This document shows, in pieces, positions 1-64,000 of a DNA stretch of 64,000 nt. Below the pieces are notes generated by a model. That model did not search any database and was not told the DNA's origin. It saw only the letters and a program-made list of their open reading frames with translations. Location: IMG/VR virus record IMGVR_UViG_3300000756_000009, positions 1 to 64,000 of that record; one strand, 5' to 3'. The number at the start of each line of letters is the position of its first letter. The stretch's first letter is position 1. The DNA comes from a virus (Duplodnaviria; Caudoviricetes). The position numbers and the translations under genes were made by a program.

Positions 1-276
1 ACAAAGTTACCACAAGAAGAAACTGTTGAAGTAAAAAAACTTACAGTAGAAGAATTAGAAAATCTGGTTAATGTTCAGCAGAAGATTAACAACATTACTT
101 TAAATTTAGGTAATGCTGAATTAGCTAAACAAGCAATGTTTTCTGAATATTCTAAAATTAAAGCTGAATGGGATGAGGTTGCAAAAACATTACAAGACAA
201 GTACGGTGATGTTAATGTAAACCTAGCCGATGGTACAATTGCACCAATGGACCCTACAGCTAACCCATTAGGGTAA
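1..276 (+). CDS. Partial (5'-truncated) small coiled-coil protein, possibly a tail-fibre chaperone/assembly-type protein
   Basis: Not in the ORF track. Frame 1 is open from base 1 to TAA at 274-276: TKLPQEETVEVKKLTVEELENLVNVQQKINNITLNLGNAELAKQAMFSEYSKIKAEWDEVAKTLQDKYGDVNVNLADGTIAPMDPTANPLG. The heptad-like helix plus KYGDVNVNLADGTI resembles small proteins seen next to fibre genes in Bacteroidota phages (recollection, unverified). Confidence 0.6.
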   Translation, partial: TKLPQEETVEVKKLTVEELENLVNVQQKINNITLNLGNAELAKQAMFSEYSKIKAEWDEVAKTLQDKYGDVNVNLADGTIAPMDPTANPLG

Positions 277-300
277 ATTCTTTATACATAAATATTTTAT

Positions 301-347
301 AAAAAATTTTATAACCAGACTTTTCTTGTTTGGTTATAAAATTTTTT
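301..347. repeat. Perfect 17-bp inverted repeat overlapping a promoter-like motif
   Basis: aaaaaattttataacca (301-317) and tggttataaaatttttt (331-347) are exact reverse complements, with 13 nt between them. Confidence 0.85.
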
Positions 348-356
348 GTATATTAT
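345..356 (+). promoter_or_regulatory. Putative phage promoter motif TTTGTATATTAT
   Basis: The same 12-mer occurs intergenically at 47937-47948 and 48723-48734, with near matches at 17188-17198 and 4822-4833. Each copy lies upstream of a gene on the same strand. Confidence 0.6.
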
Positions 357-405
357 AATTGTATAGAGCACAATAAACTATTACATTATAGTAAATAAAA
401 TATTT

Positions 406-2835
406 ATGATACCAACAAATTCAAGTAATACAACAAATGGATGTGATAGTATCTCATCTAACTGTGTCATTTGGCAAGGTCCAGATATTAGTTGTATAAA
501 CCTTTGTAATGGAGATACAATTAGTGAAGTAATAGCAAAATTAGCTACATTACTATGTGATCTGATTGAGGATGGGGTTACTGCTAATCCAAACTTAACT
601 GGTTTGGATATGTCATGCCTTAATATTCCGGGTACAACACCCACTACATTGGTTCCTGTATTACAGGATATGATTGAAGCAATATGTGCAAAGAATAATC
701 CAGCAGGACCTACTGCAGCATATATTCAAGCAAATCTTCCTATAATGACTTTACCTGCATGTTTAGTCTATAATGACGCACAAGGTAATCCAGTAACACA
801 ATTACGTTTAGATTTGTTTACAAGTCTTATTGCTAATAAAATTTGTAATATACTTACTTCAATAGTAACTATAAATACTACATTAACTAATGTCAATACT
901 AGATTATTAACATTAGAAGCGTGTGTATTACCATGTGAAGGTGGTGTTCCAGAACAGCAAGTAGTTCCAACATGTATAATTAATGTTGGTCAATTAACAG
1001 ATGTATCTGTTTTATTACTTGCTTTAGAAGTAAGATTTTGTGCATTAGAAACAGCCGTAGGTTTACCTGCTGCAATTAATGCTGCTATAAGTCAAGCTAC
1101 TATTTTAGGTACTACAACATCATTATCTAATCCTTCTGTATCATATGGTTCTATAACAGGATGGAATAATAACCCATCTACATTATCTCAAAGTGTTCAA
1201 AACATATGGGTTGTATTAGGTGATATGTATGAAGCTGTTTCAAGCATTCAAACTAATTGTTGCCCTTCAGGATGTTCTAGTATAACCTTTGGTTATAACA
1301 CATCAAATATATTAAATGCTAATGGTACAATAGCGGGTCTTAATTTTAATTTCCAAAATACAAGTGGAAATGGATCTGTTATTCCAGCAACATTTAATGA
1401 TTGTGCTGGTAGTACAATCATTACTATTAGAGATTCTAATAATGTTGCGGTTACTAGTACAGTTAGCGTTGCTGCTTTACAAAATTCTGCAAGTGGAGTT
1501 ACTATATCAATACCTAGTTTAAATACTTATGGAGCATTAACTGCTAGTGTAGCATTTTGTGTAACTGATGGTAGAGATACATGTAGTGATACAATTATTA
1601 AATCAGTTGCTGGAGTTATACCTTGTCCACAAGATCCTACTAATAGTGCAATTACAACTACAGGAGTAACAGTATCATTTGGAAATACTTTAGGTTTAAC
1701 AGCTGTTTATATTATAGATATTATCAATACTGCTACAAGTGTTGTTACAGCTACATGGACGCAAAATTCTCCTGGTACTTTTGTATCACATGCATTTACA
1801 GGATTAGTGGCAGCTACAAATTATACAGTTAAAATAACTGTTCAAATTGGTGGTCAAACTAAAATATGTACTAATACAATAGCATTTACAACTTTACCTC
1901 CTATAGCTCTTCCTACAGTAACTACAGCAAGTGTTACAAGTATTGCTCAAACATCAGCAATTAGTGGTGGAGTTTCAATAAATGCAAATGGCGGTACCAT
2001 TTCTAATAAAGGTGTTCAATGGAGTGCAACTCAAAATTTTGCAAGTATAATAGGAAGCACCTCTAATGGAACTGGTACAGGTAACTATACAAGCACTTTG
2101 TCTCCACTTGTAGCTAATACTCAATATTGGGTTAGGGCTTATGTTGTAAATGAAGTAGGTACGGGATATGGTCAACCAATAAGTTTCATATCAGCACAAA
2201 CAACAGTACTTAGTGCTTTTGATTACATTATTGTAACTTATCAATATGCACCACCTACTGGTCAAGATTATGATTTAGATACACTTACTACTTTTAGATA
2301 TCCAACTAGCACATTAGCTGGAACTTTATCTAACAATACAACTGGATTTATACCAGGAACAGGGGTTGTTGGTTGTGGAACACCATTACCAAGTAATGTA
2401 ATACCTAATGGAGCCAATATGAATACATCTTATCTTTATTGGGGTGGGGATGATAATCAACAATCAGTTGATGGTACTTATGGTGAATCAGTTGTTATAA
2501 ACTTTAAAAATCTTGAAAACAGTGGTATTTTAACTTCAACTAGTGTTATAGCAGAATTATATGCTGGCTGGCATAGTGGAACAACTGCATATCCAATATC
2601 TGTAAAATATGAAACATTTATTGGAGGTACTATTTCATATGAAGTAGTTGCTGGAGTTCCAACAAATAGATTAGTGAGCAATGGTACAGTTGTAGCAGCG
2701 GCAACAATTTCAAATCCAATAAATATTATTAGTGGAAATTGTTCTCAAGGTGTAAGTGTAAAAAGAAATGTGGCTGAAATATCTTATAATACAACTACAG
2801 ATATAGCAAGTATAGCATTTTTAGCATATTCATAA
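406..2835 (+). CDS. Cys-rich virion fibre/appendage protein with FN3-like domains
   Basis: 809 aa. N-terminal Cys-rich module (CDSISSNCVIWQGPDISCINLCNGD), T/S/N-rich beta segments, FN3-like blocks (LPTVTTASVTSIAQTSAISGG...LVANTQYWVRAYVVNEVGTGYG) and a C-terminal globular domain (FDYIIVTYQY...DLDT...YLYWGGDN). Confidence 0.7.
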   Translation: MIPTNSSNTTNGCDSISSNCVIWQGPDISCINLCNGDTISEVIAKLATLLCDLIEDGVTANPNLTGLDMSCLNIPGTTPTTLVPVLQDMIEAICAKNNPAGPTAAYIQANLPIMTLPACLVYNDAQGNPVTQLRLDLFTSLIANKICNILTSIVTINTTLTNVNTRLLTLEACVLPCEGGVPEQQVVPTCIINVGQLTDVSVLLLALEVRFCALETAVGLPAAINAAISQATILGTTTSLSNPSVSYGSITGWNNNPSTLSQSVQNIWVVLGDMYEAVSSIQTNCCPSGCSSITFGYNTSNILNANGTIAGLNFNFQNTSGNGSVIPATFNDCAGSTIITIRDSNNVAVTSTVSVAALQNSASGVTISIPSLNTYGALTASVAFCVTDGRDTCSDTIIKSVAGVIPCPQDPTNSAITTTGVTVSFGNTLGLTAVYIIDIINTATSVVTATWTQNSPGTFVSHAFTGLVAATNYTVKITVQIGGQTKICTNTIAFTTLPPIALPTVTTASVTSIAQTSAISGGVSINANGGTISNKGVQWSATQNFASIIGSTSNGTGTGNYTSTLSPLVANTQYWVRAYVVNEVGTGYGQPISFISAQTTVLSAFDYIIVTYQYAPPTGQDYDLDTLTTFRYPTSTLAGTLSNNTTGFIPGTGVVGCGTPLPSNVIPNGANMNTSYLYWGGDDNQQSVDGTYGESVVINFKNLENSGILTSTSVIAELYAGWHSGTTAYPISVKYETFIGGTISYEVVAGVPTNRLVSNGTVVAAATISNPINIISGNCSQGVSVKRNVAEISYNTTTDIASIAFLAYS

Positions 2836-2868
2836 TAAATAAAATAGTAATTTAATTAAAATATAAAG

Positions 2869-3429
2869 ATGGCATGTAATTGTACAAAATGTAGTAGTAA
2901 ATGTGGTTGTGCTGATACAGCATTAACAAACCCATGTACATATACTGACTGTAGTGTTGGTAGTGAAAGATGTGATGATATACAATGTGCAGAATGCGTT
3001 AGCTATTGTGGAACCTCTTTTCAAATAGGTAATCCCGGTACTTTATTGCAAATAGCTAAAGGTGAAAGACTTGATTCTATTATCCAAAAATTTGCTATGA
3101 TACTATCTAATGGTTTAGGAGCATGTACATCTAATGATATACAGCATGATCCATTCAATGTATATGCAGGTGTTATTACAAAAAATACAGTATCAGTATT
3201 ATGGAATGGAACTTGGAGTGGAAGTACAGGTGTTAATATTTATTATAATACACAAGTTGCTCCTGGCTCATGGGTTTTAGCTAATGCGGTACCAATTGTA
3301 CCAACTGTGTTTAATTATACAATAACAAATCTTTCAGCTAGTACAGCATATAAAGTAAAAGTAGTAAGTGTTGGTAACTCATCAGCATGTAAACCAATTG
3401 AAATACTATTTTCTACACTAGCGTTATAA
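2869..3429 (+). CDS. Cys-rich structural protein with a C-terminal FN3-like domain
   Basis: 186 aa. CDDIQCAECVSYCG...GERLDSIIQK parallels the N-terminus of the 809-aa protein. The C-terminus (YTITNLSASTAYKVKVVSV) is FN3-like. Confidence 0.65.
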   Translation: MACNCTKCSSKCGCADTALTNPCTYTDCSVGSERCDDIQCAECVSYCGTSFQIGNPGTLLQIAKGERLDSIIQKFAMILSNGLGACTSNDIQHDPFNVYAGVITKNTVSVLWNGTWSGSTGVNIYYNTQVAPGSWVLANAVPIVPTVFNYTITNLSASTAYKVKVVSVGNSSACKPIEILFSTLAL

Positions 3430-3483
3430 CATTAAAAAAAACAACAATAGTGGCGGTTTGTTGGTTTTCTGTCACAGGCGTTG

Positions 3484-3517
3484 AAAGAGGCTGGGGAAAC
3501 TCAGTCTCTTTTTTTTT
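3484..3517 (+). terminator. Intrinsic terminator
   Basis: Stem gaggctggg (3487-3495) / ctcagtctc (3500-3508) with a GAAA loop, followed by a T9 run. Confidence 0.8.
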
Positions 3518-3581
3518 AAAATCAACCTTGGATATTATAAAAAAAAATTTACATTTACATAATTAATTTAAAAAAGATTCT

Positions 3582-4787
3582 ATGAGTTATTTAAAAAATA
3601 AAATACTTGAGTCATTAAAATGGAAAAAATCACCAGCTTATTGTGCATCAAGACTAGGAATATCAGAAGAAGAATATATTAAAGTTAAAGATCAGATTCT
3701 GGGTAATTTTAAAAAAGTATATAAAAAACAAAATTCTAATATTACTGAATCTGTAGATTTAGAAAAAGGCCAATCAACAATTTCAGGTTCTTTTACATAT
3801 GAACCAAAAACTGCAGAACAGATAATTAAACTTTTAAAAATTGATACAAAGGTTTGGAAGTTATCACAATATTGGAATAAACAAATGGGTGACCATTGGA
3901 GAGTTTCAGCTTTAATAACTAAAATTAAAGAAAATACCAAAGAAGATTTATTAGTAAATTTATTAAACAATTGGAAACCAAAGGTTTATAAAACACCCAG
4001 TATAAATAAATCACATAACTCTAATAAAACAGATGTATGCGGAGTAATATCTTTACAGGATATTCATTTTGGAAAGCAAGGAAATGAAACTATTGATAAA
4101 GATTTTGAAGACACAATAAAAAACTTATTAAATAAAGGTACTGCATCACATAACATTAAAGTGTTGTACTTTGTAGTGGGTGGTGACTTAATCAATATGG
4201 ATACTTTTGCTGGCACAACAACAAGTGGAACACCTCTTGATAACTGTATGTCTGCAACAGATGCATATATGCAAGCTTTTGATGCAATGCATTGGGCTGT
4301 GAATTATATAAAAAATTACTGTGAAGAACTTGTAATAGTATATGTTCCGGGTAATCATGATAGATTATCTTCTCACCATCTGGTACATGCCCTATCTAAA
4401 TCTATTTATAATGATGGAGATATAACATGGGATATAAAGTATGAAGAAAGAAAAGTACATGTATGGCATAATAATTTTAATGCATTTGAGCATGGGGATA
4501 AAACAAGTAAAAACAATCCTTTGATATATGCATCAGAATACCCCAAAGAGTGGGGTAGAACAACAAACAGGACTTTATATAAGGGTCACATCCATACTGA
4601 TAAGAAAGTTGAATACATGACATCTAATGAGACGGCAGGGTTTATAGAAAAGACACTTCCCAGTTTATGTAAAACAGACTATTATCATTATAGTAATAAA
4701 TATACAGGTAATAGAAGATCAGGTAAATTAGAATTGCAAGATCCAATTCTAGGCATTATATGTGAATTAACTCATCAATCAGTATAA
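3582..4787 (+). CDS. Calcineurin-like metallophosphoesterase with an N-terminal HTH-like segment
   Basis: 401 aa. The ordered motifs DIHFG, GGDLINMD, PGNHD, FEHGD and GHIH form the complete metallophosphoesterase set. Confidence 0.85.
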   Translation: MSYLKNKILESLKWKKSPAYCASRLGISEEEYIKVKDQILGNFKKVYKKQNSNITESVDLEKGQSTISGSFTYEPKTAEQIIKLLKIDTKVWKLSQYWNKQMGDHWRVSALITKIKENTKEDLLVNLLNNWKPKVYKTPSINKSHNSNKTDVCGVISLQDIHFGKQGNETIDKDFEDTIKNLLNKGTASHNIKVLYFVVGGDLINMDTFAGTTTSGTPLDNCMSATDAYMQAFDAMHWAVNYIKNYCEELVIVYVPGNHDRLSSHHLVHALSKSIYNDGDITWDIKYEERKVHVWHNNFNAFEHGDKTSKNNPLIYASEYPKEWGRTTNRTLYKGHIHTDKKVEYMTSNETAGFIEKTLPSLCKTDYYHYSNKYTGNRRSGKLELQDPILGIICELTHQSV

Positions 4788-4845
4788 AGAAGCAACTTAA
4801 ATTTCATTAAGTGGTCTTTTTTTTGTAAATTATAAATATAAGTGT

Positions 4846-5412
4846 ATGATAAACAATTTTAGAAAACCAGATTTAAAGGCACCAAGATATAGAGAAAAAA
4901 GATTAGGTATATTAAATGAAGAAACAATAAAAGAATTTAAAGAAAAAAAACCTTTATATTCTAATATAGATAATGATAAATTAAAAAAGATAATAAAGCT
5001 TTATAATACAAATTTATGGGAAGCAGTAATTAAAAATAGAGATGGTGTAGAGTTACCTGATTCATTAGGATATTTGTTTATAGGCACATGTCCTTCTTCT
5101 AAAACGGTAAATACAAATTATGCACTATCTAAAGAATATGGTAAAGTATTACAAAACAAGAATTGGGAAACTGATGGAAACTTAGGTAAGATATTTTATA
5201 CTAACTGGTCAACAAAATATAGATTTAAAAATAGAGAATTATGGAGATTTGTAGCTTGCAGAGAATTTAAAAGAGCAGTAGCTAAAACTTACCCAGAAAG
5301 CTGGACTAAGTATGTGGTGATGAAAAACAAATATAGAGTGGCTCATTTATATGATGTAAATACAGAAGAAACCAAAAAGGAATTAGAATTATATAATGAA
5401 TTTGAAACATAA
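4846..5412 (+). CDS. HU/IHF-like DNA-binding protein (crAss-like structural-module type)
   Basis: 188 aa, basic. LWEAVIKNRDGVELPDSLGYLFIG resembles the HU/IHF helix-to-strand signature. It sits immediately before the ring/muzzle-like genes, as in crAss-like phages. Confidence 0.55.
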   Translation: MINNFRKPDLKAPRYREKRLGILNEETIKEFKEKKPLYSNIDNDKLKKIIKLYNTNLWEAVIKNRDGVELPDSLGYLFIGTCPSSKTVNTNYALSKEYGKVLQNKNWETDGNLGKIFYTNWSTKYRFKNRELWRFVACREFKRAVAKTYPESWTKYVVMKNKYRVAHLYDVNTEETKKELELYNEFET

Positions 5413-5417
5413 ACAAA

Positions 5418-6095
5418 ATGTCACAGATAATAATAGCAGAAGCAGTATCAAGAATAAGAGGTCAGGTTAAAGCTGAGGTTCAAGATTCTTTTGTAACAGA
5501 TAGATATATTTACAGTTTAATAGAAAAGTTTTCTCAAGTTTTAATGAGAAGACAAGACTCATTAAATAAATTAATGAAATTCAATTCTGTATGGTCAACT
5601 CTTCCATATGTAGAATTAATTGATGTTGATAAAGTAGAAGCAGGTTGTTCTGGAATAACTAGTGGATGTACAATCAAACGTACAAAACTTAAGTTACCTT
5701 CAATGATTGAAGGTTATTGGGGACCACTTATTAGGACCATAAGTTCTATAGATGGTTCACAAGAACTTCAAGCAACATATCCTGGAATATATACATCCAT
5801 GACTAAAACAACATCTTTTAAATATAATAGAGTAAAATATTTTTGGTGGTTAAATGGTTATATTTATTCACCTAATATTGAATGGGATGCTATCAAAGTT
5901 GAGGGTGTATTTAATGAAGATATTACAAAATGGAATTGTGATGAAAAAGATGATTGTACTCCCAGATATAAACAACCAATTTATGTACCTGAAGCAATGT
6001 TTGCAGAAATTGAATCTCAAATCATAAACATTATGATGAATACAATGAAGGTACCAAGTGAAGATTCTGATAATAAACAAAACATAAATAGATAA
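5418..6095 (+). CDS. Tail ring/adaptor-like structural protein
   Basis: 225 aa. Size, position upstream of the muzzle-like gene and the terminal helix (VPEAMFAEIESQI) fit crAss-like ring proteins. Assignment rests mainly on synteny. Confidence 0.55.
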   Translation: MSQIIIAEAVSRIRGQVKAEVQDSFVTDRYIYSLIEKFSQVLMRRQDSLNKLMKFNSVWSTLPYVELIDVDKVEAGCSGITSGCTIKRTKLKLPSMIEGYWGPLIRTISSIDGSQELQATYPGIYTSMTKTTSFKYNRVKYFWWLNGYIYSPNIEWDAIKVEGVFNEDITKWNCDEKDDCTPRYKQPIYVPEAMFAEIESQIINIMMNTMKVPSEDSDNKQNINR

Positions 6096-7036
6096 TGAGC
6101 GTATCACATAAATATAGAACATTCACTCAATTATATGAAGACGTTGCTGTTGACTTTGCATCTTACTCATTAGAAGGATTGATTGAACCTCAGCAATTAA
6201 TTAAAGTAGCTACTAGAATTAATTATGAACTTGGTTTAAAAATACATAGAACTAAGGAAACTATAATTGATGTAGAACATGGTAGAGCTCAATTACCTAG
6301 AGATTTTGCATATATTAATTATGCATTTCTTTGTGGTGAGTATCATATCAATGCATCAATGCCATCAGGTACACACGTTGAAACTTTTAATGATGTGCCT
6401 TACGTACCTGCACCTGGAGAAGTTGCTACATGCAGTACAGGAACAGGATGTGCTGATGTATGTGTAGTTCAAACATGTGATGATAAAAATAGTTATCAAT
6501 TAGTTCAAAGGATTTCTCCAAATCAATATAGAACTTATAGTACTTGGACTGAATTAAAAATTCAAGATATAAATCAAAAGAGTTGTTTTTGTCCTGATTT
6601 GGCAGCACAAGCTCCAGACATTGCGCAAATAGTTGATGGTTTTTTAATGACTAATTTTACTAGTGGTAGAGTTTATATTAGTTATCAAGGGGCTATGGAA
6701 TCACCTGATGGAGATTTATTAGTTCTTGATCAACCTCTTTGTAATGAATATTATGAATATGCATTGAAACAAAGGATATTAGAAAACATGATTTGGCAAG
6801 GTGAACAAATGGCTCCTCAATTACAATTGGTTGAAGCACGTTTAAGACCTGCAAGAAATAATGCATTATCATTTGTAAATACACCAGATTTTGCTGAAAT
6901 GCAAAAAGTCTTTATAATGAACAGAAGAGCTCAATATCATAATTATTATAATATGTTTATGAGTCATGCTCCATATAACCCAAGACTTCATAAAGGTATT
7001 AATACATCAAGCAGTATTAATAACCCTACACATTAA
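6095..7036 (+). CDS. Tail ring/tubular-like structural protein
   Basis: 313 aa, translationally coupled to the previous gene (TAATG overlap). C-terminal helices (NEYYEYALKQRILENM) and a Cys-rich insert (CSTGTGCADVCVVQTC). Confidence 0.55.
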   Translation: MSVSHKYRTFTQLYEDVAVDFASYSLEGLIEPQQLIKVATRINYELGLKIHRTKETIIDVEHGRAQLPRDFAYINYAFLCGEYHINASMPSGTHVETFNDVPYVPAPGEVATCSTGTGCADVCVVQTCDDKNSYQLVQRISPNQYRTYSTWTELKIQDINQKSCFCPDLAAQAPDIAQIVDGFLMTNFTSGRVYISYQGAMESPDGDLLVLDQPLCNEYYEYALKQRILENMIWQGEQMAPQLQLVEARLRPARNNALSFVNTPDFAEMQKVFIMNRRAQYHNYYNMFMSHAPYNPRLHKGINTSSSINNPTH

Positions 7037-7054
7037 TAAAAGAATTAAATAATT

Positions 7055-10000
7055 ATGGCACAGCAAAATGAAAATCCTGGGACATCTTCTGTAAATACTA
7101 ATTCATTCATTAAAGGAATGAATAAAGATATTACGCAGGCAATGGAACCAAAAGAAAGTTGGTGGCATGCGCGTAATGCAATGAATAATTCTACTGATGG
7201 AGATCTTGGTGTAATAGGTAATGAACCATCAAACTTACAATGTGGTGTAATTCCATATACAATTATTGGTGCTATACATAGATATGCTGATCAGTGGATC
7301 ATATATTCTACTGATGATATAAATTCAGAAATTGGTTTATTTGATGACAGTGAATGTAAGTATGAAGTTATTGTAAATGATCCTTGTTTAAATTTTAATA
7401 GAAAATATTTAATAGTTGGTGCAGCTAAAGAGAATTTTGATTGTACTTGGCAAGTATATTGGGATGATGGAAACAATCCTTCACGCTCATTAAACATTAA
7501 TAAAGTACCGTGGATTCAAACTGTATCTTCTGCACCTGGTGATCCTTGTGTTACTTTTGCTGATACAAAACAATTAAATTGTGAGAAAATAAGATTAGCT
7601 CCTTTAGTTGATACACCTTGTATTACTTTAAGTAAATCAATAGATGGTGGTATGTTACAAAATGGAGCATATCAAGCATTTGTTGCTTATACAGAAAATG
7701 AACAAAAGGTAACTGATTACATTGGTATTTCTAATGTTCAAACATTATGGTCACATGCCGGTACAGGGGGATCATTAAATCTTAAACTAAGTAATTTAGA
7801 TAAAGATTATGATTACTATGAGTTAGTATTATTAGTTAGAAATCAAGGTCAGATATATGCTAAACGTATAGGTCTATATAGTACACAACAACAAGATATT
7901 AACATTGATTATATTGATGATACATTAGTTGCTGTTAGTTTAAAAACAATACCTCAAAGAAGTCCTGCTTATGAAAAATCAAATGCAATGTATGTTGTAA
8001 ATGATTGGTTAATTAGACAAGGACCTGTGAGTCAATTTGATTTTAACTATCAACCAATAGCAAATGATATTAAAGTTAATTGGGTAGCAAATCAGATAGA
8101 TGCTAGTTATTATCATTTAGGTGGTAATAAATTGGGATTCTTAAGAGATGAACAATATGCATTCTTTATTAGATGGATTTATAACACAGGAGAAAGATCT
8201 TCTTCTTATCATATTCCAGGAAGAGCACCAAGGCCATTTACAACCCCTTCAGGGACATATCTAGAAACAGATATTATATATGGTGCTAATGTTTTAGACA
8301 CGGCTGGAGATCCTTTATATAAGGTTTATAATACAGGAACAATTACATCATCAGGTTTAAATGAAGTTCAGCCAGATGGTTCATTAGTTATTGCTAGAGG
8401 TGAAATGGGATATTGGGAATCAACTGAAAGATATCCTTCTAATAGACCAGACATTTGGGGTGACCTTTGTGGCAAGCCTATTAGACATCACAAGTTTCCC
8501 ACTGAAGAAGTAGGGGGTGCAAATTCACCATTACATATAAGTACAACAAACGGAGATTTAATTAATGTCTTGGGTGTTGAATTTAAAAATATTGGAAGAC
8601 CAAAATATAATGATGGAACATATATACCAAATGTTGTTGGTTATGAAATATTAAGAGGATCTAGAGCAGGTGCCAAATCTATTTTAGCAAAAGGATTATT
8701 TAGAAATATGCGTAAGTATACTATACCTAACGCAGAAAATTTAATAGGTGGTAATGTTCAAGGTTTATATCCTAACTATCCATACAATGATTTAAGACCA
8801 GATGTTTATTTTCATGATGGTGCTGCTAATAGCATTCATAGAACAAATGGTTGTAATAGTTTTACTGAATCAATAATTAGTTTTAAACCATTGGGTTCAG
8901 CTCCGGCTATAGCAGGTGATCCTTCTGGATATTCTAAAAAAGTATTTACTTTTTCATCACCAGATCTAATGTTTACTAAGCCTTTTCTTAATGCTTATGA
9001 AACTAGACTTTATGGATATTTAAGTGGTAATCAATCAGGTGCTTTTAAAGCATCAGAAGATCATCCTCAATTTAAGTTACTAAGAAATGGTTCAGCAATA
9101 ATAGCCTCAATTGTAGGTTTGGGTTATGCTATTGCTCAAATTCAAGGAGAAAGAGGAAGCACAAGATCATCAGGAACTTCTGGAGGGTGGATGGCAGATG
9201 ATTTTGTTTTAGCTTTCGGTTCAGGTGCTTCAACAGGTGTTGTTGGAGTAGTGGGTGCTGGACCAAATTTTCTTTCAAATTCAGGTGGTGCTGCAATTAA
9301 TGCAGGTATTATTGCTACTCTTTCAAATTTATATGAAAGTGGTGATAACGCTTTGGCTTTTCTTGATTTATGGGATGGTGGTCTAGGTATAGAACTTGCA
9401 GGTCAAGCATTTTCTACAGCCTCTAATACAGTAGGTATAGCTCCTGCAGGAATAAGTGGAGAATATGTAATTACTAATACTCAAAATACACCTCTTTCTC
9501 AATTACCAATAGCAATTACAGCATTTGTTACATTTTTTACATCAGCGGCAAATATTGCTATTGGTGGCAATGAAATAATAGAGTTAATTTATAATTTGGT
9601 TAACAAATCAGATTTTGTATTTAAATATAATTCAGCAGGATTTTTTAATCAATTTACAAAAATTAACACAGGATTATTTAGAATTAAAAATACAGATTCA
9701 AATTATTTAGGTCAATCATTTCAATCATTTGATGGTGGTAAGTATAAAATAAATAATTTATTTAGACCATCTACTGTAGCTGTTTCTTTAACTGATGCTA
9801 TAGCAGAACCAAGTGTAGTTGATACATCAAGATTTACAATTGGGGGAATGGTTAATGCTGATGGTACAACCACTGAATTTTCTGATGAATATTTAACTAA
9901 TCCAACAGCTAAACAAAAAACATCTATATCTGCTTATTATGGTGCTCTTAAGTTTAATTTTGATAATCAGTATGGTCAACTAGATGGTATTAAGCAAGTT

Positions 10001-13000
10001 CAAATGAGAGGTTGTGTAGAATATTTAGATCCTACTAAACCTGATGCTTTTAAATATTCTAGTTCAGCTATATTTAGTGGTGATATATTTATTACTAGAT
10101 ATACTGAAAAAGTTATTATGCCAATATTTGCTCAATATTTATTAGGGCAACCAGATGAATTTACATATGATTATTCTCAACATACTAATATTCCATATCC
10201 AAGATTTTGGTTAAACTCCCAAAAATTTGACATGACTAAGTTGGGTAGAAGAATAGCAAGTTTTGGTATTAATTTTAATGAAAATGAATTAGATGCTTTG
10301 TTACCTAATGATTTATTTTATTTAGATAGAGGTAATGATAGTTGTGCTAATATTATTGCTACCATAATTGGTGAAAGTGATCCTAATCCAATGTTTGCTA
10401 TGAGATACGCATATATGTATTGTCATTCAAATGGTATATTAGATTTCTTTGTTGAGTCTGAAGTTAATTTAGCAAATAGAGATTGGGAAGATAGAGCTGA
10501 TGCAAGAATATATGATGTATATGATTATAATGATTTAGATGAATTATTTCATGCACAAATAGAAAAGAAAGACAACTTCTATAAATATGATGAATCATTA
10601 AGTCCATCTAAATTTGTAACACAGTTGGGTAGTTTTGGTGAGATTCAAGCAAGATACTATGATCCATATACTGCAGAAAATTGTTATGTTAGTTATCCAA
10701 AGAGATTAATCTATTCATTACAAGCACAGAAAGAATCTAAGAAAGATTTTTGGAGAGTGTTCTTGCCATTTAATTATCAAGACTTTAAAAACAAAGTAAG
10801 TGTAATTAAACCTATTAATAAAAATGGTGCTCTTATATTCTTTCCTTATTTGTCACCTCAAATGTTTCAGGGAATAGATGAGTTAAGAACACAGTTAGAT
10901 ACTAAACTTACTATTGGTGATGGAGGATTATTTAGTCAACCATTCCAAAATGTTGTCAATTCAGATTTATCAAATGAATATGGTTCATGTGAAAGTTTAA
11001 GAAGTGTTATGAATACACCTGTAGGTTTGTTTTTTATATCTCAAGCTCAAGGTAAAATATTCCACTTTACTGGACAAACATTAGATCCAATATCTAATGC
11101 TGGAATGAAATGGTGGTTTAATAAATACTTACCATCTCAACTTGTTAAACAATATCCTCAATTAGAATTTTCACCACTATCTGATAATCCTGTAGTTGGT
11201 GTTGGTTGTCAAACAATCTATGATCCTAATGATGATATAGTTTACTTTATGAAAAAAGACTATAGAGTTAAGGCTGAATATATTGCTAGTATTACATATA
11301 CTGAAAATAGAGGATTTGCTTTATTAGGAAACCCTATTACATTAGGTGACCCAATATTTTTTGAAGATTGTTCTTGGACTGTAAGTTATGATCCCAAAGC
11401 TAAAGCTTGGATATCATTTCATGATTGGCATCCAGAATTTGCATTGCCTAGTATTAATCATTTCTTTACTACTAAGACAATGGTTACAACTATTCCACAA
11501 TGTCCTCCGGGTTATATATATAATGCTAGTAATGGATTATGTGAACAATCAATTAATATTAGTGAACGTGCTATTATTACAGTAGATCAAGTTAACTCTA
11601 CTATTACTGGTGGACCTGAAGATTGTTTGGTGGATATTATTGTTGCAATGGATACATCAGGCTCTACTGATTCAGAGGGACGCAAAGAAGCTCAATTAGC
11701 ATGGTTAGATGCATTTTTAAAAGACTCTAATATAACTGCACCAATGGCTGCAGGTAAAATGCAGATAGGCTTTACATCATGGAGTTCTGGTAATATAAAT
11801 TATAATATACCAAATCCATTGGGTGGTACTTGGTCAATGAGTAATACAGTTACCCCAAGTCAAGTTGCTGCCTGGTATAATAGTAACTGGCAAAGTGGAG
11901 GTACAAATGTTTATTTGGGTATGTCTAGTGGACAAACCAGATTAAATGCAAAGTCAACAAGTAAATTGGGTGACAGAAGTGCACAACCTTCTTTTAGACA
12001 AATTTTAATATTAGTTACTGATACAACAAGTAATCCTGGTAATATAGGCTGTCCTTTTCAAGGCACAGGTGTTTCACCAAGTTCTACTGGTCCAGCTAAT
12101 CAATTAGTATATGCATTGTATTGTGGTGCAACTAGTGCTGTACCAACTAATCCTGCTGTATTAACAAATATATCTTGTACACCGGGACCTGTAAACGTTG
12201 ATGGATATCAGTTTGGAATTAATGCTGCTGTACCTGCAACGTTTACTGCTGTAGCAGCAGCTATTGCGGGATCTGTTTGTTCAATTCCATTTGTTTGTAC
12301 TTGTCCTACAGGTTATACAAAAGTGTTTTATGATTTACTGACAGCTACTTATTCTTCACCGACTGGTATATGTGATGATATTAAACCACCAATTTGTAGA
12401 AAAGTAACATGTACATGTCCAGTTTCTCCTGTAGGTACAACAACTACAACAACAGGAAACTGTGATGATGTTTATTTAGTTGGTAATCCTACCTATGCAA
12501 ATCCAAATCCACAGATTTGTAATTTTTATAAATATGAATCTACACCGGCTAATTTTAAAGTTGGTTCATTCTGGAAACATAATGTAAGGTGTGATAGTTT
12601 TGCTAATTTTTATGGTACTGATTATCCATGGGAAGTAGAATTGGTTTCTAATACAGGACAAATGGTTAATACCGTTAGAAGTATGGAATACCAATTAGAA
12701 AACTATGTGTATAAAGGGGACATGGGATTTGCTTGTAATGATGATAGATGGGAAGATTTAGACTTTAACTTTGACCAATCAATCATTTATAATAATGAAC
12801 AAGTATCTGGGTTATTGTTATTAACTCCAACACCATATAACAATCCTATATTAGAATTGAGTTATCCTATTATCAATCTGAATAGTATGAATATACTATG
12901 TTCTAAAGTAGAACAGAAATATAGATTCAATCAGTTCTATGATATTACTAATGATAGAGGAGAATTTACAAATGCTGAACAAGCAATATGGGAAACACAA

Positions 13001-13177
13001 CCAAATGGATATATCAAAGTTTTAAATACTATAAACTTAAATTATAATAAAGCTCCATTACAACACAAGAAGTTTAGACATTACTATACCAATGTTATTT
13101 TAAGAAGGGTTAAATCAGAAAATAGAAAGATGTTATTGAGATTGAATAACACTAAATTACTTTTATCAATGAGATAA
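7055..13177 (+). CDS. Muzzle / tail-stabilisation-like protein with an inserted VWA domain
   Basis: 2040 aa. N-terminal FIKGMNKD...NAMNN motif and beta-propeller-like repeats (WDDGNNPSRSLNI; WTVSYDPKAKAWISFHDW) typical of crAss-like tail-stabilisation proteins. VWA MIDAS motif DTSGS at 11651-11665. Confidence 0.7.
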   Translation: MAQQNENPGTSSVNTNSFIKGMNKDITQAMEPKESWWHARNAMNNSTDGDLGVIGNEPSNLQCGVIPYTIIGAIHRYADQWIIYSTDDINSEIGLFDDSECKYEVIVNDPCLNFNRKYLIVGAAKENFDCTWQVYWDDGNNPSRSLNINKVPWIQTVSSAPGDPCVTFADTKQLNCEKIRLAPLVDTPCITLSKSIDGGMLQNGAYQAFVAYTENEQKVTDYIGISNVQTLWSHAGTGGSLNLKLSNLDKDYDYYELVLLVRNQGQIYAKRIGLYSTQQQDINIDYIDDTLVAVSLKTIPQRSPAYEKSNAMYVVNDWLIRQGPVSQFDFNYQPIANDIKVNWVANQIDASYYHLGGNKLGFLRDEQYAFFIRWIYNTGERSSSYHIPGRAPRPFTTPSGTYLETDIIYGANVLDTAGDPLYKVYNTGTITSSGLNEVQPDGSLVIARGEMGYWESTERYPSNRPDIWGDLCGKPIRHHKFPTEEVGGANSPLHISTTNGDLINVLGVEFKNIGRPKYNDGTYIPNVVGYEILRGSRAGAKSILAKGLFRNMRKYTIPNAENLIGGNVQGLYPNYPYNDLRPDVYFHDGAANSIHRTNGCNSFTESIISFKPLGSAPAIAGDPSGYSKKVFTFSSPDLMFTKPFLNAYETRLYGYLSGNQSGAFKASEDHPQFKLLRNGSAIIASIVGLGYAIAQIQGERGSTRSSGTSGGWMADDFVLAFGSGASTGVVGVVGAGPNFLSNSGGAAINAGIIATLSNLYESGDNALAFLDLWDGGLGIELAGQAFSTASNTVGIAPAGISGEYVITNTQNTPLSQLPIAITAFVTFFTSAANIAIGGNEIIELIYNLVNKSDFVFKYNSAGFFNQFTKINTGLFRIKNTDSNYLGQSFQSFDGGKYKINNLFRPSTVAVSLTDAIAEPSVVDTSRFTIGGMVNADGTTTEFSDEYLTNPTAKQKTSISAYYGALKFNFDNQYGQLDGIKQVQMRGCVEYLDPTKPDAFKYSSSAIFSGDIFITRYTEKVIMPIFAQYLLGQPDEFTYDYSQHTNIPYPRFWLNSQKFDMTKLGRRIASFGINFNENELDALLPNDLFYLDRGNDSCANIIATIIGESDPNPMFAMRYAYMYCHSNGILDFFVESEVNLANRDWEDRADARIYDVYDYNDLDELFHAQIEKKDNFYKYDESLSPSKFVTQLGSFGEIQARYYDPYTAENCYVSYPKRLIYSLQAQKESKKDFWRVFLPFNYQDFKNKVSVIKPINKNGALIFFPYLSPQMFQGIDELRTQLDTKLTIGDGGLFSQPFQNVVNSDLSNEYGSCESLRSVMNTPVGLFFISQAQGKIFHFTGQTLDPISNAGMKWWFNKYLPSQLVKQYPQLEFSPLSDNPVVGVGCQTIYDPNDDIVYFMKKDYRVKAEYIASITYTENRGFALLGNPITLGDPIFFEDCSWTVSYDPKAKAWISFHDWHPEFALPSINHFFTTKTMVTTIPQCPPGYIYNASNGLCEQSINISERAIITVDQVNSTITGGPEDCLVDIIVAMDTSGSTDSEGRKEAQLAWLDAFLKDSNITAPMAAGKMQIGFTSWSSGNINYNIPNPLGGTWSMSNTVTPSQVAAWYNSNWQSGGTNVYLGMSSGQTRLNAKSTSKLGDRSAQPSFRQILILVTDTTSNPGNIGCPFQGTGVSPSSTGPANQLVYALYCGATSAVPTNPAVLTNISCTPGPVNVDGYQFGINAAVPATFTAVAAAIAGSVCSIPFVCTCPTGYTKVFYDLLTATYSSPTGICDDIKPPICRKVTCTCPVSPVGTTTTTTGNCDDVYLVGNPTYANPNPQICNFYKYESTPANFKVGSFWKHNVRCDSFANFYGTDYPWEVELVSNTGQMVNTVRSMEYQLENYVYKGDMGFACNDDRWEDLDFNFDQSIIYNNEQVSGLLLLTPTPYNNPILELSYPIINLNSMNILCSKVEQKYRFNQFYDITNDRGEFTNAEQAIWETQPNGYIKVLNTINLNYNKAPLQHKKFRHYYTNVILRRVKSENRKMLLRLNNTKLLLSMR

Positions 13178-16100
13178 TGAATAAGAAAATACAACATAAA
13201 GAACTAAGAGGTTTACCCGGTGGTCCAAATGAAATGCCTGTTTATGTTACAGGAGTATTTTCTACAGAAGGATTTAGGATAGACAGCCCAGATGTTAATA
13301 ATTATGAAAACATTATTCCATCTGGATCTATTACTATGAAAGAAAGAGATGGTAGTCCTTTAAGAAAGGGACCAATTCATGGTATAGATAATTTGGGTAA
13401 TGAACAGGTAATGTATCCTGGATATGATTATGAATTTCCAGGAACAGAAGTAAAAGAAACATTACTTGCTAAAATGGGTGGTGGCTTATTAGATAAAACT
13501 ATTAAGTGTGGTAACTGTGGTTGGGAATGGAAAGCTGCTGATGGTGGTTCTGATATTTATAATTGTCATAAGTGTCCTGGTAAAGGTGTAGTAAAAGCAC
13601 AACCAGGTTATGAAGTTCCTAAAATGTATCCTGCACCAAGTCTAGAACTTCAGAAAAAAATACAAAGTTTTGTAGCACAAGAAGATGCTAAAAAGAAAGC
13701 TATAATAAAAGAACAAGAGGAATTAAAGAAGCAAGTTAAAGATAAACCTGTAATTGCAACTCTAAAGCCTAATTATAACAATGCATTTAATACTGATATT
13801 TCAGGACCATATGGTAATGGATATACTCAGGAACAACAAAGGTATTTTGAAAGTAAAAATATTCCCCCTCATTTGTGGGATTCGTCAGAAGAAAAAAAAC
13901 AATGGGATGCAGAAAAGAAAAGATTAGCGGAAGAAGCAATAGTACAAAGAAGAAAGGATGTTCAACAACAAGCCATTAAAGATCTTAATGCTGGAAATTT
14001 TACAACAGCAAGAGCTGAAAATCTTGGTAATGCTTTTAGATTATTTCCAGAAGATGCAGATAGTTTTATTGATAATTATATAAACCCTTTCCAAATGGTG
14101 GGAAGTATGGCTGGCAACTTAGGTAGACATTTTGCAAGTGATGCTGGTCCATTAGATTTAAAAGCTCTTGCATTAGATGTAGCTGCTCCATTAGCTGTTG
14201 GTGCAATTGGAGGATTGGGAGCTAAATCAACAGGTAAATTTGCAAATAACATTCTTAATCCATTAGCTGGAACAGGAAGATATTTAACAACAAAAACTCC
14301 TTTAAAAAATGCTTATAAGTTAAATCCTTTGGCAGCAAAAGAAAAGGATGTGGATATGTTATGGAGATGGGAAGCTGATCAAATACCTGCAGCTTTACTT
14401 GCAAAAAATGCAGTACCTTCAAAATATACTGGTAGATGGTTTCAAAAAGGAGAACCTCATGAGATTATAGATTATCTTAGATCAAGACCTGGACCCGGAA
14501 CATTAAAAGGACTTGCTTTACCTAAAGGTGTAGCAACTTTACCATCAGATGCAGCAAAATTTACTGGTTCTGAGTCATTAAAAAATATTGAAAGAATTGT
14601 TCCTTCAGACGCTTTAAAAAATACAACAGATTTTAGATTAGAAAATAATCCTTTTAGTGAAATAGATAATCCCAATTTTCTTGAAGATTTTAAATATTTA
14701 AATCCATTATTTAATAATGCTAAAATTAAACCAAATTGGTTAGATGGGTATGCTACAAAAAAATTAAATGTAGGAGATATAGCAAACAACTTAGGTGGTA
14801 AGTATTTACCAAATGCATATAAATTTAATCCTTTTGCATTTAAACCTAAGAGTGACGCATATTATAGACAAATTGGAGAACCCGGTTATTTGAATGCAAT
14901 ACAAGAAGGTAAAGTTTTATCAAAAGGTCAAAAAGAATTTTTAGCAAATAATCCTGAATTTAATTATTGGGATGAATATAATGAGTATATTGATTATGCT
15001 AATAGAAATGGAGGACTATATCTTAGAAAGCCAACAACTGCACCATTTTTTCAAAAAGGAGAATTATTTTTTCCACCATCTAATAAGACAGGATTTGGAA
15101 GAGGTAAAACAGCACAGTCAGACGTAAAGTATTTACTTGAAGGAAAATTACCGGATCAAGCAATAATACCAAGATATAGAGATCAACCATTAAGTAAAGA
15201 AGTATTTTATGGTCCAAATGGTGGTACAGGAGTTTTAGATTCTAGATATAGTGATTTATCAAATTTTGAAATATATCAACAGGATTGGTTAAGAGGATAC
15301 AAAAAAAAACAAGATGGTGGAGAACAAGAGTTTGTTAGACCTCCTGACTTACCTATATTGCCTAGTGATGCTGGTACTTTTAATAACTGGCTTTATGAAA
15401 AAGCAGATAAAAGACAGAAGCGTTTACAGGCAGAGTTTGATGTTAAAGATGCAGCAGATAAAGAAGGACGTTACATTAATAAGGCTAAGTATTTTGATTT
15501 GCTTACTACAGAGTTCTATGGACCTGATAGACCTTATGAAGAACTAACTGAGGATGAACAAACAAACATTAACAATATTCATAAAAATAGAAAAGCTAGT
15601 ATACAAAATATTAATTTAGTATCCTCTGACTTATCTAAATATGGTATCAAGGCAGGATATGATCCTAACTTACATACAATGTATGTTCCTGAAGTTCCTA
15701 CAGATAGAGGTGTACTTTCTCATGAGTTTTCTCATATGGGTGATCAAGCAATATTTGAAGAAGGTGTTAATCCTGGAGTAGGTACATACTTTACAGAACA
15801 ACTTACCAATTCTATTTATCCAAAACAAAGCCCTGATTTCTTAAATCAACCTTCTAGTCTTAAGAAAAATAAGACTGTAGGAGAGAACATAGAAGAGGGT
15901 TTTAATGAAGCAGACTATTTACAAGATCCTTCTGAAGTAAAGGCAAGACTTCGTGCATTAAGAGATTCTTCAATTCAACAAGGATACAAGTTACTAGAAC
16001 CCGGTTATAACATTAATAAATACAAAGAAGGGTTTAATAAAGAGGAGAAGAAGCAGTATGAACAACTTAAGAAGTCTGGTTTATCTGATGATAAAATAAA

Positions 16101-17157
16101 TGAGATGATGTACTTGTTTGCTAAGAATAATCAAACACAACCCACAATGGGAAAGAACGGTGTTGAAGTTATAGCACAAAATGGTGGAGAAGAAACTTCT
16201 TGGAGTGATTACTTAAATCCTATGAACTGGGGTGTTAGTAATAGAGATGATGCAGGTACATTTAAACAAGCGTTTAGAGCAGCACGTATTGACGGTGATT
16301 CTGATTTCTTATATCAAGGAAAAAGATATTCTACAGAGTTAAAAGCTACACCATCAGCACCCGCTAAACCAAAAGGAATAACACCAGAACTTTTAATAAG
16401 ACAAGCCTATAGAGAATCTGCATTTAATCCTAATGCTGTTTCTCCAGCAGGTTATAAAGGTTTAGGACAAATTGGAGATGGTGTAATTAAAGATTACAAA
16501 AAGGCAAACAATATTACAGGTAGTGTTGATCCTTTTAATATGAAACAAAACTCTGAAGTTCAAAAGTATTCAATGAATGAATTATACAATTCAAGTTTTA
16601 TTAATAAACCAGGACAATCAGAACAAGTAAGATTAGCAAAAACTTTAGCTGCATATAATTGGGGTAGAACTAATGTTATTAATTTATTGAATGATTTAAA
16701 AGAAGATGGTGTTGATATTTATAATAGTTTAGACTGGATTAGCAAATTACCAGATGAACCAAAAAAATATATTAATGATATACTATTACAAAAAAATACT
16801 ACCTTTAACACTGATTTTTCTAAGGCATTAGGTAATCAAAAGAATCTACCAATAAAACGTTTATATGGTTTTAGAGATGGTGGTGAATCAAAACCAGGGC
16901 CATTAATGCAGTCTTATAACAGACTTCCAATGGAAAAGAAAATGGGAGGTGCTATTGTTAATAAAAAACAATTTGGTGGCCAATTAAATTCTGGTAACAT
17001 TACTATGTATAAAGATTATATAAAAGGTAATATTGAAAATGAAACAGAAGCAATAAAAAACTATGATAAGTTAAATAGGATTTATTATAGTAAAGCAAAA
17101 GAACTAGGAATGAGTGCTGCAAATTACATAATGACGTATATTGTAGGCAACTCTTAA
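13177..17157 (+). CDS. Modular virion cargo protein: Zn ribbon, two ART-like cassettes, zincin and lytic transglycosylase
   Basis: 1326 aa. CGNC...CHKC; two cassettes bounded by NAYKxNP and WLxGY; HEFSH at 15721-15735; SLT motifs RES (Glu at 16414), GLGQI and AAYNWG (16648-16665). Confidence 0.7.
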   Translation: MNKKIQHKELRGLPGGPNEMPVYVTGVFSTEGFRIDSPDVNNYENIIPSGSITMKERDGSPLRKGPIHGIDNLGNEQVMYPGYDYEFPGTEVKETLLAKMGGGLLDKTIKCGNCGWEWKAADGGSDIYNCHKCPGKGVVKAQPGYEVPKMYPAPSLELQKKIQSFVAQEDAKKKAIIKEQEELKKQVKDKPVIATLKPNYNNAFNTDISGPYGNGYTQEQQRYFESKNIPPHLWDSSEEKKQWDAEKKRLAEEAIVQRRKDVQQQAIKDLNAGNFTTARAENLGNAFRLFPEDADSFIDNYINPFQMVGSMAGNLGRHFASDAGPLDLKALALDVAAPLAVGAIGGLGAKSTGKFANNILNPLAGTGRYLTTKTPLKNAYKLNPLAAKEKDVDMLWRWEADQIPAALLAKNAVPSKYTGRWFQKGEPHEIIDYLRSRPGPGTLKGLALPKGVATLPSDAAKFTGSESLKNIERIVPSDALKNTTDFRLENNPFSEIDNPNFLEDFKYLNPLFNNAKIKPNWLDGYATKKLNVGDIANNLGGKYLPNAYKFNPFAFKPKSDAYYRQIGEPGYLNAIQEGKVLSKGQKEFLANNPEFNYWDEYNEYIDYANRNGGLYLRKPTTAPFFQKGELFFPPSNKTGFGRGKTAQSDVKYLLEGKLPDQAIIPRYRDQPLSKEVFYGPNGGTGVLDSRYSDLSNFEIYQQDWLRGYKKKQDGGEQEFVRPPDLPILPSDAGTFNNWLYEKADKRQKRLQAEFDVKDAADKEGRYINKAKYFDLLTTEFYGPDRPYEELTEDEQTNINNIHKNRKASIQNINLVSSDLSKYGIKAGYDPNLHTMYVPEVPTDRGVLSHEFSHMGDQAIFEEGVNPGVGTYFTEQLTNSIYPKQSPDFLNQPSSLKKNKTVGENIEEGFNEADYLQDPSEVKARLRALRDSSIQQGYKLLEPGYNINKYKEGFNKEEKKQYEQLKKSGLSDDKINEMMYLFAKNNQTQPTMGKNGVEVIAQNGGEETSWSDYLNPMNWGVSNRDDAGTFKQAFRAARIDGDSDFLYQGKRYSTELKATPSAPAKPKGITPELLIRQAYRESAFNPNAVSPAGYKGLGQIGDGVIKDYKKANNITGSVDPFNMKQNSEVQKYSMNELYNSSFINKPGQSEQVRLAKTLAAYNWGRTNVINLLNDLKEDGVDIYNSLDWISKLPDEPKKYINDILLQKNTTFNTDFSKALGNQKNLPIKRLYGFRDGGESKPGPLMQSYNRLPMEKKMGGAIVNKKQFGGQLNSGNITMYKDYIKGNIENETEAIKNYDKLNRIYYSKAKELGMSAANYIMTYIVGNS

Positions 17158-17217
17158 ACTTTAAAAATTAGTAAATCTATTGATTTATTTGTATATTAAT
17201 AATATAATGTAAGCACC

Positions 17218-19662
17218 GTGAAAGTAAACAAAATAAGTTTAAAGCAAGAGGGAGGACAAACTGTTGAACAAGTTGAGGCACAACCACAACAACAATCAAT
17301 AGATCCCGCTGTACAACAAATTTCAGATTATATTTCTCAAGCAATTAGTCAAGGACAAAATGCTGCAGAAGTTGTTATGTCTTTAATTCAACAACAAGTT
17401 GATCAACAAACTATTGGTCAAGCTTTGATGATGAATGGTTTTGAAGAAAATGACATCATGTCTTTGTTTGAACAAATGAGTCAAGGACAAGAAGAAGTTT
17501 CTAATGAACCAGGAAGTCCTGATGATTTAAATAATAATCCTCAAGAAATTTCTAGAAATGAAAGCTTGGAAGCTGCTGAGATGTCAGAAGAAGAAATGCA
17601 AGATCCTGGAATGGAAATGGGTAAATCAGGGATAGAAATTAAATCTGAGAATGAAGGCAAGTTTACTAGATGGGCTCAAGCACGTGGTATGTCTGTACAA
17701 GAAGCTGCAAGTAAAGTTATGTCTAATACAGATGAGTATCCACCAGCTGTAGTTAAGATGGCAAACTTTGCTAAGAATGCTGCTGGTTGGAAAAAACAAG
17801 ATGGTGGTGGAACAGATCCTATTAATAGTCAAGTTAATTCTGGAATTAATAAAAGTAATAAATTTGAAAGAGGTACAAGAATAATAGATCAGTATGCTCC
17901 TCAATTAAATATGAAACCTGATACATCATATATGTATCAATCTGATAATGGACCTCAATTTTATTCTAGTACTAAAAAAAATCCTGCTACAGATAAACCT
18001 TATTTTGAATATACTAATGGTAATAATACTAGTACAAACATGTCTAGTGATTCTACCAACATGTATATGAATAGAATAAAAGAGTTAGCTGGTTATCAAA
18101 TGGGTGGTGTTCCTCAAGGTAAAGTAGCAGCAGTTAATAATGTATCTGCTGGTAATAAAGATATGAATTGGCAAAGTGCTCCATTGTATATGAACCCAAT
18201 GGCATTTGAATCAAATGATAATTTTAGTTTAGGTAAAGCTGCTGCTGTTATTGGTGGTGGTTATAAAGAATTTTTAAGTGGTGCAGATGAAAATAAAGAT
18301 GGTATCAAAGATGGTTTCTTTAGAGATGGTAAGAAAAAAGCAGGTATAAGAGATGCAACTAAAGGTGATTATTATAATTATAAAGTTACTCAAGATGCTA
18401 ATGATACAAATAAATATGTGTCAGATAATACAGATTTATTTAATGCTTCAAAAAATAAAGGTAACTTAAGAACAGTTGATCAATATAATAAAGATGTATT
18501 AGATAACTCAAGATTTAATTATAATACGGCTACAAATAGTTATGATGGTATTCAAAGCAGTAGACCAATAGATGAAAGAATTTATAATTCAGATAATAAT
18601 AAAAATGCTTTAGCGGGTAAAGATTATAATTATTTAAAGAGTATGGATAAAGCTACCAAAGATATGATTACTGGTACTAAAGATGATCCACAAGGAACTA
18701 CACTTGGTATTGATGATAAAGGTCAAGCTTCATCTTATGCACCAGGTGCAGATAATCCATATGAATATAATACTTATATGGGTATTAATAAACTGGGAGT
18801 TAATCAAAACTCAATCATACCTACTGGAAATAATGGTCAACCTACTGCCGGTATGTTTAATACACAACCTACAAATACACCTCCAAGGATTCCGCAAAAA
18901 TCATTTAATGAGTGGAAAACGTATGATGCTGTAAGAAATCAAAGTAAAAGTCCAAGTGATCTTTCATCTGAATATAGTAAATATCTCAATGAAGACTATC
19001 TTAAAGAAGAATATAGATATGGTGGAGATCTAATGCAAGTTGGTGGTGAACCAATGTCTAAAGATGAATGGATGAATGCAAATGGAAGAGGTTTAATGGG
19101 ACAAGAATCAATTGATGAAAATGATTATCAAAAATATGCAACTTCAATAAAACCACCAGTTGCAACTCAAACACGTTTTACACCTTCAACAAGTTTACCA
19201 TCATTTGCACCTTCCAGTTCATTTTTAGGAAAAACTCCAAGTACGCCAGCTGTACCAGCTGCACCAACTTTTGAACCACCAAAAGTAGAGAGAACAAATA
19301 ATATTGAAGGTGGTTTTAATAGATTTATGGATAGTCCGGGTATGCAAGGTTATACAAAATTGTCTAACTTTGCAGTGCAAGGTGCGGATCTAGTTAATGA
19401 TTATTTTAGGGATAAAAGTATTAATCAAGCAAAAGAAGATAACTTTAATAAGTTAGGTGCTGATTATCAATATGCTACTGCAGAAGATCCTTTCAATAAA
19501 AGAGGACTGTGGGATATTAATACAGGAACTGCAGGAAGTGAAGGAGATAGAACAACCGGTTTATATTTGAGTAAATACGGTGGTGAAAACAATACTGTAA
19601 ATGTTGATTCAAATTTATTAGCAAAATTAATTGCAGCGGGAGCTGACATTGAAATATTATAA
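17218..19662 (+). CDS. Virion cargo/ejection-type protein, largely low-complexity
   Basis: 814 aa with GTG start, Q/E/M-rich and N-rich tracts, and repeated xxGG motifs. Lies in the cargo gene block. Confidence 0.6.
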   Translation: MKVNKISLKQEGGQTVEQVEAQPQQQSIDPAVQQISDYISQAISQGQNAAEVVMSLIQQQVDQQTIGQALMMNGFEENDIMSLFEQMSQGQEEVSNEPGSPDDLNNNPQEISRNESLEAAEMSEEEMQDPGMEMGKSGIEIKSENEGKFTRWAQARGMSVQEAASKVMSNTDEYPPAVVKMANFAKNAAGWKKQDGGGTDPINSQVNSGINKSNKFERGTRIIDQYAPQLNMKPDTSYMYQSDNGPQFYSSTKKNPATDKPYFEYTNGNNTSTNMSSDSTNMYMNRIKELAGYQMGGVPQGKVAAVNNVSAGNKDMNWQSAPLYMNPMAFESNDNFSLGKAAAVIGGGYKEFLSGADENKDGIKDGFFRDGKKKAGIRDATKGDYYNYKVTQDANDTNKYVSDNTDLFNASKNKGNLRTVDQYNKDVLDNSRFNYNTATNSYDGIQSSRPIDERIYNSDNNKNALAGKDYNYLKSMDKATKDMITGTKDDPQGTTLGIDDKGQASSYAPGADNPYEYNTYMGINKLGVNQNSIIPTGNNGQPTAGMFNTQPTNTPPRIPQKSFNEWKTYDAVRNQSKSPSDLSSEYSKYLNEDYLKEEYRYGGDLMQVGGEPMSKDEWMNANGRGLMGQESIDENDYQKYATSIKPPVATQTRFTPSTSLPSFAPSSSFLGKTPSTPAVPAAPTFEPPKVERTNNIEGGFNRFMDSPGMQGYTKLSNFAVQGADLVNDYFRDKSINQAKEDNFNKLGADYQYATAEDPFNKRGLWDINTGTAGSEGDRTTGLYLSKYGGENNTVNVDSNLLAKLIAAGADIEIL

Positions 19663-19664
19663 CT

Positions 19665-22187
19665 ATGGCAAAAATTAAAATAAATAGTTTACCTGCAGGC
19701 TTTAAATTAGTTAATGGTAAAATAGAAGAAGATCAAATGATGAGAGAAGGTGGCTATGTAACTGGTGATCAAGCTGGTTATGGATTAGTTACTCTACCTC
19801 AAGAGTATTACAATAATGCTAATTTTAATACTACAAGAGATGAATCTGTTAGATACAGTTTATCTGGCGTACCCAGAGACAAAGCAAACATTGAAGCTGA
19901 AGGTGGTGAAACAGTATTAACTGATTTAAACAATGACAATCAATTTGGTCTGTACAATATTACAGGACCAAGACACTCTAAAGGTGGTGTGCCAATGTTT
20001 TTACCAGAACAATCTTTTATCTATTCTGATACAGATAAAATGAGATTTAATCAAGAAGAGCTTGCTGAGTATGGTATAGAAACTAAATTAAAAATGACTC
20101 CTGCTCAAGTATCTAAAAGATATGATCTTAATAAATATTATGGTACTATGCAAGATCAATTTGCTGATGAGATAACTGCACGTAGTTCTGAACTTATGTT
20201 AAAGAAAAACATGATGGGTTTATCTAAATTAGCATTTGGTCAAGAACTTAAAAAGAAATTTGAAGATGGGGTGCCTTTAGCAGCTCATCCATACTTAGTT
20301 TCTATTGGAGAAGACCCTATAGACTTTACTGCAAAAATGGAAAACATTACTAAGAAACAAGCTCAGATGAAAGCCTTTGCTGCTTTATCTCCTGATCAAC
20401 AACAACAGTTATTACAGTTGCAGGAAATGATGGCTCAGATGGATGAACAACAACCTCAACAAGAACAATCTTTTGAAGATCCTGGTATGCAACAACAACA
20501 ATTAGCTATGGCTGATGAAGATGTTATGGCTATGGGTATGCCTGAAGATGGTATGGCAAGATATGGTAGAGAAATAGCTAAGTACCAAGTTAAAGGTGAA
20601 ACTCCTACTAATCCTTTTAAACCTGGTACTGAGAATTATGCAAAAGCACAAGAGATGATTGACTCTGGTAAATATGAAATGGTTAAAGGTGATGTTGTAA
20701 AGGGTCAACAGATGTATCAATTTAGAGAAATTAAAACTGAAGATCCAAAATTTAAAGCAGATAGAGAAGCTCAATTAAAAAAAGAAAAGATTTCTGGTCA
20801 AAATCAAAAAGGGCAGGGTTCTGTATCTATTTATGGTGAAGTTATTGCTGGTCAAGAAAAAGCAATAAATGAAAGCCCTATTGGTATTTATAAGTCTGGT
20901 AGATTATCAGCAGGTAATAGACCCGCACTTCAAAATAAAACTGGTAAAGCATATGGTTCTGCAGATATAAAAACTCCAGAATCAAAAGCAGATTTTATGG
21001 ATAGATGGAGTGATGTTGCTGCAACAATACCCGGATTTGATTTTGATAAAGCACCCGATGATCCTCAATGGGCGCAGTTTCAAACAAAAGCTGAAGATGT
21101 TAGAAGAAAAGAACATATTGCAGCATTTGGTAATGATAAAGATTATGAACCATATTGGAAAAAACCAGGTGATAAAGGTTATGTTAGGGGTCAAGGCTTT
21201 GATAGTAAACTAGGATTGCATACTTATAATGCTCCACGTTTTAGACTTAATCCTGTAAAATCTAATGATGTTGAATTAGGTCTTGATATTCCAGAACCAG
21301 AACCAGATCCAAAAAAACCTTTAGAAACTTCTCAACTTCAAGAATATATACAACCTCAACCAGAATGGTGGAGACAAGATGTAAATAATTTAAATGCATT
21401 AAATTTAATTGATGATAATTTATATTTACCATGGGCACCAGATGCTGCACCAGCTAAAATAGATTATGTATTAGATGACTGGAGAAGTAATGCTAATGCA
21501 AATTTATCAGCTGCAAATACTATGGCTCAAGCATTAGGTGCTGCAGGTGGACCACAAGCTGTGGCTAATTCAAATATTCAAGGTACTGCAATGGATGGAA
21601 TTGCTCAAGGTATTAATAGAGTTAATACTAATAACGTTGGTATAATGAATCAGGTAGCTCCAATGCAAGCTCAATTAAATATGCAAGTTGATGCAATCAA
21701 TCAAGGTAGAAACATGAAGGTTTATGATGATACCCAAAAGACTTTGCAAAATAGTGATAACTTTCAGAATTGGAAGATTGGCAAACAAGCTGAACTATTT
21801 AATACTGCACTTACTAATAGAGCTAACACATATAACTTAAATTCAACATTTGATCACTATGCTATAGATCCAACATCAGGAGGTGGTATTAATTATACAA
21901 ATTCAAGAGCTTATGAAAAAGTTGGACCACAACCAGATAGACAAAAGGCTTTTCTAGATGCATATACTACATTAAGAAAAAACTTACCAAAAGATCAAAC
22001 AGTTGATAAAGGTATAATGGAAATGTATATGGGTATGGCCCCTAATGAAAATCCTAATATAACCAATGCACAAGCAGAATTACAAAGAAGAGGTTTACCT
22101 CAAGTTGGTCCATTGTCTCAAAATAAAAGAGGAAAAGAAATAAAAAGAATGATAGTACCATTCTACACAGGAAAGATGGGAGCATAA
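19665..22187 (+). CDS. Virion cargo/ejection-type protein
   Basis: 840 aa. N-terminal block with NIEAEGGE and GPRHSKGG, a Q/M-rich tract, and an amphipathic A/N/Q-rich C-terminal region. Confidence 0.6.
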   Translation: MAKIKINSLPAGFKLVNGKIEEDQMMREGGYVTGDQAGYGLVTLPQEYYNNANFNTTRDESVRYSLSGVPRDKANIEAEGGETVLTDLNNDNQFGLYNITGPRHSKGGVPMFLPEQSFIYSDTDKMRFNQEELAEYGIETKLKMTPAQVSKRYDLNKYYGTMQDQFADEITARSSELMLKKNMMGLSKLAFGQELKKKFEDGVPLAAHPYLVSIGEDPIDFTAKMENITKKQAQMKAFAALSPDQQQQLLQLQEMMAQMDEQQPQQEQSFEDPGMQQQQLAMADEDVMAMGMPEDGMARYGREIAKYQVKGETPTNPFKPGTENYAKAQEMIDSGKYEMVKGDVVKGQQMYQFREIKTEDPKFKADREAQLKKEKISGQNQKGQGSVSIYGEVIAGQEKAINESPIGIYKSGRLSAGNRPALQNKTGKAYGSADIKTPESKADFMDRWSDVAATIPGFDFDKAPDDPQWAQFQTKAEDVRRKEHIAAFGNDKDYEPYWKKPGDKGYVRGQGFDSKLGLHTYNAPRFRLNPVKSNDVELGLDIPEPEPDPKKPLETSQLQEYIQPQPEWWRQDVNNLNALNLIDDNLYLPWAPDAAPAKIDYVLDDWRSNANANLSAANTMAQALGAAGGPQAVANSNIQGTAMDGIAQGINRVNTNNVGIMNQVAPMQAQLNMQVDAINQGRNMKVYDDTQKTLQNSDNFQNWKIGKQAELFNTALTNRANTYNLNSTFDHYAIDPTSGGGINYTNSRAYEKVGPQPDRQKAFLDAYTTLRKNLPKDQTVDKGIMEMYMGMAPNENPNITNAQAELQRRGLPQVGPLSQNKRGKEIKRMIVPFYTGKMGA

Positions 22188-22246
22188 ACTTTAAAAGTTT
22201 TATGATTTATCTTGTTAAACTTAATAAATTTTAGTAATTTACAATT

Positions 22247-25200
22247 ATGGCAACATACGTACCAGGAGTAGAAACATACTTACCAGACATCAAACCATTT
22301 ACACCAGACTATAAATTTTTGTCTGCTGTACTTGATGTTAGAACAGATAAGTATAATACCAATTGGAAGGCAACTAATGACCTTTACAATAAAGTTGTTT
22401 ATGCGGATTTGTCCAGAACAGATACCAAAGAACAAAGAGATCAATATATAAATCAAATAACTCCATCTTTAGAGAAAATCTCAGGGATGGATTTATCAAT
22501 GGTACAAAATGCTGACTCTGCTAAAGCAGTGTTTGCTCCATTCTTTGAAGATGATTTAATAGTCAGTGATATGATGCATACTTCTAACTTTAGAAAAGAA
22601 ATGGATTATGCAAATAGACTTATGGGTTCTCCAGATGATGAGATGAGGGGTAGATATTCAGTTGATGGAGTAAAGGGTTTACAATATCATATGGAAGATT
22701 TTGTAAACGCTTCTGCTGATAAAGCAATGAAAATGGGTTTACCTAAATTTATTGAAAATGCTAACATAATGGAGATGTCTCAGAAAATTTTAGGTGAAAT
22801 GAAACCACCTCTAAAAATGAGGGTTGATCATTTTGGTTTAAATCCTAATAAAACAGTTAATACTGAATGGGTTATTACAGAACAAAATGGTAATTTAGTT
22901 ACAGGTGCAGCATTACAATATATTCAGAAAGCTTTATTAGATGATCCTAGAATACAAAGACACTATCAGAATCAAGCTTTTGTAAGAGGTAGAGATTTTG
23001 CTGCAGAAGGTATAGCTAGAGGTGATTTTGCAACTAAAGAAGAAGGTCAAAATGCTTGGGCATCTGAAACTATTAAAAGAATAAATCAACAAAATGAATA
23101 TTATTTAAAGAAAGACATTAAAGCTTTAGAAACTGCTGAAGATGTAAATGTTAGATGGGATAACTATCAAAAAAGTAATGGTATTGTTCCAGGATCAGAT
23201 GATGAAAAAGCAATGCTTGGTGAACGTTCATCTTATGAAGCAACTAAAGCTGCATTAGATGCAAAGGTAAATATTCAAAAAATAGCTAATGCTCCTGTAA
23301 AAGATTTTGAAGGCACATTAAATAAAGCTTATAGTCTTTTGATGCATAATAATATATCAAAAGAAATGCAAGCAGCTGCTCAAGAGTATGGTGCTAGAGA
23401 TATGGAGTATACTATGAAAGTTAATGAGTATGCTAAACAACAAAAGCAGTTTCAATTTGATATGGGTAAAATTGCACAACAACATATAAATGCAAAAGAG
23501 TTGGCTGCTATTAAAAAGAAAGATGATTTAGATTTGGCAGCAGCAAAAGGTGAACTTGTATCTCAAAATCCTTTATTAAATATATTAACAGGTGGTGGAG
23601 CTGAAGCTGGTGGTGCTGCAAATGCTGACTTTCCAGTAGATAAATATGGAAAACCAGATCCAAATGTAGATGTAGTTGATCATTTAACTGATCAATATGT
23701 TTTACCAAGAACTGCAGCTAGAGATTTAGAACTTGATGCTGCAACTAGTATATTAACATTTTTAAAACCTGTTGGAGATAAAGATCTTAGTGGTAATGCT
23801 ACTCAAAAGTATACAATAAAAGTAGCGGGTACAAATTATACTGGATCAATTGATCAAATAAAAAAGAAACTTGGTACAAAAACTGAAAAAGGTGGATATT
23901 TATATTGGGAAGATATAGATGCTTTATATCAAGAACAATCTAAAATATTAAATGACCCAAAACAAATGGGAAGTAAGTACCCTGGTTTAGCAAATAGTAA
24001 AATGTATAATGATTTGTATGAAAAAATATATTCACCTAAAGGTATTAACACAACAATTGAAGTACTTGATAGAACATATGAAACTGTAATTAATAAGTAT
24101 AAAAATATACATGATCAATCTGTAGTATTGGTTCAAGGTGAAGATGCCAACGTTAAAGCTTCAATGCAAGAGGGTGGCATGCCAGGAATATATAAAACAT
24201 TACCTAGTGGTTTACATAGACAATTAACTAAACCTGAATACATTGCTAATGTAGTAGAACTTATTAAACAAGGAAAAGTTAAAAATATAGATTTAATTGG
24301 ATGGGATACTGGTACAAGTAGTAGTAATTATATGCACACTGTTAAAAAAGGTACAGGTCAATATTATACCACTAGAGATGGTGAAGGAGGTAGTATAACA
24401 AAAGAAAGACAGACAACTGTAACTGAATTAGATATGGCTGCTATTGAAGCTGAAGCAGGACATGTATATGATAAAATTAAAATAAAAACTAATGCTGCTG
24501 CAACAGGCCGTCTTGGTGATAAGTATGATACGGGAACTTTTAAAGGTACGTTAGCTGGAAGATCGGGTGCAACTGATATGTTTATATCACCAGTTTATAA
24601 AGCACCTATAGATCCTTTAAGTAATACATCAGAAGGTCAAACTACTTTAGCTCAAATGATAACTCAAAAAAAGATGTTAGATGCACAAGGTGGTGGATAT
24701 ACAATGGTTCTTGGTAATTTATCAGATAAAAAAGACAAAGCATCTATAGCTACTGATGCATTGGCTACTAAAGCATATAATGCTTATATAGCTGATATGA
24801 CAACATGGTTGGGTAATCCTAAGCGTAGTAATACAGCGGGTATTGCACCAAGAGCAAACATTATATATTCTGGTACATTAGGTGCTGCTGGTGAAGGTAA
24901 TAAAACTACAGCTGGTTATACTATTGATGGATTTAATGAATGGTTATCAAGTAAAGTTAAAGGTTCAGCAACAGAAGCAACTGGTGCTGCAGGAGAATAT
25001 GGTTTATTTAGTAAACCCGAAGTAGATGCATTGAGAAGTGGAATTAGTATGGTGTTTGATAAAAAACAAGATATAAATCCTAGAGCAGAACGCAATCAAT
25101 ATTATTCAAATGTATTATCAGCTGTTGAAGCTAGTCCTGATAAATTTGCAGAGTATACTTATCCTGGAATAGATGGTATGACACCAACTGCAACATATAG

Positions 25201-25438
25201 AATTGTAAAAACAGGAACAGATCAGTTTTATGCTACATATAAGTATAATACTTATCAACCTAATGGTACATATCTTGAAAGTGATTGGAAACAAGTTCCA
25301 ATACAAACTGGTAATTTTAATGTAGCTCAGGCAGTTGATGCACAAGTAGAAAAATTACAACTAGAATTTGAACAAATAAAAAAAGCGTCCACAGAAGATT
25401 ATAATAGAAATTCTGCTGTTAAAGGTAGAAAAAACTAA
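22247..25438 (+). CDS. Large virion cargo/ejection protein
   Basis: 1063 aa, predicted helical N-terminus (MATYVPG...PFTPDYKFL). Immediately precedes the RNA polymerase gene. Confidence 0.6.
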   Translation: MATYVPGVETYLPDIKPFTPDYKFLSAVLDVRTDKYNTNWKATNDLYNKVVYADLSRTDTKEQRDQYINQITPSLEKISGMDLSMVQNADSAKAVFAPFFEDDLIVSDMMHTSNFRKEMDYANRLMGSPDDEMRGRYSVDGVKGLQYHMEDFVNASADKAMKMGLPKFIENANIMEMSQKILGEMKPPLKMRVDHFGLNPNKTVNTEWVITEQNGNLVTGAALQYIQKALLDDPRIQRHYQNQAFVRGRDFAAEGIARGDFATKEEGQNAWASETIKRINQQNEYYLKKDIKALETAEDVNVRWDNYQKSNGIVPGSDDEKAMLGERSSYEATKAALDAKVNIQKIANAPVKDFEGTLNKAYSLLMHNNISKEMQAAAQEYGARDMEYTMKVNEYAKQQKQFQFDMGKIAQQHINAKELAAIKKKDDLDLAAAKGELVSQNPLLNILTGGGAEAGGAANADFPVDKYGKPDPNVDVVDHLTDQYVLPRTAARDLELDAATSILTFLKPVGDKDLSGNATQKYTIKVAGTNYTGSIDQIKKKLGTKTEKGGYLYWEDIDALYQEQSKILNDPKQMGSKYPGLANSKMYNDLYEKIYSPKGINTTIEVLDRTYETVINKYKNIHDQSVVLVQGEDANVKASMQEGGMPGIYKTLPSGLHRQLTKPEYIANVVELIKQGKVKNIDLIGWDTGTSSSNYMHTVKKGTGQYYTTRDGEGGSITKERQTTVTELDMAAIEAEAGHVYDKIKIKTNAAATGRLGDKYDTGTFKGTLAGRSGATDMFISPVYKAPIDPLSNTSEGQTTLAQMITQKKMLDAQGGGYTMVLGNLSDKKDKASIATDALATKAYNAYIADMTTWLGNPKRSNTAGIAPRANIIYSGTLGAAGEGNKTTAGYTIDGFNEWLSSKVKGSATEATGAAGEYGLFSKPEVDALRSGISMVFDKKQDINPRAERNQYYSNVLSAVEASPDKFAEYTYPGIDGMTPTATYRIVKTGTDQFYATYKYNTYQPNGTYLESDWKQVPIQTGNFNVAQAVDAQVEKLQLEFEQIKKASTEDYNRNSAVKGRKN

Positions 25439-25479
25439 AAAATCACTAGATTTACAAAAAATAATTCAGGTACTAATAC

Positions 25480-28400
25480 ATGGAAAATCCAATTGAAAAT
25501 AATAGTTTAAACCAAACAATTTTAAATAATCAAGTTACAGAAAGTGTTATCCCAAAAGATAATTCATTTCAACCTGTAATGGATATGTTTGATAGTGAAG
25601 AAAACAATGTTCTGATGAGCAGAATAGATTTAGCTCAATTGCAACAACTTGATGCATTAAAACCAATGATTGATAGTACCGGAATTAGATCTAATGGAAA
25701 TGCTGCTGCAAGAAGACCCACACTATCTTCTAATACATTTGATCCTGTTCTTCAACAAAATCCACCAAACTTAAAAGAACCCGGTGGAATTGAAAGATCT
25801 ATAGAACAATCATTGAATGAAGCTTTTCAAGAAAGTCAAGGAAATATAAAGCCCGGAACTGGTGTAGCTGCACCCGCATTTGCTAGTATGGTTCAAAGTA
25901 ATTTCAAACGTTATTATGAGCATCCTGAATTTCAAAAATTAGGATGGAAACCATATGCAGATAATGAAGCATATTATAATGCTAACTCAACCATCTATGA
26001 TGATATGAGTAGAATGTGGGGTCAGTTTGGAAGTTTAGTGGGAACAGGATTTGTTGGTGGATATAGAGACATTGGTGACATGTTTAGTGGTGAATCAATG
26101 GTGGCAGATTTAAAATCTGCAAATGAGTTTGAAGATGCTATGGCAATTGGTAGTTCAACTAGAGGTGGTGCTTTGGGTTTTACAAATAATTTATTATTAA
26201 ACTCAGCATATACAGTAGGAATTATTAGTTCTATTGCAGTAGAAGAATTGGCATTAGCTGCATTAGAAGTAGGAACATTTGGTGGAGCAACACCACTTGT
26301 AGCTGGAAGAAGCGTACTTAATGCAGCAAGATTAGCTGAATTAGCAAAAAATGTAGGTAAAGCAACTTCTATTGGTAGAATGTATAGTTCAGGAAGAACT
26401 ATGATGAATACTTTAAAAGGTATTGATGCAGCAAAAGATTTTTGGACAGCTAGTAAAATTGGAGGTAAAGCTTTTGCTGGTATTTTTGCTCCTGAAACTA
26501 TAGCCGCTGTTAATAGATTGCACACTACAGAAGTAGTTGCTCAAAATTTAAACAATATGGCTAAAGCATCTGAGTATGCTGGAGCATTTTATAGAGATGC
26601 TAGAGCTTTAAATTTAGCATTATCAGAAAGCAGACTTGAAGGAGGTATGGTCTATAATCAATTGATTAAAGACGGTATGGATATTAAATTTGCTGAAAAC
26701 AATGGTAGTCCCGTAACAACAGAACAAGTTGCAGATATTCAAAACAATGCACATAAAGCTGCATTTGCAACTACAATGACAAACATGCCTATAATATACA
26801 TAACTAATAAATTAGTTTTAGGTAATTCATTGGGAGGTTTTAATAAATCATTAGGTAGAATATTTAATGAACAAGCAAAAGGTATTGGAAGTAGAATTAT
26901 TAAAACTGCACAAACAGTTGGAAAAGATGGTGTAAAATCATTATCTCCATTTAAAGATGCTGGTACAGGACTTAAAGGATTAGCTACAACACTTGGTAAT
27001 GCCGGAGTTAAAGGTAACTTATCTAAGTTAGGTCAAGGTTCATTAAGGTATTTTGCAGCAAACTTAGGAGAGGGTATACAAGAACTTTCTCAAGAAGCTA
27101 TTTCTGCAGGTACTAAAAACTATTACACTTCTGTATTAAAAGATCCAATGAATGGAGGATCTGAATTATTTAATGCTTCTGTTAATGCTGGAATAGGTCA
27201 ACAATTTTCATCTCAAGGATTTGAAACATTTATGTCAGGATTTTTAATGGGTGGTATAGTTTCTGGGCCACAAAAATTATTTTTCCAAGGTGTACCTGCT
27301 TTATATCAAAGGGTTTCTAATCCAGAAAAATATGCTCAGTATAAACAAAATAAAGAAGACTATGTTAAATCTGTAGTTGATACTTATAATGCTGTTTGGA
27401 ATGAACAAGCACAAGATCCTAATTCAATTTTTGATCCTAAGAGATATAATTTTTTATTACAAAAAGCTGCAGCTCAAGGAAAGACATTAGCATCTATTGC
27501 TTATAATCAATTTGATTTTATTGATGAAACTGACTTTGCTAAGTTTCAACAGATCCATACTGTATTAACTACAGGTGGTGCTGCATTATTTCAAGATCAG
27601 TTAACTGATTATATGAAAATGTCTGATGAAGATTTAGCTACGGCTTTTCCATCAAGTAAAGCAGATGTTAAAAACGGAAAGATTAGAGAACGTCTTCAAA
27701 GTATGGTCAATCAAATTGATAAAACTGAAGAAGTATATAGTCAATCAAAAGATAGAAATCCAAATCCATTTACACCTGAATCTTATGAAAAAGGTTCAAG
27801 ACAATGGACAGAAGAAACACTTAAGAAAATTGCATTTGAACATGCAAGATATCTTTACATGTTTACCCAAGATGGATTTACTAGAGCATTAGAAAGATCA
27901 AATAGCATATATCAAAATTTAGCAGCTGAACCATTGTTTGAAAAAATGGCAGCTAGTGATTTAACAGTATTATTGGATCAAGATTCTATTGATAAAGAAA
28001 TACAAATGTTAACTGAAGAGGCTATTATTTTATCAGGAGATAAAATCAATGAAACTAAAGTAAAAGAAAAAACAGAAAAAATAGAAAGATTATCTGCATT
28101 CAAAAACATATTGCTAGAGAATCAAAATAAAGATGGTTCTTTTAATAAAAAGAAAATAGGATTACTTAGAAAAGAGTTTGAAAACTATGTTAAATACATG
28201 GCTCAAGCATCAGGTACTTTTGTAAATAAAGATAATATTGATGCTGCGTTAAAACAAATTATAGATTATACAGCATTAAAAGGTAGAGCTAAAGTATATG
28301 ATAAAGCAATTGAGTATTTGAATGATCCTCAAAAGTTTGATGTTATATTTCAAAGAACAGCTGAAGTATTACAAGAACAATACAAAAACAGAAAATCAAT

Positions 28401-31400
28401 ATTTGAACAACAAGTACGTGATTATACTGAGGTAATTGAAAGAACTGAATTAGCAAATCAAATTGCAAAAGCCGGTTTTATTCCTGCAGTTGATGAAATG
28501 AAAATGTTTTTAGAAACTGGAGATAGCAAATATTTAAAAACATTTTATAATCAAAAAGGAGAGCAACTATCTGCTTATGATAAGCAAGATCTAGAAGATA
28601 TTCAAGCATTGCTAAATGACTATGAACAAACTAGACCTGATAAAAAAGTAGAAGAAGTTAAAGATGAGGAAGAAGTAGCAGAAGAAGGTAGATCTAATGT
28701 AGATGATATATTAGGTAATATAAATATTGAAGTATCAGTTAAAGATTCAGTTGTATTAGATAATACAATGAAAAAAGCTTATGCTAAATATGCAGCTAAA
28801 CAAACCGCAGCTGGTAAAAAACCAATTACTTTAGATAAATGGATCAATAGTGAAGATGGTAAAAATCATAGAACAGCATTTATTGCTGTTAAGAAAATCT
28901 GGATTGACAATGATACATTGATAAATCCAAATAATCCACTTACTGAAGCAGAAATTCAAAGTGAATCTAAATTAATACCATGGTTGCAAAGTCAAGAAGG
29001 TAAAACAAATGATTTAGTACAGAATGTTGTTAATGCATTAGGATTAACAATTGATGATGTTACAGGTCAAACAGAGTTATTGCCTAGTGAAGGTGAAGCT
29101 GTTGAAGGTAACAAGAATATAACAATAGTTAAAAAAGGTAATGCTGTTTCATTAATTGAATTAAAGACTGTTGACTCAGAAGGAAATATAAGCACTTCAT
29201 ACCAACTGGTTGATCAATATAAGCAACCATTAGATGAAGAAACATTAAATAGATTTGGTGTTCCTGCATTTGGTATTTTTATTGAGGGTGACAAAGTTAA
29301 AGCATTATCTATACAAAAAGCTATTGATGGTGCAGCACCGGATATTACTCCATTTATTTTTGATGATGTACAGTTAAACTATGGTCAACTTGTATATGAT
29401 CAAACAGGAAAAGAATTTATTGTAGTAAGTCAACCAAAACAAATTGGCACTGAACGCAAATTATTATTAGTACCATCTGATGAAATTAGTCCTTCAATAG
29501 AAGAAACTAAAAAAGCTACAATACCCGTTAAACCTGGTGAATTTAAAGCATCATTTAGTATTCAAGATCTAGATCTTAAAGTACTACCACAAAGTGTTAG
29601 TAGATTGAATATAAATGAACCTATTCAACCTTATGCATACAGAAATAAAGATGCTGTTACTAACCAATGGTTAGAAAGTCAGGAACAAGCAACTGCAAGA
29701 TATAACTTAGTTATGTCAGTATTGTCTCCTGAAGATTTAAATGGATTAGAATTAGTTGTTACATTAGATCCTGAAGGTGGATTAAACAATGGGTATTTAA
29801 TTATTCCTGGTTTTAAAGAAGCAAATCCATATATTCAAACAATAACTGCAAAATACTCTGTAGGAATTAGAACTTCTAATCCTATTGTACAAGCTAAGAT
29901 TGATGCTGCTATTGAAAAGAATGGTTTAAATAAAAGCAATGCATCAAATGGTGTTTTTGGTTTTATGCAAAATACCAATTTTACAATTACTAATTCTCAA
30001 GGTACTGTTATTAATCCAGCTACCATGACTACAGATGAATATAAAAATATAATTTATACTCCTGCAGGAATGGAAGTAAGTCTTGAAGAAGATTTAAAAC
30101 GTGCTCAAAATAACTTTGCTTTAAATAATTTATTGAGTTCTGTATTACCTGAGTTAGTAGCAAATAATCCTGATGGAGTTATTGCACTTTCTAAATTGCC
30201 AAATGGTTTATCTTTTATTTCTAAACCAGGGGTAACAATGTATGATAAATCTCCAAAGCCATTAGCAGATTTACAATTTAGTGCTGCTGATGAAAATGGT
30301 AATTATTTAATCTATCAATTAGAAAATAACAAAGGGGGAGCAAGAACTAAAGTTGCTATATCTAATCTTGAAGGTGAAGAAAGAAGACAATTAATAGATA
30401 GAGTTGAAGAGAGTTTAACCAAACAAGGATTGTTAGATGGTATTACAAGTTTAACTGATGCTTATGTTGCTGTTGTATTATTACCTGATGGAACATATGC
30501 CTTAGCAAATTTAAAGGCTAAGTCTATTGATTTGAATGCTAAATTTCTTGAATTAATAAATAGAGCTGAAACAACTCTATCTGATAATCCTGAAGCTAAT
30601 GCTGAAAAATTTGATAAAAGATTTAACGTTGACTATAATAAAGGACTAAGAAGTGAATTATTTATTAGTGCTAAACCAGGATATAGACTTTCTTTACAAG
30701 TAAGTCCATGGGGTAAAATTGAATTAGAAATTTCTGACTCAAACAATAAGCAAATAGGTATAGTTAGATTAAATAAATCTGAGATTTCAAATAAAGATTT
30801 ATCAGTTGATGATAAACTTAAATTACTATTAGATAAATTTAATGAATTACCTGGAGTAGTTGCTGCTGATGTAAATCTTACAGCTGCAAACTTTAGAGCT
30901 TCATACTCTAGAGAAGCGGGTGTTCAAGAGATACTTGATAAGACAACTACACAAGTTGCTCCACAAGTAGTATCTAATAATGCAATTCAATTGTCTGCAG
31001 ATTCTTCTGCTATTCAAGCTGCTAAAAATATTCCTGTAGTTCAACAAAGTGCGTTTGTTGCATCAGAAGAAGTTTTAGATGTAGTTACTGATGAAGTATA
31101 TAATAATTTTATAGATAATAATATTGTACCAGATAATATTCTTAATAATATTGCAGATAAAGTAATTAAACGTATAGATTTATCAGAAAAAGAAATAGCA
31201 ATATTTAATGGAAAGACATCTGAAATAAATGATATAATTAAAGATATTGCATCCAATGAAGTAACTCCAGAAGAAGTTGCAGATACATTTGATACAGATA
31301 GTATAAATCCTGAAGACATTAATATAGATGATACTAATTTATTAAGAAATTCTATTAGATTAAGTATTCTAGAAAGTATTAAACAAGAACTAGAAACGCT

Positions 31401-34400
31401 TAAAGCAGAACTTACTAAAGGATTAACTGGAGCAGCTAAAATTAAAGCTGTAAAAGAAAGTAAAAAGTATCAAGATCTTTTAGATAACAGAAAAAGATTA
31501 GAAAAAGAAGCTAATAAGATAGTTTCTATTGAAGATGCTATTGCTGATGCTGAAGACATTGATGTATTTACAGCATGGGCTTCAGGAAATCTTCCAGATT
31601 TTATTACAATAGATGATATTGAAAGACTAGGTAATAATCTTAAAGCTGGAGGAGTACGTGTTGGTGCATTTGTATTAAACCTTAATAATATTGGTGGAGG
31701 ATTAACTGTTAATGGTACATTGTTTACTGGAGCTAAATCTCCGTTTAAATATCATGAAGCATTCCACGGTGTATTCAGAATGTTATTATCTGATACTGAA
31801 ATTAAAAAATATTTAGCAATTGCTAGAAAAGAAGTAAGGGCAAAACTAAGAGCAGAAGGTAAAAGCTTTAAAGCCGAATTAGAAAGATTCAAAAATTCAG
31901 CTAATACTTATTCTGATATGAGTCCTGAAAGATTAGAACAAGAATACTATGAAGAATATTTAGCTGATGAATTTGAAAAATTTAAAGCAAACGCAAAGTC
32001 AACTCAGACAGATTCTACTGTCAAGTCTTTATTCACTAGAATTATGGAGTGGATTAAGTCTGTATTCAAATCCTTTACTAAGAATGAATTACTTACTTTA
32101 TTTGAAAACATTGATTCTGGCAAGTTTAAAAATGCGTCAATAAATTCAAATCAGTTTGTTACTAGTTTAATGACTGGTGTATCATTAGAAGCAAATGCTT
32201 TATTACCATATGATACAGAACAGAATGCCAACAATAAAGTTGGGTACTATTTCTTAGATAGTGCTATTGCTGAACCTTTAGTTTCAAGTATAGCTGCTAT
32301 GTATATACAAGAAATTGCAAAAGTAAAAGATCCAAATGTTAAACGCGGGGACATACTTGAAAACGTTATAGATGATTTTGCTGCTTTATATGATGAAGAA
32401 ACTGAAGCAAATCAAAAACTTTCAGATGAACAGAAAAAATTCTTACCTCAAATAAGTGAAGTATTTTATAATTTCTCTGATGAACTAAAGGCTGAAGTAT
32501 ACAAAGTATTAAACATTATAACTAAACAAACTCAAGAAGAAGAATATAACAATGAGTATTTTGAGGAGGAAGTTGGTTTAAGAAATGTAGAGCAATATAA
32601 TATGGATGCTTCTATGATTGGTGGATTTGGTTCTTTATCTGAAGGATTAAGAAGTTACTTAGCTACAACAACAATAGAGGAAACAGATTACTTTGGTAAT
32701 AAAGAATTAAAGCCAGGAGTAAAACTAATTGTTCCAATTAACTTTGTATCTGCTTATAATGGGTTATTAAAAGCTGTTAAGAATATTGATGATCCTAAAA
32801 AGATGTTACAGAACATGTACTTCTTTGGACTAGATAATCCTCAGACTGGTGCCGTTGTAACAAGATTACTACAAGACTTTGGTATATCTGAAGAAACATT
32901 ATTAGAGTCAGGTCCATTACCTACTAAGATTAAAAATGCTGCTTTATTTCAATCTGTTGTAAAAGGATTTACAACATTTAGAGTAGACTACTTATTTGTA
33001 CAAAGAGATAATGCCGGTGCAGTATTAATTTATTCTGCTGCACAAAGAGATGATATTAATTCACAACTAGAATCATGGTCTCAAGCTTGGGGACAAGCTG
33101 AAAAGAAAATTAAATCTGATGTTAAAGTTAAAAATGAAACTATCAAAACATTAGAAGATTTTGCAAGTTATTTAAAACCTAGTGATACAAAACTTACTGA
33201 TCCAAAATTATCTGAGTTATCTTCTAAGTATTCACAAGATATTTTTAGACTTACAGGTATTAAATTAAGTAAACAGTTTATTGCATTTAGTATTGCATCA
33301 TCAAGAAATAATCCTACAGTTGCACAAGCAGCATTATTAAATGCTAATTCTGAACAAACACCTATAAGCTATGGTGATATTCTTGAAATAAATAAATTAA
33401 TTCAACAGGGTAATGACATCTTTAGTGAAGGAAAAGATGGAGCTGATTCTAGACTTAGAACATTAGCAATTCAAAATGCACCCTTTGATGAAACAATTGG
33501 AGCATCTGTATTTAAAAACCCTGAAGGTAACTTAGTATATGCACATCAATTACCAACGTATCATTTAAAAAGAATACAAGAGTTAAATGACATGTCTGAA
33601 CTAGAACGCCTTATTGAATCTGATCCTTACTTAGCAAATAACTTCTTATTGAATAGTGAGGCATTTAGACAAATGTCTGCAGAAAATAGACAAAAGGTAT
33701 TAAGAATAGCAGGAAGTAGTGTTGGTAAAATTAATAATACAGAAGAAGAACTTAATGATAAAATATCAGGTGTATCTAATAAATCAACTTATGGTAATTA
33801 TACACCACAAGAATTTGCACTAAGTATAATTAATACTTACACCGCTTTATTAAATACTAAAAGTAACAAGGTTGATTATGTAGAATATTATGATAATATA
33901 CTTGAGAAAAATGTTAAGTCTGCATTAGCACCAGTATTGCTAAGAGTATTAGAAGCATCAAATACAGGAGATTTAATGTATATGCCTGTAATTAAAGCAG
34001 TTAAGTTTAATAAACCGGGTGGTAAAGTTGTATTAACTGATGAAGTTATTGATGCATTTGTTAACAGAATTGAAACTGAGTATGATAGAATTAGAAGAGA
34101 GTCAAATCCTGAAACTAAAACTGAAGAAACTCAACTTGGTTACAACACTGATAATGGTAGAGCATTTCAATTAATAAATACTGGTTTATTACTTACTCCA
34201 GAACTAAAAAGTTCTTTAGAAGAAATTGCAAAACGTGAGGATGCACCTTCATTAAAAGATGCTTTAAAAGAATTAAATGTAACTAATAATGCTTTTAGAA
34301 CTGTTGTTAATACACAGTTAGAAAGTCAATATGATGTATTCTCTAAAGGTTTGGTAGATTTAAAAATAGAAGAACAATTAGGTAAAAGTATAACAGAAGG

Positions 34401-37400
34401 TTTAGCTACTACAGAAAAAGCTGATCAAAACTTAATTGAGTCTGCAGAATTACTTAATCTTACTTATGATAAAGAATATAACTTAAAACAAATATTCTTT
34501 AATGACTGGATAAATACAGCATCTATAAATGATGTTCTTTTGGGTGACCAAGCTGTAACATTAAAAGATGGAGTTGATGCCGTTAAAAGAGCTAAGATGC
34601 AGAATGCTGCATACTATAGTGCGTATACTTCTATATCTGCAGAAGATTTAGGTGTAATGCATACTGTTGATGATATTAGTTTGGTTTCTTTAGAAGAACC
34701 GGTGGGTATTTCTGCTTTAACAGGGAAGAATATTGATAGATCAGATGCTCAGATGTGGATGACTACAAAAGCATTTAGATATATGTGGTTTGGATTTGGT
34801 AAACTTAATCCTGCTCAGGCAAAACTTATTGATAGGATTGAAGCTGGTGAAGATATATCTTCTGAAGAGTTATTTGGTCAAGATGGTTATGTTGATATGG
34901 GAAGCATGCTTAACTCTAAAAAGTTAGTATATGGTGATGGTAAAACATTTATCAAGATGTCTGCTTTTGTATTGACCCCACAACTTACATCTAATAAAGT
35001 AGTAGATGAAAATGGAAATGTAACTTTTGTAGCTAAAGAAAATAAAGTTGACTTACATAATTTAAGAGTTAAACTTGAAGCTATTGAGAAAACTAAAGAT
35101 ACAATTAGTATAGCCGCACCATTAAGTGCACTTAAAATGTTAAAGCAACGTGTAAATCCACTTAGTGATTTGGGTAATACTAACTCATTTACAAATGGAC
35201 ATACTACATTAAGTGCAAAATACATGGGTCTCCAAGTATTAACACCATCAAATAAGACAGAAGTTATTGATCCAACACAAGTAAAGAACATTGTTACTTC
35301 TGAACAAAAAGATAGTGTATATGTAGAAGCTTTAGGAATGACAGTAGGTCAAATCAGAACTGCATACAATCTTGCTACTTCTGCTAAAGTTGAATTAAAA
35401 TATAAAAACAAAAGAAACTTAATTTTTAGTTTTGAAAAAGGAATGCAAGAACTTGCAATCTCCAAACAAAACAACAAAATAACTCCAAACTTAATGGCAT
35501 TCTTAAGATATGCTACTGAGGGTCTTAAAGCATCTCAAGCAAGTAGTAACTTGTTAGAGTTCTTTTCAATTCAAGATGGAGAACAAAAATATGATTTAAA
35601 TAATCCTATTACATTAAATAAATTTGAACAGTTGTTCTTAAGTTATTTAAGTAAAGGAGTACTTGCAGAAAAAGCACCAGGTCATGCTGTAGCTTTAGTA
35701 TCTGATTTTGGTACCAAAGTTTATAGAAGAGTATTTAGTGTAGACGAAAATGGTGTGCCAGATAGATCTGAGATCATTAGAGAAAATGTTTGGAATAATA
35801 TGGCCAACAAACCTACATTAGGTGAGTATGATACATTATCAGTTACACTTAAAGATAACAAAGAAGGTGTAGTTATCCTTGACCGTTTAAGAGCTGGTGT
35901 AAAAGAATATGATAAAGACGGTAAGTTCACAGGTGAAAGATATACTGAGATGCTTATGCCGGCTCACTTTAAATCTATAATGGATTTAGTTGAGAATACT
36001 GATTCAGCTTTCCCTGATATATTATCAAAAATGTTTGCTGTACGTATTCCATCTCAAGATAATCACTCAACAATAAATGTTAAACATGTTGACTTTTTAC
36101 CTGCATTCTATGGTTCATCTGCAATGTTTGCTCAAGAACTTATTGAGATATCAGGAGCGGATTTTGATATTGATAAAGTTTACATGCAAATTAAAGAGTT
36201 CTATGAAGACAAGGGTAAATTCTATGAGTATGGTAAACAAACTACAGATGAAGGTAAATATACAGATTACTTAAAGTATGTATCTGAAAAAGTTAAAGTG
36301 CCGGGAACAACTTATGCTGAAGCATTAGAAATGTATAAAAATGATTTCCAAGCTGCAAGTATAGAAAATTCTGTAACAGATATAGAAGAAGAAATAGCTT
36401 CAGATGCGGGATTATCAGAAGATGGTATCAAAGCTTTACAAATTTTAGGATTACCTATTACAAAAGAGCAGTACTTAGAATATAAAAAGAAATTCCGTGA
36501 GCCATATGAAGCTCCAATGAATAATGCAATACTAGATTACAAATATGCCTTAATGGGTAATACAGGTGTAACAGAAACAACAAATGCAAATGAAACACCA
36601 ATTTCATATACAGCTGCTAGTTTACAGATATTACAAGATTCATTAAAAGAATTAGAAGAAGTATTACCGGGATTACTTGAACGTTCAAGAGAAGATAATA
36701 TTGATATCAATAATATTATTGGTAAAATTAAAGCATTCACAAATAACAAAGGTGCTGCTATTGGTGCAATTGTATTACCTAACTTATACTTAAGTTTATT
36801 AACTGAGTATGGTATCACAATAAATGATAAGGGGCCAAAGATTAGTGTTAATGGTATAACTTATGATGACTTTGGAGTAACTAGAGAACAACTAGCAAAT
36901 GGTTTACAAGGATTACGTAAACAAGATATTATTTCATCATTGATTACAATGGCTACAGATAATGCTAAAGAACGTCTTGTTGCTAAACTTGGTTTAAATA
37001 GACATGCTCTTGGTGTAGTAGCTAATTTAACTGCCCTGGGTGTACCTATTAAAACATCTTTATTGTTGATCAACAATCCAATGATACAAGATATATATTC
37101 TGAAGCACTAAACAAAAAAGATAAATTAGATCCTGGTGTTACTCAATTAACTAAAAATAAAATATTAAATTTATTAGTAGAACAAAAAGTTATTGTAGAA
37201 GATCAACTTAAACAAGAATTAGATGAATTAGGAATTGATTATAAATCATATGGATCTATTACTGATAACTTTTTAATAGATGCTTTTAACAATCCACAAG
37301 AAGTTACAAGCAAAGAAAAGATTGCAATGTTAACTTTATTTTTAGATGCTGTAAAAGTTAAAGATTTTACAAGTAACATGTCAGCTATTGCAGGTTTAAC

Positions 37401-39078
37401 AAATGGTTTGGGTAAAGATATTTCAGCAGTAAATGAAAAAGTTTTACAGATTGATAAACTATTTGATGAAAAAGCAATGATGAATCTTAAGCCAATATAT
37501 AAAAGCAAAACTTGGCAATCAAAATATCTTGAAATATTTAATCAAATCAAAAATGAATTGTTACCGGTTACATTTTTAACAGCAAGTAAAAACTTTCAAT
37601 CAATTTTAAATGAAGTGTATGAAAATATAAATACTACTTCAAATGATTTTAATGAGGAAGTAAGATCTAAGATATCAAAAGATTTATTATCATATTTAAC
37701 AATTAAAGCATATCAGGAAAACAAATTAAAAAATGATTCACAATCTGTGGCTACTTTAAGTAATGAATTGATCTATCCTGGAGGAGATTATTTATCAATT
37801 AATGATATTATTGATAGATTACGTACTACAGAAGCAGGTCAAAATAATTTCTTTTTAGATAACTTTGCAATAAGTCAAAAAGCAAGTGACTCTGATAATC
37901 AAAGTGGTTTGAATTTAGTTAATGCTAATACATTCAGAAGTTTAAATGCTGGACAGAAAGTAGATTTACAAAATTCATTTGCTAAACTATATGGTTCTTT
38001 AGAAACTAAGAATGATGCTTTATCTATAATTAACTACATAATGGTTAAAGATGGATTACAATTGGGATACCAGTCTTTATTAGAAGCTGTTAGTCCTTTT
38101 GTAATGGATGGATATCTAAGTCAAATTGAAACAGCAAATGCTGCATTAAGAAGTGATGATGAGGCAAAGGTTAAAGAAGTCTTTGGTTTAAACACTGAAG
38201 AATTAAAATCTGACTTTGTTAATAATTATTTGTTATCAAATATAAGTGGTCCTTTATTATATACATTCAATGAGAAAGCTATAAATAAAGCAATTACTAT
38301 TAAAAGAGAAAACAATATTCCAAATGAAGTTAAAATTGATTGGAATAAAATTAATGGTGGTGTTCCTAAACGTTTTATCAGATTAAAAGGTAAAGATACA
38401 TATGGTAATTTATTTTATAAAACTTTTATATCTATATCAGAACCTAAGTTAACAACTCAAATTTATAATGTAATAGAAACAAAAGGTTCTAATCAACAAA
38501 ATCCAATTGGATTTATGTTTGGTGAAAGACCTACATATAAAGCTGTAAGACAGTCAATTAAAACTAAAAACGCAACTACAACTCAAGATGCATATGTGGA
38601 CAGTATAAACTTTGAAGGAGAAGAAAACTATGCTCTATCAAAAGATGAAATGATTCAGCTGGGTGCTTTGAAAGATGAGAATGCTGACATTGAAGCAAAT
38701 GAGTTTGGTGTTAACATTAATGGTAACAACATTGCTAACATAAGTGCAATGGAGGCATTGCTTACTGCTGAACCAAAAGAAAAAGCAGAGACGGTTGAGT
38801 CAGACATTACTGAAATTGGTGAAGCAATAACACTTGGTGATTCAATAAGTGATCTTGAAAGAGAATTGTATGATGAATTTGAAGCTGAAATGAAAAATGA
38901 TTATTCTACAATTGAGAATTTCTGGGATGCTAACATTCAAAAAAACTCAGAAGCTAAAGAAAACCTAAGACTAAATAATAATGTATTATCTTTGGAAGAT
39001 CTTATAGATATGTATAATAATGGTATCTATAAAAATCAAGAAGAATTTATTGAACAAATAAAACAATGTAATTTATAA
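25480..39078 (+). CDS. Giant virion-packaged DNA-dependent RNA polymerase (crAss-like single-chain two-barrel type) with a zincin domain
   Basis: 4532 aa. Catalytic GADFDIDK (DFDID at 36160-36174, the motif of phi14:2 gp66) preceded by RIPSQ (36043-36057). Upstream DAQMW (34744) and FIKMS (34948). Zincin HEAFH (31753-31767) with downstream EEYLAD (31951). Gly/Ala-rich hydrophobic segments in the N-terminal part. Confidence 0.9.
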   Translation: MENPIENNSLNQTILNNQVTESVIPKDNSFQPVMDMFDSEENNVLMSRIDLAQLQQLDALKPMIDSTGIRSNGNAAARRPTLSSNTFDPVLQQNPPNLKEPGGIERSIEQSLNEAFQESQGNIKPGTGVAAPAFASMVQSNFKRYYEHPEFQKLGWKPYADNEAYYNANSTIYDDMSRMWGQFGSLVGTGFVGGYRDIGDMFSGESMVADLKSANEFEDAMAIGSSTRGGALGFTNNLLLNSAYTVGIISSIAVEELALAALEVGTFGGATPLVAGRSVLNAARLAELAKNVGKATSIGRMYSSGRTMMNTLKGIDAAKDFWTASKIGGKAFAGIFAPETIAAVNRLHTTEVVAQNLNNMAKASEYAGAFYRDARALNLALSESRLEGGMVYNQLIKDGMDIKFAENNGSPVTTEQVADIQNNAHKAAFATTMTNMPIIYITNKLVLGNSLGGFNKSLGRIFNEQAKGIGSRIIKTAQTVGKDGVKSLSPFKDAGTGLKGLATTLGNAGVKGNLSKLGQGSLRYFAANLGEGIQELSQEAISAGTKNYYTSVLKDPMNGGSELFNASVNAGIGQQFSSQGFETFMSGFLMGGIVSGPQKLFFQGVPALYQRVSNPEKYAQYKQNKEDYVKSVVDTYNAVWNEQAQDPNSIFDPKRYNFLLQKAAAQGKTLASIAYNQFDFIDETDFAKFQQIHTVLTTGGAALFQDQLTDYMKMSDEDLATAFPSSKADVKNGKIRERLQSMVNQIDKTEEVYSQSKDRNPNPFTPESYEKGSRQWTEETLKKIAFEHARYLYMFTQDGFTRALERSNSIYQNLAAEPLFEKMAASDLTVLLDQDSIDKEIQMLTEEAIILSGDKINETKVKEKTEKIERLSAFKNILLENQNKDGSFNKKKIGLLRKEFENYVKYMAQASGTFVNKDNIDAALKQIIDYTALKGRAKVYDKAIEYLNDPQKFDVIFQRTAEVLQEQYKNRKSIFEQQVRDYTEVIERTELANQIAKAGFIPAVDEMKMFLETGDSKYLKTFYNQKGEQLSAYDKQDLEDIQALLNDYEQTRPDKKVEEVKDEEEVAEEGRSNVDDILGNINIEVSVKDSVVLDNTMKKAYAKYAAKQTAAGKKPITLDKWINSEDGKNHRTAFIAVKKIWIDNDTLINPNNPLTEAEIQSESKLIPWLQSQEGKTNDLVQNVVNALGLTIDDVTGQTELLPSEGEAVEGNKNITIVKKGNAVSLIELKTVDSEGNISTSYQLVDQYKQPLDEETLNRFGVPAFGIFIEGDKVKALSIQKAIDGAAPDITPFIFDDVQLNYGQLVYDQTGKEFIVVSQPKQIGTERKLLLVPSDEISPSIEETKKATIPVKPGEFKASFSIQDLDLKVLPQSVSRLNINEPIQPYAYRNKDAVTNQWLESQEQATARYNLVMSVLSPEDLNGLELVVTLDPEGGLNNGYLIIPGFKEANPYIQTITAKYSVGIRTSNPIVQAKIDAAIEKNGLNKSNASNGVFGFMQNTNFTITNSQGTVINPATMTTDEYKNIIYTPAGMEVSLEEDLKRAQNNFALNNLLSSVLPELVANNPDGVIALSKLPNGLSFISKPGVTMYDKSPKPLADLQFSAADENGNYLIYQLENNKGGARTKVAISNLEGEERRQLIDRVEESLTKQGLLDGITSLTDAYVAVVLLPDGTYALANLKAKSIDLNAKFLELINRAETTLSDNPEANAEKFDKRFNVDYNKGLRSELFISAKPGYRLSLQVSPWGKIELEISDSNNKQIGIVRLNKSEISNKDLSVDDKLKLLLDKFNELPGVVAADVNLTAANFRASYSREAGVQEILDKTTTQVAPQVVSNNAIQLSADSSAIQAAKNIPVVQQSAFVASEEVLDVVTDEVYNNFIDNNIVPDNILNNIADKVIKRIDLSEKEIAIFNGKTSEINDIIKDIASNEVTPEEVADTFDTDSINPEDINIDDTNLLRNSIRLSILESIKQELETLKAELTKGLTGAAKIKAVKESKKYQDLLDNRKRLEKEANKIVSIEDAIADAEDIDVFTAWASGNLPDFITIDDIERLGNNLKAGGVRVGAFVLNLNNIGGGLTVNGTLFTGAKSPFKYHEAFHGVFRMLLSDTEIKKYLAIARKEVRAKLRAEGKSFKAELERFKNSANTYSDMSPERLEQEYYEEYLADEFEKFKANAKSTQTDSTVKSLFTRIMEWIKSVFKSFTKNELLTLFENIDSGKFKNASINSNQFVTSLMTGVSLEANALLPYDTEQNANNKVGYYFLDSAIAEPLVSSIAAMYIQEIAKVKDPNVKRGDILENVIDDFAALYDEETEANQKLSDEQKKFLPQISEVFYNFSDELKAEVYKVLNIITKQTQEEEYNNEYFEEEVGLRNVEQYNMDASMIGGFGSLSEGLRSYLATTTIEETDYFGNKELKPGVKLIVPINFVSAYNGLLKAVKNIDDPKKMLQNMYFFGLDNPQTGAVVTRLLQDFGISEETLLESGPLPTKIKNAALFQSVVKGFTTFRVDYLFVQRDNAGAVLIYSAAQRDDINSQLESWSQAWGQAEKKIKSDVKVKNETIKTLEDFASYLKPSDTKLTDPKLSELSSKYSQDIFRLTGIKLSKQFIAFSIASSRNNPTVAQAALLNANSEQTPISYGDILEINKLIQQGNDIFSEGKDGADSRLRTLAIQNAPFDETIGASVFKNPEGNLVYAHQLPTYHLKRIQELNDMSELERLIESDPYLANNFLLNSEAFRQMSAENRQKVLRIAGSSVGKINNTEEELNDKISGVSNKSTYGNYTPQEFALSIINTYTALLNTKSNKVDYVEYYDNILEKNVKSALAPVLLRVLEASNTGDLMYMPVIKAVKFNKPGGKVVLTDEVIDAFVNRIETEYDRIRRESNPETKTEETQLGYNTDNGRAFQLINTGLLLTPELKSSLEEIAKREDAPSLKDALKELNVTNNAFRTVVNTQLESQYDVFSKGLVDLKIEEQLGKSITEGLATTEKADQNLIESAELLNLTYDKEYNLKQIFFNDWINTASINDVLLGDQAVTLKDGVDAVKRAKMQNAAYYSAYTSISAEDLGVMHTVDDISLVSLEEPVGISALTGKNIDRSDAQMWMTTKAFRYMWFGFGKLNPAQAKLIDRIEAGEDISSEELFGQDGYVDMGSMLNSKKLVYGDGKTFIKMSAFVLTPQLTSNKVVDENGNVTFVAKENKVDLHNLRVKLEAIEKTKDTISIAAPLSALKMLKQRVNPLSDLGNTNSFTNGHTTLSAKYMGLQVLTPSNKTEVIDPTQVKNIVTSEQKDSVYVEALGMTVGQIRTAYNLATSAKVELKYKNKRNLIFSFEKGMQELAISKQNNKITPNLMAFLRYATEGLKASQASSNLLEFFSIQDGEQKYDLNNPITLNKFEQLFLSYLSKGVLAEKAPGHAVALVSDFGTKVYRRVFSVDENGVPDRSEIIRENVWNNMANKPTLGEYDTLSVTLKDNKEGVVILDRLRAGVKEYDKDGKFTGERYTEMLMPAHFKSIMDLVENTDSAFPDILSKMFAVRIPSQDNHSTINVKHVDFLPAFYGSSAMFAQELIEISGADFDIDKVYMQIKEFYEDKGKFYEYGKQTTDEGKYTDYLKYVSEKVKVPGTTYAEALEMYKNDFQAASIENSVTDIEEEIASDAGLSEDGIKALQILGLPITKEQYLEYKKKFREPYEAPMNNAILDYKYALMGNTGVTETTNANETPISYTAASLQILQDSLKELEEVLPGLLERSREDNIDINNIIGKIKAFTNNKGAAIGAIVLPNLYLSLLTEYGITINDKGPKISVNGITYDDFGVTREQLANGLQGLRKQDIISSLITMATDNAKERLVAKLGLNRHALGVVANLTALGVPIKTSLLLINNPMIQDIYSEALNKKDKLDPGVTQLTKNKILNLLVEQKVIVEDQLKQELDELGIDYKSYGSITDNFLIDAFNNPQEVTSKEKIAMLTLFLDAVKVKDFTSNMSAIAGLTNGLGKDISAVNEKVLQIDKLFDEKAMMNLKPIYKSKTWQSKYLEIFNQIKNELLPVTFLTASKNFQSILNEVYENINTTSNDFNEEVRSKISKDLLSYLTIKAYQENKLKNDSQSVATLSNELIYPGGDYLSINDIIDRLRTTEAGQNNFFLDNFAISQKASDSDNQSGLNLVNANTFRSLNAGQKVDLQNSFAKLYGSLETKNDALSIINYIMVKDGLQLGYQSLLEAVSPFVMDGYLSQIETANAALRSDDEAKVKEVFGLNTEELKSDFVNNYLLSNISGPLLYTFNEKAINKAITIKRENNIPNEVKIDWNKINGGVPKRFIRLKGKDTYGNLFYKTFISISEPKLTTQIYNVIETKGSNQQNPIGFMFGERPTYKAVRQSIKTKNATTTQDAYVDSINFEGEENYALSKDEMIQLGALKDENADIEANEFGVNINGNNIANISAMEALLTAEPKEKAETVESDITEIGEAITLGDSISDLERELYDEFEAEMKNDYSTIENFWDANIQKNSEAKENLRLNNNVLSLEDLIDMYNNGIYKNQEEFIEQIKQCNL

Positions 39079-39084
39079 TAAGCT

Positions 39085-42000
39085 ATGGCAAAATGTCCTA
39101 ACAAAAATACACCGGAATATAAAGCTTTACAAAAAGTTTATAAAAGTGAAATTGCAACAAATAATATTATTAATAGTTGGCAAGATGCAAACAGCACAGA
39201 TGTTTTTCCTACTGTGGTTGAAGCACAACAATTTGCTAAATATAATAAAGTAGCTTTTGCACTAAAACAAAAAAGCTTTGCTGAGAGTTTATTAAATAAT
39301 TTAAGAGATAAAAAACTTATTCATACTGAATTTGGGTTAAGCTTAATTAATGTTACTAATCCTGATCTTTTTTATATTGATAGAGTTTATGATAAAGCAG
39401 TTGTAGAAAGTAACCGTAATAAAATTATTGAATACTTAAAGGCAAATAATATTCCTTTGGATTCTGTTTCAATTATAGCAACTGATAAAACATATAAAAT
39501 AGAAGTAAACCAAAACATGTTTACTGCAAAAGATATGTTGGAATCATCTAGATCTTGGGATACACCAAGAGCCAAAGCTGTTGTTATGCATTTAAAAAGA
39601 ATGTTTCCTCAAATACAAGTTAAAATGCTTAGTGTTGCTGATGCAGAAACTCTTTATAATTCAATACCTCAGTGGCAAAAAAGTAAAGTTAAATTTAGAG
39701 AAATAAATTCTTTTTTTGTAGATGGTATTGCTTACTTAGTTAAAGGGAGAGTTACAAATGAAACTGCAATTGAGGAAATGTTGCATCCATTTATTGATGC
39801 AATTAAAGTAGATAACCCAGAATTGTTTAATACTTTATTAGCAGAAGCTAAGTTAAACTTCCCAGAAATGGTTCAGTCTATTACTGAAGCTTATAATAAT
39901 AATAGAAACTTTAGCCAACTAGAAAGAGATCTTGAGATAGTAACTCAAGCATTGTCTAGACATTTTAATAATGAGTATGAAAAAACTCCAACCAAAAAAT
40001 TCTTAGATAAAATAAAAGAAGCACTGGACTGGTTTTTAAATGTTATTAATAATTTAAATGAATACATGACAGGTAAACCATTATCTGTAAAAGACATTAA
40101 TAACAAAACTAACTTTACTGATATTGCTAAACTTTTAAATACAGAAGGTATACGCTTTAAACTTGAGAGTAGAGCAAATGCTAAAGTAAGATATTCACTA
40201 TCTCCTGAGAAACAAAAGATAGTAGACAAAGCTTTAGATAAATCTAATAGTATACAGCAAGAGATAATTAAAAAATTATTTCATGTTGCTGTAAGTTCAA
40301 AAGAAGAGATAGATTCATTGTCTGCAAACTTAAGTGACACTGCTTCTGCAAATACAATTGTGGTTCTTAATAAAGAAGATCATACATATGTAGATATTAC
40401 TAACCGTGAAATCTATAAATCTGTTACTACAGCAATTAAAGGCCAACTTGCTAATGAAGAAGATGTACAACTTAACTTAGCAATTGGTAATGATGTAGAT
40501 GCTTTATTAGATGCAATTATATCAGAGCAATCATTTGAGGAAGCATTTCCTAAAATGAAAGTTTTGAATGAAGAACTAGCTGGAAGAATGTTTGACATGT
40601 TAGAAGAACAGATTACTCAGTTAATTCCTCAAGGTGCCGTTGGTATTTCACAAGTAGTTGTATTTGATGAAGCAACAAGGCTTGCTGGTACAGCTGACTT
40701 AGTTGTTATTGATAAGAACGGTAAGATTAGAATTGTTGATTTAAAGACAAGTAAAAATTCTATTTATGATAGAACTTTTGTTGATGCTGTTAAAAACAAA
40801 ATACCGGGTAGAACTCAGGGTACTAAATATGAGTTAAAAGAATATGAGTTAAAAGAGGACATGCCTGCTTTAGATGCAAAAGGAAATCCTATTTTAAATG
40901 CTGATGGCTCACCAAAAATATATCTTGGTAGTGATCTTAAAAAAATTCATGGTGTTAATAAGCTATCAACTATAGCTCAACACAATCTTCAAGTAAACCT
41001 TTACAGACGCATGTTTGAAAACATGGGTTACACTGTGTATGAAGGTGATGGCGGTGCAATTACATTTCACATACAAGCAGATATAACTGGTGTAGGAAAA
41101 CAACAAGTATTTAATAATAACTTTAGATTAGATGGTAGAGTTGAACATCCTATATCTGAAAACTTATTGTACATCAATATGCTTGTCCCATCTGTAATGA
41201 ATAATACAGAAAAGGAAAGTCTTGATAGAGCAATTGGTAATGCAGAAGATGCTATCTACCGTGGTGATAAAGATGTTGATGCAATGGAAAAAATTGCTGA
41301 TACAATAGAAGCTCAACAGTATCCGGAGTATAATACTATTTTTGATGCGTTGCAAAACTATAGTGTTGCTTTAGTAGAGCAAGATAAAGCATTGGATAAA
41401 CTTAAGAATAATGTTTATAGAGACAAAACTAAAGCACAAACACGTGATGATATTGCAAGTACGTTAGCATACATTGCTAGTAATATAAATACCGGGCCAA
41501 TAGCAAGATCTCAAACTTATACTAATTTGTTAAGAGCTTCTTTAAATCAAATGCAAAAATTTACTGCATATGTTGAAGATCCAGCTAATGTAAACAAACC
41601 TGAGTATATTACATATGCATTAAACTTTAATAGATTCCTAAGTACATTTGAAGCTTTGTATTCAATTAAAGATTCAAAAGAACTTAATGCTACGCAAAGA
41701 ACATTGGTTCTTCAAATGCAACTTGAACAAAATAAACTTTTAGGTGTAAATGGTAAAGAAGGTTTAATTAATGATGCTATCATAAATTATGTAAAAGAAA
41801 TTATTAGAACTAGATCAAACAAAGATTTTGGTGGTAAGGGTAGTGGTTTTACAGAAGAAATGCTAGACGATCTTTTAGTTATAGCTCCAGATATTGCAAT
41901 GGACGCATTAAATGTCCAAGATATGGCTACTCAAAAAGATACCATACTTGCTGTAATGGACAAAATATATAAAAGTCAAAAACAAAAACTTTTAGATAAA

Positions 42001-44865
42001 ATAGAAGAAAGAGAAAATGTAATTAGAAATGCAGGTGAGCAATTATTAAAACTTTCAGGAAATAAAGATCTTCAAAGTCTTTATGATTTTATGTTAGAAT
42101 ATGATAAGGATGGACAATTTACAGGGTTTTATACTCAAAAAATTGGTCAACAATATTACAACATGCAACAGTCATTAAGAAGTGAGCTTTATGATGACAA
42201 TGGTAATCCATATGAATACAGAGATGTAAGTAATCTAGATAAAGCAAAACCAGAAGATATTAAATACAATATTGAGTTAGCTAAAAAGAAAGCTGCATTT
42301 AGTAAATTCTTTCAAGCTGAATCAACAGATGCTGATGGTAACTTTATTGATGGTGAATATCACAGATATACTGATGAGTTTATAAACGCAAGAAATAGGT
42401 ATGAATTTTGGGTACCATCTAAGAATAAACAATATGGAACTTGGTATAGAAAGCCAAGAATCTCAGATAGAGATTATGCAGTGTATGAAGCTAAGTATTA
42501 TAACTTTGGTACATATACTAAAGCTTTAAGAACTAATGGTGAGCCAACAGGAGCAATTGCAAAAGAACAAGTATTACGTTCTCCAAAAGTTCAATTTAGA
42601 GTAGCTAGAGAAATTTCAGGATCTGGTGAAAACATGACCAGTAAAAAGTATCAAGCAATAATGGATCCTACTAAAACAGATGCATTAAGTATTGCTCAAA
42701 GAAACTTTTATAACATGTTCATAAAGTATTATGAAACTGAATTATTAAATAAATTACCACAAGGCATTAAAGATCAGATGTCAGGCCGTGTTCCTATTGT
42801 TAAAAATAATGTTTTAGATACATTAAAGAATCAACCAAACATTGTTTCTAAAATGTATGCTAGTACAGTTAGATCTATTAAAAACTTTACTCAAGAAACA
42901 GCAACTCAAAAAAATGTTTTACTTGATGAGCAGGGTAATTTTGTTAATTCACTTCCTATATTCTATACCGGTAAAGTAAGAGTTGATGAAGATCTTGCAA
43001 ATGTTGAAACAGAAATAACAGCATTACAAGATAAAAAGAAAAAAGGAACAATTGGTCCTGAACAATATAAACAAGAATTAGCATTACTTAATGGTAAAGC
43101 AGCACAACTTAGAAGTCAACCTTCATTAGGAGAACTTAATAAAGATATGACTTCTGGTTTACTCAAATTTAGTGCAATGGCTGAACATTATGAGGTAATG
43201 GGTGAAATTGAAGATACTCTTACTGCCATGGTTAAAGTTATTGAAAATAGAACTTATACACCAGCAGATCCAGCAATAATTACAGGAACAAGAATTGATA
43301 GTAAATTTAAAAAAGTAGGAACAATAAAAGGTTCTGATTCTAATGCTTTAAGAAGAGCAAAGAAATACATGTCAATGATTTACTATGACAATGAACTTGC
43401 AACAAAAGGTATGATTGATAAAATTGCTGATGAACTTATTGGTCTATCTTCATTATCTTATGTAGCGTTTAACCCATTTGGTAACCTAAATAACTATGTT
43501 ATGGGTAGAATTAACAATGGTATTGAAATGTTAGGTAGCAGATACTTTAGTAAACAAGACTATGCTAGAGCATCTAAAGAATATAATGTTCAAGGTATCC
43601 CTGGATTATTATCTAGAACAAGCACCGCCTTAACTGATCTTGCTGATATTGCAACATTGGGAAAAACAGGATTAAAAAAATCTACTTATGATGCAGATAA
43701 AGCTAATAGTAAATATGAAGCATTTGTAGACATGTTTAGAATGATGGATAAAGCTACAGATATCCGTGAAAATAATTCTGAATTAGATAGCAAATCTATT
43801 TGGTCTAGATTTAAAGAATGGGGTTATGTAATACAAGATGCTGCGGAATATAATGTACAAACTAAAGTTGGAATGGCTATACTTATGGGTGTTACAGTTA
43901 AAAATAGTACAACAGGTGAAACACTATCTCTTTATGATGCATTTCAATACAATTCAGAAACACATAAAAATGAATTAATGTCTGGTTATGATACTATTGT
44001 AAATAAAAATGGTAGTGAACAACCATATACTGATCAGTTTAGATATGATTTAAGAAATGAAATTAGAGAAGTGAATAAACAAATTCATGGTAACTATGCT
44101 AAAGAAGATAGAATGGTTATTCAAGGTCATACTATTGGTAACTTAGCAACACAATTTCACAAGTGGATTGCACCCGCAATTAGATCTAGATTTAGAAGAG
44201 AATACTTTGATGAAAATTTAGGATGGATTGAAGGTAGATATAGATCCTTTTTTAAATTCTTAAATCATGCTAAAGGTGAAATGGTTAGGGGTAATTTTAA
44301 CATAAATCCTGCCAAGTACAATGAAAGTTTTAAAGAGGCATACGGCTTTACAGGTGATGGTGGTAATATAGATCAAAGAGCTGAAGATAAACTTAGAGGT
44401 TTTTATAGAACAACGGGTGAGCTAGGTATTATGTTAAGTGTTGTTGTATTAAATTCATTATTATCCGGTGTGCTTTCTAATGATGATGATGATGATGAAT
44501 TAACTAAAAGACTTAAAAATCTTGTAAGACTTCAGGGAGATAGAACATATAAAGAAATGGTATTGTTTACAATTGCACTTCCAGAGAGTCAACAACAACT
44601 ATATTCAATGATGAAATCTCCAATTGCAACTACAAGAACTTTAGGTGAATTAGGTGAAGCTTTAGAATTAACTTATATGACACCATTAGCTTATATATAT
44701 GAAAGTAAAGATGAATTTTATGCTGACAAAGATTTTGTATATCAAAACAAACCCAACAAGGGTCAATTAAAATTGTACAAAAACTGGGCAGATGTTATTC
44801 CTATTTTGTACTCAATACAGAAGTGGGATAATATGATTAAAGCACAAGACTTCTATATCAAGTAA
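39085..44865 (+). CDS. Large virion cargo protein with a PD-(D/E)xK nuclease domain
   Basis: 1926 aa. AGTADLVV...IVDLKTS (D 40696, D 40738, K 40744) with QVNLY (40990). Degenerate zincin-like EEMLH near the N-terminus. Long helical C-terminal region. Confidence 0.75.
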   Translation: MAKCPNKNTPEYKALQKVYKSEIATNNIINSWQDANSTDVFPTVVEAQQFAKYNKVAFALKQKSFAESLLNNLRDKKLIHTEFGLSLINVTNPDLFYIDRVYDKAVVESNRNKIIEYLKANNIPLDSVSIIATDKTYKIEVNQNMFTAKDMLESSRSWDTPRAKAVVMHLKRMFPQIQVKMLSVADAETLYNSIPQWQKSKVKFREINSFFVDGIAYLVKGRVTNETAIEEMLHPFIDAIKVDNPELFNTLLAEAKLNFPEMVQSITEAYNNNRNFSQLERDLEIVTQALSRHFNNEYEKTPTKKFLDKIKEALDWFLNVINNLNEYMTGKPLSVKDINNKTNFTDIAKLLNTEGIRFKLESRANAKVRYSLSPEKQKIVDKALDKSNSIQQEIIKKLFHVAVSSKEEIDSLSANLSDTASANTIVVLNKEDHTYVDITNREIYKSVTTAIKGQLANEEDVQLNLAIGNDVDALLDAIISEQSFEEAFPKMKVLNEELAGRMFDMLEEQITQLIPQGAVGISQVVVFDEATRLAGTADLVVIDKNGKIRIVDLKTSKNSIYDRTFVDAVKNKIPGRTQGTKYELKEYELKEDMPALDAKGNPILNADGSPKIYLGSDLKKIHGVNKLSTIAQHNLQVNLYRRMFENMGYTVYEGDGGAITFHIQADITGVGKQQVFNNNFRLDGRVEHPISENLLYINMLVPSVMNNTEKESLDRAIGNAEDAIYRGDKDVDAMEKIADTIEAQQYPEYNTIFDALQNYSVALVEQDKALDKLKNNVYRDKTKAQTRDDIASTLAYIASNINTGPIARSQTYTNLLRASLNQMQKFTAYVEDPANVNKPEYITYALNFNRFLSTFEALYSIKDSKELNATQRTLVLQMQLEQNKLLGVNGKEGLINDAIINYVKEIIRTRSNKDFGGKGSGFTEEMLDDLLVIAPDIAMDALNVQDMATQKDTILAVMDKIYKSQKQKLLDKIEERENVIRNAGEQLLKLSGNKDLQSLYDFMLEYDKDGQFTGFYTQKIGQQYYNMQQSLRSELYDDNGNPYEYRDVSNLDKAKPEDIKYNIELAKKKAAFSKFFQAESTDADGNFIDGEYHRYTDEFINARNRYEFWVPSKNKQYGTWYRKPRISDRDYAVYEAKYYNFGTYTKALRTNGEPTGAIAKEQVLRSPKVQFRVAREISGSGENMTSKKYQAIMDPTKTDALSIAQRNFYNMFIKYYETELLNKLPQGIKDQMSGRVPIVKNNVLDTLKNQPNIVSKMYASTVRSIKNFTQETATQKNVLLDEQGNFVNSLPIFYTGKVRVDEDLANVETEITALQDKKKKGTIGPEQYKQELALLNGKAAQLRSQPSLGELNKDMTSGLLKFSAMAEHYEVMGEIEDTLTAMVKVIENRTYTPADPAIITGTRIDSKFKKVGTIKGSDSNALRRAKKYMSMIYYDNELATKGMIDKIADELIGLSSLSYVAFNPFGNLNNYVMGRINNGIEMLGSRYFSKQDYARASKEYNVQGIPGLLSRTSTALTDLADIATLGKTGLKKSTYDADKANSKYEAFVDMFRMMDKATDIRENNSELDSKSIWSRFKEWGYVIQDAAEYNVQTKVGMAILMGVTVKNSTTGETLSLYDAFQYNSETHKNELMSGYDTIVNKNGSEQPYTDQFRYDLRNEIREVNKQIHGNYAKEDRMVIQGHTIGNLATQFHKWIAPAIRSRFRREYFDENLGWIEGRYRSFFKFLNHAKGEMVRGNFNINPAKYNESFKEAYGFTGDGGNIDQRAEDKLRGFYRTTGELGIMLSVVVLNSLLSGVLSNDDDDDELTKRLKNLVRLQGDRTYKEMVLFTIALPESQQQLYSMMKSPIATTRTLGELGEALELTYMTPLAYIYESKDEFYADKDFVYQNKPNKGQLKLYKNWADVIPILYSIQKWDNMIKAQDFYIK

Positions 44866-44867
44866 TT

Positions 44868-45003
44868 ATATGCAATTGCATATTGCAATACGCAATAAGG
44901 CTAATGTATATGCAAAAACATATAATGTGTAATAAAACCATCATTAAACCCTAAAATGGGACTTAATGATGGCTTTATCATACATTAAATAAACCTATAG
45001 GTT
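44868..45003. repeat. Cluster of palindromes/hairpins at a convergent gene junction
   Basis: atatgcaattgcatat (44868-44883, perfect); tatatg/catata (44907-44924); ataaaaccatcattaa/ttaatgatggctttat (44932-44978, one mismatch); aacctataggtt (44992-45003, perfect). Confidence 0.8.
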
Positions 45004-45007
45004 GATT

Positions 45008-46657
45008 TTATCCTTCACAACTTGCACAATCCAAAATGTTTCTAGCAAATTCTTGAGCTGAACTTTGACTAAATTGATAGTACAAAGTTTTAACTCCTTG
45101 TTCATGCGCATACAGATACAGTTGATTAATATCTTTAGCTGGAACAGACGGATGAATCATTAAGTTAAGTGACTGTGACTGATCAATAAACTTTTGTCTT
45201 TGAGCCGCCTGCAAGATTAACTCTTTAGGGGTGATCTCAATGAATGACTTGAATACTGTTTTTGTAGGAAAATCTAAGTGTTGAACTGAGCCATCCTTTT
45301 TCAAGATGCTTTTCCATACTTCCGGGGTATTCATACCATACTTATCCAACTCACACTCTAGGAAAGGATTCTTATAGATAGTCTTAGACTTGGCCAGATC
45401 TTTAATAAAGTAATTAGATTTGATTGGTTCAATCCCCATACTCACTTGTCCTAAGATGAATGAGCTTGATTTAGTAGGAGCAATTGCAATCAATGTTGAA
45501 TTGGCATAACCTTTTCTAATTGACTCAACACCCTTAGAATCATGCAACCATTTAGAGGCCGCCTCACTTTTATCTTTAAGTGTTTTAAAGATCTGAGAGT
45601 TTAACATTTTAGCTTCCAATGAATCAAAATCAATCAATTTAGATTGAAACAGTGAATGGTATCCTAAAACACCCAAACCAATTGCTCTGTGTTGACTTGC
45701 AAATCTATATGCTCTTTTCATACCGGGCATTACAGCAGCCTTCTTAATAAACTCATCCATTACAGCATTTAAGAATAATGTGTAAGTTTCAATAGCGTCT
45801 GTGTTTTTCATCTCTTCCCAGTGCAACAGGTTGATAGATCCTAAGCAACAAACAAATGAGTTGAATGAATCCGTTGGTAACTGAATCTCAGAACATAAAT
45901 TGCTAGCAGTAATTTCAAGGCCCAATTCTTTATAAGGAGTATTGTTATTTGAATTGTCCTTGAACATAATGTATGGAAAACCAAACTCATTACGTCTTTG
46001 AATTACCTTGGCCCATATTTTACGTTTGTCCCCATCACCAGCTTTCATTTCTTCTAGCCACTTGTCAGTTACTGTAACACCATATTGTAGATTTTGTATT
46101 GGGTTTCCCTCAGTACCAATATCTAAGAACTCTAAGGCATCTAAATGCTCTAATGGTAACCATACAGCACATGCTCCTCTTCTTGCTTCAGATTGCTTGC
46201 ATACGTCTACAGTGGTATCATAAAGTTTAGCATAGTGTATTGGTCCATCTGCATGGCCCCCGGTTGAAATAACAGCACCTCTTGGTCTGATATTACCTAA
46301 GTAAACACTTGTCCCTCCGCCATACTTTGACATCAAACCAATCTCACGGCCACCATTTAGGATACTATCTAATGAATCATCTACATTAGAACCATAACAA
46401 CTAATAGGTAAACCTTTTTGTTTACCAAAGTTAATCCACACAGGGGTAGATAAACTATAAAACCCTTTGGCCATGTACTCCTCAAACTTTTGAGCAAAAC
46501 CATCAATCTTTAAATACTTTTCAGCAATTGTTGAAATGTCTTTAATTCTCTGTTCAGGTGTTTCTGTTATATAACCTCTTGATAAAAAGGTGCGGCTATC
46601 TTCATTAAGCCAATAATATTTTTTATACTCCATGTGTTTGTTATTAAAATAAATCAT
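45008..46657 (-). CDS. nrdA: Ribonucleotide reductase class I alpha subunit (short, no ATP cone; class Id-like)
   Basis: 549 aa. PISCY, ASNLCSEI (radical Cys), VCCLGSINL, IAPTKSSS, QSQSLN, KTLYY and a C-terminal CASCE redox pair. Confidence 0.95.
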   Translation of the reverse strand: MIYFNNKHMEYKKYYWLNEDSRTFLSRGYITETPEQRIKDISTIAEKYLKIDGFAQKFEEYMAKGFYSLSTPVWINFGKQKGLPISCYGSNVDDSLDSILNGGREIGLMSKYGGGTSVYLGNIRPRGAVISTGGHADGPIHYAKLYDTTVDVCKQSEARRGACAVWLPLEHLDALEFLDIGTEGNPIQNLQYGVTVTDKWLEEMKAGDGDKRKIWAKVIQRRNEFGFPYIMFKDNSNNNTPYKELGLEITASNLCSEIQLPTDSFNSFVCCLGSINLLHWEEMKNTDAIETYTLFLNAVMDEFIKKAAVMPGMKRAYRFASQHRAIGLGVLGYHSLFQSKLIDFDSLEAKMLNSQIFKTLKDKSEAASKWLHDSKGVESIRKGYANSTLIAIAPTKSSSFILGQVSMGIEPIKSNYFIKDLAKSKTIYKNPFLECELDKYGMNTPEVWKSILKKDGSVQHLDFPTKTVFKSFIEITPKELILQAAQRQKFIDQSQSLNLMIHPSVPAKDINQLYLYAHEQGVKTLYYQFSQSSAQEFARNILDCASCEG

Positions 46658-47624
46658 CTTCTGTTATACTCTTTCCTTTTTTGTTGTAATCAATTGATTT
46701 TTTATAGAAGAAATCACCCTCTTTTGTTGAAAGAATTTCAATGTTAAACCACTGAGTTTTTTCAAGTAGTTCATTATCAACATCAAACAAGGCTTTCATA
46801 CCTATGTTTTGTAGTGAATTATTGAATCTGTCTTTGATAAAGTGTTGAATTGTTTCTTTAGATAGAAAAGATAACTCTCCTTTTTCAAAGATCCAGTCTA
46901 GTATTTTGCACTCAGCTTCATAAGCTTTCTGACATGCAGAATCTATAAGTTCCTCAAACTCAGCGTCAAACCATTCAGGATTTTCTTTTTTAATGATGTT
47001 TATCAGTTCAGCTCCAAAGTTTCCGTGGATTTCTTCTTCTTTACTTGTTGCCTCAACCACATTTGAAATACCTTTAAATAGGTTTTTCTCTTTGTTAAAA
47101 GACATCATGATTAAGAATTGGCTAAACAAACTGACATGCTCAATAAACAATGAAAATAAAAGTACTGATTTAGTGTACATTTTATTGTCTTTGCTTCTGG
47201 TACCATCTAGGTATTTGGTAAGATATGCTATCCTGTCTTTAATAGCCGGGATTTCTACTACATGTTGGAACTCTTTTTCAAGGCCCAAGATTCTAAGTAG
47301 TTGTGCATAAGCATCTTTGTGTCTTACTTCTGATTCAGCAAACGTCATACCTACATCACCAATTTCAGTGATTGGCATTCTTTTGTAAAGGTCTGCCCAA
47401 AAGGTTTTGACATTAACCTCAATTTGAGCAATTGCTAGCATAGATCTTTTGATTACTTCTCTTTCTTTAGAGTCAATTGTGATCTTAAAGTCTTGGATAT
47501 CTTCAGTAAAATTAAACTCAGTGTGTATCCAATATGAGTGTCTAATTGCATCTTTATATGCTAATAACTGGGGGTATTCATACGGCAATATGTTTACCCG
47601 TGGTAAAAAAATGTTTTTGTTCAT
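46644..47624 (-). CDS. nrdB: Ribonucleotide reductase class I beta subunit (class Id-like)
   Basis: 326 aa. AIAQIEVNVKTFW, ESEVRHKDAY, FIEHVSLFSQF, EEEIHG and C-terminal KSITEDDLF. Confidence 0.95.
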   Translation of the reverse strand: MNKNIFLPRVNILPYEYPQLLAYKDAIRHSYWIHTEFNFTEDIQDFKITIDSKEREVIKRSMLAIAQIEVNVKTFWADLYKRMPITEIGDVGMTFAESEVRHKDAYAQLLRILGLEKEFQHVVEIPAIKDRIAYLTKYLDGTRSKDNKMYTKSVLLFSLFIEHVSLFSQFLIMMSFNKEKNLFKGISNVVEATSKEEEIHGNFGAELINIIKKENPEWFDAEFEELIDSACQKAYEAECKILDWIFEKGELSFLSKETIQHFIKDRFNNSLQNIGMKALFDVDNELLEKTQWFNIEILSTKEGDFFYKKSIDYNKKGKSITEDDLF

Positions 47625-47675
47625 AAAATTGTATTTTTGAGTTTTAAAGTTCTAAAAAAGAACTTGGTGGTATAT

Positions 47676-47687
47676 ATAATTTACTAA
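47676..47687 (-). promoter_or_regulatory. Promoter-like motif TTAGTAAATTAT upstream of nrdB
   Basis: Variant of the recurrent TTTGTA(T/A)ATTAT motif, about 50 nt upstream of the nrdB start. Confidence 0.45.
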
Positions 47688-47701
47688 AAATAAAAGACTT
47701 T

Positions 47702-47896
47702 TTAGTTACTGGGATGCATGTTTGCATAACTAATTGTAAAAAAAATGAAGCCCACTTCTATTCCTGTGACTTGACGGTATCTTTCATCCTCACACAATAC
47801 CTCACAGTTAATAAGTTTGAGTCCAAGTATTGGCTCTGTTGGTAGAAACTCTACGTTAAATCTGTTTTTAAAGATTAATGGGTTGACTTTATTCAT
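47702..47896 (-). CDS. Hypothetical protein (64 aa)
   Basis: Fills the gap upstream of nrdB on the same strand, with an A-rich leader. Confidence 0.6.
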   Translation of the reverse strand: MNKVNPLIFKNRFNVEFLPTEPILGLKLINCEVLCEDERYRQVTGIEVGFIFFTISYANMHPSN

Positions 47897-47936
47897 AATG
47901 ATTTTTTGGTTTAAAAAGTTAATTTGTAAAATTATT

Positions 47937-47948
47937 TTTGTATATTAT
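47937..47948 (+). promoter_or_regulatory. Putative phage promoter motif TTTGTATATTAT
   Basis: Exact copy of 345-356, located where transcription switches back to the + strand. Confidence 0.6.
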
Positions 47949-48000
47949 AAGGGTATAGCCAATGAAATAACCTGGCAAATATAAGATATATATATTTATA

Positions 48001-48387
48001 ATGAAAAGTAGGATACTTAATATTTTCAGTTATTATGATACTGAACCAATGGAAATACTTATTGGTATAATTTGGCTTATCATACTACCAATTATATGGT
48101 GCTTTGAGTTCTCTTGTAACTTATTTATCATAATCCCAAGTATCTTATTGGGTTTATCTATGATTAAAGCAACTTGTTCTCATCCAGTCAAAGTAAGAAA
48201 AACTTTAGCTTATGGATCATTCATCTTTTCAATCTTTGTAATCTTAGCATTTGTATTTAAAGGAGCAATGTTTAATCCTACACATTGGTTGTGGTTTTTA
48301 CCATCAGTTATATCTTTTTTAAATTTAGTAGCAATGACATCAAAATATTATAGAACACAAAAACAATGCAGCAATGACATCATATGA
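48001..48387 (+). CDS. Multi-pass membrane protein (holin/antiholin candidate)
   Basis: 128 aa with about four hydrophobic segments. Confidence 0.6.
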   Translation: MKSRILNIFSYYDTEPMEILIGIIWLIILPIIWCFEFSCNLFIIIPSILLGLSMIKATCSHPVKVRKTLAYGSFIFSIFVILAFVFKGAMFNPTHWLWFLPSVISFLNLVAMTSKYYRTQKQCSNDII

Positions 48388-48688
48388 TAATGTAACAACC
48401 GTATTAGTCACAATGATGACTGTTCTATTCTCCGCAGGAGCATGGAAATTTTATGAAAGAAGAATAAAGTTAAAAACTGACTTAGAACGAGAAGATAGAA
48501 CTGATCACAATATGTATAGAGATGATTTAAGAGATAGAGTCAAAAGACTTGAGCAATTATTAACAGATAGTGCTATTGAAAAAGATTTGATGAGAGATCA
48601 GATCCTTTCACTTACAAAAGAAGTAAGTACGCTACACGTTAAAGTTGAGTATTTAGAAAAAGAAAATCAAAGACTTAAGAATATATAG
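48374..48688 (+). CDS. Single-TM coiled-coil protein (holin-like candidate)
   Basis: 104 aa. N-terminal hydrophobic helix (VLVTMMTVLFSAGAW) followed by a charged coiled coil. Overlaps the previous gene. Confidence 0.6.
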   Translation: MTSYDNVTTVLVTMMTVLFSAGAWKFYERRIKLKTDLEREDRTDHNMYRDDLRDRVKRLEQLLTDSAIEKDLMRDQILSLTKEVSTLHVKVEYLEKENQRLKNI

Positions 48689-48722
48689 ACTAATATCATT
48701 TATTTGCTTATATAGATAAGAA

Positions 48723-48734
48723 TTTGTATATTAT
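48723..48734 (+). promoter_or_regulatory. Putative phage promoter motif TTTGTATATTAT
   Basis: Third exact copy, about 30 nt upstream of the ATG at 48766. Confidence 0.6.
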
Positions 48735-48765
48735 GTATAGGTAATGTTAACTAAAATAATAAATT

Positions 48766-49002
48766 ATGTTTAAAGAAGTATTATATGCAATATGGACTTT
48801 TTCACTAGAAAAAGGATATAATTGGGTTTTATCTAAGACAACAATTGATGAAAAAGCAATTGAGGCAATTGATGAAATTAAAGTAAGAAGTGTGTTGGTT
48901 AAAAAAGAACTTAAAGATGTTGTTGATGCAGTTAAAGGTGTACCAACCAAACCAAAAAAAAAATATTACAGACCCAAAACCAAAACAGAAACCAAAAAAT
49001 AA
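48766..49002 (+). CDS. Small protein with a basic C-terminal tail
   Basis: 78 aa, ending in KPKKKYYRPKTKTETKK. Confidence 0.7.
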   Translation: MFKEVLYAIWTFSLEKGYNWVLSKTTIDEKAIEAIDEIKVRSVLVKKELKDVVDAVKGVPTKPKKKYYRPKTKTETKK

Positions 49003-49004
49003 TT

Positions 49005-49334
49005 ATGGTTAATTTATATAAACTATATAGATTTTTTAGACAACAGTGGCTGGGTGGTATATTAATTATAGTTTGGTTTATTTCTGTATTTATATATCAA
49101 ATTAAAAAAAAAGAGTTAGTTGAAAAAGCATATGTTTTAGAGGCTAAAGTTAAAGAATTAGAAAAAAAAGCAAATGCTGAATTAAAAAGTGTAGATAGTT
49201 TTAAAACTATTGATACACTTATAGTAACTAGAATTAAAATAATCAAACAAAAAGAATATGAAAAAATACGCATTATTGATTCCCTTCCTGTTAGTGGGCT
49301 TCAAAGCTATTTCACAGAACGTTACCCAAAGTAA
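49005..49334 (+). CDS. Inner-membrane spanin (Rz-like) candidate
   Basis: 109 aa. N-terminal TM helix (WLGGILIIVWFISVFIY) followed by a coiled coil. Overlaps the next gene by 77 nt. Confidence 0.55.
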   Translation: MVNLYKLYRFFRQQWLGGILIIVWFISVFIYQIKKKELVEKAYVLEAKVKELEKKANAELKSVDSFKTIDTLIVTRIKIIKQKEYEKIRIIDSLPVSGLQSYFTERYPK

Positions 49335-49734
49335 AGACTCTGTTGTTATTCTTTCTGAAAGACAAGCTAGAGCAGTTGCTACTGATTTAGTAAAATATGA
49401 TTTTTTAAGAAATATTTCAAATGAACAAGAAAAAAGAATCTTTAACTTTGAAAATACAGTTGTAGCATTAGAAAATACAATAAAAATAAAAGATAGTATT
49501 ATTTTTATTCAAAGGGATTACATTAGTGCACAGAATAAAGTTTTAAGTATAAGACCTAAACCACAATTCCATGGTTATCTTGGAGTTCAAAGTTCAGGAT
49601 TTACAATTAATACACCTTTATTTTCTGGAAGAATACTTTTAGAATGTAAAAAAGTTAATTTTGGTATTCAATATATAGGAATGCCAACCATTAATAATCA
49701 ATATGGATTACTTGTAGAATATAAATTATTTTAA
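49258..49734 (+). CDS. Secreted coiled-coil protein with an outer-membrane-like beta C-terminus (spanin partner candidate)
   Basis: 158 aa. Signal peptide MKKYALLIPFLLVGFKA without a lipobox Cys, then a coiled coil and alternating beta strands ending in EYKLF. Confidence 0.55.
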   Translation: MKKYALLIPFLLVGFKAISQNVTQSKDSVVILSERQARAVATDLVKYDFLRNISNEQEKRIFNFENTVVALENTIKIKDSIIFIQRDYISAQNKVLSIRPKPQFHGYLGVQSSGFTINTPLFSGRILLECKKVNFGIQYIGMPTINNQYGLLVEYKLF

Positions 49735-49738
49735 AACA

Positions 49739-49882
49739 ATGGCAGCTAAAACAAAAACACAAACCACAACATTTAAACCTACTGCAAAAGTAAGTAGACC
49801 CGGTGTACATGCTAAGACTAAAACGTCTAAGATTAAGACATCAAAGTTATATAAGAAAAAATATAAAGGACAAGGTAAATAA
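49739..49882 (+). CDS. 47-aa highly basic peptide
   Basis: Not in the ORF track: MAAKTKTQTTTFKPTAKVSRPGVHAKTKTSKIKTSKLYKKKYKGQGK. Fits tightly between its neighbours (ATG 4 nt after the previous stop). Confidence 0.75.
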   Translation: MAAKTKTQTTTFKPTAKVSRPGVHAKTKTSKIKTSKLYKKKYKGQGK

Positions 49883-49883
49883 T

Positions 49884-50030
49884 ATGGAAGACTGGACATT
49901 AAAAATTGAATTTCACTGGCCACATGATAGATTTGCATTGGGCTGGGAATACATTGCTGCTGATAGAACATATCAGTATAGGACTATAAAAATTTATTTC
50001 TTATTTACTACATTTACATTAGATTATTAA
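49884..50030 (+). CDS. 48-aa hypothetical protein
   Basis: MEDWTLKIEFHWPHDRFALGWEYIAADRTYQYRTIKIYFLFTTFTLDY. The start is 1 nt after the previous stop; the track's upstream start at 49803 overlaps the basic peptide gene. Confidence 0.65.
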   Translation: MEDWTLKIEFHWPHDRFALGWEYIAADRTYQYRTIKIYFLFTTFTLDY

Positions 50031-50034
50031 AATT

Positions 50035-50307
50035 ATGAAAGCTCAAGGTTTACAACAAGGTAAGATATCTAAACAAAGCGTAAAGCTATTGTGTAGAACA
50101 GGGGGAGAATTAGATGATGCTATGCAAGGATCTATGGTTGAAAAAATGAGAAAAGGTGGTGATGCTATGAGATATGCATCTAATGCTGATGGTTCAAGAA
50201 AGAAACAAGCATATAAAATGGGTGGTTATATTCAATCAGAAACAAAAAAATATAGAGGTGGTGGTGTACCAACAGCATTTATTTATTCTGGGTCATCTAA
50301 AAAATAA
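50035..50307 (+). CDS. 90-aa basic protein built from xxGG motifs
   Basis: Contains CRTGG, MRKGG, YKMGG and KYRGG. Confidence 0.75.
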   Translation: MKAQGLQQGKISKQSVKLLCRTGGELDDAMQGSMVEKMRKGGDAMRYASNADGSRKKQAYKMGGYIQSETKKYRGGGVPTAFIYSGSSKK

Positions 50308-50312
50308 AAAAT

Positions 50313-50909
50313 ATGAATATTTTAACTGACATATTAAGTTTAATTAAAAGGGGTGTATTTGTTAAGACTGCATCACCTGAAGATGTTATTGTACTTGGTG
50401 TAAATGAACAACCAGATATGACTGGCGTAGCTTCACCTATACCATACAAATCTGTTAAGCTTATTAAAGTTAAAGATCTTAAGATTGCTCCGGCATTTTG
50501 TGATAATGTAAATGCTCCAACTACACCGGCAGCAGGAACAGGTCAAGTATTTCAAAAACAAATTATTGATCCTATAACCAATGTATGTACAAATTACTTT
50601 AGATCTCTAAAGTCACTAAGTACTAACTTAACCATTAATGAATCAGTAGATGATAATTATGTTGAGCTTACCACTACAGGTGAACCTAATTTAGCAAGTA
50701 ATCTTGGTACAGGTACTGGTTTATATGCTAGTAAAACTGGTGAGACACTTAATTTTAAATCATTAAAAGGTACAGGTGTATCAATAAGTCAATCAGGAAC
50801 AGAAGTTACACTCAATCATGCAACTAAAATCATATTAACTGCGCCTAATAATACTTTATGGGAAGTGACTATAAGTAATAGTGGTGGTATTATAACTACA
50901 CAAGTATAA
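50313..50909 (+). CDS. Short fibre-like structural protein
   Basis: 198 aa. Repeat-like NLGTGTGLYASKTGETLNFKSL and C-terminal ILTAPNNTLWEVTISNSGGI. Confidence 0.6.
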   Translation: MNILTDILSLIKRGVFVKTASPEDVIVLGVNEQPDMTGVASPIPYKSVKLIKVKDLKIAPAFCDNVNAPTTPAAGTGQVFQKQIIDPITNVCTNYFRSLKSLSTNLTINESVDDNYVELTTTGEPNLASNLGTGTGLYASKTGETLNFKSLKGTGVSISQSGTEVTLNHATKIILTAPNNTLWEVTISNSGGIITTQV

Positions 50910-50911
50910 AA

Positions 50912-51142
50912 ATGGAAACTAAAAGATCAAAATATAGAGATTTAATGATGCTAATTACTGGTGTAATTGGCCTTGGTTCTTTTGTATTTACAATCTATGC
51001 TGTTGTATATATACCTACTGTAAAAGATAATGATTTATTTGTGCAATTAATGGGTATGATACAAGGTGTAGTTATAAGTAATATATTTGCATATTATTAC
51101 GGAACTAGTGCTGAACATTCTGATAAAAATAATAACCAATAA
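50912..51142 (+). CDS. Two-TM holin-like protein
   Basis: 76 aa with two hydrophobic helices, the second ending in IFAYYYGTS. Confidence 0.55.
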   Translation: METKRSKYRDLMMLITGVIGLGSFVFTIYAVVYIPTVKDNDLFVQLMGMIQGVVISNIFAYYYGTSAEHSDKNNNQ

Positions 51143-51144
51143 AT

Positions 51145-51381
51145 ATGAAAATCATGATAAATAAAGAAGGTAAAGCAGAAGAACGCAAATGGCAAATTCA
51201 ATCTGCACTAAGTACTCTACAAAGAGCAGAAGAAATTAAGAATGATACATCTTTAATGAGAGATGTTAAAAAGGCTGCGGGTCTTGAAGCTAAAAGATTA
51301 CAAACATTAGCTAATGGTGGTAGTATTATGTCAGCACCAAAAAAAATGGCAGTTAAAAAAGTAATAACTAAAAAGAAATAA
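51145..51381 (+). CDS. Small basic hypothetical protein
   Basis: 78 aa, tightly packed in the operon. Confidence 0.7.
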   Translation: MKIMINKEGKAEERKWQIQSALSTLQRAEEIKNDTSLMRDVKKAAGLEAKRLQTLANGGSIMSAPKKMAVKKVITKKK

Positions 51382-51383
51382 TA

Positions 51384-51632
51384 ATGAAAAGTCCAAAAAC
51401 AGGTATCTCTTTTCCTATGCAAGGATTAGAATACCAAAGAGAAACAACAAATGGATATTATGATCCAACTTCTATACCTGCAGCTATTCAACGAAAAAAG
51501 AATCAAGCTCAAGTATTGAGAAGTATCAAGAAAGCAAAAGATGGAATTAACATTCCTAGGTCAAGTACAAGAGCAAATGAACCTGTTCAATCAGCTGCTT
51601 TTAAAAGTGGTTATAGAACTAATAAAAAATAA
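51384..51632 (+). CDS. Small basic hypothetical protein
   Basis: 82 aa, tightly packed in the operon. Confidence 0.7.
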   Translation: MKSPKTGISFPMQGLEYQRETTNGYYDPTSIPAAIQRKKNQAQVLRSIKKAKDGINIPRSSTRANEPVQSAAFKSGYRTNKK

Positions 51633-51637
51633 ATAAC

Positions 51638-51982
51638 ATGGCAACTATAGTAGCACAAAAAATTTTACAGTCAGGGTTAATCCCTACTTACTCTGCAGCA
51701 GCAGCTGGTGGAGATAAACTTGCCAATACTGGAGTACAATATTTTCATGTAAAAAATGCTAGTGGTGTTACTATAACTGCAAATGTAGTGCCTGTAGTAA
51801 CTGTATACATAGATCCTGTATTAGGAAAACTAGTTAAGGAAACTGCAAGTTTAGTATTACCAGCCGGGCAATCAGGATTTTTAGGACCATTTGAAACGGG
51901 TGCCTTTAATGATACACAAGGATTTATTACAATAACTTGTACAGCTATTACTTCAGTGACTTTAGCTGCACTTTATATTTAA
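51638..51982 (+). CDS. Small beta-rich putative structural/decoration protein
   Basis: 114 aa, A/G/T/V-rich (AAAGGDKLANTGVQYFHVKN). Confidence 0.6.
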   Translation: MATIVAQKILQSGLIPTYSAAAAGGDKLANTGVQYFHVKNASGVTITANVVPVVTVYIDPVLGKLVKETASLVLPAGQSGFLGPFETGAFNDTQGFITITCTAITSVTLAALYI

Positions 51983-51986
51983 AATT

Positions 51987-54359
51987 ATGAGCACTTTCAT
52001 ACAAGAGGCATTAGGATTATTAAATAGGAACCAAAAAAAAACAACTTTAGATAAAACTAAAGATTGGTTTGAGTTTGGTAAACTATATCAAACAAGTAGT
52101 TTAAATAATAAGTCAGGATATACTCCTAAAATGGACCCTTTTGTAATTAAATGGGGTGATTTTATTTGTCAAGCTACAGAAGATATGACAAGAACTTTGC
52201 CTGGGCAAGGTAATCTTGGTTATATTCCTGTATATACTGATCCGTCAGGTAGTTGTAATTGGGATACTTTAAAAGATTCCATCATTACACAAAATTCACT
52301 TAATACTATTATTAATGTTTCTGGTTCATTACAAGTACTTGCAGATGTTCAAATCTCAGGTGGAGATTTAACTGCAACTACAGCAACGTTTAATCTTTTA
52401 AATACTGCCCCGGTATCTATTATTAATTTTGGAAGTACCACTACTAATATAGAAGTGGGTGGTGCAGCTACAGTTGTTAATATTAATGGAACTGCAGAAA
52501 GTACAAATTGTACTACAGGAGCATTAGTAGTTGACGGTGGTGTTGGTATTGCTAAAAACTTAAATGTTTGTGGTGAATTATCAGTTACTGGTGCAGCATT
52601 TTTAAATGGAAATGTTTCATTAGGTAATAATATTTCTGATATTGTTAGATTATATGGAACACTTTATGATAATGCCGGCAATGGACCTTTGGTTAATCAA
52701 GTTTTAGTTGGTCAAGGTGGTGGCCAAGCTTTTTGGCAGAATGATGATGTTACTGAAGCATTAACATATGGTTCTATTTGGAGAGGTAACTCTTCAAATC
52801 TAAAAGAACAATTATCAATTGGTGCTTCAGGTACTGTATTAATTTCTGATGGAACAACTTTAAACTGGACTCCCGCACCTTGGATTACATCTTTTAATGT
52901 TGCTGGTAATATTGGAACTGGCTTACTTAGTATAACTGAAGGAAATACACTTTCTATTTTAGGTGGAACTGGTATAAGCACATCAACAACTGCTACAGAT
53001 ACTGTTACTATTAATCATTTAGATTACGGTACTGCAGGTACGTATACATATCCTTCTTCAATTACAACAAATGCCCAAGGTCACATAACAGCAATTACAT
53101 CTGGTACTGCCGGTGGTAGTGTAACTGCAAATAACGGTCTTACTATGAGTACTGCAACTAACGTTCAGTTAGGTGGTACTTTAGCACAAGGAACTACAAT
53201 TCAAACTCAAACTTTTGATATTAATTTACAAGGTACAAGCGCATTTCCAATATTGAATGTTAATCAATTAGGTACAAGCTCAGGAAGTGCTGCTATCAAA
53301 GGAACTTCAGCTGGTGGTTATGCTGGATATTTTGAAGGATTTGGTGATTCACTTGCAGCTGTATATGCTAATATTAGTAATATTACATATCCAACTATTA
53401 AAATTATTCATTCTGCTGGTGGTATTCCGGGAAGATTTGAACGTTTAGGTGCTAATAATACAGGTATAGGTACTGTATTAGGTTTATACAATGCATGTAA
53501 TACTGGTCCCGGTGCTGTTGGTTTAGGGGCCGGTATTAACTTTAATATTGAAGATGGCAGTTCATTCTCTGTTTCTGCTGGTTCTATTGCTTATGATTGG
53601 ACTTCATTCTCTGGAGGTAATACATCAAGATTTAGTATAACAACTAATCTTGCGGGTACAATAGCAAACAAACTTGAAGTAGCTGGTTCTGGTCAATTAA
53701 AGTTAAATAACTATGGTGTAAATACTTTTACAGGAACACCTACATATTTGTTAGCTACAACATCTACCGGAAATATTATTGAAACTGCTATTCCTAGTGG
53801 TTTAATGAGTAGTTTTAATGTTAGTGGTGATACTGGTTCTCCAGATACAATAACTAATGGTGAAACTCTTTCAATTGCCGGAGGCACTGGCTTATCATCA
53901 GTTGCAACTTCAGGATCTGGTGTTACTTTAAATTTAGATAATACTGCTGTTGTAGCAGGTACATATAATAATGCAACTCTTACTGTTGATGCGCAAGGTA
54001 GAATTACTAATGCAATTGAAAATGGTGCTGAACCTAAAAAACTTGTATTTTTAGTTAGTCAAAGTGGGGTAGCGGGTGCAGATCCAACACCAGTATCTAT
54101 ACAATCTACTTTAGGTTTTAGTGTTGTATTAGATTATGTTAGTGTTGGTGTATATACAATAACTTGTCTTCAACCTGTTTTTACACTTAATAAAACTGCA
54201 GTATTTATTACACCCAATGTAAATCTTGAAACACCTTATTGTGCTGCTATTCAAAGAACAAATAGTACAACATTAACTTTTGCTTCTTATAATATGGCAG
54301 GTACATATCAAAATGGTTTATTTGATTTGGCTACTATAAGAGTTGAAGTATACATTTAA
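51987..54359 (+). CDS. Tail fibre protein
   Basis: 790 aa, G/T/S/N-rich. Duplicated modules SFNVAGNIG...TLSILGGTGIST / SFNVSGDTG...TLSIAGGTGLSS and ITTNAQGHITA / LTVDAQGRITN, resembling tail-fibre repeats. Confidence 0.75.
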   Translation: MSTFIQEALGLLNRNQKKTTLDKTKDWFEFGKLYQTSSLNNKSGYTPKMDPFVIKWGDFICQATEDMTRTLPGQGNLGYIPVYTDPSGSCNWDTLKDSIITQNSLNTIINVSGSLQVLADVQISGGDLTATTATFNLLNTAPVSIINFGSTTTNIEVGGAATVVNINGTAESTNCTTGALVVDGGVGIAKNLNVCGELSVTGAAFLNGNVSLGNNISDIVRLYGTLYDNAGNGPLVNQVLVGQGGGQAFWQNDDVTEALTYGSIWRGNSSNLKEQLSIGASGTVLISDGTTLNWTPAPWITSFNVAGNIGTGLLSITEGNTLSILGGTGISTSTTATDTVTINHLDYGTAGTYTYPSSITTNAQGHITAITSGTAGGSVTANNGLTMSTATNVQLGGTLAQGTTIQTQTFDINLQGTSAFPILNVNQLGTSSGSAAIKGTSAGGYAGYFEGFGDSLAAVYANISNITYPTIKIIHSAGGIPGRFERLGANNTGIGTVLGLYNACNTGPGAVGLGAGINFNIEDGSSFSVSAGSIAYDWTSFSGGNTSRFSITTNLAGTIANKLEVAGSGQLKLNNYGVNTFTGTPTYLLATTSTGNIIETAIPSGLMSSFNVSGDTGSPDTITNGETLSIAGGTGLSSVATSGSGVTLNLDNTAVVAGTYNNATLTVDAQGRITNAIENGAEPKKLVFLVSQSGVAGADPTPVSIQSTLGFSVVLDYVSVGVYTITCLQPVFTLNKTAVFITPNVNLETPYCAAIQRTNSTTLTFASYNMAGTYQNGLFDLATIRVEVYI

Positions 54360-54377
54360 TAAATAAAAATAAACAAT

Positions 54378-54542
54378 ATGAAAAAATATCAAATAGGTGG
54401 AAGCATGCAATCACGCACAAGTGATGAATTAAATCCTAACAAAATGAAAAGTAAAGTTGCACCTAACCCCGGTTTTGTGCCATCTGGTTCAATGAGTCAG
54501 ATGAAAAAAGGTGGTCAAGTTAAAAAATCAAAAAAATACTAA
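54378..54542 (+). CDS. 54-aa basic micro-protein with two xxGG motifs
   Basis: Not in the ORF track: MKKYQIGGSMQSRTSDELNPNKMKSKVAPNPGFVPSGSMSQMKKGGQVKKSKKY. A-rich leader; the next ATG is 2 nt after the stop. Confidence 0.75.
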   Translation: MKKYQIGGSMQSRTSDELNPNKMKSKVAPNPGFVPSGSMSQMKKGGQVKKSKKY

Positions 54543-54544
54543 AC

Positions 54545-54973
54545 ATGGAAAAACTAACTTTTAATGAAATGCTTCAAGCTGCTGTAGAAGCAGTAAAGCA
54601 AGAATCAAAAACAGCTGAATTATATCAAGCATTCACAGGTGAAAAAATGAATGCAATGCAAGTTATATTCAAAGGTGATTTAAAATATCCTTCTTATGTA
54701 GTCCTTGTTGATTCATTGGGTGATACAACTGTAAAAGGTATGCCTTCACCTTATATGGAAGATTTAGTTATTAGACTTCCTTTAGAGATGACTCAAGAAG
54801 AATCTGAAGCAGCTTTAGTTGCAGCGGGTTATGATCAAAGATGGAATAGTATAACGCTTAGAGCTCCATTATATAAAATAGTATATCCCCCATTGTACAT
54901 CTATGAAGTTGAACATGTTGGATTTATTGCTGTAGACTCTACAGATTCTACTAATGTTTTCCCTTTATCTTAA
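54545..54973 (+). CDS. Hypothetical acidic protein (possible PepSY-like fold)
   Basis: 142 aa. The C-terminal half (LEMTQEESEAALVAAGY...ITLRAPL...LYIYEV...IAVDS) has an alpha/beta pattern loosely like PepSY. Fold call is weak. Confidence 0.55.
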   Translation: MEKLTFNEMLQAAVEAVKQESKTAELYQAFTGEKMNAMQVIFKGDLKYPSYVVLVDSLGDTTVKGMPSPYMEDLVIRLPLEMTQEESEAALVAAGYDQRWNSITLRAPLYKIVYPPLYIYEVEHVGFIAVDSTDSTNVFPLS

Positions 54974-54989
54974 ATTTTAAAAATCAATT

Positions 54990-55643
54990 ATGAAAAAACT
55001 ATTATTATTTGCAGTAACAATCACAATGTTAATTGGCTGCGTAAAGCAACAAGATGATCTTGATGAAAGAGAATCAGGTGTACTAAGAATCCACAAAGGT
55101 AAATTTGCTTTTTGTGGTGCTTCTGGTGCAGTGCCAACAGGTAAAAAGATTGTTATTCAAGGTGTAACCTATGATGAAGGTTGTGCTATTTGTCCTGTAT
55201 TAGATGGTCCTTCAATTTCTAACCTAGCTATGTATGGTAGTGGTGGAACCTGGGGTGACTTTAATGTAAGAAACAGTTTCAAAACTCCTGATGGAACAGA
55301 TAGTACTGTTTGGTCTTTGTTTTGGTATTTTGATGCTGCTGATAGTGTTCCTCAATTTAATCCAGAAACTAAAGAATGGGAATTGTTGCCACCAAATAAT
55401 AGAGCATTTGTAGTAAATACTGATTCACCTGAAACAAGTGAAAGTAATATGTTTTGCATGCCAGCAGTAGTGTTTGATACAACCTCAACGGGTATTGTAT
55501 TAGCTAGATGCTATGGGCCCTTAAATGAAGCAGCTGTACCATTACGTAAAGCAGTTCCTGTAAAGTCAGGAATGAAATCAATTACAGCAGCTAAAGTTGG
55601 TGCTCCCTATCCTGTAGGTACACCTATTCCTGTAAAAGAGTAA
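54990..55643 (+). CDS. Cys-containing lipoprotein
   Basis: 217 aa. MKK, a hydrophobic core and the lipobox LIGC, with several further Cys residues. Confidence 0.75.
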   Translation: MKKLLLFAVTITMLIGCVKQQDDLDERESGVLRIHKGKFAFCGASGAVPTGKKIVIQGVTYDEGCAICPVLDGPSISNLAMYGSGGTWGDFNVRNSFKTPDGTDSTVWSLFWYFDAADSVPQFNPETKEWELLPPNNRAFVVNTDSPETSESNMFCMPAVVFDTTSTGIVLARCYGPLNEAAVPLRKAVPVKSGMKSITAAKVGAPYPVGTPIPVKE

Positions 55644-55936
55644 TGACCGTTATAAAAAGTAATAATGACCGTTATAATGCACAAATAACTTAATTTTGTG
55701 CATTATAAGACACATTATCTTGAATTAGTTTAAAATTATGTTAGTATTTGTACTTATAGTGCAATATACAGCACAATAATAAACTTATAACCCGCCAAAT
55801 GTACCTATTTTTGTATAGTTTTGGCGAGTTATAACACATTTGGTATAATACTAATTGGTATAATTATTTTGGGCATAATGACTAATATAATGGTTATTAT
55901 GCCCATTTTTTATATAATCTAACCAATATATTGGTT
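55641..55936. repeat. Direct repeat plus four hairpins at the second convergent junction
   Basis: taatgaccgttataa at 55641-55655 and 55663-55677; 14-bp perfect stem 55672-55708; 15-bp stem with one mismatch 55785-55834; 13-bp stem 55870-55905; perfect palindrome aaccaatatattggtt 55921-55936 followed by a T run. Confidence 0.8.
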
Positions 55937-56061
55937 TTTTTATCTTTTGGTTTACATCTATCACAATACAAGTCTTTTGTCAAACCTGTACTTATAATAA
56001 CCGTACAATTATGACAAAGTGTAGCACCAAGGCCGCCATTAAGTTTATGTATTGGTTTCAT
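55897..56061 (-). CDS. 54-aa zinc-finger-like protein
   Basis: Not in the ORF track: MKPIHKLNGGLGATLCHNCTVIISTGLTKDLYCDRCKPKDKKTNILVRLYKKWA. Two CxxC pairs; ATGA overlap with the upstream gene. Confidence 0.75.
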   Translation of the reverse strand: MKPIHKLNGGLGATLCHNCTVIISTGLTKDLYCDRCKPKDKKTNILVRLYKKWA

Positions 56062-56534
56062 AATCTTTTTTTAATTACATAACTATGATTCCAAGTTGAT
56101 TTTTTGGTTTCCATATCTATCCATGGCCATGTTTTTTTAGCTTTACGTATATCCTTATCAGCATAATGTTTCCACCATAATATCATTTCCCAATATTTAT
56201 CATCTTTATTATCTGGTGAACGCCAATGTATTGCAAACTGCCAATTAAAAAAGAATATCATAAATGATGGAGCCCATTCAAATCTAGGAGAATCAAATTT
56301 ATCTTTCCATCCTAAATCATTAGAATGAAAAGCAATTGGCCAACCATATGATATTTCATAACCAAATAGTTTAAAAGCTTTACATCTTAAAAATCTAGGT
56401 TTTTCTTTTCTTATTGTTAAAATAGTAGAATTAAAATACCATGGTTGAAAATATGGTGTACCATAAACTATTTTGCCTAAATAATACTTCTTTACTGGAG
56501 GTACAAAAACCCCTTTAAAATCATTTATTTTCAT
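56058..56534 (-). CDS. Trp-rich hypothetical protein
   Basis: 158 aa, part of the overlapping - strand operon. Confidence 0.75.
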   Translation of the reverse strand: MKINDFKGVFVPPVKKYYLGKIVYGTPYFQPWYFNSTILTIRKEKPRFLRCKAFKLFGYEISYGWPIAFHSNDLGWKDKFDSPRFEWAPSFMIFFFNWQFAIHWRSPDNKDDKYWEMILWWKHYADKDIRKAKKTWPWIDMETKKSTWNHSYVIKKRL

Positions 56535-56709
56535 CTTTTATTTCTTTTTCAGTTAATATATAAAAAGCAGTCAAAATTTCATTCCAGTGTTCAGCCAGCT
56601 TAAAATCTAAATCTACTAGATATAAACATTGTAATATATGTTTTTCTGCGTCAGCTTTACCCAACTTAATAAAAATTTGTTTTGCTTTTTCTTCAGTTGT
56701 TATACTCAT
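56521..56709 (-). CDS. Hypothetical protein (62 aa)
   Basis: Overlaps the next gene, with an A-rich leader. Confidence 0.7.
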   Translation of the reverse strand: MSITTEEKAKQIFIKLGKADAEKHILQCLYLVDLDFKLAEHWNEILTAFYILTEKEIKDENK

Positions 56710-56714
56710 TTTTT

Positions 56715-56746
56715 AAAAGGTAAAGGGGATGGTTTTATCCACCCCC
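56715..56746 (-). terminator. GC-rich hairpin, possible terminator/attenuator
   Basis: Minus strand reads gggggtgga-taaaa-ccatcccc followed by tttacctttt. It lies only a few nt upstream of the next start. Confidence 0.35.
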
Positions 56747-56765
56747 TGTTGGTTTACCTACATAA

Positions 56766-56837
56766 TTATTTTGGATCATTTGTTATGCACAAATAAAAGC
56801 ATATAAAAGCAAATATAGCTGCTAACAAAGTCCACAT
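56766..56837 (-). CDS. 23-aa single-TM peptide
   Basis: MWTLLAAIFAFICFYLCITNDPK. Starts 2 nt after the stop of the DUF932-like gene. Confidence 0.5.
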   Translation of the reverse strand: MWTLLAAIFAFICFYLCITNDPK

Positions 56838-56839
56838 AA

Positions 56840-57748
56840 TTAATCTTTGACTAGATATATATCTTGTACTAATCTAGAGTGTGTTACATCTTCATCTATT
56901 TGAATGGCATTTTCATTCCATTCTTGCATAGTAATGTTTAAACTTGCATCTTGAGTTGTATCAAATTCAGATAAATCTAAGTCATCATTCATTGTAATGT
57001 TCATCTTTGATAATACTCTGGCTGTCATGAAATCATGAAAGTTTTGACTATCAGATAACCAATCTCTTGGATGGGCCTTTTTCAATGCATGTGTAACGTG
57101 GTTATAGAATGTCCAAGCATTTTCTTGATCACATTGGTAATCATATGATGGTTTCTCTAACTCAGCTTTAACACAAGACATTTGTGCAGCATCAAGGATA
57201 TCTTCATTGATATAAAGCCTTCCAGCAATCTCAGCCTGCTCTTGTAATGATAAATTAGTATTTCTCATTGCATCTCTATCATTAAGGATACGTTTGTAAT
57301 ACTTTTCACCATTCTTGATCTGATTAGAAATTTGCATTCTAATATCATGATCAGCAGAACCAGTATGCTTTCTTCTAAAGTTCATCATGTCACCGGCCAC
57401 CATACCATTATGGCAAACCATAACATATGCACCTATTGCACATTGAAAACGTGTGCTCTTATCATAAGAGTTTGTCCAGGCAAACATCATCCCCAACTCT
57501 TTTTCCTCCATAATGGTGGGATCAACAGTGTTGATTGGTAAGATATGATATATGCCTTGTGCTACATTGGCATCCATATTTGCTCTATATAATTCCTTTT
57601 GAATAATAAAACCGCTATCTGCTAGCAGTTGTTTTGTGTTATCTATCACTTGTTTATGTGATATAACTGTATAACTTTTACCATGATTTGGTAAGGGTGC
57701 GTTTTCTAGGTAATTCCTAGTTGTTTCTTTTGGTTTATTATAACCCAT
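56840..57748 (-). CDS. DUF932-like protein
   Basis: 302 aa. YTVISH, NSYDKS...GAYVMVCHNGM, RKHTG and AWTFYNHVT match the DUF932 pattern. Confidence 0.8.
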   Translation of the reverse strand: MGYNKPKETTRNYLENAPLPNHGKSYTVISHKQVIDNTKQLLADSGFIIQKELYRANMDANVAQGIYHILPINTVDPTIMEEKELGMMFAWTNSYDKSTRFQCAIGAYVMVCHNGMVAGDMMNFRRKHTGSADHDIRMQISNQIKNGEKYYKRILNDRDAMRNTNLSLQEQAEIAGRLYINEDILDAAQMSCVKAELEKPSYDYQCDQENAWTFYNHVTHALKKAHPRDWLSDSQNFHDFMTARVLSKMNITMNDDLDLSEFDTTQDASLNITMQEWNENAIQIDEDVTHSRLVQDIYLVKD

Positions 57749-57768
57749 AGTATTAAACTTTTAAAGTG

Positions 57769-57780
57769 TAAATGTACAAA
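57769..57780 (-). promoter_or_regulatory. Promoter-like motif TTTGTACATTTA
   Basis: About 20 nt upstream of the DUF932-like start; related to TTTACATTTACA at 3548-3559 and to the TTTGTATATTAT family. Confidence 0.5.
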
Positions 57781-57808
57781 AAATGTTTAGATAAACAAAA
57801 TATAAATA

Positions 57809-57976
57809 TTAATTATTTACATTTAGTGCATTTGTGAGTGTATAGGCATTAGAAGTACCACTTCCTAAAAAGGTATTTGTACCATTTGTAGTACGAGTAC
57901 CAAGTAATGAATTTCCAAAGATAACTCCGGTGTTGCCAGTAGTAATACTAGCATTGGAAAACACAGGAGTACTTAA
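57809..57976 (-). other. -1 frame extension (55 codons, no ATG) of the 66-aa gene, reachable by a programmed frameshift
   Basis: Slippery heptamer A_AAT_TTT (57982-57976) directly before the TAA, 6-nt spacer, and stem CTCCTGTGTT/AACACCGGAG. The open -1 frame encodes LSTPVFSNASITTGNTGVIFGNSLLGTRTTNGTNTFLGSGTSNAYTLTNALNVNN. Confidence 0.65.
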
Positions 57977-58173
57977 AAATTTCTGATTACAATTTGTACA
58001 TTGTCAGGATTTGTGGCATATTCTTCAGGAATTTCTCTTGTGATTTTAAATACAAGGTCTTTTTCTGATTTAGCTAATACTGTGGTTGGTTCAATGATGA
58101 TTTTTGAATCTACATAAACACCATCTTTGTCATTTTCATGCAGAATTACTGCATATTGGAATAAATTTTTCAT
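57973..58173 (-). CDS. 66-aa hypothetical protein ending at a slippery site
   Basis: Ends ...GTA ATC AGA AAT TTT TAA. Confidence 0.8.
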   Translation of the reverse strand: MKNLFQYAVILHENDKDGVYVDSKIIIEPTTVLAKSEKDLVFKITREIPEEYATNPDNVQIVIRNF

Positions 58174-58184
58174 TGTTATTTGGT

Positions 58185-58487
58185 TTAATTGTTTTTTACA
58201 AATTGTCCATTAACCATTTTACCGGTTCTCTTACTAATTACTTTGTATGCTGACTCAAGGCATTCCTCCAAGGTTAATCCTTGCATTTTACATTGAATAA
58301 TTAATGTAACTACAATGTCCCCAATAGCATCAATGATCTCAGGACGATTGTCCTCTCTAATAGCAGTGTATAATTCATTAACTTCTTCCTGTGTTTTATC
58401 ACATTGTCTAAGTGTTGTGGCATTAGCTAAAATACCTTTTTCTTCTGCCCACGCTTCTACTGCGCATTCTAATTCAAAATAATCCAT
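58185..58487 (-). CDS. MazG-like nucleotide pyrophosphohydrolase
   Basis: 100 aa. KTQEEVNEL and DAIGDIVVTL are the acidic MazG motifs. Confidence 0.85.
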   Translation of the reverse strand: MDYFELECAVEAWAEEKGILANATTLRQCDKTQEEVNELYTAIREDNRPEIIDAIGDIVVTLIIQCKMQGLTLEECLESAYKVISKRTGKMVNGQFVKNN

Positions 58488-58506
58488 GTTTTTTTCTTTT
58501 TTTTAA

Positions 58507-58920
58507 TTAATCAGGTACAATAATATTATTAATACCTCTGTATTCCAACTCTTTTGCAATAATTTGTTCCATCCAAGATGCCATTCTACCTGACATATTT
58601 TTAATGATGTTTACAAGATGATCATTAGACATTTCTGCTACTGATTTATATGATAAAGGTGATTTACCATCTTTACCTCTGTTGCCCCAATAAGAAAAAT
58701 CCCGGTTAACAAGATGATCTTCTGATAAATATACAGTAAAACTTGTATCAACTAAATCAAGGTTTACACCTCCATAACGTTGATAATTGTTACCTCCATC
58801 TACCATTGTTTTATTAGGACAACTGCATGTTTTATAATCATGCCCATAATAAGAAGTTAATATCTCCTTACATTCTTTACACTGAACTCTGTTTAGGATT
58901 ATTTGTTCTAGTCCATTCAT
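58507..58920 (-). CDS. Zn-binding hypothetical phage protein
   Basis: 137 aa. CKEC...HDYKTCSC...VDGG..YQRYG. Confidence 0.75.
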   Translation of the reverse strand: MNGLEQIILNRVQCKECKEILTSYYGHDYKTCSCPNKTMVDGGNNYQRYGGVNLDLVDTSFTVYLSEDHLVNRDFSYWGNRGKDGKSPLSYKSVAEMSNDHLVNIIKNMSGRMASWMEQIIAKELEYRGINNIIVPD

Positions 58921-58922
58921 AA

Positions 58923-59081
58923 TTAGTTTAGTTTAATTCTATAACCCCATTTAGATGCGGCCATATACTCTTCAAAATAACAATCCTGCCAGTAATAAAT
59001 CATTTGACCAGCTTTGCGGTCATAAAAACCTACTCTTGTGGTTTTGACCATTGTAAATCTACTTATTAAATTTTTTATCAT
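58923..59081 (-). CDS. 52-aa hypothetical protein
   Basis: Not in the ORF track: MIKNLISRFTMVKTTRVGFYDRKAGQMIYYWQDCYFEEYMAASKWGYRIKLN. Fills the gap between two genes exactly. Confidence 0.7.
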   Translation of the reverse strand: MIKNLISRFTMVKTTRVGFYDRKAGQMIYYWQDCYFEEYMAASKWGYRIKLN

Positions 59082-59086
59082 AATAT

Positions 59087-59509
59087 TTATCTATCACATT
59101 CAACAAAGGATTCCGGATACATTTTCAATGCCTCAAGGTATCTTTCTACAAAAGGAATAAAGTGAACATATAAACCCCATCCATTTGGTGAATCAAAGGT
59201 TCTGTAGTGTTCTGGTCTTGCTAGCATATCTTGTAAACCTTTTTCAATAATAAGAATTATTTCATATGCTTTTACAGGATTTTCTTCTTCAAACTTATAC
59301 TCAGCATCATAATCATCTTCAGAAATATTATATCCTTCTTTTAATTGATAAGGTCTCCAAAGAGCTTTATATATTCCGGCTGCTGCAGCCATTGTTCCCA
59401 AGTTATGGGTTATGTTAGATGAATACAAAGATTCTCTTTTTGGTTCTAAAGTTTTACCTCCGTCATAACTGACGTGATAATTTCTGTACAAAGTTACGTC
59501 TAAACTCAT
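59087..59509 (-). CDS. Hypothetical phage protein
   Basis: 140 aa (NITHNLGTMA...ALWRP; SPNGWG). ATGA-type overlap with the kinase gene. Confidence 0.8.
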   Translation of the reverse strand: MSLDVTLYRNYHVSYDGGKTLEPKRESLYSSNITHNLGTMAAAAGIYKALWRPYQLKEGYNISEDDYDAEYKFEEENPVKAYEIILIIEKGLQDMLARPEHYRTFDSPNGWGLYVHFIPFVERYLEALKMYPESFVECDR

Positions 59510-60165
59510 ATTAATTTTTCTTCAATTAAAACTTCTCTAACTTTTTTTACAAGTTCTTCCATGGTGCCATCATTGATGATTTCATAGTCAAATACAGCTT
59601 TATCAAGAGCTGTTTCTGATGAATGTAATTTTGCAGTATTTTTACTTTTTTCAACAGGTCTTGTTACTCTAATGGTTATACCGTGTCTTTTTTCTACAGC
59701 ATCTAGTTCATTAGGAAATCTTATGTCTGTAATAATCCAGTTGGGATATTCTTTTACATACTCTTCATCTTCTACTTTACGTCTAGATTCTTTGTAATCA
59801 ACAAACAAAGCATTAACCCATACATTTTTATGTAAACCTTCACGCATTGCTTCTGTACCAAGTTTTTGAAGAAATTCTCTTACACTCATCATAACATTAA
59901 ACTGCATGTCAGCAAATGGTGGTATTGCATTAAGGGGTACATCTTGTACTGTTCCCCATTCAACATCTAAAAGATTTGTTTTAAATTCTTGGTCTTCAAA
60001 TTTCTTTACAGGAATGCCTGTAAGCATTGAAGCAATTTGTTTCAGTTTGCCTCCAAACTTTTTAATTTCAAAAAATTGATTTTTGTTTGTTAAAAGCAAT
60101 TTTTGAATTATTGTACCAACTGTATCTTTGCCGGCACCTATTTTTCCATTTATTCCTATTATCAT
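59506..60165 (-). CDS. Deoxynucleoside monophosphate kinase (T4 gp1-like)
   Basis: 219 aa. P-loop GKIGAGKDT, REFLQKLGTEAMR, ITDIRFPNE and HSSE. Confidence 0.9.
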   Translation of the reverse strand: MIIGINGKIGAGKDTVGTIIQKLLLTNKNQFFEIKKFGGKLKQIASMLTGIPVKKFEDQEFKTNLLDVEWGTVQDVPLNAIPPFADMQFNVMMSVREFLQKLGTEAMREGLHKNVWVNALFVDYKESRRKVEDEEYVKEYPNWIITDIRFPNELDAVEKRHGITIRVTRPVEKSKNTAKLHSSETALDKAVFDYEIINDGTMEELVKKVREVLIEEKLI

Positions 60166-60455
60166 TGTGGTGGTTTTTTAAATTTTGGACTACAACCTAA
60201 TAATATACCTCTTGATGTAGCTTCTTTACGCCACTTGGGTATTTTTAGGTCTTTCAAATGTCTCATGACAATCTCTTCATATACGTCTGGATCAATTAAA
60301 TAATCATTGTATGGAATAATCTTTTGACCCCGCTCATTTAATTCTGCAGATTCAAGTAAATAATTCCAACTCACAGATGGTTCTGACACAGCATACAGTT
60401 CTGTATATATGCTGGTCACAACATCTTCTATTTTTTTATCTATTGCTTTAGTCAT
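60162..60455 (-). CDS. Hypothetical protein
   Basis: 97 aa, coupled to the kinase gene. Confidence 0.75.
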   Translation of the reverse strand: MTKAIDKKIEDVVTSIYTELYAVSEPSVSWNYLLESAELNERGQKIIPYNDYLIDPDVYEEIVMRHLKDLKIPKWRKEATSRGILLGCSPKFKKPPQ

Positions 60456-60459
60456 AACT

Positions 60460-62451
60460 TTAAAATAATCTCAATTGATTTGATGATACAGTTAAAATAT
60501 TGTTTATTTCATTTTCAACAGCCTGAATATAATAACCTTTATCAATGTTGTATGAATCCCATTTAGGTTCCATTTTCATTTTATTAAAGATTGTTTGTAT
60601 CCATTTACCTGCTTCTAACTGTATTTCTCTTTTGTCAACTTGGTTAACTTTTATAATTTTAACTCCTCCTTTAGATACATAATATCTATTAATTTTTTGA
60701 AGTTTATCTTCTACAAAATCACCTTCTTTAATAGATCTGGCCACACATTTCCAATCACCATTAGATTTACTTCCAATACAATAATCAAGTATGTTTTTGT
60801 TTTGCTCTAAATATTCTTCAGGAAGAACATTGTGCACAAAATACTGATAAATTGCTTTTGGTATAACCAACTTAGATTTGTTTTTGTGTAGCTGTAAATT
60901 ATGAAAATCAAATCTACCCTTCAACTTTACAGATGCATAACTAAACTTATCATTTTCCACTTTAAATAAATAATGCGGGTCTGATTGTTTGATTTCTCTC
61001 CATTTAGTAATGTTAACTTCTTTATAGTTATTAATACCAATGTAATTATTTACATCTCCTAGTACCAATTTTTGGTATTGATCATGTTCCAAAGACAAAT
61101 TAGTGGTTTCCTCCCATTCTTTGCAGATAAGCATATAGTCATCATAATGCTTTCTAGGTATCAATGTTTCAACACCATCTGTATTATGTAATAATGCAAC
61201 TGCACCGGGGATTCTTTCCATAATTTGCTCATAAAGCATCATCAAACTCAATTGACCATTAATTGTGATTCTCATACACAACTCAGGATCATAAAAGAAG
61301 CTGTTTTCATCATTGCTAAGACCAAAAGTAGAGTTAAGTATAATCTTGTATACATAATTCATTGGATTGCTCTTAGGGATCTTCTTACGCTCTTCAAAGA
61401 ACCATTCATATTGATCACAGAACGCATCACTAGGAAAGTGTCCTGGAGACCATCTATTTCTGATTGCAAGATTAGGGTAAAAACTGGTAACATCTGAAGA
61501 AACTATAATCATATCTTCAGTGCTTTCATAAACACCTTTATTTCTTGCACCATGCACACCACCTAAACCAAAATCTGTTTTCACATTTTTATAGTTAACG
61601 CTGTACTTGAAACTACCTTTAAGATTCTTCCCATTTATTTCTAATGCATTAAATCTTTGTAGTAAAGTACTAAATTCATTAGAGCTAAACTTGATGTAAG
61701 GTAATATGATGTCTTTGATTTTAATAATATCTCTGGGTGTTCTTAGATCCCTCAATTCTTTTTTAGGAATATTTAGTTTTTTAGATAAATAGTATCCAAA
61801 AATTTCTTTACTAATTCTTGGTTCTGATGCACTAAATAGATTGATATCATATGTTTTGGTTAACTCTTTTCTTAAACCTACCTGTGATTTAGATCTGTTA
61901 TATATTTCTTTAGTTGACCTTACATCATTAATACAGTATTCTAGTATTGTATCAATCTCCTCTTTTGTAGTTATTGCTGACTCATGGTGAATAGGCATTT
62001 CAAGAATGTTATCCCAATCCATGCTATATTGGATCCATTTCAAACTAGAACGCTTTGCTGGGTTGTCCCAGTGATGCATTTTAAAGATATCTATTTGACC
62101 AATTGACATTTTCCATGGAGAATAATCAGCAAATTCCTTTTTGTGGCTTTTTTCTATAGCTCTTTGTGCACATCTATAAATAATATTTGCAATTTCACAA
62201 CCTGTAAAATCACGCCAATCATTATAATTGTCCAATATAAAATGTGTTATTTGAGCATCAAAAGCTAACCCATTGTAAGATATATGCCACTCTTTGTTGG
62301 CTATATTTGTATTTAAAAAACTTACAAACTCATCCAGATCATTTTGCAGGTCATGAATAACAAAGACTTTTGTTTCCATAGTCTTATAATCTTCAAATAC
62401 ACCTGTAAAACAATTAGATAATGTTTCATAATCCATCACCCAATGCTTCAT
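60460..62451 (-). CDS. polB: Family B DNA polymerase with a 3'-5' exonuclease domain
   Basis: 663 aa. Exo motifs MDYET, YNGLAFD and YCINDV; polymerase motifs DVTSFYPN, KIILNSTFG and NTDG. Confidence 0.93.
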   Translation of the reverse strand: MKHWVMDYETLSNCFTGVFEDYKTMETKVFVIHDLQNDLDEFVSFLNTNIANKEWHISYNGLAFDAQITHFILDNYNDWRDFTGCEIANIIYRCAQRAIEKSHKKEFADYSPWKMSIGQIDIFKMHHWDNPAKRSSLKWIQYSMDWDNILEMPIHHESAITTKEEIDTILEYCINDVRSTKEIYNRSKSQVGLRKELTKTYDINLFSASEPRISKEIFGYYLSKKLNIPKKELRDLRTPRDIIKIKDIILPYIKFSSNEFSTLLQRFNALEINGKNLKGSFKYSVNYKNVKTDFGLGGVHGARNKGVYESTEDMIIVSSDVTSFYPNLAIRNRWSPGHFPSDAFCDQYEWFFEERKKIPKSNPMNYVYKIILNSTFGLSNDENSFFYDPELCMRITINGQLSLMMLYEQIMERIPGAVALLHNTDGVETLIPRKHYDDYMLICKEWEETTNLSLEHDQYQKLVLGDVNNYIGINNYKEVNITKWREIKQSDPHYLFKVENDKFSYASVKLKGRFDFHNLQLHKNKSKLVIPKAIYQYFVHNVLPEEYLEQNKNILDYCIGSKSNGDWKCVARSIKEGDFVEDKLQKINRYYVSKGGVKIIKVNQVDKREIQLEAGKWIQTIFNKMKMEPKWDSYNIDKGYYIQAVENEINNILTVSSNQLRLF

Positions 62452-62522
62452 ATTTTATTTATTAGAGCAAAAAAAAAGACATACGCTAATACATCTTCTT
62501 TTTTAATTAATGATTTATTAGA

Positions 62523-62939
62523 TTAAGCTGACAATATGATGCTAGATTTTTTTGTTTTTTTGGTATCAACAAAAAATGCTTTATAATCAAATGTAGATGC
62601 ATTAATAGCAAACAAATGAATGAACTGCTCAATATCTAAAGCATCAGCTAAATAAAACTCAGAAAAAGTATCCACTAATCTTCTTTCTTCTTTAACTGTT
62701 TTACCAGTCTGTGGATTTGGATTTTTTAGTCTAATAGGTTGACCATCCTCATCTAGTTTTGCAACCATGTGATAGGATTGTTTCATTACCTTGCTAATTA
62801 CAGCTAAAATGCCTGACGCAGGGTCATACATAGCTTCAACATATGGTGAGTCATTACTCACAGGAATCATGGTAAAAGATTTGGCATTTCTGAAACTAGA
62901 TGTTACCAGCATCATGTTCTGCCCAATTGTTTGTGACAT
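62523..62939 (-). CDS. Hypothetical protein upstream of polB
   Basis: 138 aa, in the replication operon. Confidence 0.75.
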   Translation of the reverse strand: MSQTIGQNMMLVTSSFRNAKSFTMIPVSNDSPYVEAMYDPASGILAVISKVMKQSYHMVAKLDEDGQPIRLKNPNPQTGKTVKEERRLVDTFSEFYLADALDIEQFIHLFAINASTFDYKAFFVDTKKTKKSSIILSA

Positions 62940-62949
62940 ATTATTGGTT

Positions 62950-63531
62950 TTAATTTTTCAAAGATATAGAACTATTTTTGATTTTCTCACAAAATAGTTC
63001 ACTTTTTTTAAAGTAAAGAGTCTCTTTATCTAAATCTGGGATACTGCAAACTTCAAAAACCTCTTCAATTTGTTTTAAAGGAACATCTAAGGCTTCTGCA
63101 TAAAGTTTATGTGCTGAATTAGGAGATAAAAACAAATTAATGTATTCTGAAATATTACCTTTATTACCAAAAAAATCTAAGATTATGATTTTTGTATCTA
63201 AAGTAAACTTAGAATACTGTCCATCAAGAAATCTTTTAAAATCTGATTTATATTGGGTAAAATCAAAGATGAATACGTGTCTATTTTCATCAATCTGTAC
63301 GTATTCATAAAACAATGGGTGCTTTTTGAGATATGAATTGCAGAACAATTCAAACTTTTCAGTTGTACCTACATTGTACTCACACAAAAACTTATTTTCA
63401 TTAACAGTAATCACGTGCTCCCAGCAGACATAAGTCTGCACGGGAACAAATGATAAACCTGATCTAAACCTTAATAAAGGATAAAGAAATACTTTGCTTT
63501 TTTGAAAATAATCAGTGTATACACCCTTCAT
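62950..63531 (-). CDS. Hypothetical protein (replication module)
   Basis: 193 aa (FLYPLL...), directly downstream of the nuclease gene. Confidence 0.75.
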   Translation of the reverse strand: MKGVYTDYFQKSKVFLYPLLRFRSGLSFVPVQTYVCWEHVITVNENKFLCEYNVGTTEKFELFCNSYLKKHPLFYEYVQIDENRHVFIFDFTQYKSDFKRFLDGQYSKFTLDTKIIILDFFGNKGNISEYINLFLSPNSAHKLYAEALDVPLKQIEEVFEVCSIPDLDKETLYFKKSELFCEKIKNSSISLKN

Positions 63532-63533
63532 AC

Positions 63534-64000
63534 TTATAATTTAATGTTTCCTAGAAGGAAATCATATGGTAAAGAATAATTTTTTTTTGTATAATGATAA
63601 CTAGCTCTTTCAATCACATCTTCTAAAGCAACAGCCCAACCGTTTAATGTTTCATCTGTTACATCAAAAACATATACTTGATTGTACTTATCTACAACAA
63701 CAAATTTAAACAAAATATTGTATTCTTGTTCAGTTTCAGCCAAATTTGCAAAAACTAATTTGCAATATATAGCTGCTTGTAACCAATAATTATAAAAATC
63801 AATGGTTTCTTTGAAGTCTGAAATAGTTTTACTTGTTGTCTTGAGGTCACAGATTGTGACCGTCTTTGTAGAGTGATTAATTTTATAATAATCCAAGTAA
63901 CCATGAAGGCCAAAAGGCTTATCTAATAAATCAGATGTTAAGTACTTTTCTGCATGTGTTTCAATAGGGTCTAACTCAAAATCAGTTTGAACATCTTCAA
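63534..64000 (-). CDS. PD-(D/E)xK (RecB/Cas4-like) exonuclease, 5'-truncated by the window edge
   Basis: The frame stays open beyond the track's TTG start to the window end: ...ETHAEKYL...GLHGYLDYYKINHSTKTVTICDLKTT...YWLQAAIY. Confidence 0.85.
   Translation of the reverse strand, partial: EDVQTDFELDPIETHAEKYLTSDLLDKPFGLHGYLDYYKINHSTKTVTICDLKTTSKTISDFKETIDFYNYWLQAAIYCKLVFANLAETEQEYNILFKFVVVDKYNQVYVFDVTDETLNGWAVALEDVIERASYHYTKKNYSLPYDFLLGNIKL

Follow-up and report, generated by a model that had tools for sequence, protein, structure and literature searches.

Enzyme modules joined by Gly-Gly linkers in a probable polyvalent cargo protein of a marine crAss-like phage

What kind of protein strings several unrelated enzyme modules together directly after the tail genes of a phage, and why should the boundaries between these modules fall at Gly-Gly (GG) dipeptides? 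The question was raised by an ORF in a 64,000-nt stretch of viral DNA (IMGVR_UViG_3300000756_000009:1-64000, referred to here as the window), whose product a preliminary description had put forward as a candidate virion-delivered multi-effector polyprotein with modules separated by GG motifs.

The cargo locus

The window belongs to a marine crAss-like phage, a podovirus. The ORF is phage-encoded, as the record is an IMG/VR virus contig (71% complete) in which crassvirus ring and muzzle genes adjoin it:

6095..7036, + strand: tail ring protein 1 (CrAss_Ring_1; Pfam PF24228, E 4.2e-09)
7055..13177, + strand: crassvirus muzzle protein, 2040 aa (crAss_MUZ; Pfam PF25731, E 1.7e-26)
17218..19662, + strand: next gene of the cargo block, 814 aa, also modular (DNA breakpoints; BLASTP to gp45)

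The muzzle gene lies directly 5' of the ORF and overlaps its start, and the order of ring, muzzle and cargo ORF matches gp43-gp44-gp45 of crAss001; related phages keep the order Ring_2, Ring_1, muzzle, variable protein. In crAss001, gp45 is cargo protein C1, which was found in virions by mass spectrometry and is seen by cryo-EM, and the muzzle closes the tail with the cargo inside (PMC10172136). Judged by this synteny with the crAss001 cargo genes, the protein described here, which comes from an uncultured phage, is probably also present in the virion.

Architecture of the ORF

The ORF (nt 13177 to 17157, + strand) is open and encodes a product of 1326 aa. Its limits and those of the GG sites, as first given, proved exact on re-checking: the sites lie at aa 101-102 (nt 13477-13482), 714-715 (nt 15316-15321), 1003-1004 (nt 16183-16188) and 1235-1236 (nt 16879-16884), with KKMGG at aa 1257 and KQFGG at aa 1267. 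Constant elements lie at both ends of the product: the N-terminal module and the Zn ribbon on one side, and on the other the small domain, the SLT lytic transglycosylase and the C-terminal tail. Together they form a frame into which a payload of 856 aa (aa 148-1003) is inserted. The payload opens with a charged stretch and a Gly/Ala-rich membrane-type segment, followed by a cassette termed D1, a second cassette with an ADP-ribosyltransferase (ART) fold termed D2, and a zincin-like metallopeptidase. A frame devoid of payload exists as a 539-aa orthologue at one related locus (L006). The modules, all on the + strand, are as follows:

13177..13482, +: constant N-terminal module, aa 1-102, ending LAKMGG (shared among homologues)
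13483..13617, +: Zn ribbon, aa 103-147 (CxxC...CxxC), ending KAQPG (Cys pattern)
13618..14271, +: start of the payload, charged over aa 148-300 and then hydrophobic and Gly/Ala-rich over aa 305-350, with its core at 326-349
14272..14781, +: cassette D1, aa 366-535 (flanks similar to those of D2)
14782..15321, +: cassette D2, aa 536-715, ending KKQDGG (predicted fold)
15322..16188, +: zincin-like metallopeptidase, aa 716-1004, ending AQNGG (HEFSH at 849-853, Glu920, predicted fold)
16189..16362, +: small domain, aa 1005-1062, travelling with the SLT domain (HSP extents)
16363..16884, +: SLT lytic transglycosylase, aa 1063-1236, ending FRDGG (Pfam PF01464)
16885..17157, +: C-terminal tail, aa 1237-1326, constant and containing the linkers KKMGG and KQFGG (shared among homologues)

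One polypeptide thus combines a Zn ribbon, an ART fold, a zincin and an SLT domain with at least four uncharacterised modules. With several enzyme modules in an ORF that synteny places at a crassvirus virion-cargo locus, the term multi-effector protein was borne out.

The constant frame

The N-terminal module is common to about 80-90 of the 119 homologues, and insertions in relatives sit exactly at its end, with protein breakpoints at 99/101 and, in one locus (L013), a 310-nt insertion at nt 13469-71. All four cysteines of the protein (positions 111, 114, 130 and 133) fall within the Zn ribbon, in agreement with the original assignment. The KAQPG at the end of the ribbon is a degenerate KAQxGG junction, which reads KAQ[NKQ]GG in relatives, and no other DNA breakpoint is as common (9 loci, at nt 13601-13623).

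On the far side of the payload, HSPs to most homologues begin at aa 1001-1005 and continue through the small domain, which has 44 homologous segments and is covered by PHROG 'lytic tail protein' profiles. The SLT domain that follows was matched by PF01464 over aa 1063-1170 with an E-value of 2.2e-10 and 40.6 bits, well above the curated cut-off of 21.3. Family 1 lytic transglycosylases are marked by a catalytic Glu in an E-S motif together with GLxQ and AYNxG; here these are intact as RESAF (Glu1080), GLGQ and AYNWG at 1159. The lytic transglycosylase named at the outset was therefore upheld by both the profile match and the catalytic motifs, and PHROG matches of this region are to endolysins and internal virion proteins. 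The C-terminal tail is common to about 85 homologues. Relatives carry an extra module of roughly 62 aa in this tail between two copies of KQxGG, and at the DNA level an overlap at nt 16960-16979 flanks an insertion of roughly 200 nt in four loci (L002, L006, L007 and L009).

The payload

The first part of the payload, for which 61 homologous segments were found among the collected proteins, opens with a stretch in which K, E, D and R make up 32% of residues (aa 148-300) and which is probably helical. The Gly/Ala-rich hydrophobic segment reported previously is present at aa 326-349 (best 19-aa Kyte-Doolittle window 1.69, aa 330-349), and its composition is like that of the predicted TM helix of crAss001 gp45 (PMC10172136).

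Two ART-like cassettes had been proposed to follow; of these D2 is supported at the level of the fold, and D1 is at most a candidate ART module. The AF2 model of D2 (pLDDT 88.2) is predicted to have an ADP-ribosyltransferase fold: in a wide VIA-align search nearly all 50 rows were ART-fold proteins, with modest Z-scores led by DarT1 (5.9), Tpt1 (5.7), TreX (5.6), LT (5.4) and scabin (5.4). Its best BFVD match was an ART-PolyVal-like phage protein (E 0.014, probability 0.99), and across 52 sequences there is almost no variation at R564 in the first strand or at E655 in a later one, which are candidate counterparts of the catalytic Arg (or His) on strand 1 and Glu on strand 5 of ADP-ribosyltransferases. 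D1 shares with D2 only its flanks, the leader LxNAYKxNPxAxK on the N-terminal side and xWLxGY on the C-terminal side; hhalign aligned 24 columns of the former (probability 95%) and 21 columns of the latter (probability 57%), and the core between them was not alignable. No Pfam match to D1 was found in 8 homologues, and the atlas leads TreTu/ART-HYD1 reached a score of only 0.77.

The remaining enzyme module carries an HExxH motif (H849, E850, H853) that is nearly invariant and a Glu920 that is invariant in 18 sequences, the latter being the putative third zinc ligand of a gluzincin-type site. The AF2 model, built on a shallow alignment (pLDDT 79.6), retrieved almost exclusively zincins in VIA-align (PepO 6.6, Zmp1 6.3, neprilysin 6.2, anthrax lethal factor 5.7), and the top Foldseek matches were likewise zincins, but with E-values of only 0.15-2. 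The zincin assignment is supported by its motif and invariant Glu and, with modest scores (best Z 6.6), by the predicted fold. For D2 and the zincin alike, the fold calls rest on uniform match lists and conserved motifs, with Foldseek E-values above 0.01 against the PDB. The zincin module occurs in a minority of homologues (about 10-20 of 119), and was found at 72% identity within an otherwise unrelated protein at the equivalent locus of a more distant crassvirus.

Module exchange at the GG junctions

The number of GG dipeptides in the ORF does not exceed chance (13 counted with overlaps, against 9.7 +/- 2.8 in shuffled sequences, p = 0.16), and six further GGs fall inside modules. Their placement is strongly non-random. 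An all-against-all BLAST comparison of the family (120 members) gave 911 breakpoint clusters, and 395 of them lay within 4 aa of a GG where 72.8 were expected, these counts being inflated by shared ancestry. Near breakpoints the density of GG was 7 times that elsewhere, that of [AK]Q.GG 34 times and that of GGE 19 times, and the control motifs PG, SG and EE stayed at about 1.

The same was seen in DNA when the locus was compared with 11 related phage contigs, 10 of which have 80-92% identical flanking DNA. Breaks within the ORF were located at nt 13469-71, 13575, 13601-23, 16176-89, 16875 and 16960/79, and these are sites that read GG here or in relatives; the orthologues range in length from 539 to 2054 aa. 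Both levels of evidence confirm that domain boundaries coincide with GG, and the comparison of orthologues that had been put forward as a check did reveal gain, loss and swap of modules at GG sites.

The linkers are short and disordered with a core of [A/K]-Q-x-G-G-(E), and they join the modules as beads on a string; it is there that recombination among related phages has added modules, removed them or swapped one for another. Models of D2 and the zincin have low pLDDT at the module ends. The glycine codons differ between junctions (GGT, GGA, GGC), so that it is at the level of the protein that the motif is kept. One main junction of the ORF is KAQPG rather than GG. The position two residues ahead of GG is occupied by Q in 35% and by K in 31% of cases; adenain-type sites, (M/L/I)-x-G-G-x with the cut after the second glycine, were considered as a class for these junctions and do not agree with this composition. 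Pfam domains among the homologues include ART-PolyVal (in homologue P0066), LysM, YkuD, PG_binding_1, SET and DUF6782.

A probable polyvalent cargo protein

The ORF probably encodes a polyvalent protein in the sense of Iyer et al. (2017) at the crassvirus cargo locus. Both concepts are known, and to speak of an undescribed system was too strong, since polyvalent proteins (PMC5512222), crassvirus cargo (PMC10172136) and a zincin in the cargo block (bioRxiv 10.1101/2020.03.07.982082) have all been published; what looks new is the defined junction motif combined with cassette exchange. Polyvalent proteins, described by Iyer, Burroughs, Anand, de Souza and Aravind from phages and conjugative elements, carry 2-15 disparate effector domains, with a zincin-like MPTase as hub, ART-PolyVal and LPD domains as hallmarks, and are predicted to be delivered with DNA and processed by the MPTase (PMC5512222). 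The present protein resembles them as one giant polypeptide that strings unrelated effectors together, with predicted zincin and ART folds and a transglycosylase among them (polyvalent proteins include lysozyme/transglycosylase domains), and the Pfam set of its homologues is their domain repertoire. It differs in the junction motif and cassette exchange, neither of which is in that paper, where the word 'linker' does not occur and crAss phages are not mentioned (PMC5512222). No Pfam polyvalent-protein model, ART-PolyVal included, matches the ORF itself, ART-PolyVal being found in P0066, and an atlas match to LPD23 is a lead only.

Like gp45 of crAss001 (C1; crAss_CARG1, PF25725; Bayfield et al. 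2023, PMC10172136), the ORF directly follows the muzzle gene, has a Gly/Ala-rich hydrophobic segment in its N-terminal third and carries x-GG motifs between structured segments, and an extended, bead-like protein would fit the proposed N-to-C extrusion. The two differ in that gp45 has no recognised enzyme domains and the ORF lacks the portal-binding crAss_CARG1 domain: Pfam gave no match to it at E <= 1 in the ORF, against 2.3e-66 for gp45 itself. Nor did BLASTP, or hhalign with profiles of six modules, reveal any sequence or profile similarity to gp45. The phi14:2 gp65-gp67 virion RNAP block is an equivalent block of genes for virion-packaged proteins, one of which carries a zincin-like protease with a proposed role in cargo activation or wall digestion, and its polyprotein fusions are 'likely cleaved'; there, the zincin is on an RNAP-adjacent protein and modular exchange is not described (bioRxiv 10.1101/2020.03.07.982082). 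T7 gp16 and PHROG 342 ('internal virion protein with endolysin domain') have an SLT domain inside the virion on a large ejected protein, where it opens peptidoglycan for the DNA conduit, much as proposed here; their architecture is fixed, whereas here the SLT belongs to a constant frame that takes variable enzyme cassettes. In polymorphic toxins, too, a short motif borders the exchanged enzymatic cassettes (VENN in CdiA, PxxxxDPxGL in Rhs, the latter also a cleavage site; Zhang et al. 2012, PMC3482391). Their motif differs, their variable part is a single C-terminal toxin rather than several internal modules between constant termini, and their vehicle is a secretion system rather than, as presumed here, a phage virion. 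A polymorphic toxin system proper, in which the toxin follows a trafficking domain and an immunity gene lies alongside, was considered and set aside, as the variable modules are internal and the next gene encodes another large cargo protein.

Our preferred reading, to which we give a probability of about 0.75, is that the product of the ORF is a polyvalent cargo (ejection) protein, probably packaged in the virion of this marine crAss-like podovirus, with modules exchanged at linkers. It is built on observations of the locus and the folds, of conserved catalytic residues, and of a junction motif with exchange of cassettes; packaging, ejection, enzyme activities and targets are inferred. The protein would be stored in the capsid or tail and extruded via the muzzle ahead of the DNA, whereupon the SLT domain would open peptidoglycan and the payload enzymes may act on host targets or on other cargo. 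The linkers would let every module unfold and refold independently in passage, and would keep new combinations of modules in frame and functional.

Alternative explanations

The clustering of breakpoints could be accounted for if GG served only as a flexible linker. Recombinants joined inside folded domains would be purged, and surviving breakpoints would gather in any inter-domain linker, as they do in neighbouring ORFs, where most lie in Pro/Thr-rich linkers devoid of GG; the chance-level count of GG also suits this explanation. The conservation of the flanks, [A/K]-Q before and E after, goes well beyond the needs of flexibility ([AK]Q.GG is enriched 34-fold, PG and SG stay at about 1), each module of unrelated fold has its own copy of the motif, and one 17-nt junction sequence is found unchanged in two separate genes. 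We give this explanation appreciable weight without favouring it. GG-directed cleavage is known from adenain, ASFV pS273R and double-glycine leaders, and the junctions may be processing sites at which independent enzymes are freed after packaging or ejection, whether by a host enzyme, by the zincin within the protein or by one on another cargo protein; such processing would add to the cargo explanation and is compatible with it. The motif lies in disordered linkers and its amino acids, with variable codons, are conserved across unrelated pairs of modules. The zincin-like peptidases of polyvalent proteins are predicted to process them, P1 DdrB is processed (PMC5512222), and polyprotein cleavage together with a zincin has been proposed for the crAss cargo block (bioRxiv 10.1101/2020.03.07.982082). 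However, junctions are present in nearly all homologues and the zincin in few, most junctions have Q or K where the adenain consensus has M, L or I, a major junction has decayed to KAQPG, and both N4 vRNAP and crAss001 gp45 were reported as packaged unprocessed or with full-length peptide coverage. A search for GG-specific protease families (C5/C48/C39-type) found none in the 71%-complete record. On balance, processing is possible but somewhat unlikely. Rather unlikely, in our view, is the combination of both roles, in which [A/K]-Q-x-G-G-(E) would be a dedicated crassvirus cargo signal: a docking site for in-frame exchange of cassettes within and between cargo genes and lineages, like the VENN or Rhs borders, and also the site of a virion-associated protease that, once in the host, would divide the ejected chain into individual effectors. 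If so, the cargo locus would be a programmable, fast-evolving effector-delivery cassette.

Two further explanations dispute ejection itself. The PHROG matches to 'lytic tail protein' and 'lytic tail fiber protein', and the frequency with which payload modules of relatives bind or modify peptidoglycan (LysM, YkuD, PG_binding_1), would suit a fixed part of the tail tip or needle that stays on the virion and digests the wall from outside. Yet the gene is positioned in the cargo block and not among fibre genes, the wall of Gram-negative hosts lies beneath the outer membrane and the enzyme must therefore be translocated, the ART and zincin modules and the membrane-type segment suit delivered effectors, and the crAss001 cargo sits inside a muzzle-closed tail; we consider a tail-tip role improbable. 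More improbable still is that the ORF product is a multi-domain endolysin expressed late, or another protein absent from the virion, whose gene is placed in the structural block by chance. The SLT domain and a PHROG 'endolysin' match speak for this, but the size, constant terminal modules, hypervariable payload, cargo-gene synteny and ART and zincin modules are all atypical of endolysins.

Significance

Crassviruses rank with the most abundant phages and pack megadaltons of cargo protein, largely of unknown function, into each virion. Here, in a marine lineage, the gene in the first cargo position is hypervariable and carries enzymes, among them peptidoglycan enzymes, a metallopeptidase and a module of ART fold, and phages otherwise about 90% identical exchange enzyme modules at a recognisable peptide junction. 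The motif offers a rule for parsing giant cargo proteins into modules and a concrete candidate for a processing or packaging signal, and a catalogue of modules would be a route to new early-infection effectors, possibly counter-defence enzymes. The junctions also suggest insertion points for foreign modules, and thereby phage-delivered proteins in laboratory phage-host systems.

The next gene of the cargo block

The ORF at 17218-19662 has DNA breakpoints at nt 17809-15 and 18093-94 in 9 loci, and its first two junctions read KKQDGGG and YQMGG. Its aa 139-191 resemble a GG-bounded segment of crAss001 gp45 (aa 376-423; BLASTP, E 4e-5), a 50-aa segment that gp45 shares with this ORF and not with ORF 13177-17157. 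The two ORFs also have a junction sequence in common: the 17-mer at nt 17791 is identical to that at nt 15304 in ORF 13177-17157.

Genomic setting

Genes in the window (G+C about 31%) lie in one long same-strand block, within which ORF 13177-17157 is open and encodes a product of 1326 aa. Its position is defined by the following genes:

6095-7036: CrAss_Ring_1 protein, upstream
7055-13177: crassvirus muzzle protein, 2040 aa, directly upstream
13177-17157 (+): the 1326-aa protein

On the 3' side follow ORFs of 814, 840, 1063, 4532 and 1926 aa. The gene order in Bacteroides phage crAss001 is gp43, gp44 (muzzle), gp45, gp46 and then RNA-polymerase proteins; gp45 and gp46, the cargo proteins C1 and C2, were detected by mass spectrometry in crAss001 virions, and gp45 was partly resolved in capsid and tail barrel alike (PMC10172136). 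Since ring and muzzle genes are found upstream, as in the crAss001 order, ORF 13177-17157 is assigned by synteny to the C1 position of a crAss-like phage. Membership in crAss_CARG1, the family of gp45, was undetectable despite this position, as homology between the product and gp45 was absent both by BLASTP and with six module profiles. With the full-length product as query, tblastn against 50,697 GenBank phage records, a set from which close relatives may be missing, gave nothing at E 1e-5. Tara and other marine samples are among the sources of the homologue matches, which points to a marine phage.

In two segments of the muzzle gene (9132-9551 and 11614-12286) DNA homology is absent from relatives whose identity outside them is 86-92%, consistent with the crass and Ig-like domains of crAss001, which are described as prone to insertion. 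The 4532-aa ORF (25480-39078, +) had no Pfam match at E 0.01, and its orthologue in the related locus L003 was called at 3650 aa; from where the ORF lies, a fusion of virion RNA polymerase with adjoining cargo proteins is presumed. The ORF2-4 proteins shared no modules with the collected homologues at E 1e-6.

Modules of the 1326-aa protein

aa 1-102: constant N-terminal module
aa 103-147: Zn ribbon, with all four Cys of the protein
aa 148-365: charged stretch, then Gly/Ala-rich hydrophobic segment (core 326-349, hydropathy 1.69)
aa 366-535: cassette D1, with homologues
aa 536-715: cassette D2, AlphaFold2 model, pLDDT 88
aa 716-1004: zincin-like module, HEFSH at 849-853, Glu920
aa 1005-1062: small domain that accompanies SLT
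aa 1063-1236: SLT domain, with ES (Glu1080), GLGQ and AYNWG motifs
aa 1237-1326: constant tail

The lytic transglycosylase proposed in the preliminary description is borne out by a Pfam SLT match (E 2.2e-10) and by the presence of the catalytic motifs. The Gly/Ala-rich segment resembles in composition the predicted transmembrane helix of crAss001 gp45. Both D1 and D2 had been described as ADP-ribosyltransferase (ART)-like, and this reading is supported for D2 only. The two cassettes can be aligned over a 24-residue leader, LxNAYKxNPxAxK (probability 95%), and over 21 C-terminal residues containing xWLxGY (probability 57%), with no alignment between their cores; because only the flanks align, the pair is better described as one predicted ART cassette and one other in the same frame. 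None of the D1 homologues had a Pfam match.

D2 was folded alone, since MAFFT placed D1 homologues on D2 columns and the joint D1+D2 alignment was therefore dropped. In an exhaustive structural comparison the D2 model matched almost only ADP-ribosyltransferase-fold proteins, with top Z-scores for DarT1 (5.9), Tpt1 (5.7), TreX (5.6), heat-labile enterotoxin (5.4) and scabin (5.4), followed by pertussis toxin, PARPs, diphtheria toxin and others. The best viral model was an 'ART-PolyVal-like domain-containing protein' (E 0.014, probability 0.99), and Arg564 and Glu655 of D2 are nearly invariant. The model of the zincin module (pLDDT 79.6) matched zincins almost exclusively, including PepO (6.6), Zmp1 (6.3), neprilysin (6.2), anthrax lethal factor (5.7), Pro-Pro endopeptidases and thermolysin; lethal factor is also the template reported for the metallopeptidase (MPTase) of polyvalent proteins, the multi-domain effectors of mobile elements (PMC5512222). 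Among 18 sequences HEFSH is nearly invariant and Glu920 invariant; the earlier zincin assignment agrees with both a conserved HExxH-type motif and a zincin-like predicted fold. The Z-scores for D2 and the zincin module are modest, and both fold assignments, which we regard as probable, rest on the uniform content of the hit lists and on conserved, putatively catalytic motifs. With the zincin and D1+D2 regions as queries, phmmer and profile searches of PDB sequences gave spurious matches only.

In the D2 model the leader packs on the ART domain at high confidence. A leader of the form LxNAYKxNPxAFKP, present in D1 and D2 (14272-15321), recurs in many metagenomic proteins within a set of about 100, often two to three times per protein, before different domains, and may be a second motif that heads modules.

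Module borders coincide with GG motifs

The preliminary description held that domain boundaries coincide with a GG motif, and each of its GG coordinates proved exact. Over-representation of GG within the protein was rejected, the 13 overlapping occurrences comparing with 9.7 +/- 2.8 in shuffles (p = 0.16), and six GGs are intra-module; what is non-random is their placement, not their number. A large protein collection contained 211 homologues of 747-2304 aa. Among the best 119 of these, aa 1-147 are common to about 80-90 and aa 1001-1326 to about 75-89, and the region between aa 147 and 1001 to only 2-20. Local alignments end at aa 99/101 (KMGGG), 146/147 (KAQPG), 706-720 (QDGGE), 1001-1005 (QNGGE), 1220-1235 (RDGGE) and 1261/1269 (KQFGG).

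Of the 911 breakpoint clusters in an all-versus-all comparison of 120 proteins (HSPs with identity of 60% or more), 395 were no more than 4 residues from a GG against 72.8 expected, a difference for which a binomial p-value is not to be taken literally because breakpoint counts are not phylogenetically independent. On non-redundant contexts, density near breakpoints relative to elsewhere was 7-fold for GG, 19-fold for GGE and 34-fold for [AK]Q.GG, and about 1-fold for the control dipeptides PG, SG and EE. The effect size and the clean controls make the clustering convincing, and the coincidence is stronger than a reading of the one sequence could show. GGs at breakpoints have the approximate consensus K-[K/A/M]-[Q/K]-x-G-G-E. 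Met is frequent immediately before GG, which suggested possible internal starts of translation at K-M-G-G junctions; one protein, P0022, may be a split gene. Several cargo ORFs have a GG within their first 30 residues; a GG-ended N-terminal leader was considered for cargo proteins and rejected, as unrelated ORFs also have such a GG.

Cassette exchange among related phages

Eleven related loci (L002, L003 and L006-L014) were compared with the window. Ten are mostly 80-92% identical to it in ring, muzzle and downstream genes; L014, the most distant, is about 70-77% identical. Across the eleven, DNA homology stops or resumes at seven places inside ORF 13177-17157:

13442
13469-71: 310-nt insertion in L013, immediately 5' of GGG codons
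13575: CHKC/PGKG in the window, CHKCGGE in relatives
13601-23: KAQPG, nine loci
16176-89: QNGG codons, eight loci
16875: RDGG
16960/16979: KQFGG, 20-nt overlap around an insertion of about 200 nt

Six of these seven clusters are at a GG or at a GG site of the relatives, and the last insertion adds a 62-aa module bracketed by KQxGG. Orthologue lengths are 539, 575, 857, 1167, 1209, 1403 and 2054 aa. In the 539-aa version (L006) the Zn ribbon is followed at once by small domain, SLT and tail; the gene in the window therefore consists of an 856-aa payload (aa 148-1003) in a constant frame. Other payloads among relatives are LysM plus YkuD L,D-transpeptidase, DUF6973, PG_binding_1, SET, ART-PolyVal, DUF5872 and DUF3597. 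A more distant crassvirus encodes at this locus a 1637-aa protein that is unrelated except for the zincin module, which is 72% identical and bordered there by AQMG and AQKG. The test proposed in the preliminary description, for modules gained, lost and swapped exactly at GG sites, gave a positive result.

The junction motif is constant at the amino-acid level while its Gly codons vary, and unrelated modules each carry their own copy; this suggests that selection acts on the protein and that the motif is more than a DNA recombination signal. Microhomology may assist exchange between genes too, since an identical 17-mer, AAAAAACAAGATGGTGG, encoding KKQDGG, is found at 15304-15320 and 17791-17807, at junctions of two cargo genes, where shuffles gave no expectation of it by chance.

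Selection on the protein could also reflect proteolytic cleavage at the GG junctions, as would fit a conserved motif context within a disordered linker and the published proposals of zincins as processors of polyvalent proteins (PMC5512222) and of crAss polyproteins (bioRxiv 10.1101/2020.03.07.982082). We consider cleavage less likely than not, however: most family members lack the zincin, the position two before GG is typically Q or K, against the adenain rule, and one main junction of this very gene is the decayed form KAQPG. Moreover, N4 vRNAP is packaged unprocessed (PMC5512222) and gp45 peptides span the whole protein (PMC10172136). GG-specific cysteine proteases (C48, C39, C5) were absent from the source record, an IMG/VR virus contig of 81 kb, a weak negative at its estimated completeness of 71%.

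Proposed function and relation to known systems

Position, size, SLT domain and constant termini make an ejection or cargo protein the most likely identity of the product, and it is on this reading throughout that we infer its packaging, ejection, activities and targets. Virions would carry the protein and extrude it, N terminus first, along the tail before the DNA, as proposed for gp45 (PMC10172136). SLT would open peptidoglycan, and many payloads of the relatives are likewise aimed at the cell wall. Candidates for early effector roles are the ART-fold and zincin modules, of which the zincin may instead process cargo. Small, independently folding modules with disordered linkers would suit passage through a narrow channel; confidence drops at the ends of both the D2 and zincin models.

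The protein fits the polyvalent protein concept (Iyer et al. 2017, PMC5512222) as a phage-encoded chain of disparate domains, and its putative zincin and ART modules would correspond to hallmark domains of that class. Homologues bear the Pfam ART-PolyVal domain, whereas Pfam models of polyvalent proteins gave no match to the protein itself. The nearest analogue of its junction is the VENN/Rhs border of polymorphic toxins, but here several modules lie internally, between two constant ends. Neither a GG junction as described here nor ART or transglycosylase cargo in Crassvirales was found in the papers searched. The earlier interpretation is partly supported, with 'undescribed system' too strong a term. 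Systems of this kind are known; what appears new, and worth follow-up, is a defined motif at the junctions together with cassette exchange documented between near-identical phages.

Neighbouring probable cargo gene and gp45

ORF 17218-19662 (+, 814 aa, GTG start) is modular as well. Its DNA breaks relative to nine relatives fall at KKQDGGG (17803-17811), at YQMGG (about 18093) and in Pro/Thr-rich linkers. Its aa 139-191 resemble gp45 aa 376-423 (about 50 residues, E 4e-5), and this shared segment, GKFT...FAxNAxxW, is GG-bounded in both proteins. Six aromatic/aliphatic-x-GG motifs are present in gp45 (crAss001 locus, 11988-14516), namely SAYGG, FAEGGG, KAFGG, AKDGG, NAFGG and FAYGG, several of which immediately precede segments resolved by cryo-EM (aa 214-245 and 425-552). 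The shared segment and these motifs suggest that GG-bounded modularity is a general feature of crassvirus cargo. Elsewhere in the window, two tiny ORFs (50035-50307 and 54378-54542, +; 90 and 54 aa) have K/Q-x-GG-type motifs at both ends, for example MKKYQIGG... at the start and ...QMKKGGQVKKSKKY at the end.

Follow-up and report, generated by a model that had tools for sequence, protein, structure and literature searches.

The window, i.e. the whole stretch of 64,000 nucleotides analysed in this study, corresponds to the first 64 kb of a viral contig from IMG/VR, which is 81 kb in length and has a G+C content of about 31%. On its minus strand, 11 nt after a gene for a MazG-like pyrophosphatase, starts an ORF encoding a protein of 66 aa (Table 1). 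A dNMP kinase gene is located further upstream and a DUF932 gene downstream of this ORF. The first-pass annotation had placed the locus in a nucleotide-metabolism context, which agrees with the MazG and dNMP kinase genes found upstream. It had furthermore proposed that the ORF is the short product of a programmed -1 ribosomal frameshift. The slippery heptamer A_AAT_TTT noticed there among the last codons is present in the 0 frame (57982-57976), and the -1 frame is open for 55 codons without ATG (57976-57812), exactly as described. This frame begins with L S T P V F and contains a single GTG at codon 5, and the +1 frame is closed after 8 codons. The predicted long isoform comprises 121 aa.

Two further features of the window were noted. 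Very large ORFs (2040, 1326, 814, 840, 1063, 4532 and 1926 aa) occupy the plus strand at positions 7055-44865. Four terminator-like hairpins (57610-57720 and 58269-58283) are found within 700 nt around the locus, compared to 0.3 expected from shuffled sequences; three of them are plus-strand hairpins in antisense orientation to the DUF932 and MazG genes.

Table 1. Coordinates of the features at the locus (positions in the window)
Feature	Position	Strand	Remarks
0-frame ORF, short isoform	57973..58173	minus	66 aa; ends AGA AAT TTT TAA; stop TAA 57975-57973
Slippery heptamer A_AAT_TTT (X_XXY_YYZ, 0 frame)	57976..57982	minus	abuts the 0-frame stop
Spacer TAAGT	57971..57975	minus	5 nt, stop codon included; between heptamer and first S1 base pair
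-1 frame extension (predicted)	57809..57976	minus	55 sense codons 57976-57812; stop 57811-57809; S/T/N/G-rich
Stem S1	57970-57961 with 57933-57924	minus	9/10 pairs; element 57924..57970; RNAfold, RNAalifold
5' internal loop	57960-57954	minus	7 nt; enclosed by S1
Inner hairpin S2	57953-57946 with 57941-57934, loop 57945-57942	minus	8 bp; inside S1
Pseudoknot helix S3	loop 57960-57954 (TTTCCAA) with 57918-57912 (TTGGAAA)	minus	exact complement; element 57912..57960
S3 linker	57923-57919	minus	5 nt between S1 and the S3 3' strand

The slip site in relatives

A protein-guided scan of IMG/VR yielded 15 viral loci with 70-95% identity, and a metagenome scan yielded 52 further loci with identities down to 49%. 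Another 17 loci, every one of the same family, were detected by a codon-neutral pattern scan with the back-translated sequence V-E-I-x-x-R-P-F-stop, in which the third positions of Pro and Phe and the Arg codon were left free. After removal of duplicates from the 15, 52 and 17 loci, 62 distinct junctions of the RNF/RPF type were obtained. The KKF clade (L059-L065) stands outside this set and is discussed below.

All 62 distinct junctions carry T_TTY immediately before a TAA, TAG or TGA stop. As a check, the first-pass annotation had suggested to ask whether homologues keep an open -1 frame and, in front of the stop, a slippery heptamer; the open frame and the T_TTY slip site are kept in 62/62 junctions. 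The open -1 frame comprises 30-109 codons, while the +1 frame is short in nearly all junctions. The heptamer is a perfect X_XXY_YYZ (A_AAT_TTT or C_CCT_TTY) in 58 of the 62; the remaining four read N_CCT_TTT, in which the T_TTT tetramer is kept.

AGA or CGA precedes AAT TTT in 42/42 distinct junctions of the RNF type, and CGC precedes CCT TTT in 4/4 RPF-type junctions of the metagenome set. Neither CGA nor CGC is used even once among the 51 other Arg codons of these genes. In the loci from the neutral scan Pro is encoded by CCT throughout (17/17), with a perfect C_CCT_TTT or C_CCT_TTC in 13 loci and N_CCT_TTT in the other 4. The heptamer switches as a unit, A_AAT_TTT following Arg AGA/CGA and C_CCT_TTY following Arg CGC; judged from these sequences, it is selected as a heptamer.

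Both A_AAU_UUU and C_CCU_UUY fall into the class H_HH.U_UU.Y, one of those for which frameshifting is most efficient in E. coli (Sharma et al. 2014, PMC4066793). U_UU.Y tetramers are shift-prone as well if a pseudoknot is located downstream (Sharma et al. 2014, PMC4066793). These two E. coli classes cover every heptamer variant found here. Re-pairing in the P site from AAU to AAA leaves a mismatch at the third base, which counts against the frameshift interpretation. The lineages with N_CCT_TTT (4/17 RPF-type loci) may rely on single-tRNA slippage on U_UUU.

A protein search returned 136 homologue clusters (50% identity) of the 66-aa domain. Since 98 of the 104 clusters with a length of 85 aa or less end in Phe, and 78 of the 104 in R-P-F, the slip cassette is probably near-universal in the family, for part of which the DNA was seen. 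No cultured-phage homologue was detected among the 50,697 phage records searched by tblastn: the window protein and P0036 had no match there, and the sole match of P0093 was an unannotated 735-kb uncultured phage (LR756501.1; L086:1489-2267). The homologue of this phage ends with V-R-P-F, encoded by CGC CCT TTT TAA including the stop. In the -1 frame of this homologue, an ORF of about 190 codons encodes a long collagen-like G-x-y repeat followed by a stretch ending in S-S-T-L-N-I-N-N, which resembles the end of the window tail. The same slip site opens a far larger, fibre-like extension in this huge phage.

The downstream RNA element

For the region behind the heptamer, an extended stem-loop after a spacer of 6 nt had been described in the first-pass annotation. 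The stem that was given there (57969-57960 with 57934-57925, 9 of 10 pairs) is real and belongs to a stable fold. For the 86-nt segment 57985-57900 the predicted folding energy is -23 kcal/mol (z = -3.84), a stability that none of 200 dinucleotide shuffles reached. The stem lies within the classic distance from the slip site, but one extra pair (A57970-T57924) reduces the spacer to 5 nt. Similarly, stem and inner hairpin are present as described, but the element as a whole is a covarying three-helix pseudoknot, the helix S3 of which had been overlooked. It is a pseudoknot because the loop of S1 (57960-57954) pairs with the 3' flank (57918-57912).

In most relatives S1 begins 5 nt after the heptamer. 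A perfect stem of at least 5 bp starting 4-8 nt after the heptamer was found in 58/62 junctions, with 50 distinct arm sequences, and the relatives exhibit a mean MFE z-score of -2.46. RNAalifold independently predicts S1 and S2. S3 occurs in nine distinct compensated variants, its 3' strand being located 1-9 nt beyond S1. The mean score for S3 complementarity is 13.1, compared to 9.2 +/- 0.36 with shuffled 3' flanks.

Covariation was tested in a MAFFT alignment of 18 sequences for 25 pairs over S1, S2 and S3, using 500 shuffles and slid-partner controls. Thereby, 86.3% of the cells were paired, compared to 66% in shuffled and 31-46% in slid alignments. The observed values were reached by 0 of 500 shuffles, a significance that is overstated by the kinship of the sequences. 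Double changes were detected in 23 of the 25 pairs (S1 8/10, S2 8/8, S3 7/7), and for S3 alone 83% of the cells of the alignment were paired. The protein encoded over S3 differs by lineage (F-S-N with F-G-N, W-S with R-P, and others). Because the encoded protein varies between lineages in this way, the S3 pairing is selected at the RNA level.

The pseudoknot strand directly abuts the 5' arm of S1, and the 3' linker comprises only 1-9 nt. A linker this short argues against the coaxial stacking of a classical H-type pseudoknot. It might be that S3 folds back along S1, or that it forms a second barrier once S1 has been opened.

The short protein, its tail and alternative explanations

The AlphaFold2 model of the N-domain (pLDDT 91.3) consists of a beta-hairpin, a helix and a final strand, i.e. 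a small alpha/beta fold. No significant match was obtained for this domain with Pfam and PHROGs, with a profile search of the PDB by sequence, or with Foldseek against the PDB and BFVD. The ESM Atlas search returned only unnamed viral clusters; YdfE_N (0.75-0.76 in the ESM Atlas) was below a useful level and was not recovered by hmmscan. The best hits of the wide structure search VIA (Z of about 6 to eL20, PurS and PaaB) reflect a generic small alpha/beta arrangement.

Residues 1-45 of the domain also have 4-11 matches per protein in the giant proteins P0003, P0022, P0031, P0043 and P0083 (1100-5700 aa). These matches fall on the hairpin F-x-Y-T-V-x-x-x-D-x-D-G-V of repeated Ig-like adhesin domains in a Big_5 context. 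The pattern F-x-Y-T-V-x-x-x-D-x-D-G is a common one in adhesin Ig-like repeats, and the matches to P0003, P0022 and P0031 were set aside as uninformative. The similarity is probably due to a convergent pattern rather than to homology.

The genes flanking the family gene vary between phages. MazG, dNMP kinase, RecA, dUTPase, thioredoxin and an MmcB-like nuclease are recurrent, and these neighbours point to a DNA-metabolism or early module. At four loci (L006, L028, L030, L041) the family gene heads a rightward unit diverging from leftward genes; the gene may therefore often be located directly behind a promoter, in an early position.

Over 46 distinct junctions the -1 frame contains no stop in 2753 codons; in the same stretches the 0 frame has 210 and the +1 frame 347. 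The tails are rich in S, T, N and G, the composition that had been pointed out for the tail in the window in the first-pass annotation, and are otherwise variable in sequence. In nearly all of them the stop is preceded, at a distance of a few residues, by N-x-Y-S/T-L-T-x-A, a motif that is relaxed to S-Y/F-x-A/L-A/S/T in distant lineages. Its codons vary, Leu being encoded by five codons, Ser by TCN as well as AGY and Asn by both codons. That the motif is kept while synonymous codons turn over indicates a constraint at the protein level. Amino-acid conservation together with synonymous turnover extends 100 nt and more past the RNA structure. Within the 81-kb contig the motif has no other occurrence, so that it is not a docking tag shared within the phage. 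The motif bears some likeness to tmRNA degradation tags, on which no argument given here rests.

In six homologues (P0173, P0015, P0011, P0137, P0023 and P0026, available as protein sequences) a single reading frame covers the domain together with an S/T-rich tail that carries the Y-T-L-T motif, and P0173 was found on 17 contigs. In P0173 and P0015 the junction reads K-F-L, the product of one extra T in the T run, which suggests that a former frameshift may have been hard-wired in these proteins. In the model of the natural fusion P0173, the domain has a pLDDT near 90 and residues 79-123 have values below 50, and the tail is accordingly predicted to be disordered. Low tail pLDDT and terminal motif together describe a long form built from a folded domain, a presumably disordered leash and a short conserved peptide. 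No support was found for the possibly polymerising tail put forward in the first-pass annotation; disorder is predicted for the tail, and a short conserved motif is located at its end.

The KKF clade, a sister clade within the family known from metagenome loci, exhibits the opposite condition. Here the junction reads AAA AAA TTC TAA, and both the slippery heptamer and the tail are absent. The gene that follows starts with an ATG of its own, and an indel of 1 nt decides whether it is in the +1 or the -1 frame in a given member. At least one clade can do without the long form. Taken together, this loss and the one-frame fusions indicate that heptamer and tail come and go together, and the fusions further indicate that domain and tail form one polypeptide where no shift is needed.

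This last point bears on the possibility that the tail is a separate small gene, translated from a non-ATG start of its own or by termination and reinitiation after the 66-aa ORF. The GTG at codon 5 in the window could serve as such a start, and an ATG, GTG or TTG is present among the first 15 codons in 16/46 junctions. In the other 30, however, there is no start codon of any kind, and ATG is found in only 2/46. Reinitiation, furthermore, predicts neither the covariation between the third base of the Arg codon and the codon following it nor a structure fixed 5 nt past the heptamer. Considering also that the one-frame fusions place domain and tail in a single polypeptide, we regard a separate gene as very unlikely.

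Alternatively, slippage could occur during transcription. If the RNA polymerase added a U in the T5 run of AAT TTT TAA, part of the mRNAs would encode the fusion, and one extra T would lead to exactly the same protein. A T5 run is short for RNA polymerase slippage, and L071 and L077, which read CCC TTT C followed by TAG, have only T3, yet tail and stem are kept. The selection on the first X of the heptamer and the covarying 3' pseudoknot at ribosomal spacing would both be left unexplained by slippage of the polymerase, for which we see very little probability.

A non-coding role of the region, with the hairpin as terminator or regulatory RNA and the open frame as chance or a decaying remnant, would fit the position of the structure directly after a stop codon in an AT-rich genome with many hairpins. 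However, no terminator-like site was called at the position of the element on the minus strand, and the Rfam search of the element gave no match. The complete lack of stops in the -1 frame, compared to hundreds in the other frames, and the conservation of amino acids with synonymous turnover far beyond the structure make this explanation highly improbable. An indel splitting a single gene of 121 aa, conceivable in a metagenome assembly with its error-prone homopolymer runs, is effectively refuted: dozens of assemblies that were made independently, from different samples and with diverged sequences, show the same split.

Proposed mechanism and comparison with known frameshift systems

The claim of a -1 frameshift with two isoforms is supported by the conserved heptamer, the open -1 frame and the structure at fixed spacing in relatives. 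We put the probability that a genuine programmed -1 ribosomal frameshift yields two proteins from one mRNA at roughly 0.88; the slippage itself and its efficiency, which could be low, we infer from sequence comparison. According to this interpretation, a ribosome with AAU in the P site and UUU in the A site would meet the base of S1 five nt downstream. During this pause both tRNAs would move back by one base and re-pair with AAA UUU. Without slippage, translation would end at once at the adjacent UAA and the 66-aa domain would be released, whereas slipped ribosomes would read UUA (Leu) and 54 more codons, resulting in the protein of 121 aa. In this product the folded domain of the short form would be followed by about 45 aa of disordered, S/T/N/G-rich linker and by the conserved C-terminal motif.

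The proposed mechanism is that of a textbook -1 frameshift as known from bacteria and phages; the gene belongs neither to the family of the G/GT chaperones nor to that of the capsid proteins 10A/10B. No earlier report of a frameshift in this family was found in the literature searched, which is not a proof of absence.

One of the closest arrangements is that of the tail assembly chaperone G/GT, known from phage lambda and in corresponding form from other long-tailed phages (Levin 1993 and Xu 2004, as cited in PMC5009743). In these systems, too, a -1 shift takes place shortly before a short ORF ends and leads to a minor, C-terminally extended isoform sharing the N-domain, the arrangement is kept across many phages despite sequence divergence, and its presumed purpose is a fixed ratio of the two forms. 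In contrast to G/GT, the gene studied here is found among MazG, dNMP kinase, RecA and dUTPase and not between tail tube and tape measure. Homology is absent as well, as no Pfam or PHROG match connects the family with the G/T chaperones. The heptamer is of the type H_HH.U_UU.Y instead of G_GGA_AAG, and the slip site abuts the stop and is followed by a strong covarying pseudoknot. Finally, the part added here is a tail predicted to be disordered, whereas in the chaperones it is a folded domain.

In gene 10A/10B of T7 and T3 the shift occurs with a U_UUY codon in the A site, only a few codons before the gene ends. This -1 frameshift adds a C-terminal extension to a fraction of the capsid protein molecules (PMC5009743). 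A -1 shift at an A-site U_UUY near the gene end leading to such an extension is common to both systems. They differ in that T7 and T3 use G_GUU_UUC and long-range stimulators for a capsid protein, whereas here a local pseudoknot is located behind the gene of a small non-structural protein.

The -1 frameshift between orfA and orfB of the IS3/IS911 family is stimulated by a 3' pseudoknot or branched structure at a distance of 5-7 nt (PMC4066793, PMC5009743). The likeness lies in the bacterial-type -1 shift stimulated by a structure of this kind. The insertion sequences fuse parts of a transposase, mostly at A_AAA_AAG, whereas the cargo here is unrelated, and the loop of S1 holds the extra hairpin, which separates the two strands of the pseudoknot.

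With the classical H-type pseudoknot the element shares the pairing of the S1 loop with sequence 3' of S1. Frameshift pseudoknots of coronaviruses consist of three helices, one of them a pairing between a loop and downstream sequence, and the same applies here. In coronaviruses the third stem lies between the 3' arms of S1 and S2, whereas in our element it is found inside the S1 loop and the pseudoknot strand follows directly after the 5' arm of S1. The likeness to the three-stemmed coronavirus pseudoknots, a class reviewed in PMC11262651, is a resemblance only and does not reflect homology.

Regarding the function, the long form would be a sub-stoichiometric, peptide-tethered version of the short form in a DNA-metabolism or early module. 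As a working model we consider a pair of proteins with a set ratio, in which the minor long form would tether the domain to a partner via the terminal motif. A more specific reading, tentative and in our estimation rather unlikely, is that the frameshift sets the ratio of a two-form adaptor of DNA metabolism. Here the bare domain would be opposed to a leashed N-x-Y-S/T-L-T-x-A docking peptide that recruits or titrates a host or phage factor for replication, recombination or proteolysis.

In every member of this large, purely metagenomic family, automated gene calling overlooks the predicted product of 121 aa, and the annotation consequently lacks one isoform. Almost all curated phage frameshifts are found in genes for tail chaperones or capsid proteins, whereas the one described here would extend a small non-structural protein whose gene is located beside genes for nucleotide metabolism and recombination. 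The system probably works on Bacteroidota-type ribosomes, on which, to our knowledge, frameshifting has been little studied. For recoding studies, the family represents a natural mutagenesis series. Its two heptamers are interchangeable and come with a matching change of the codon in front of them, the stop is always found immediately behind the slip site, and the three-helix pseudoknot occurs in dozens of compensated versions; in addition, there are lineages with an apparently hard-wired fusion and lineages with loss. If the adaptor reading should be true, this would be a stoichiometry device similar to G/GT outside of virion assembly, spread over at least 100 clusters (50% identity) and reaching up to a 735-kb huge phage with a collagen-like extension.
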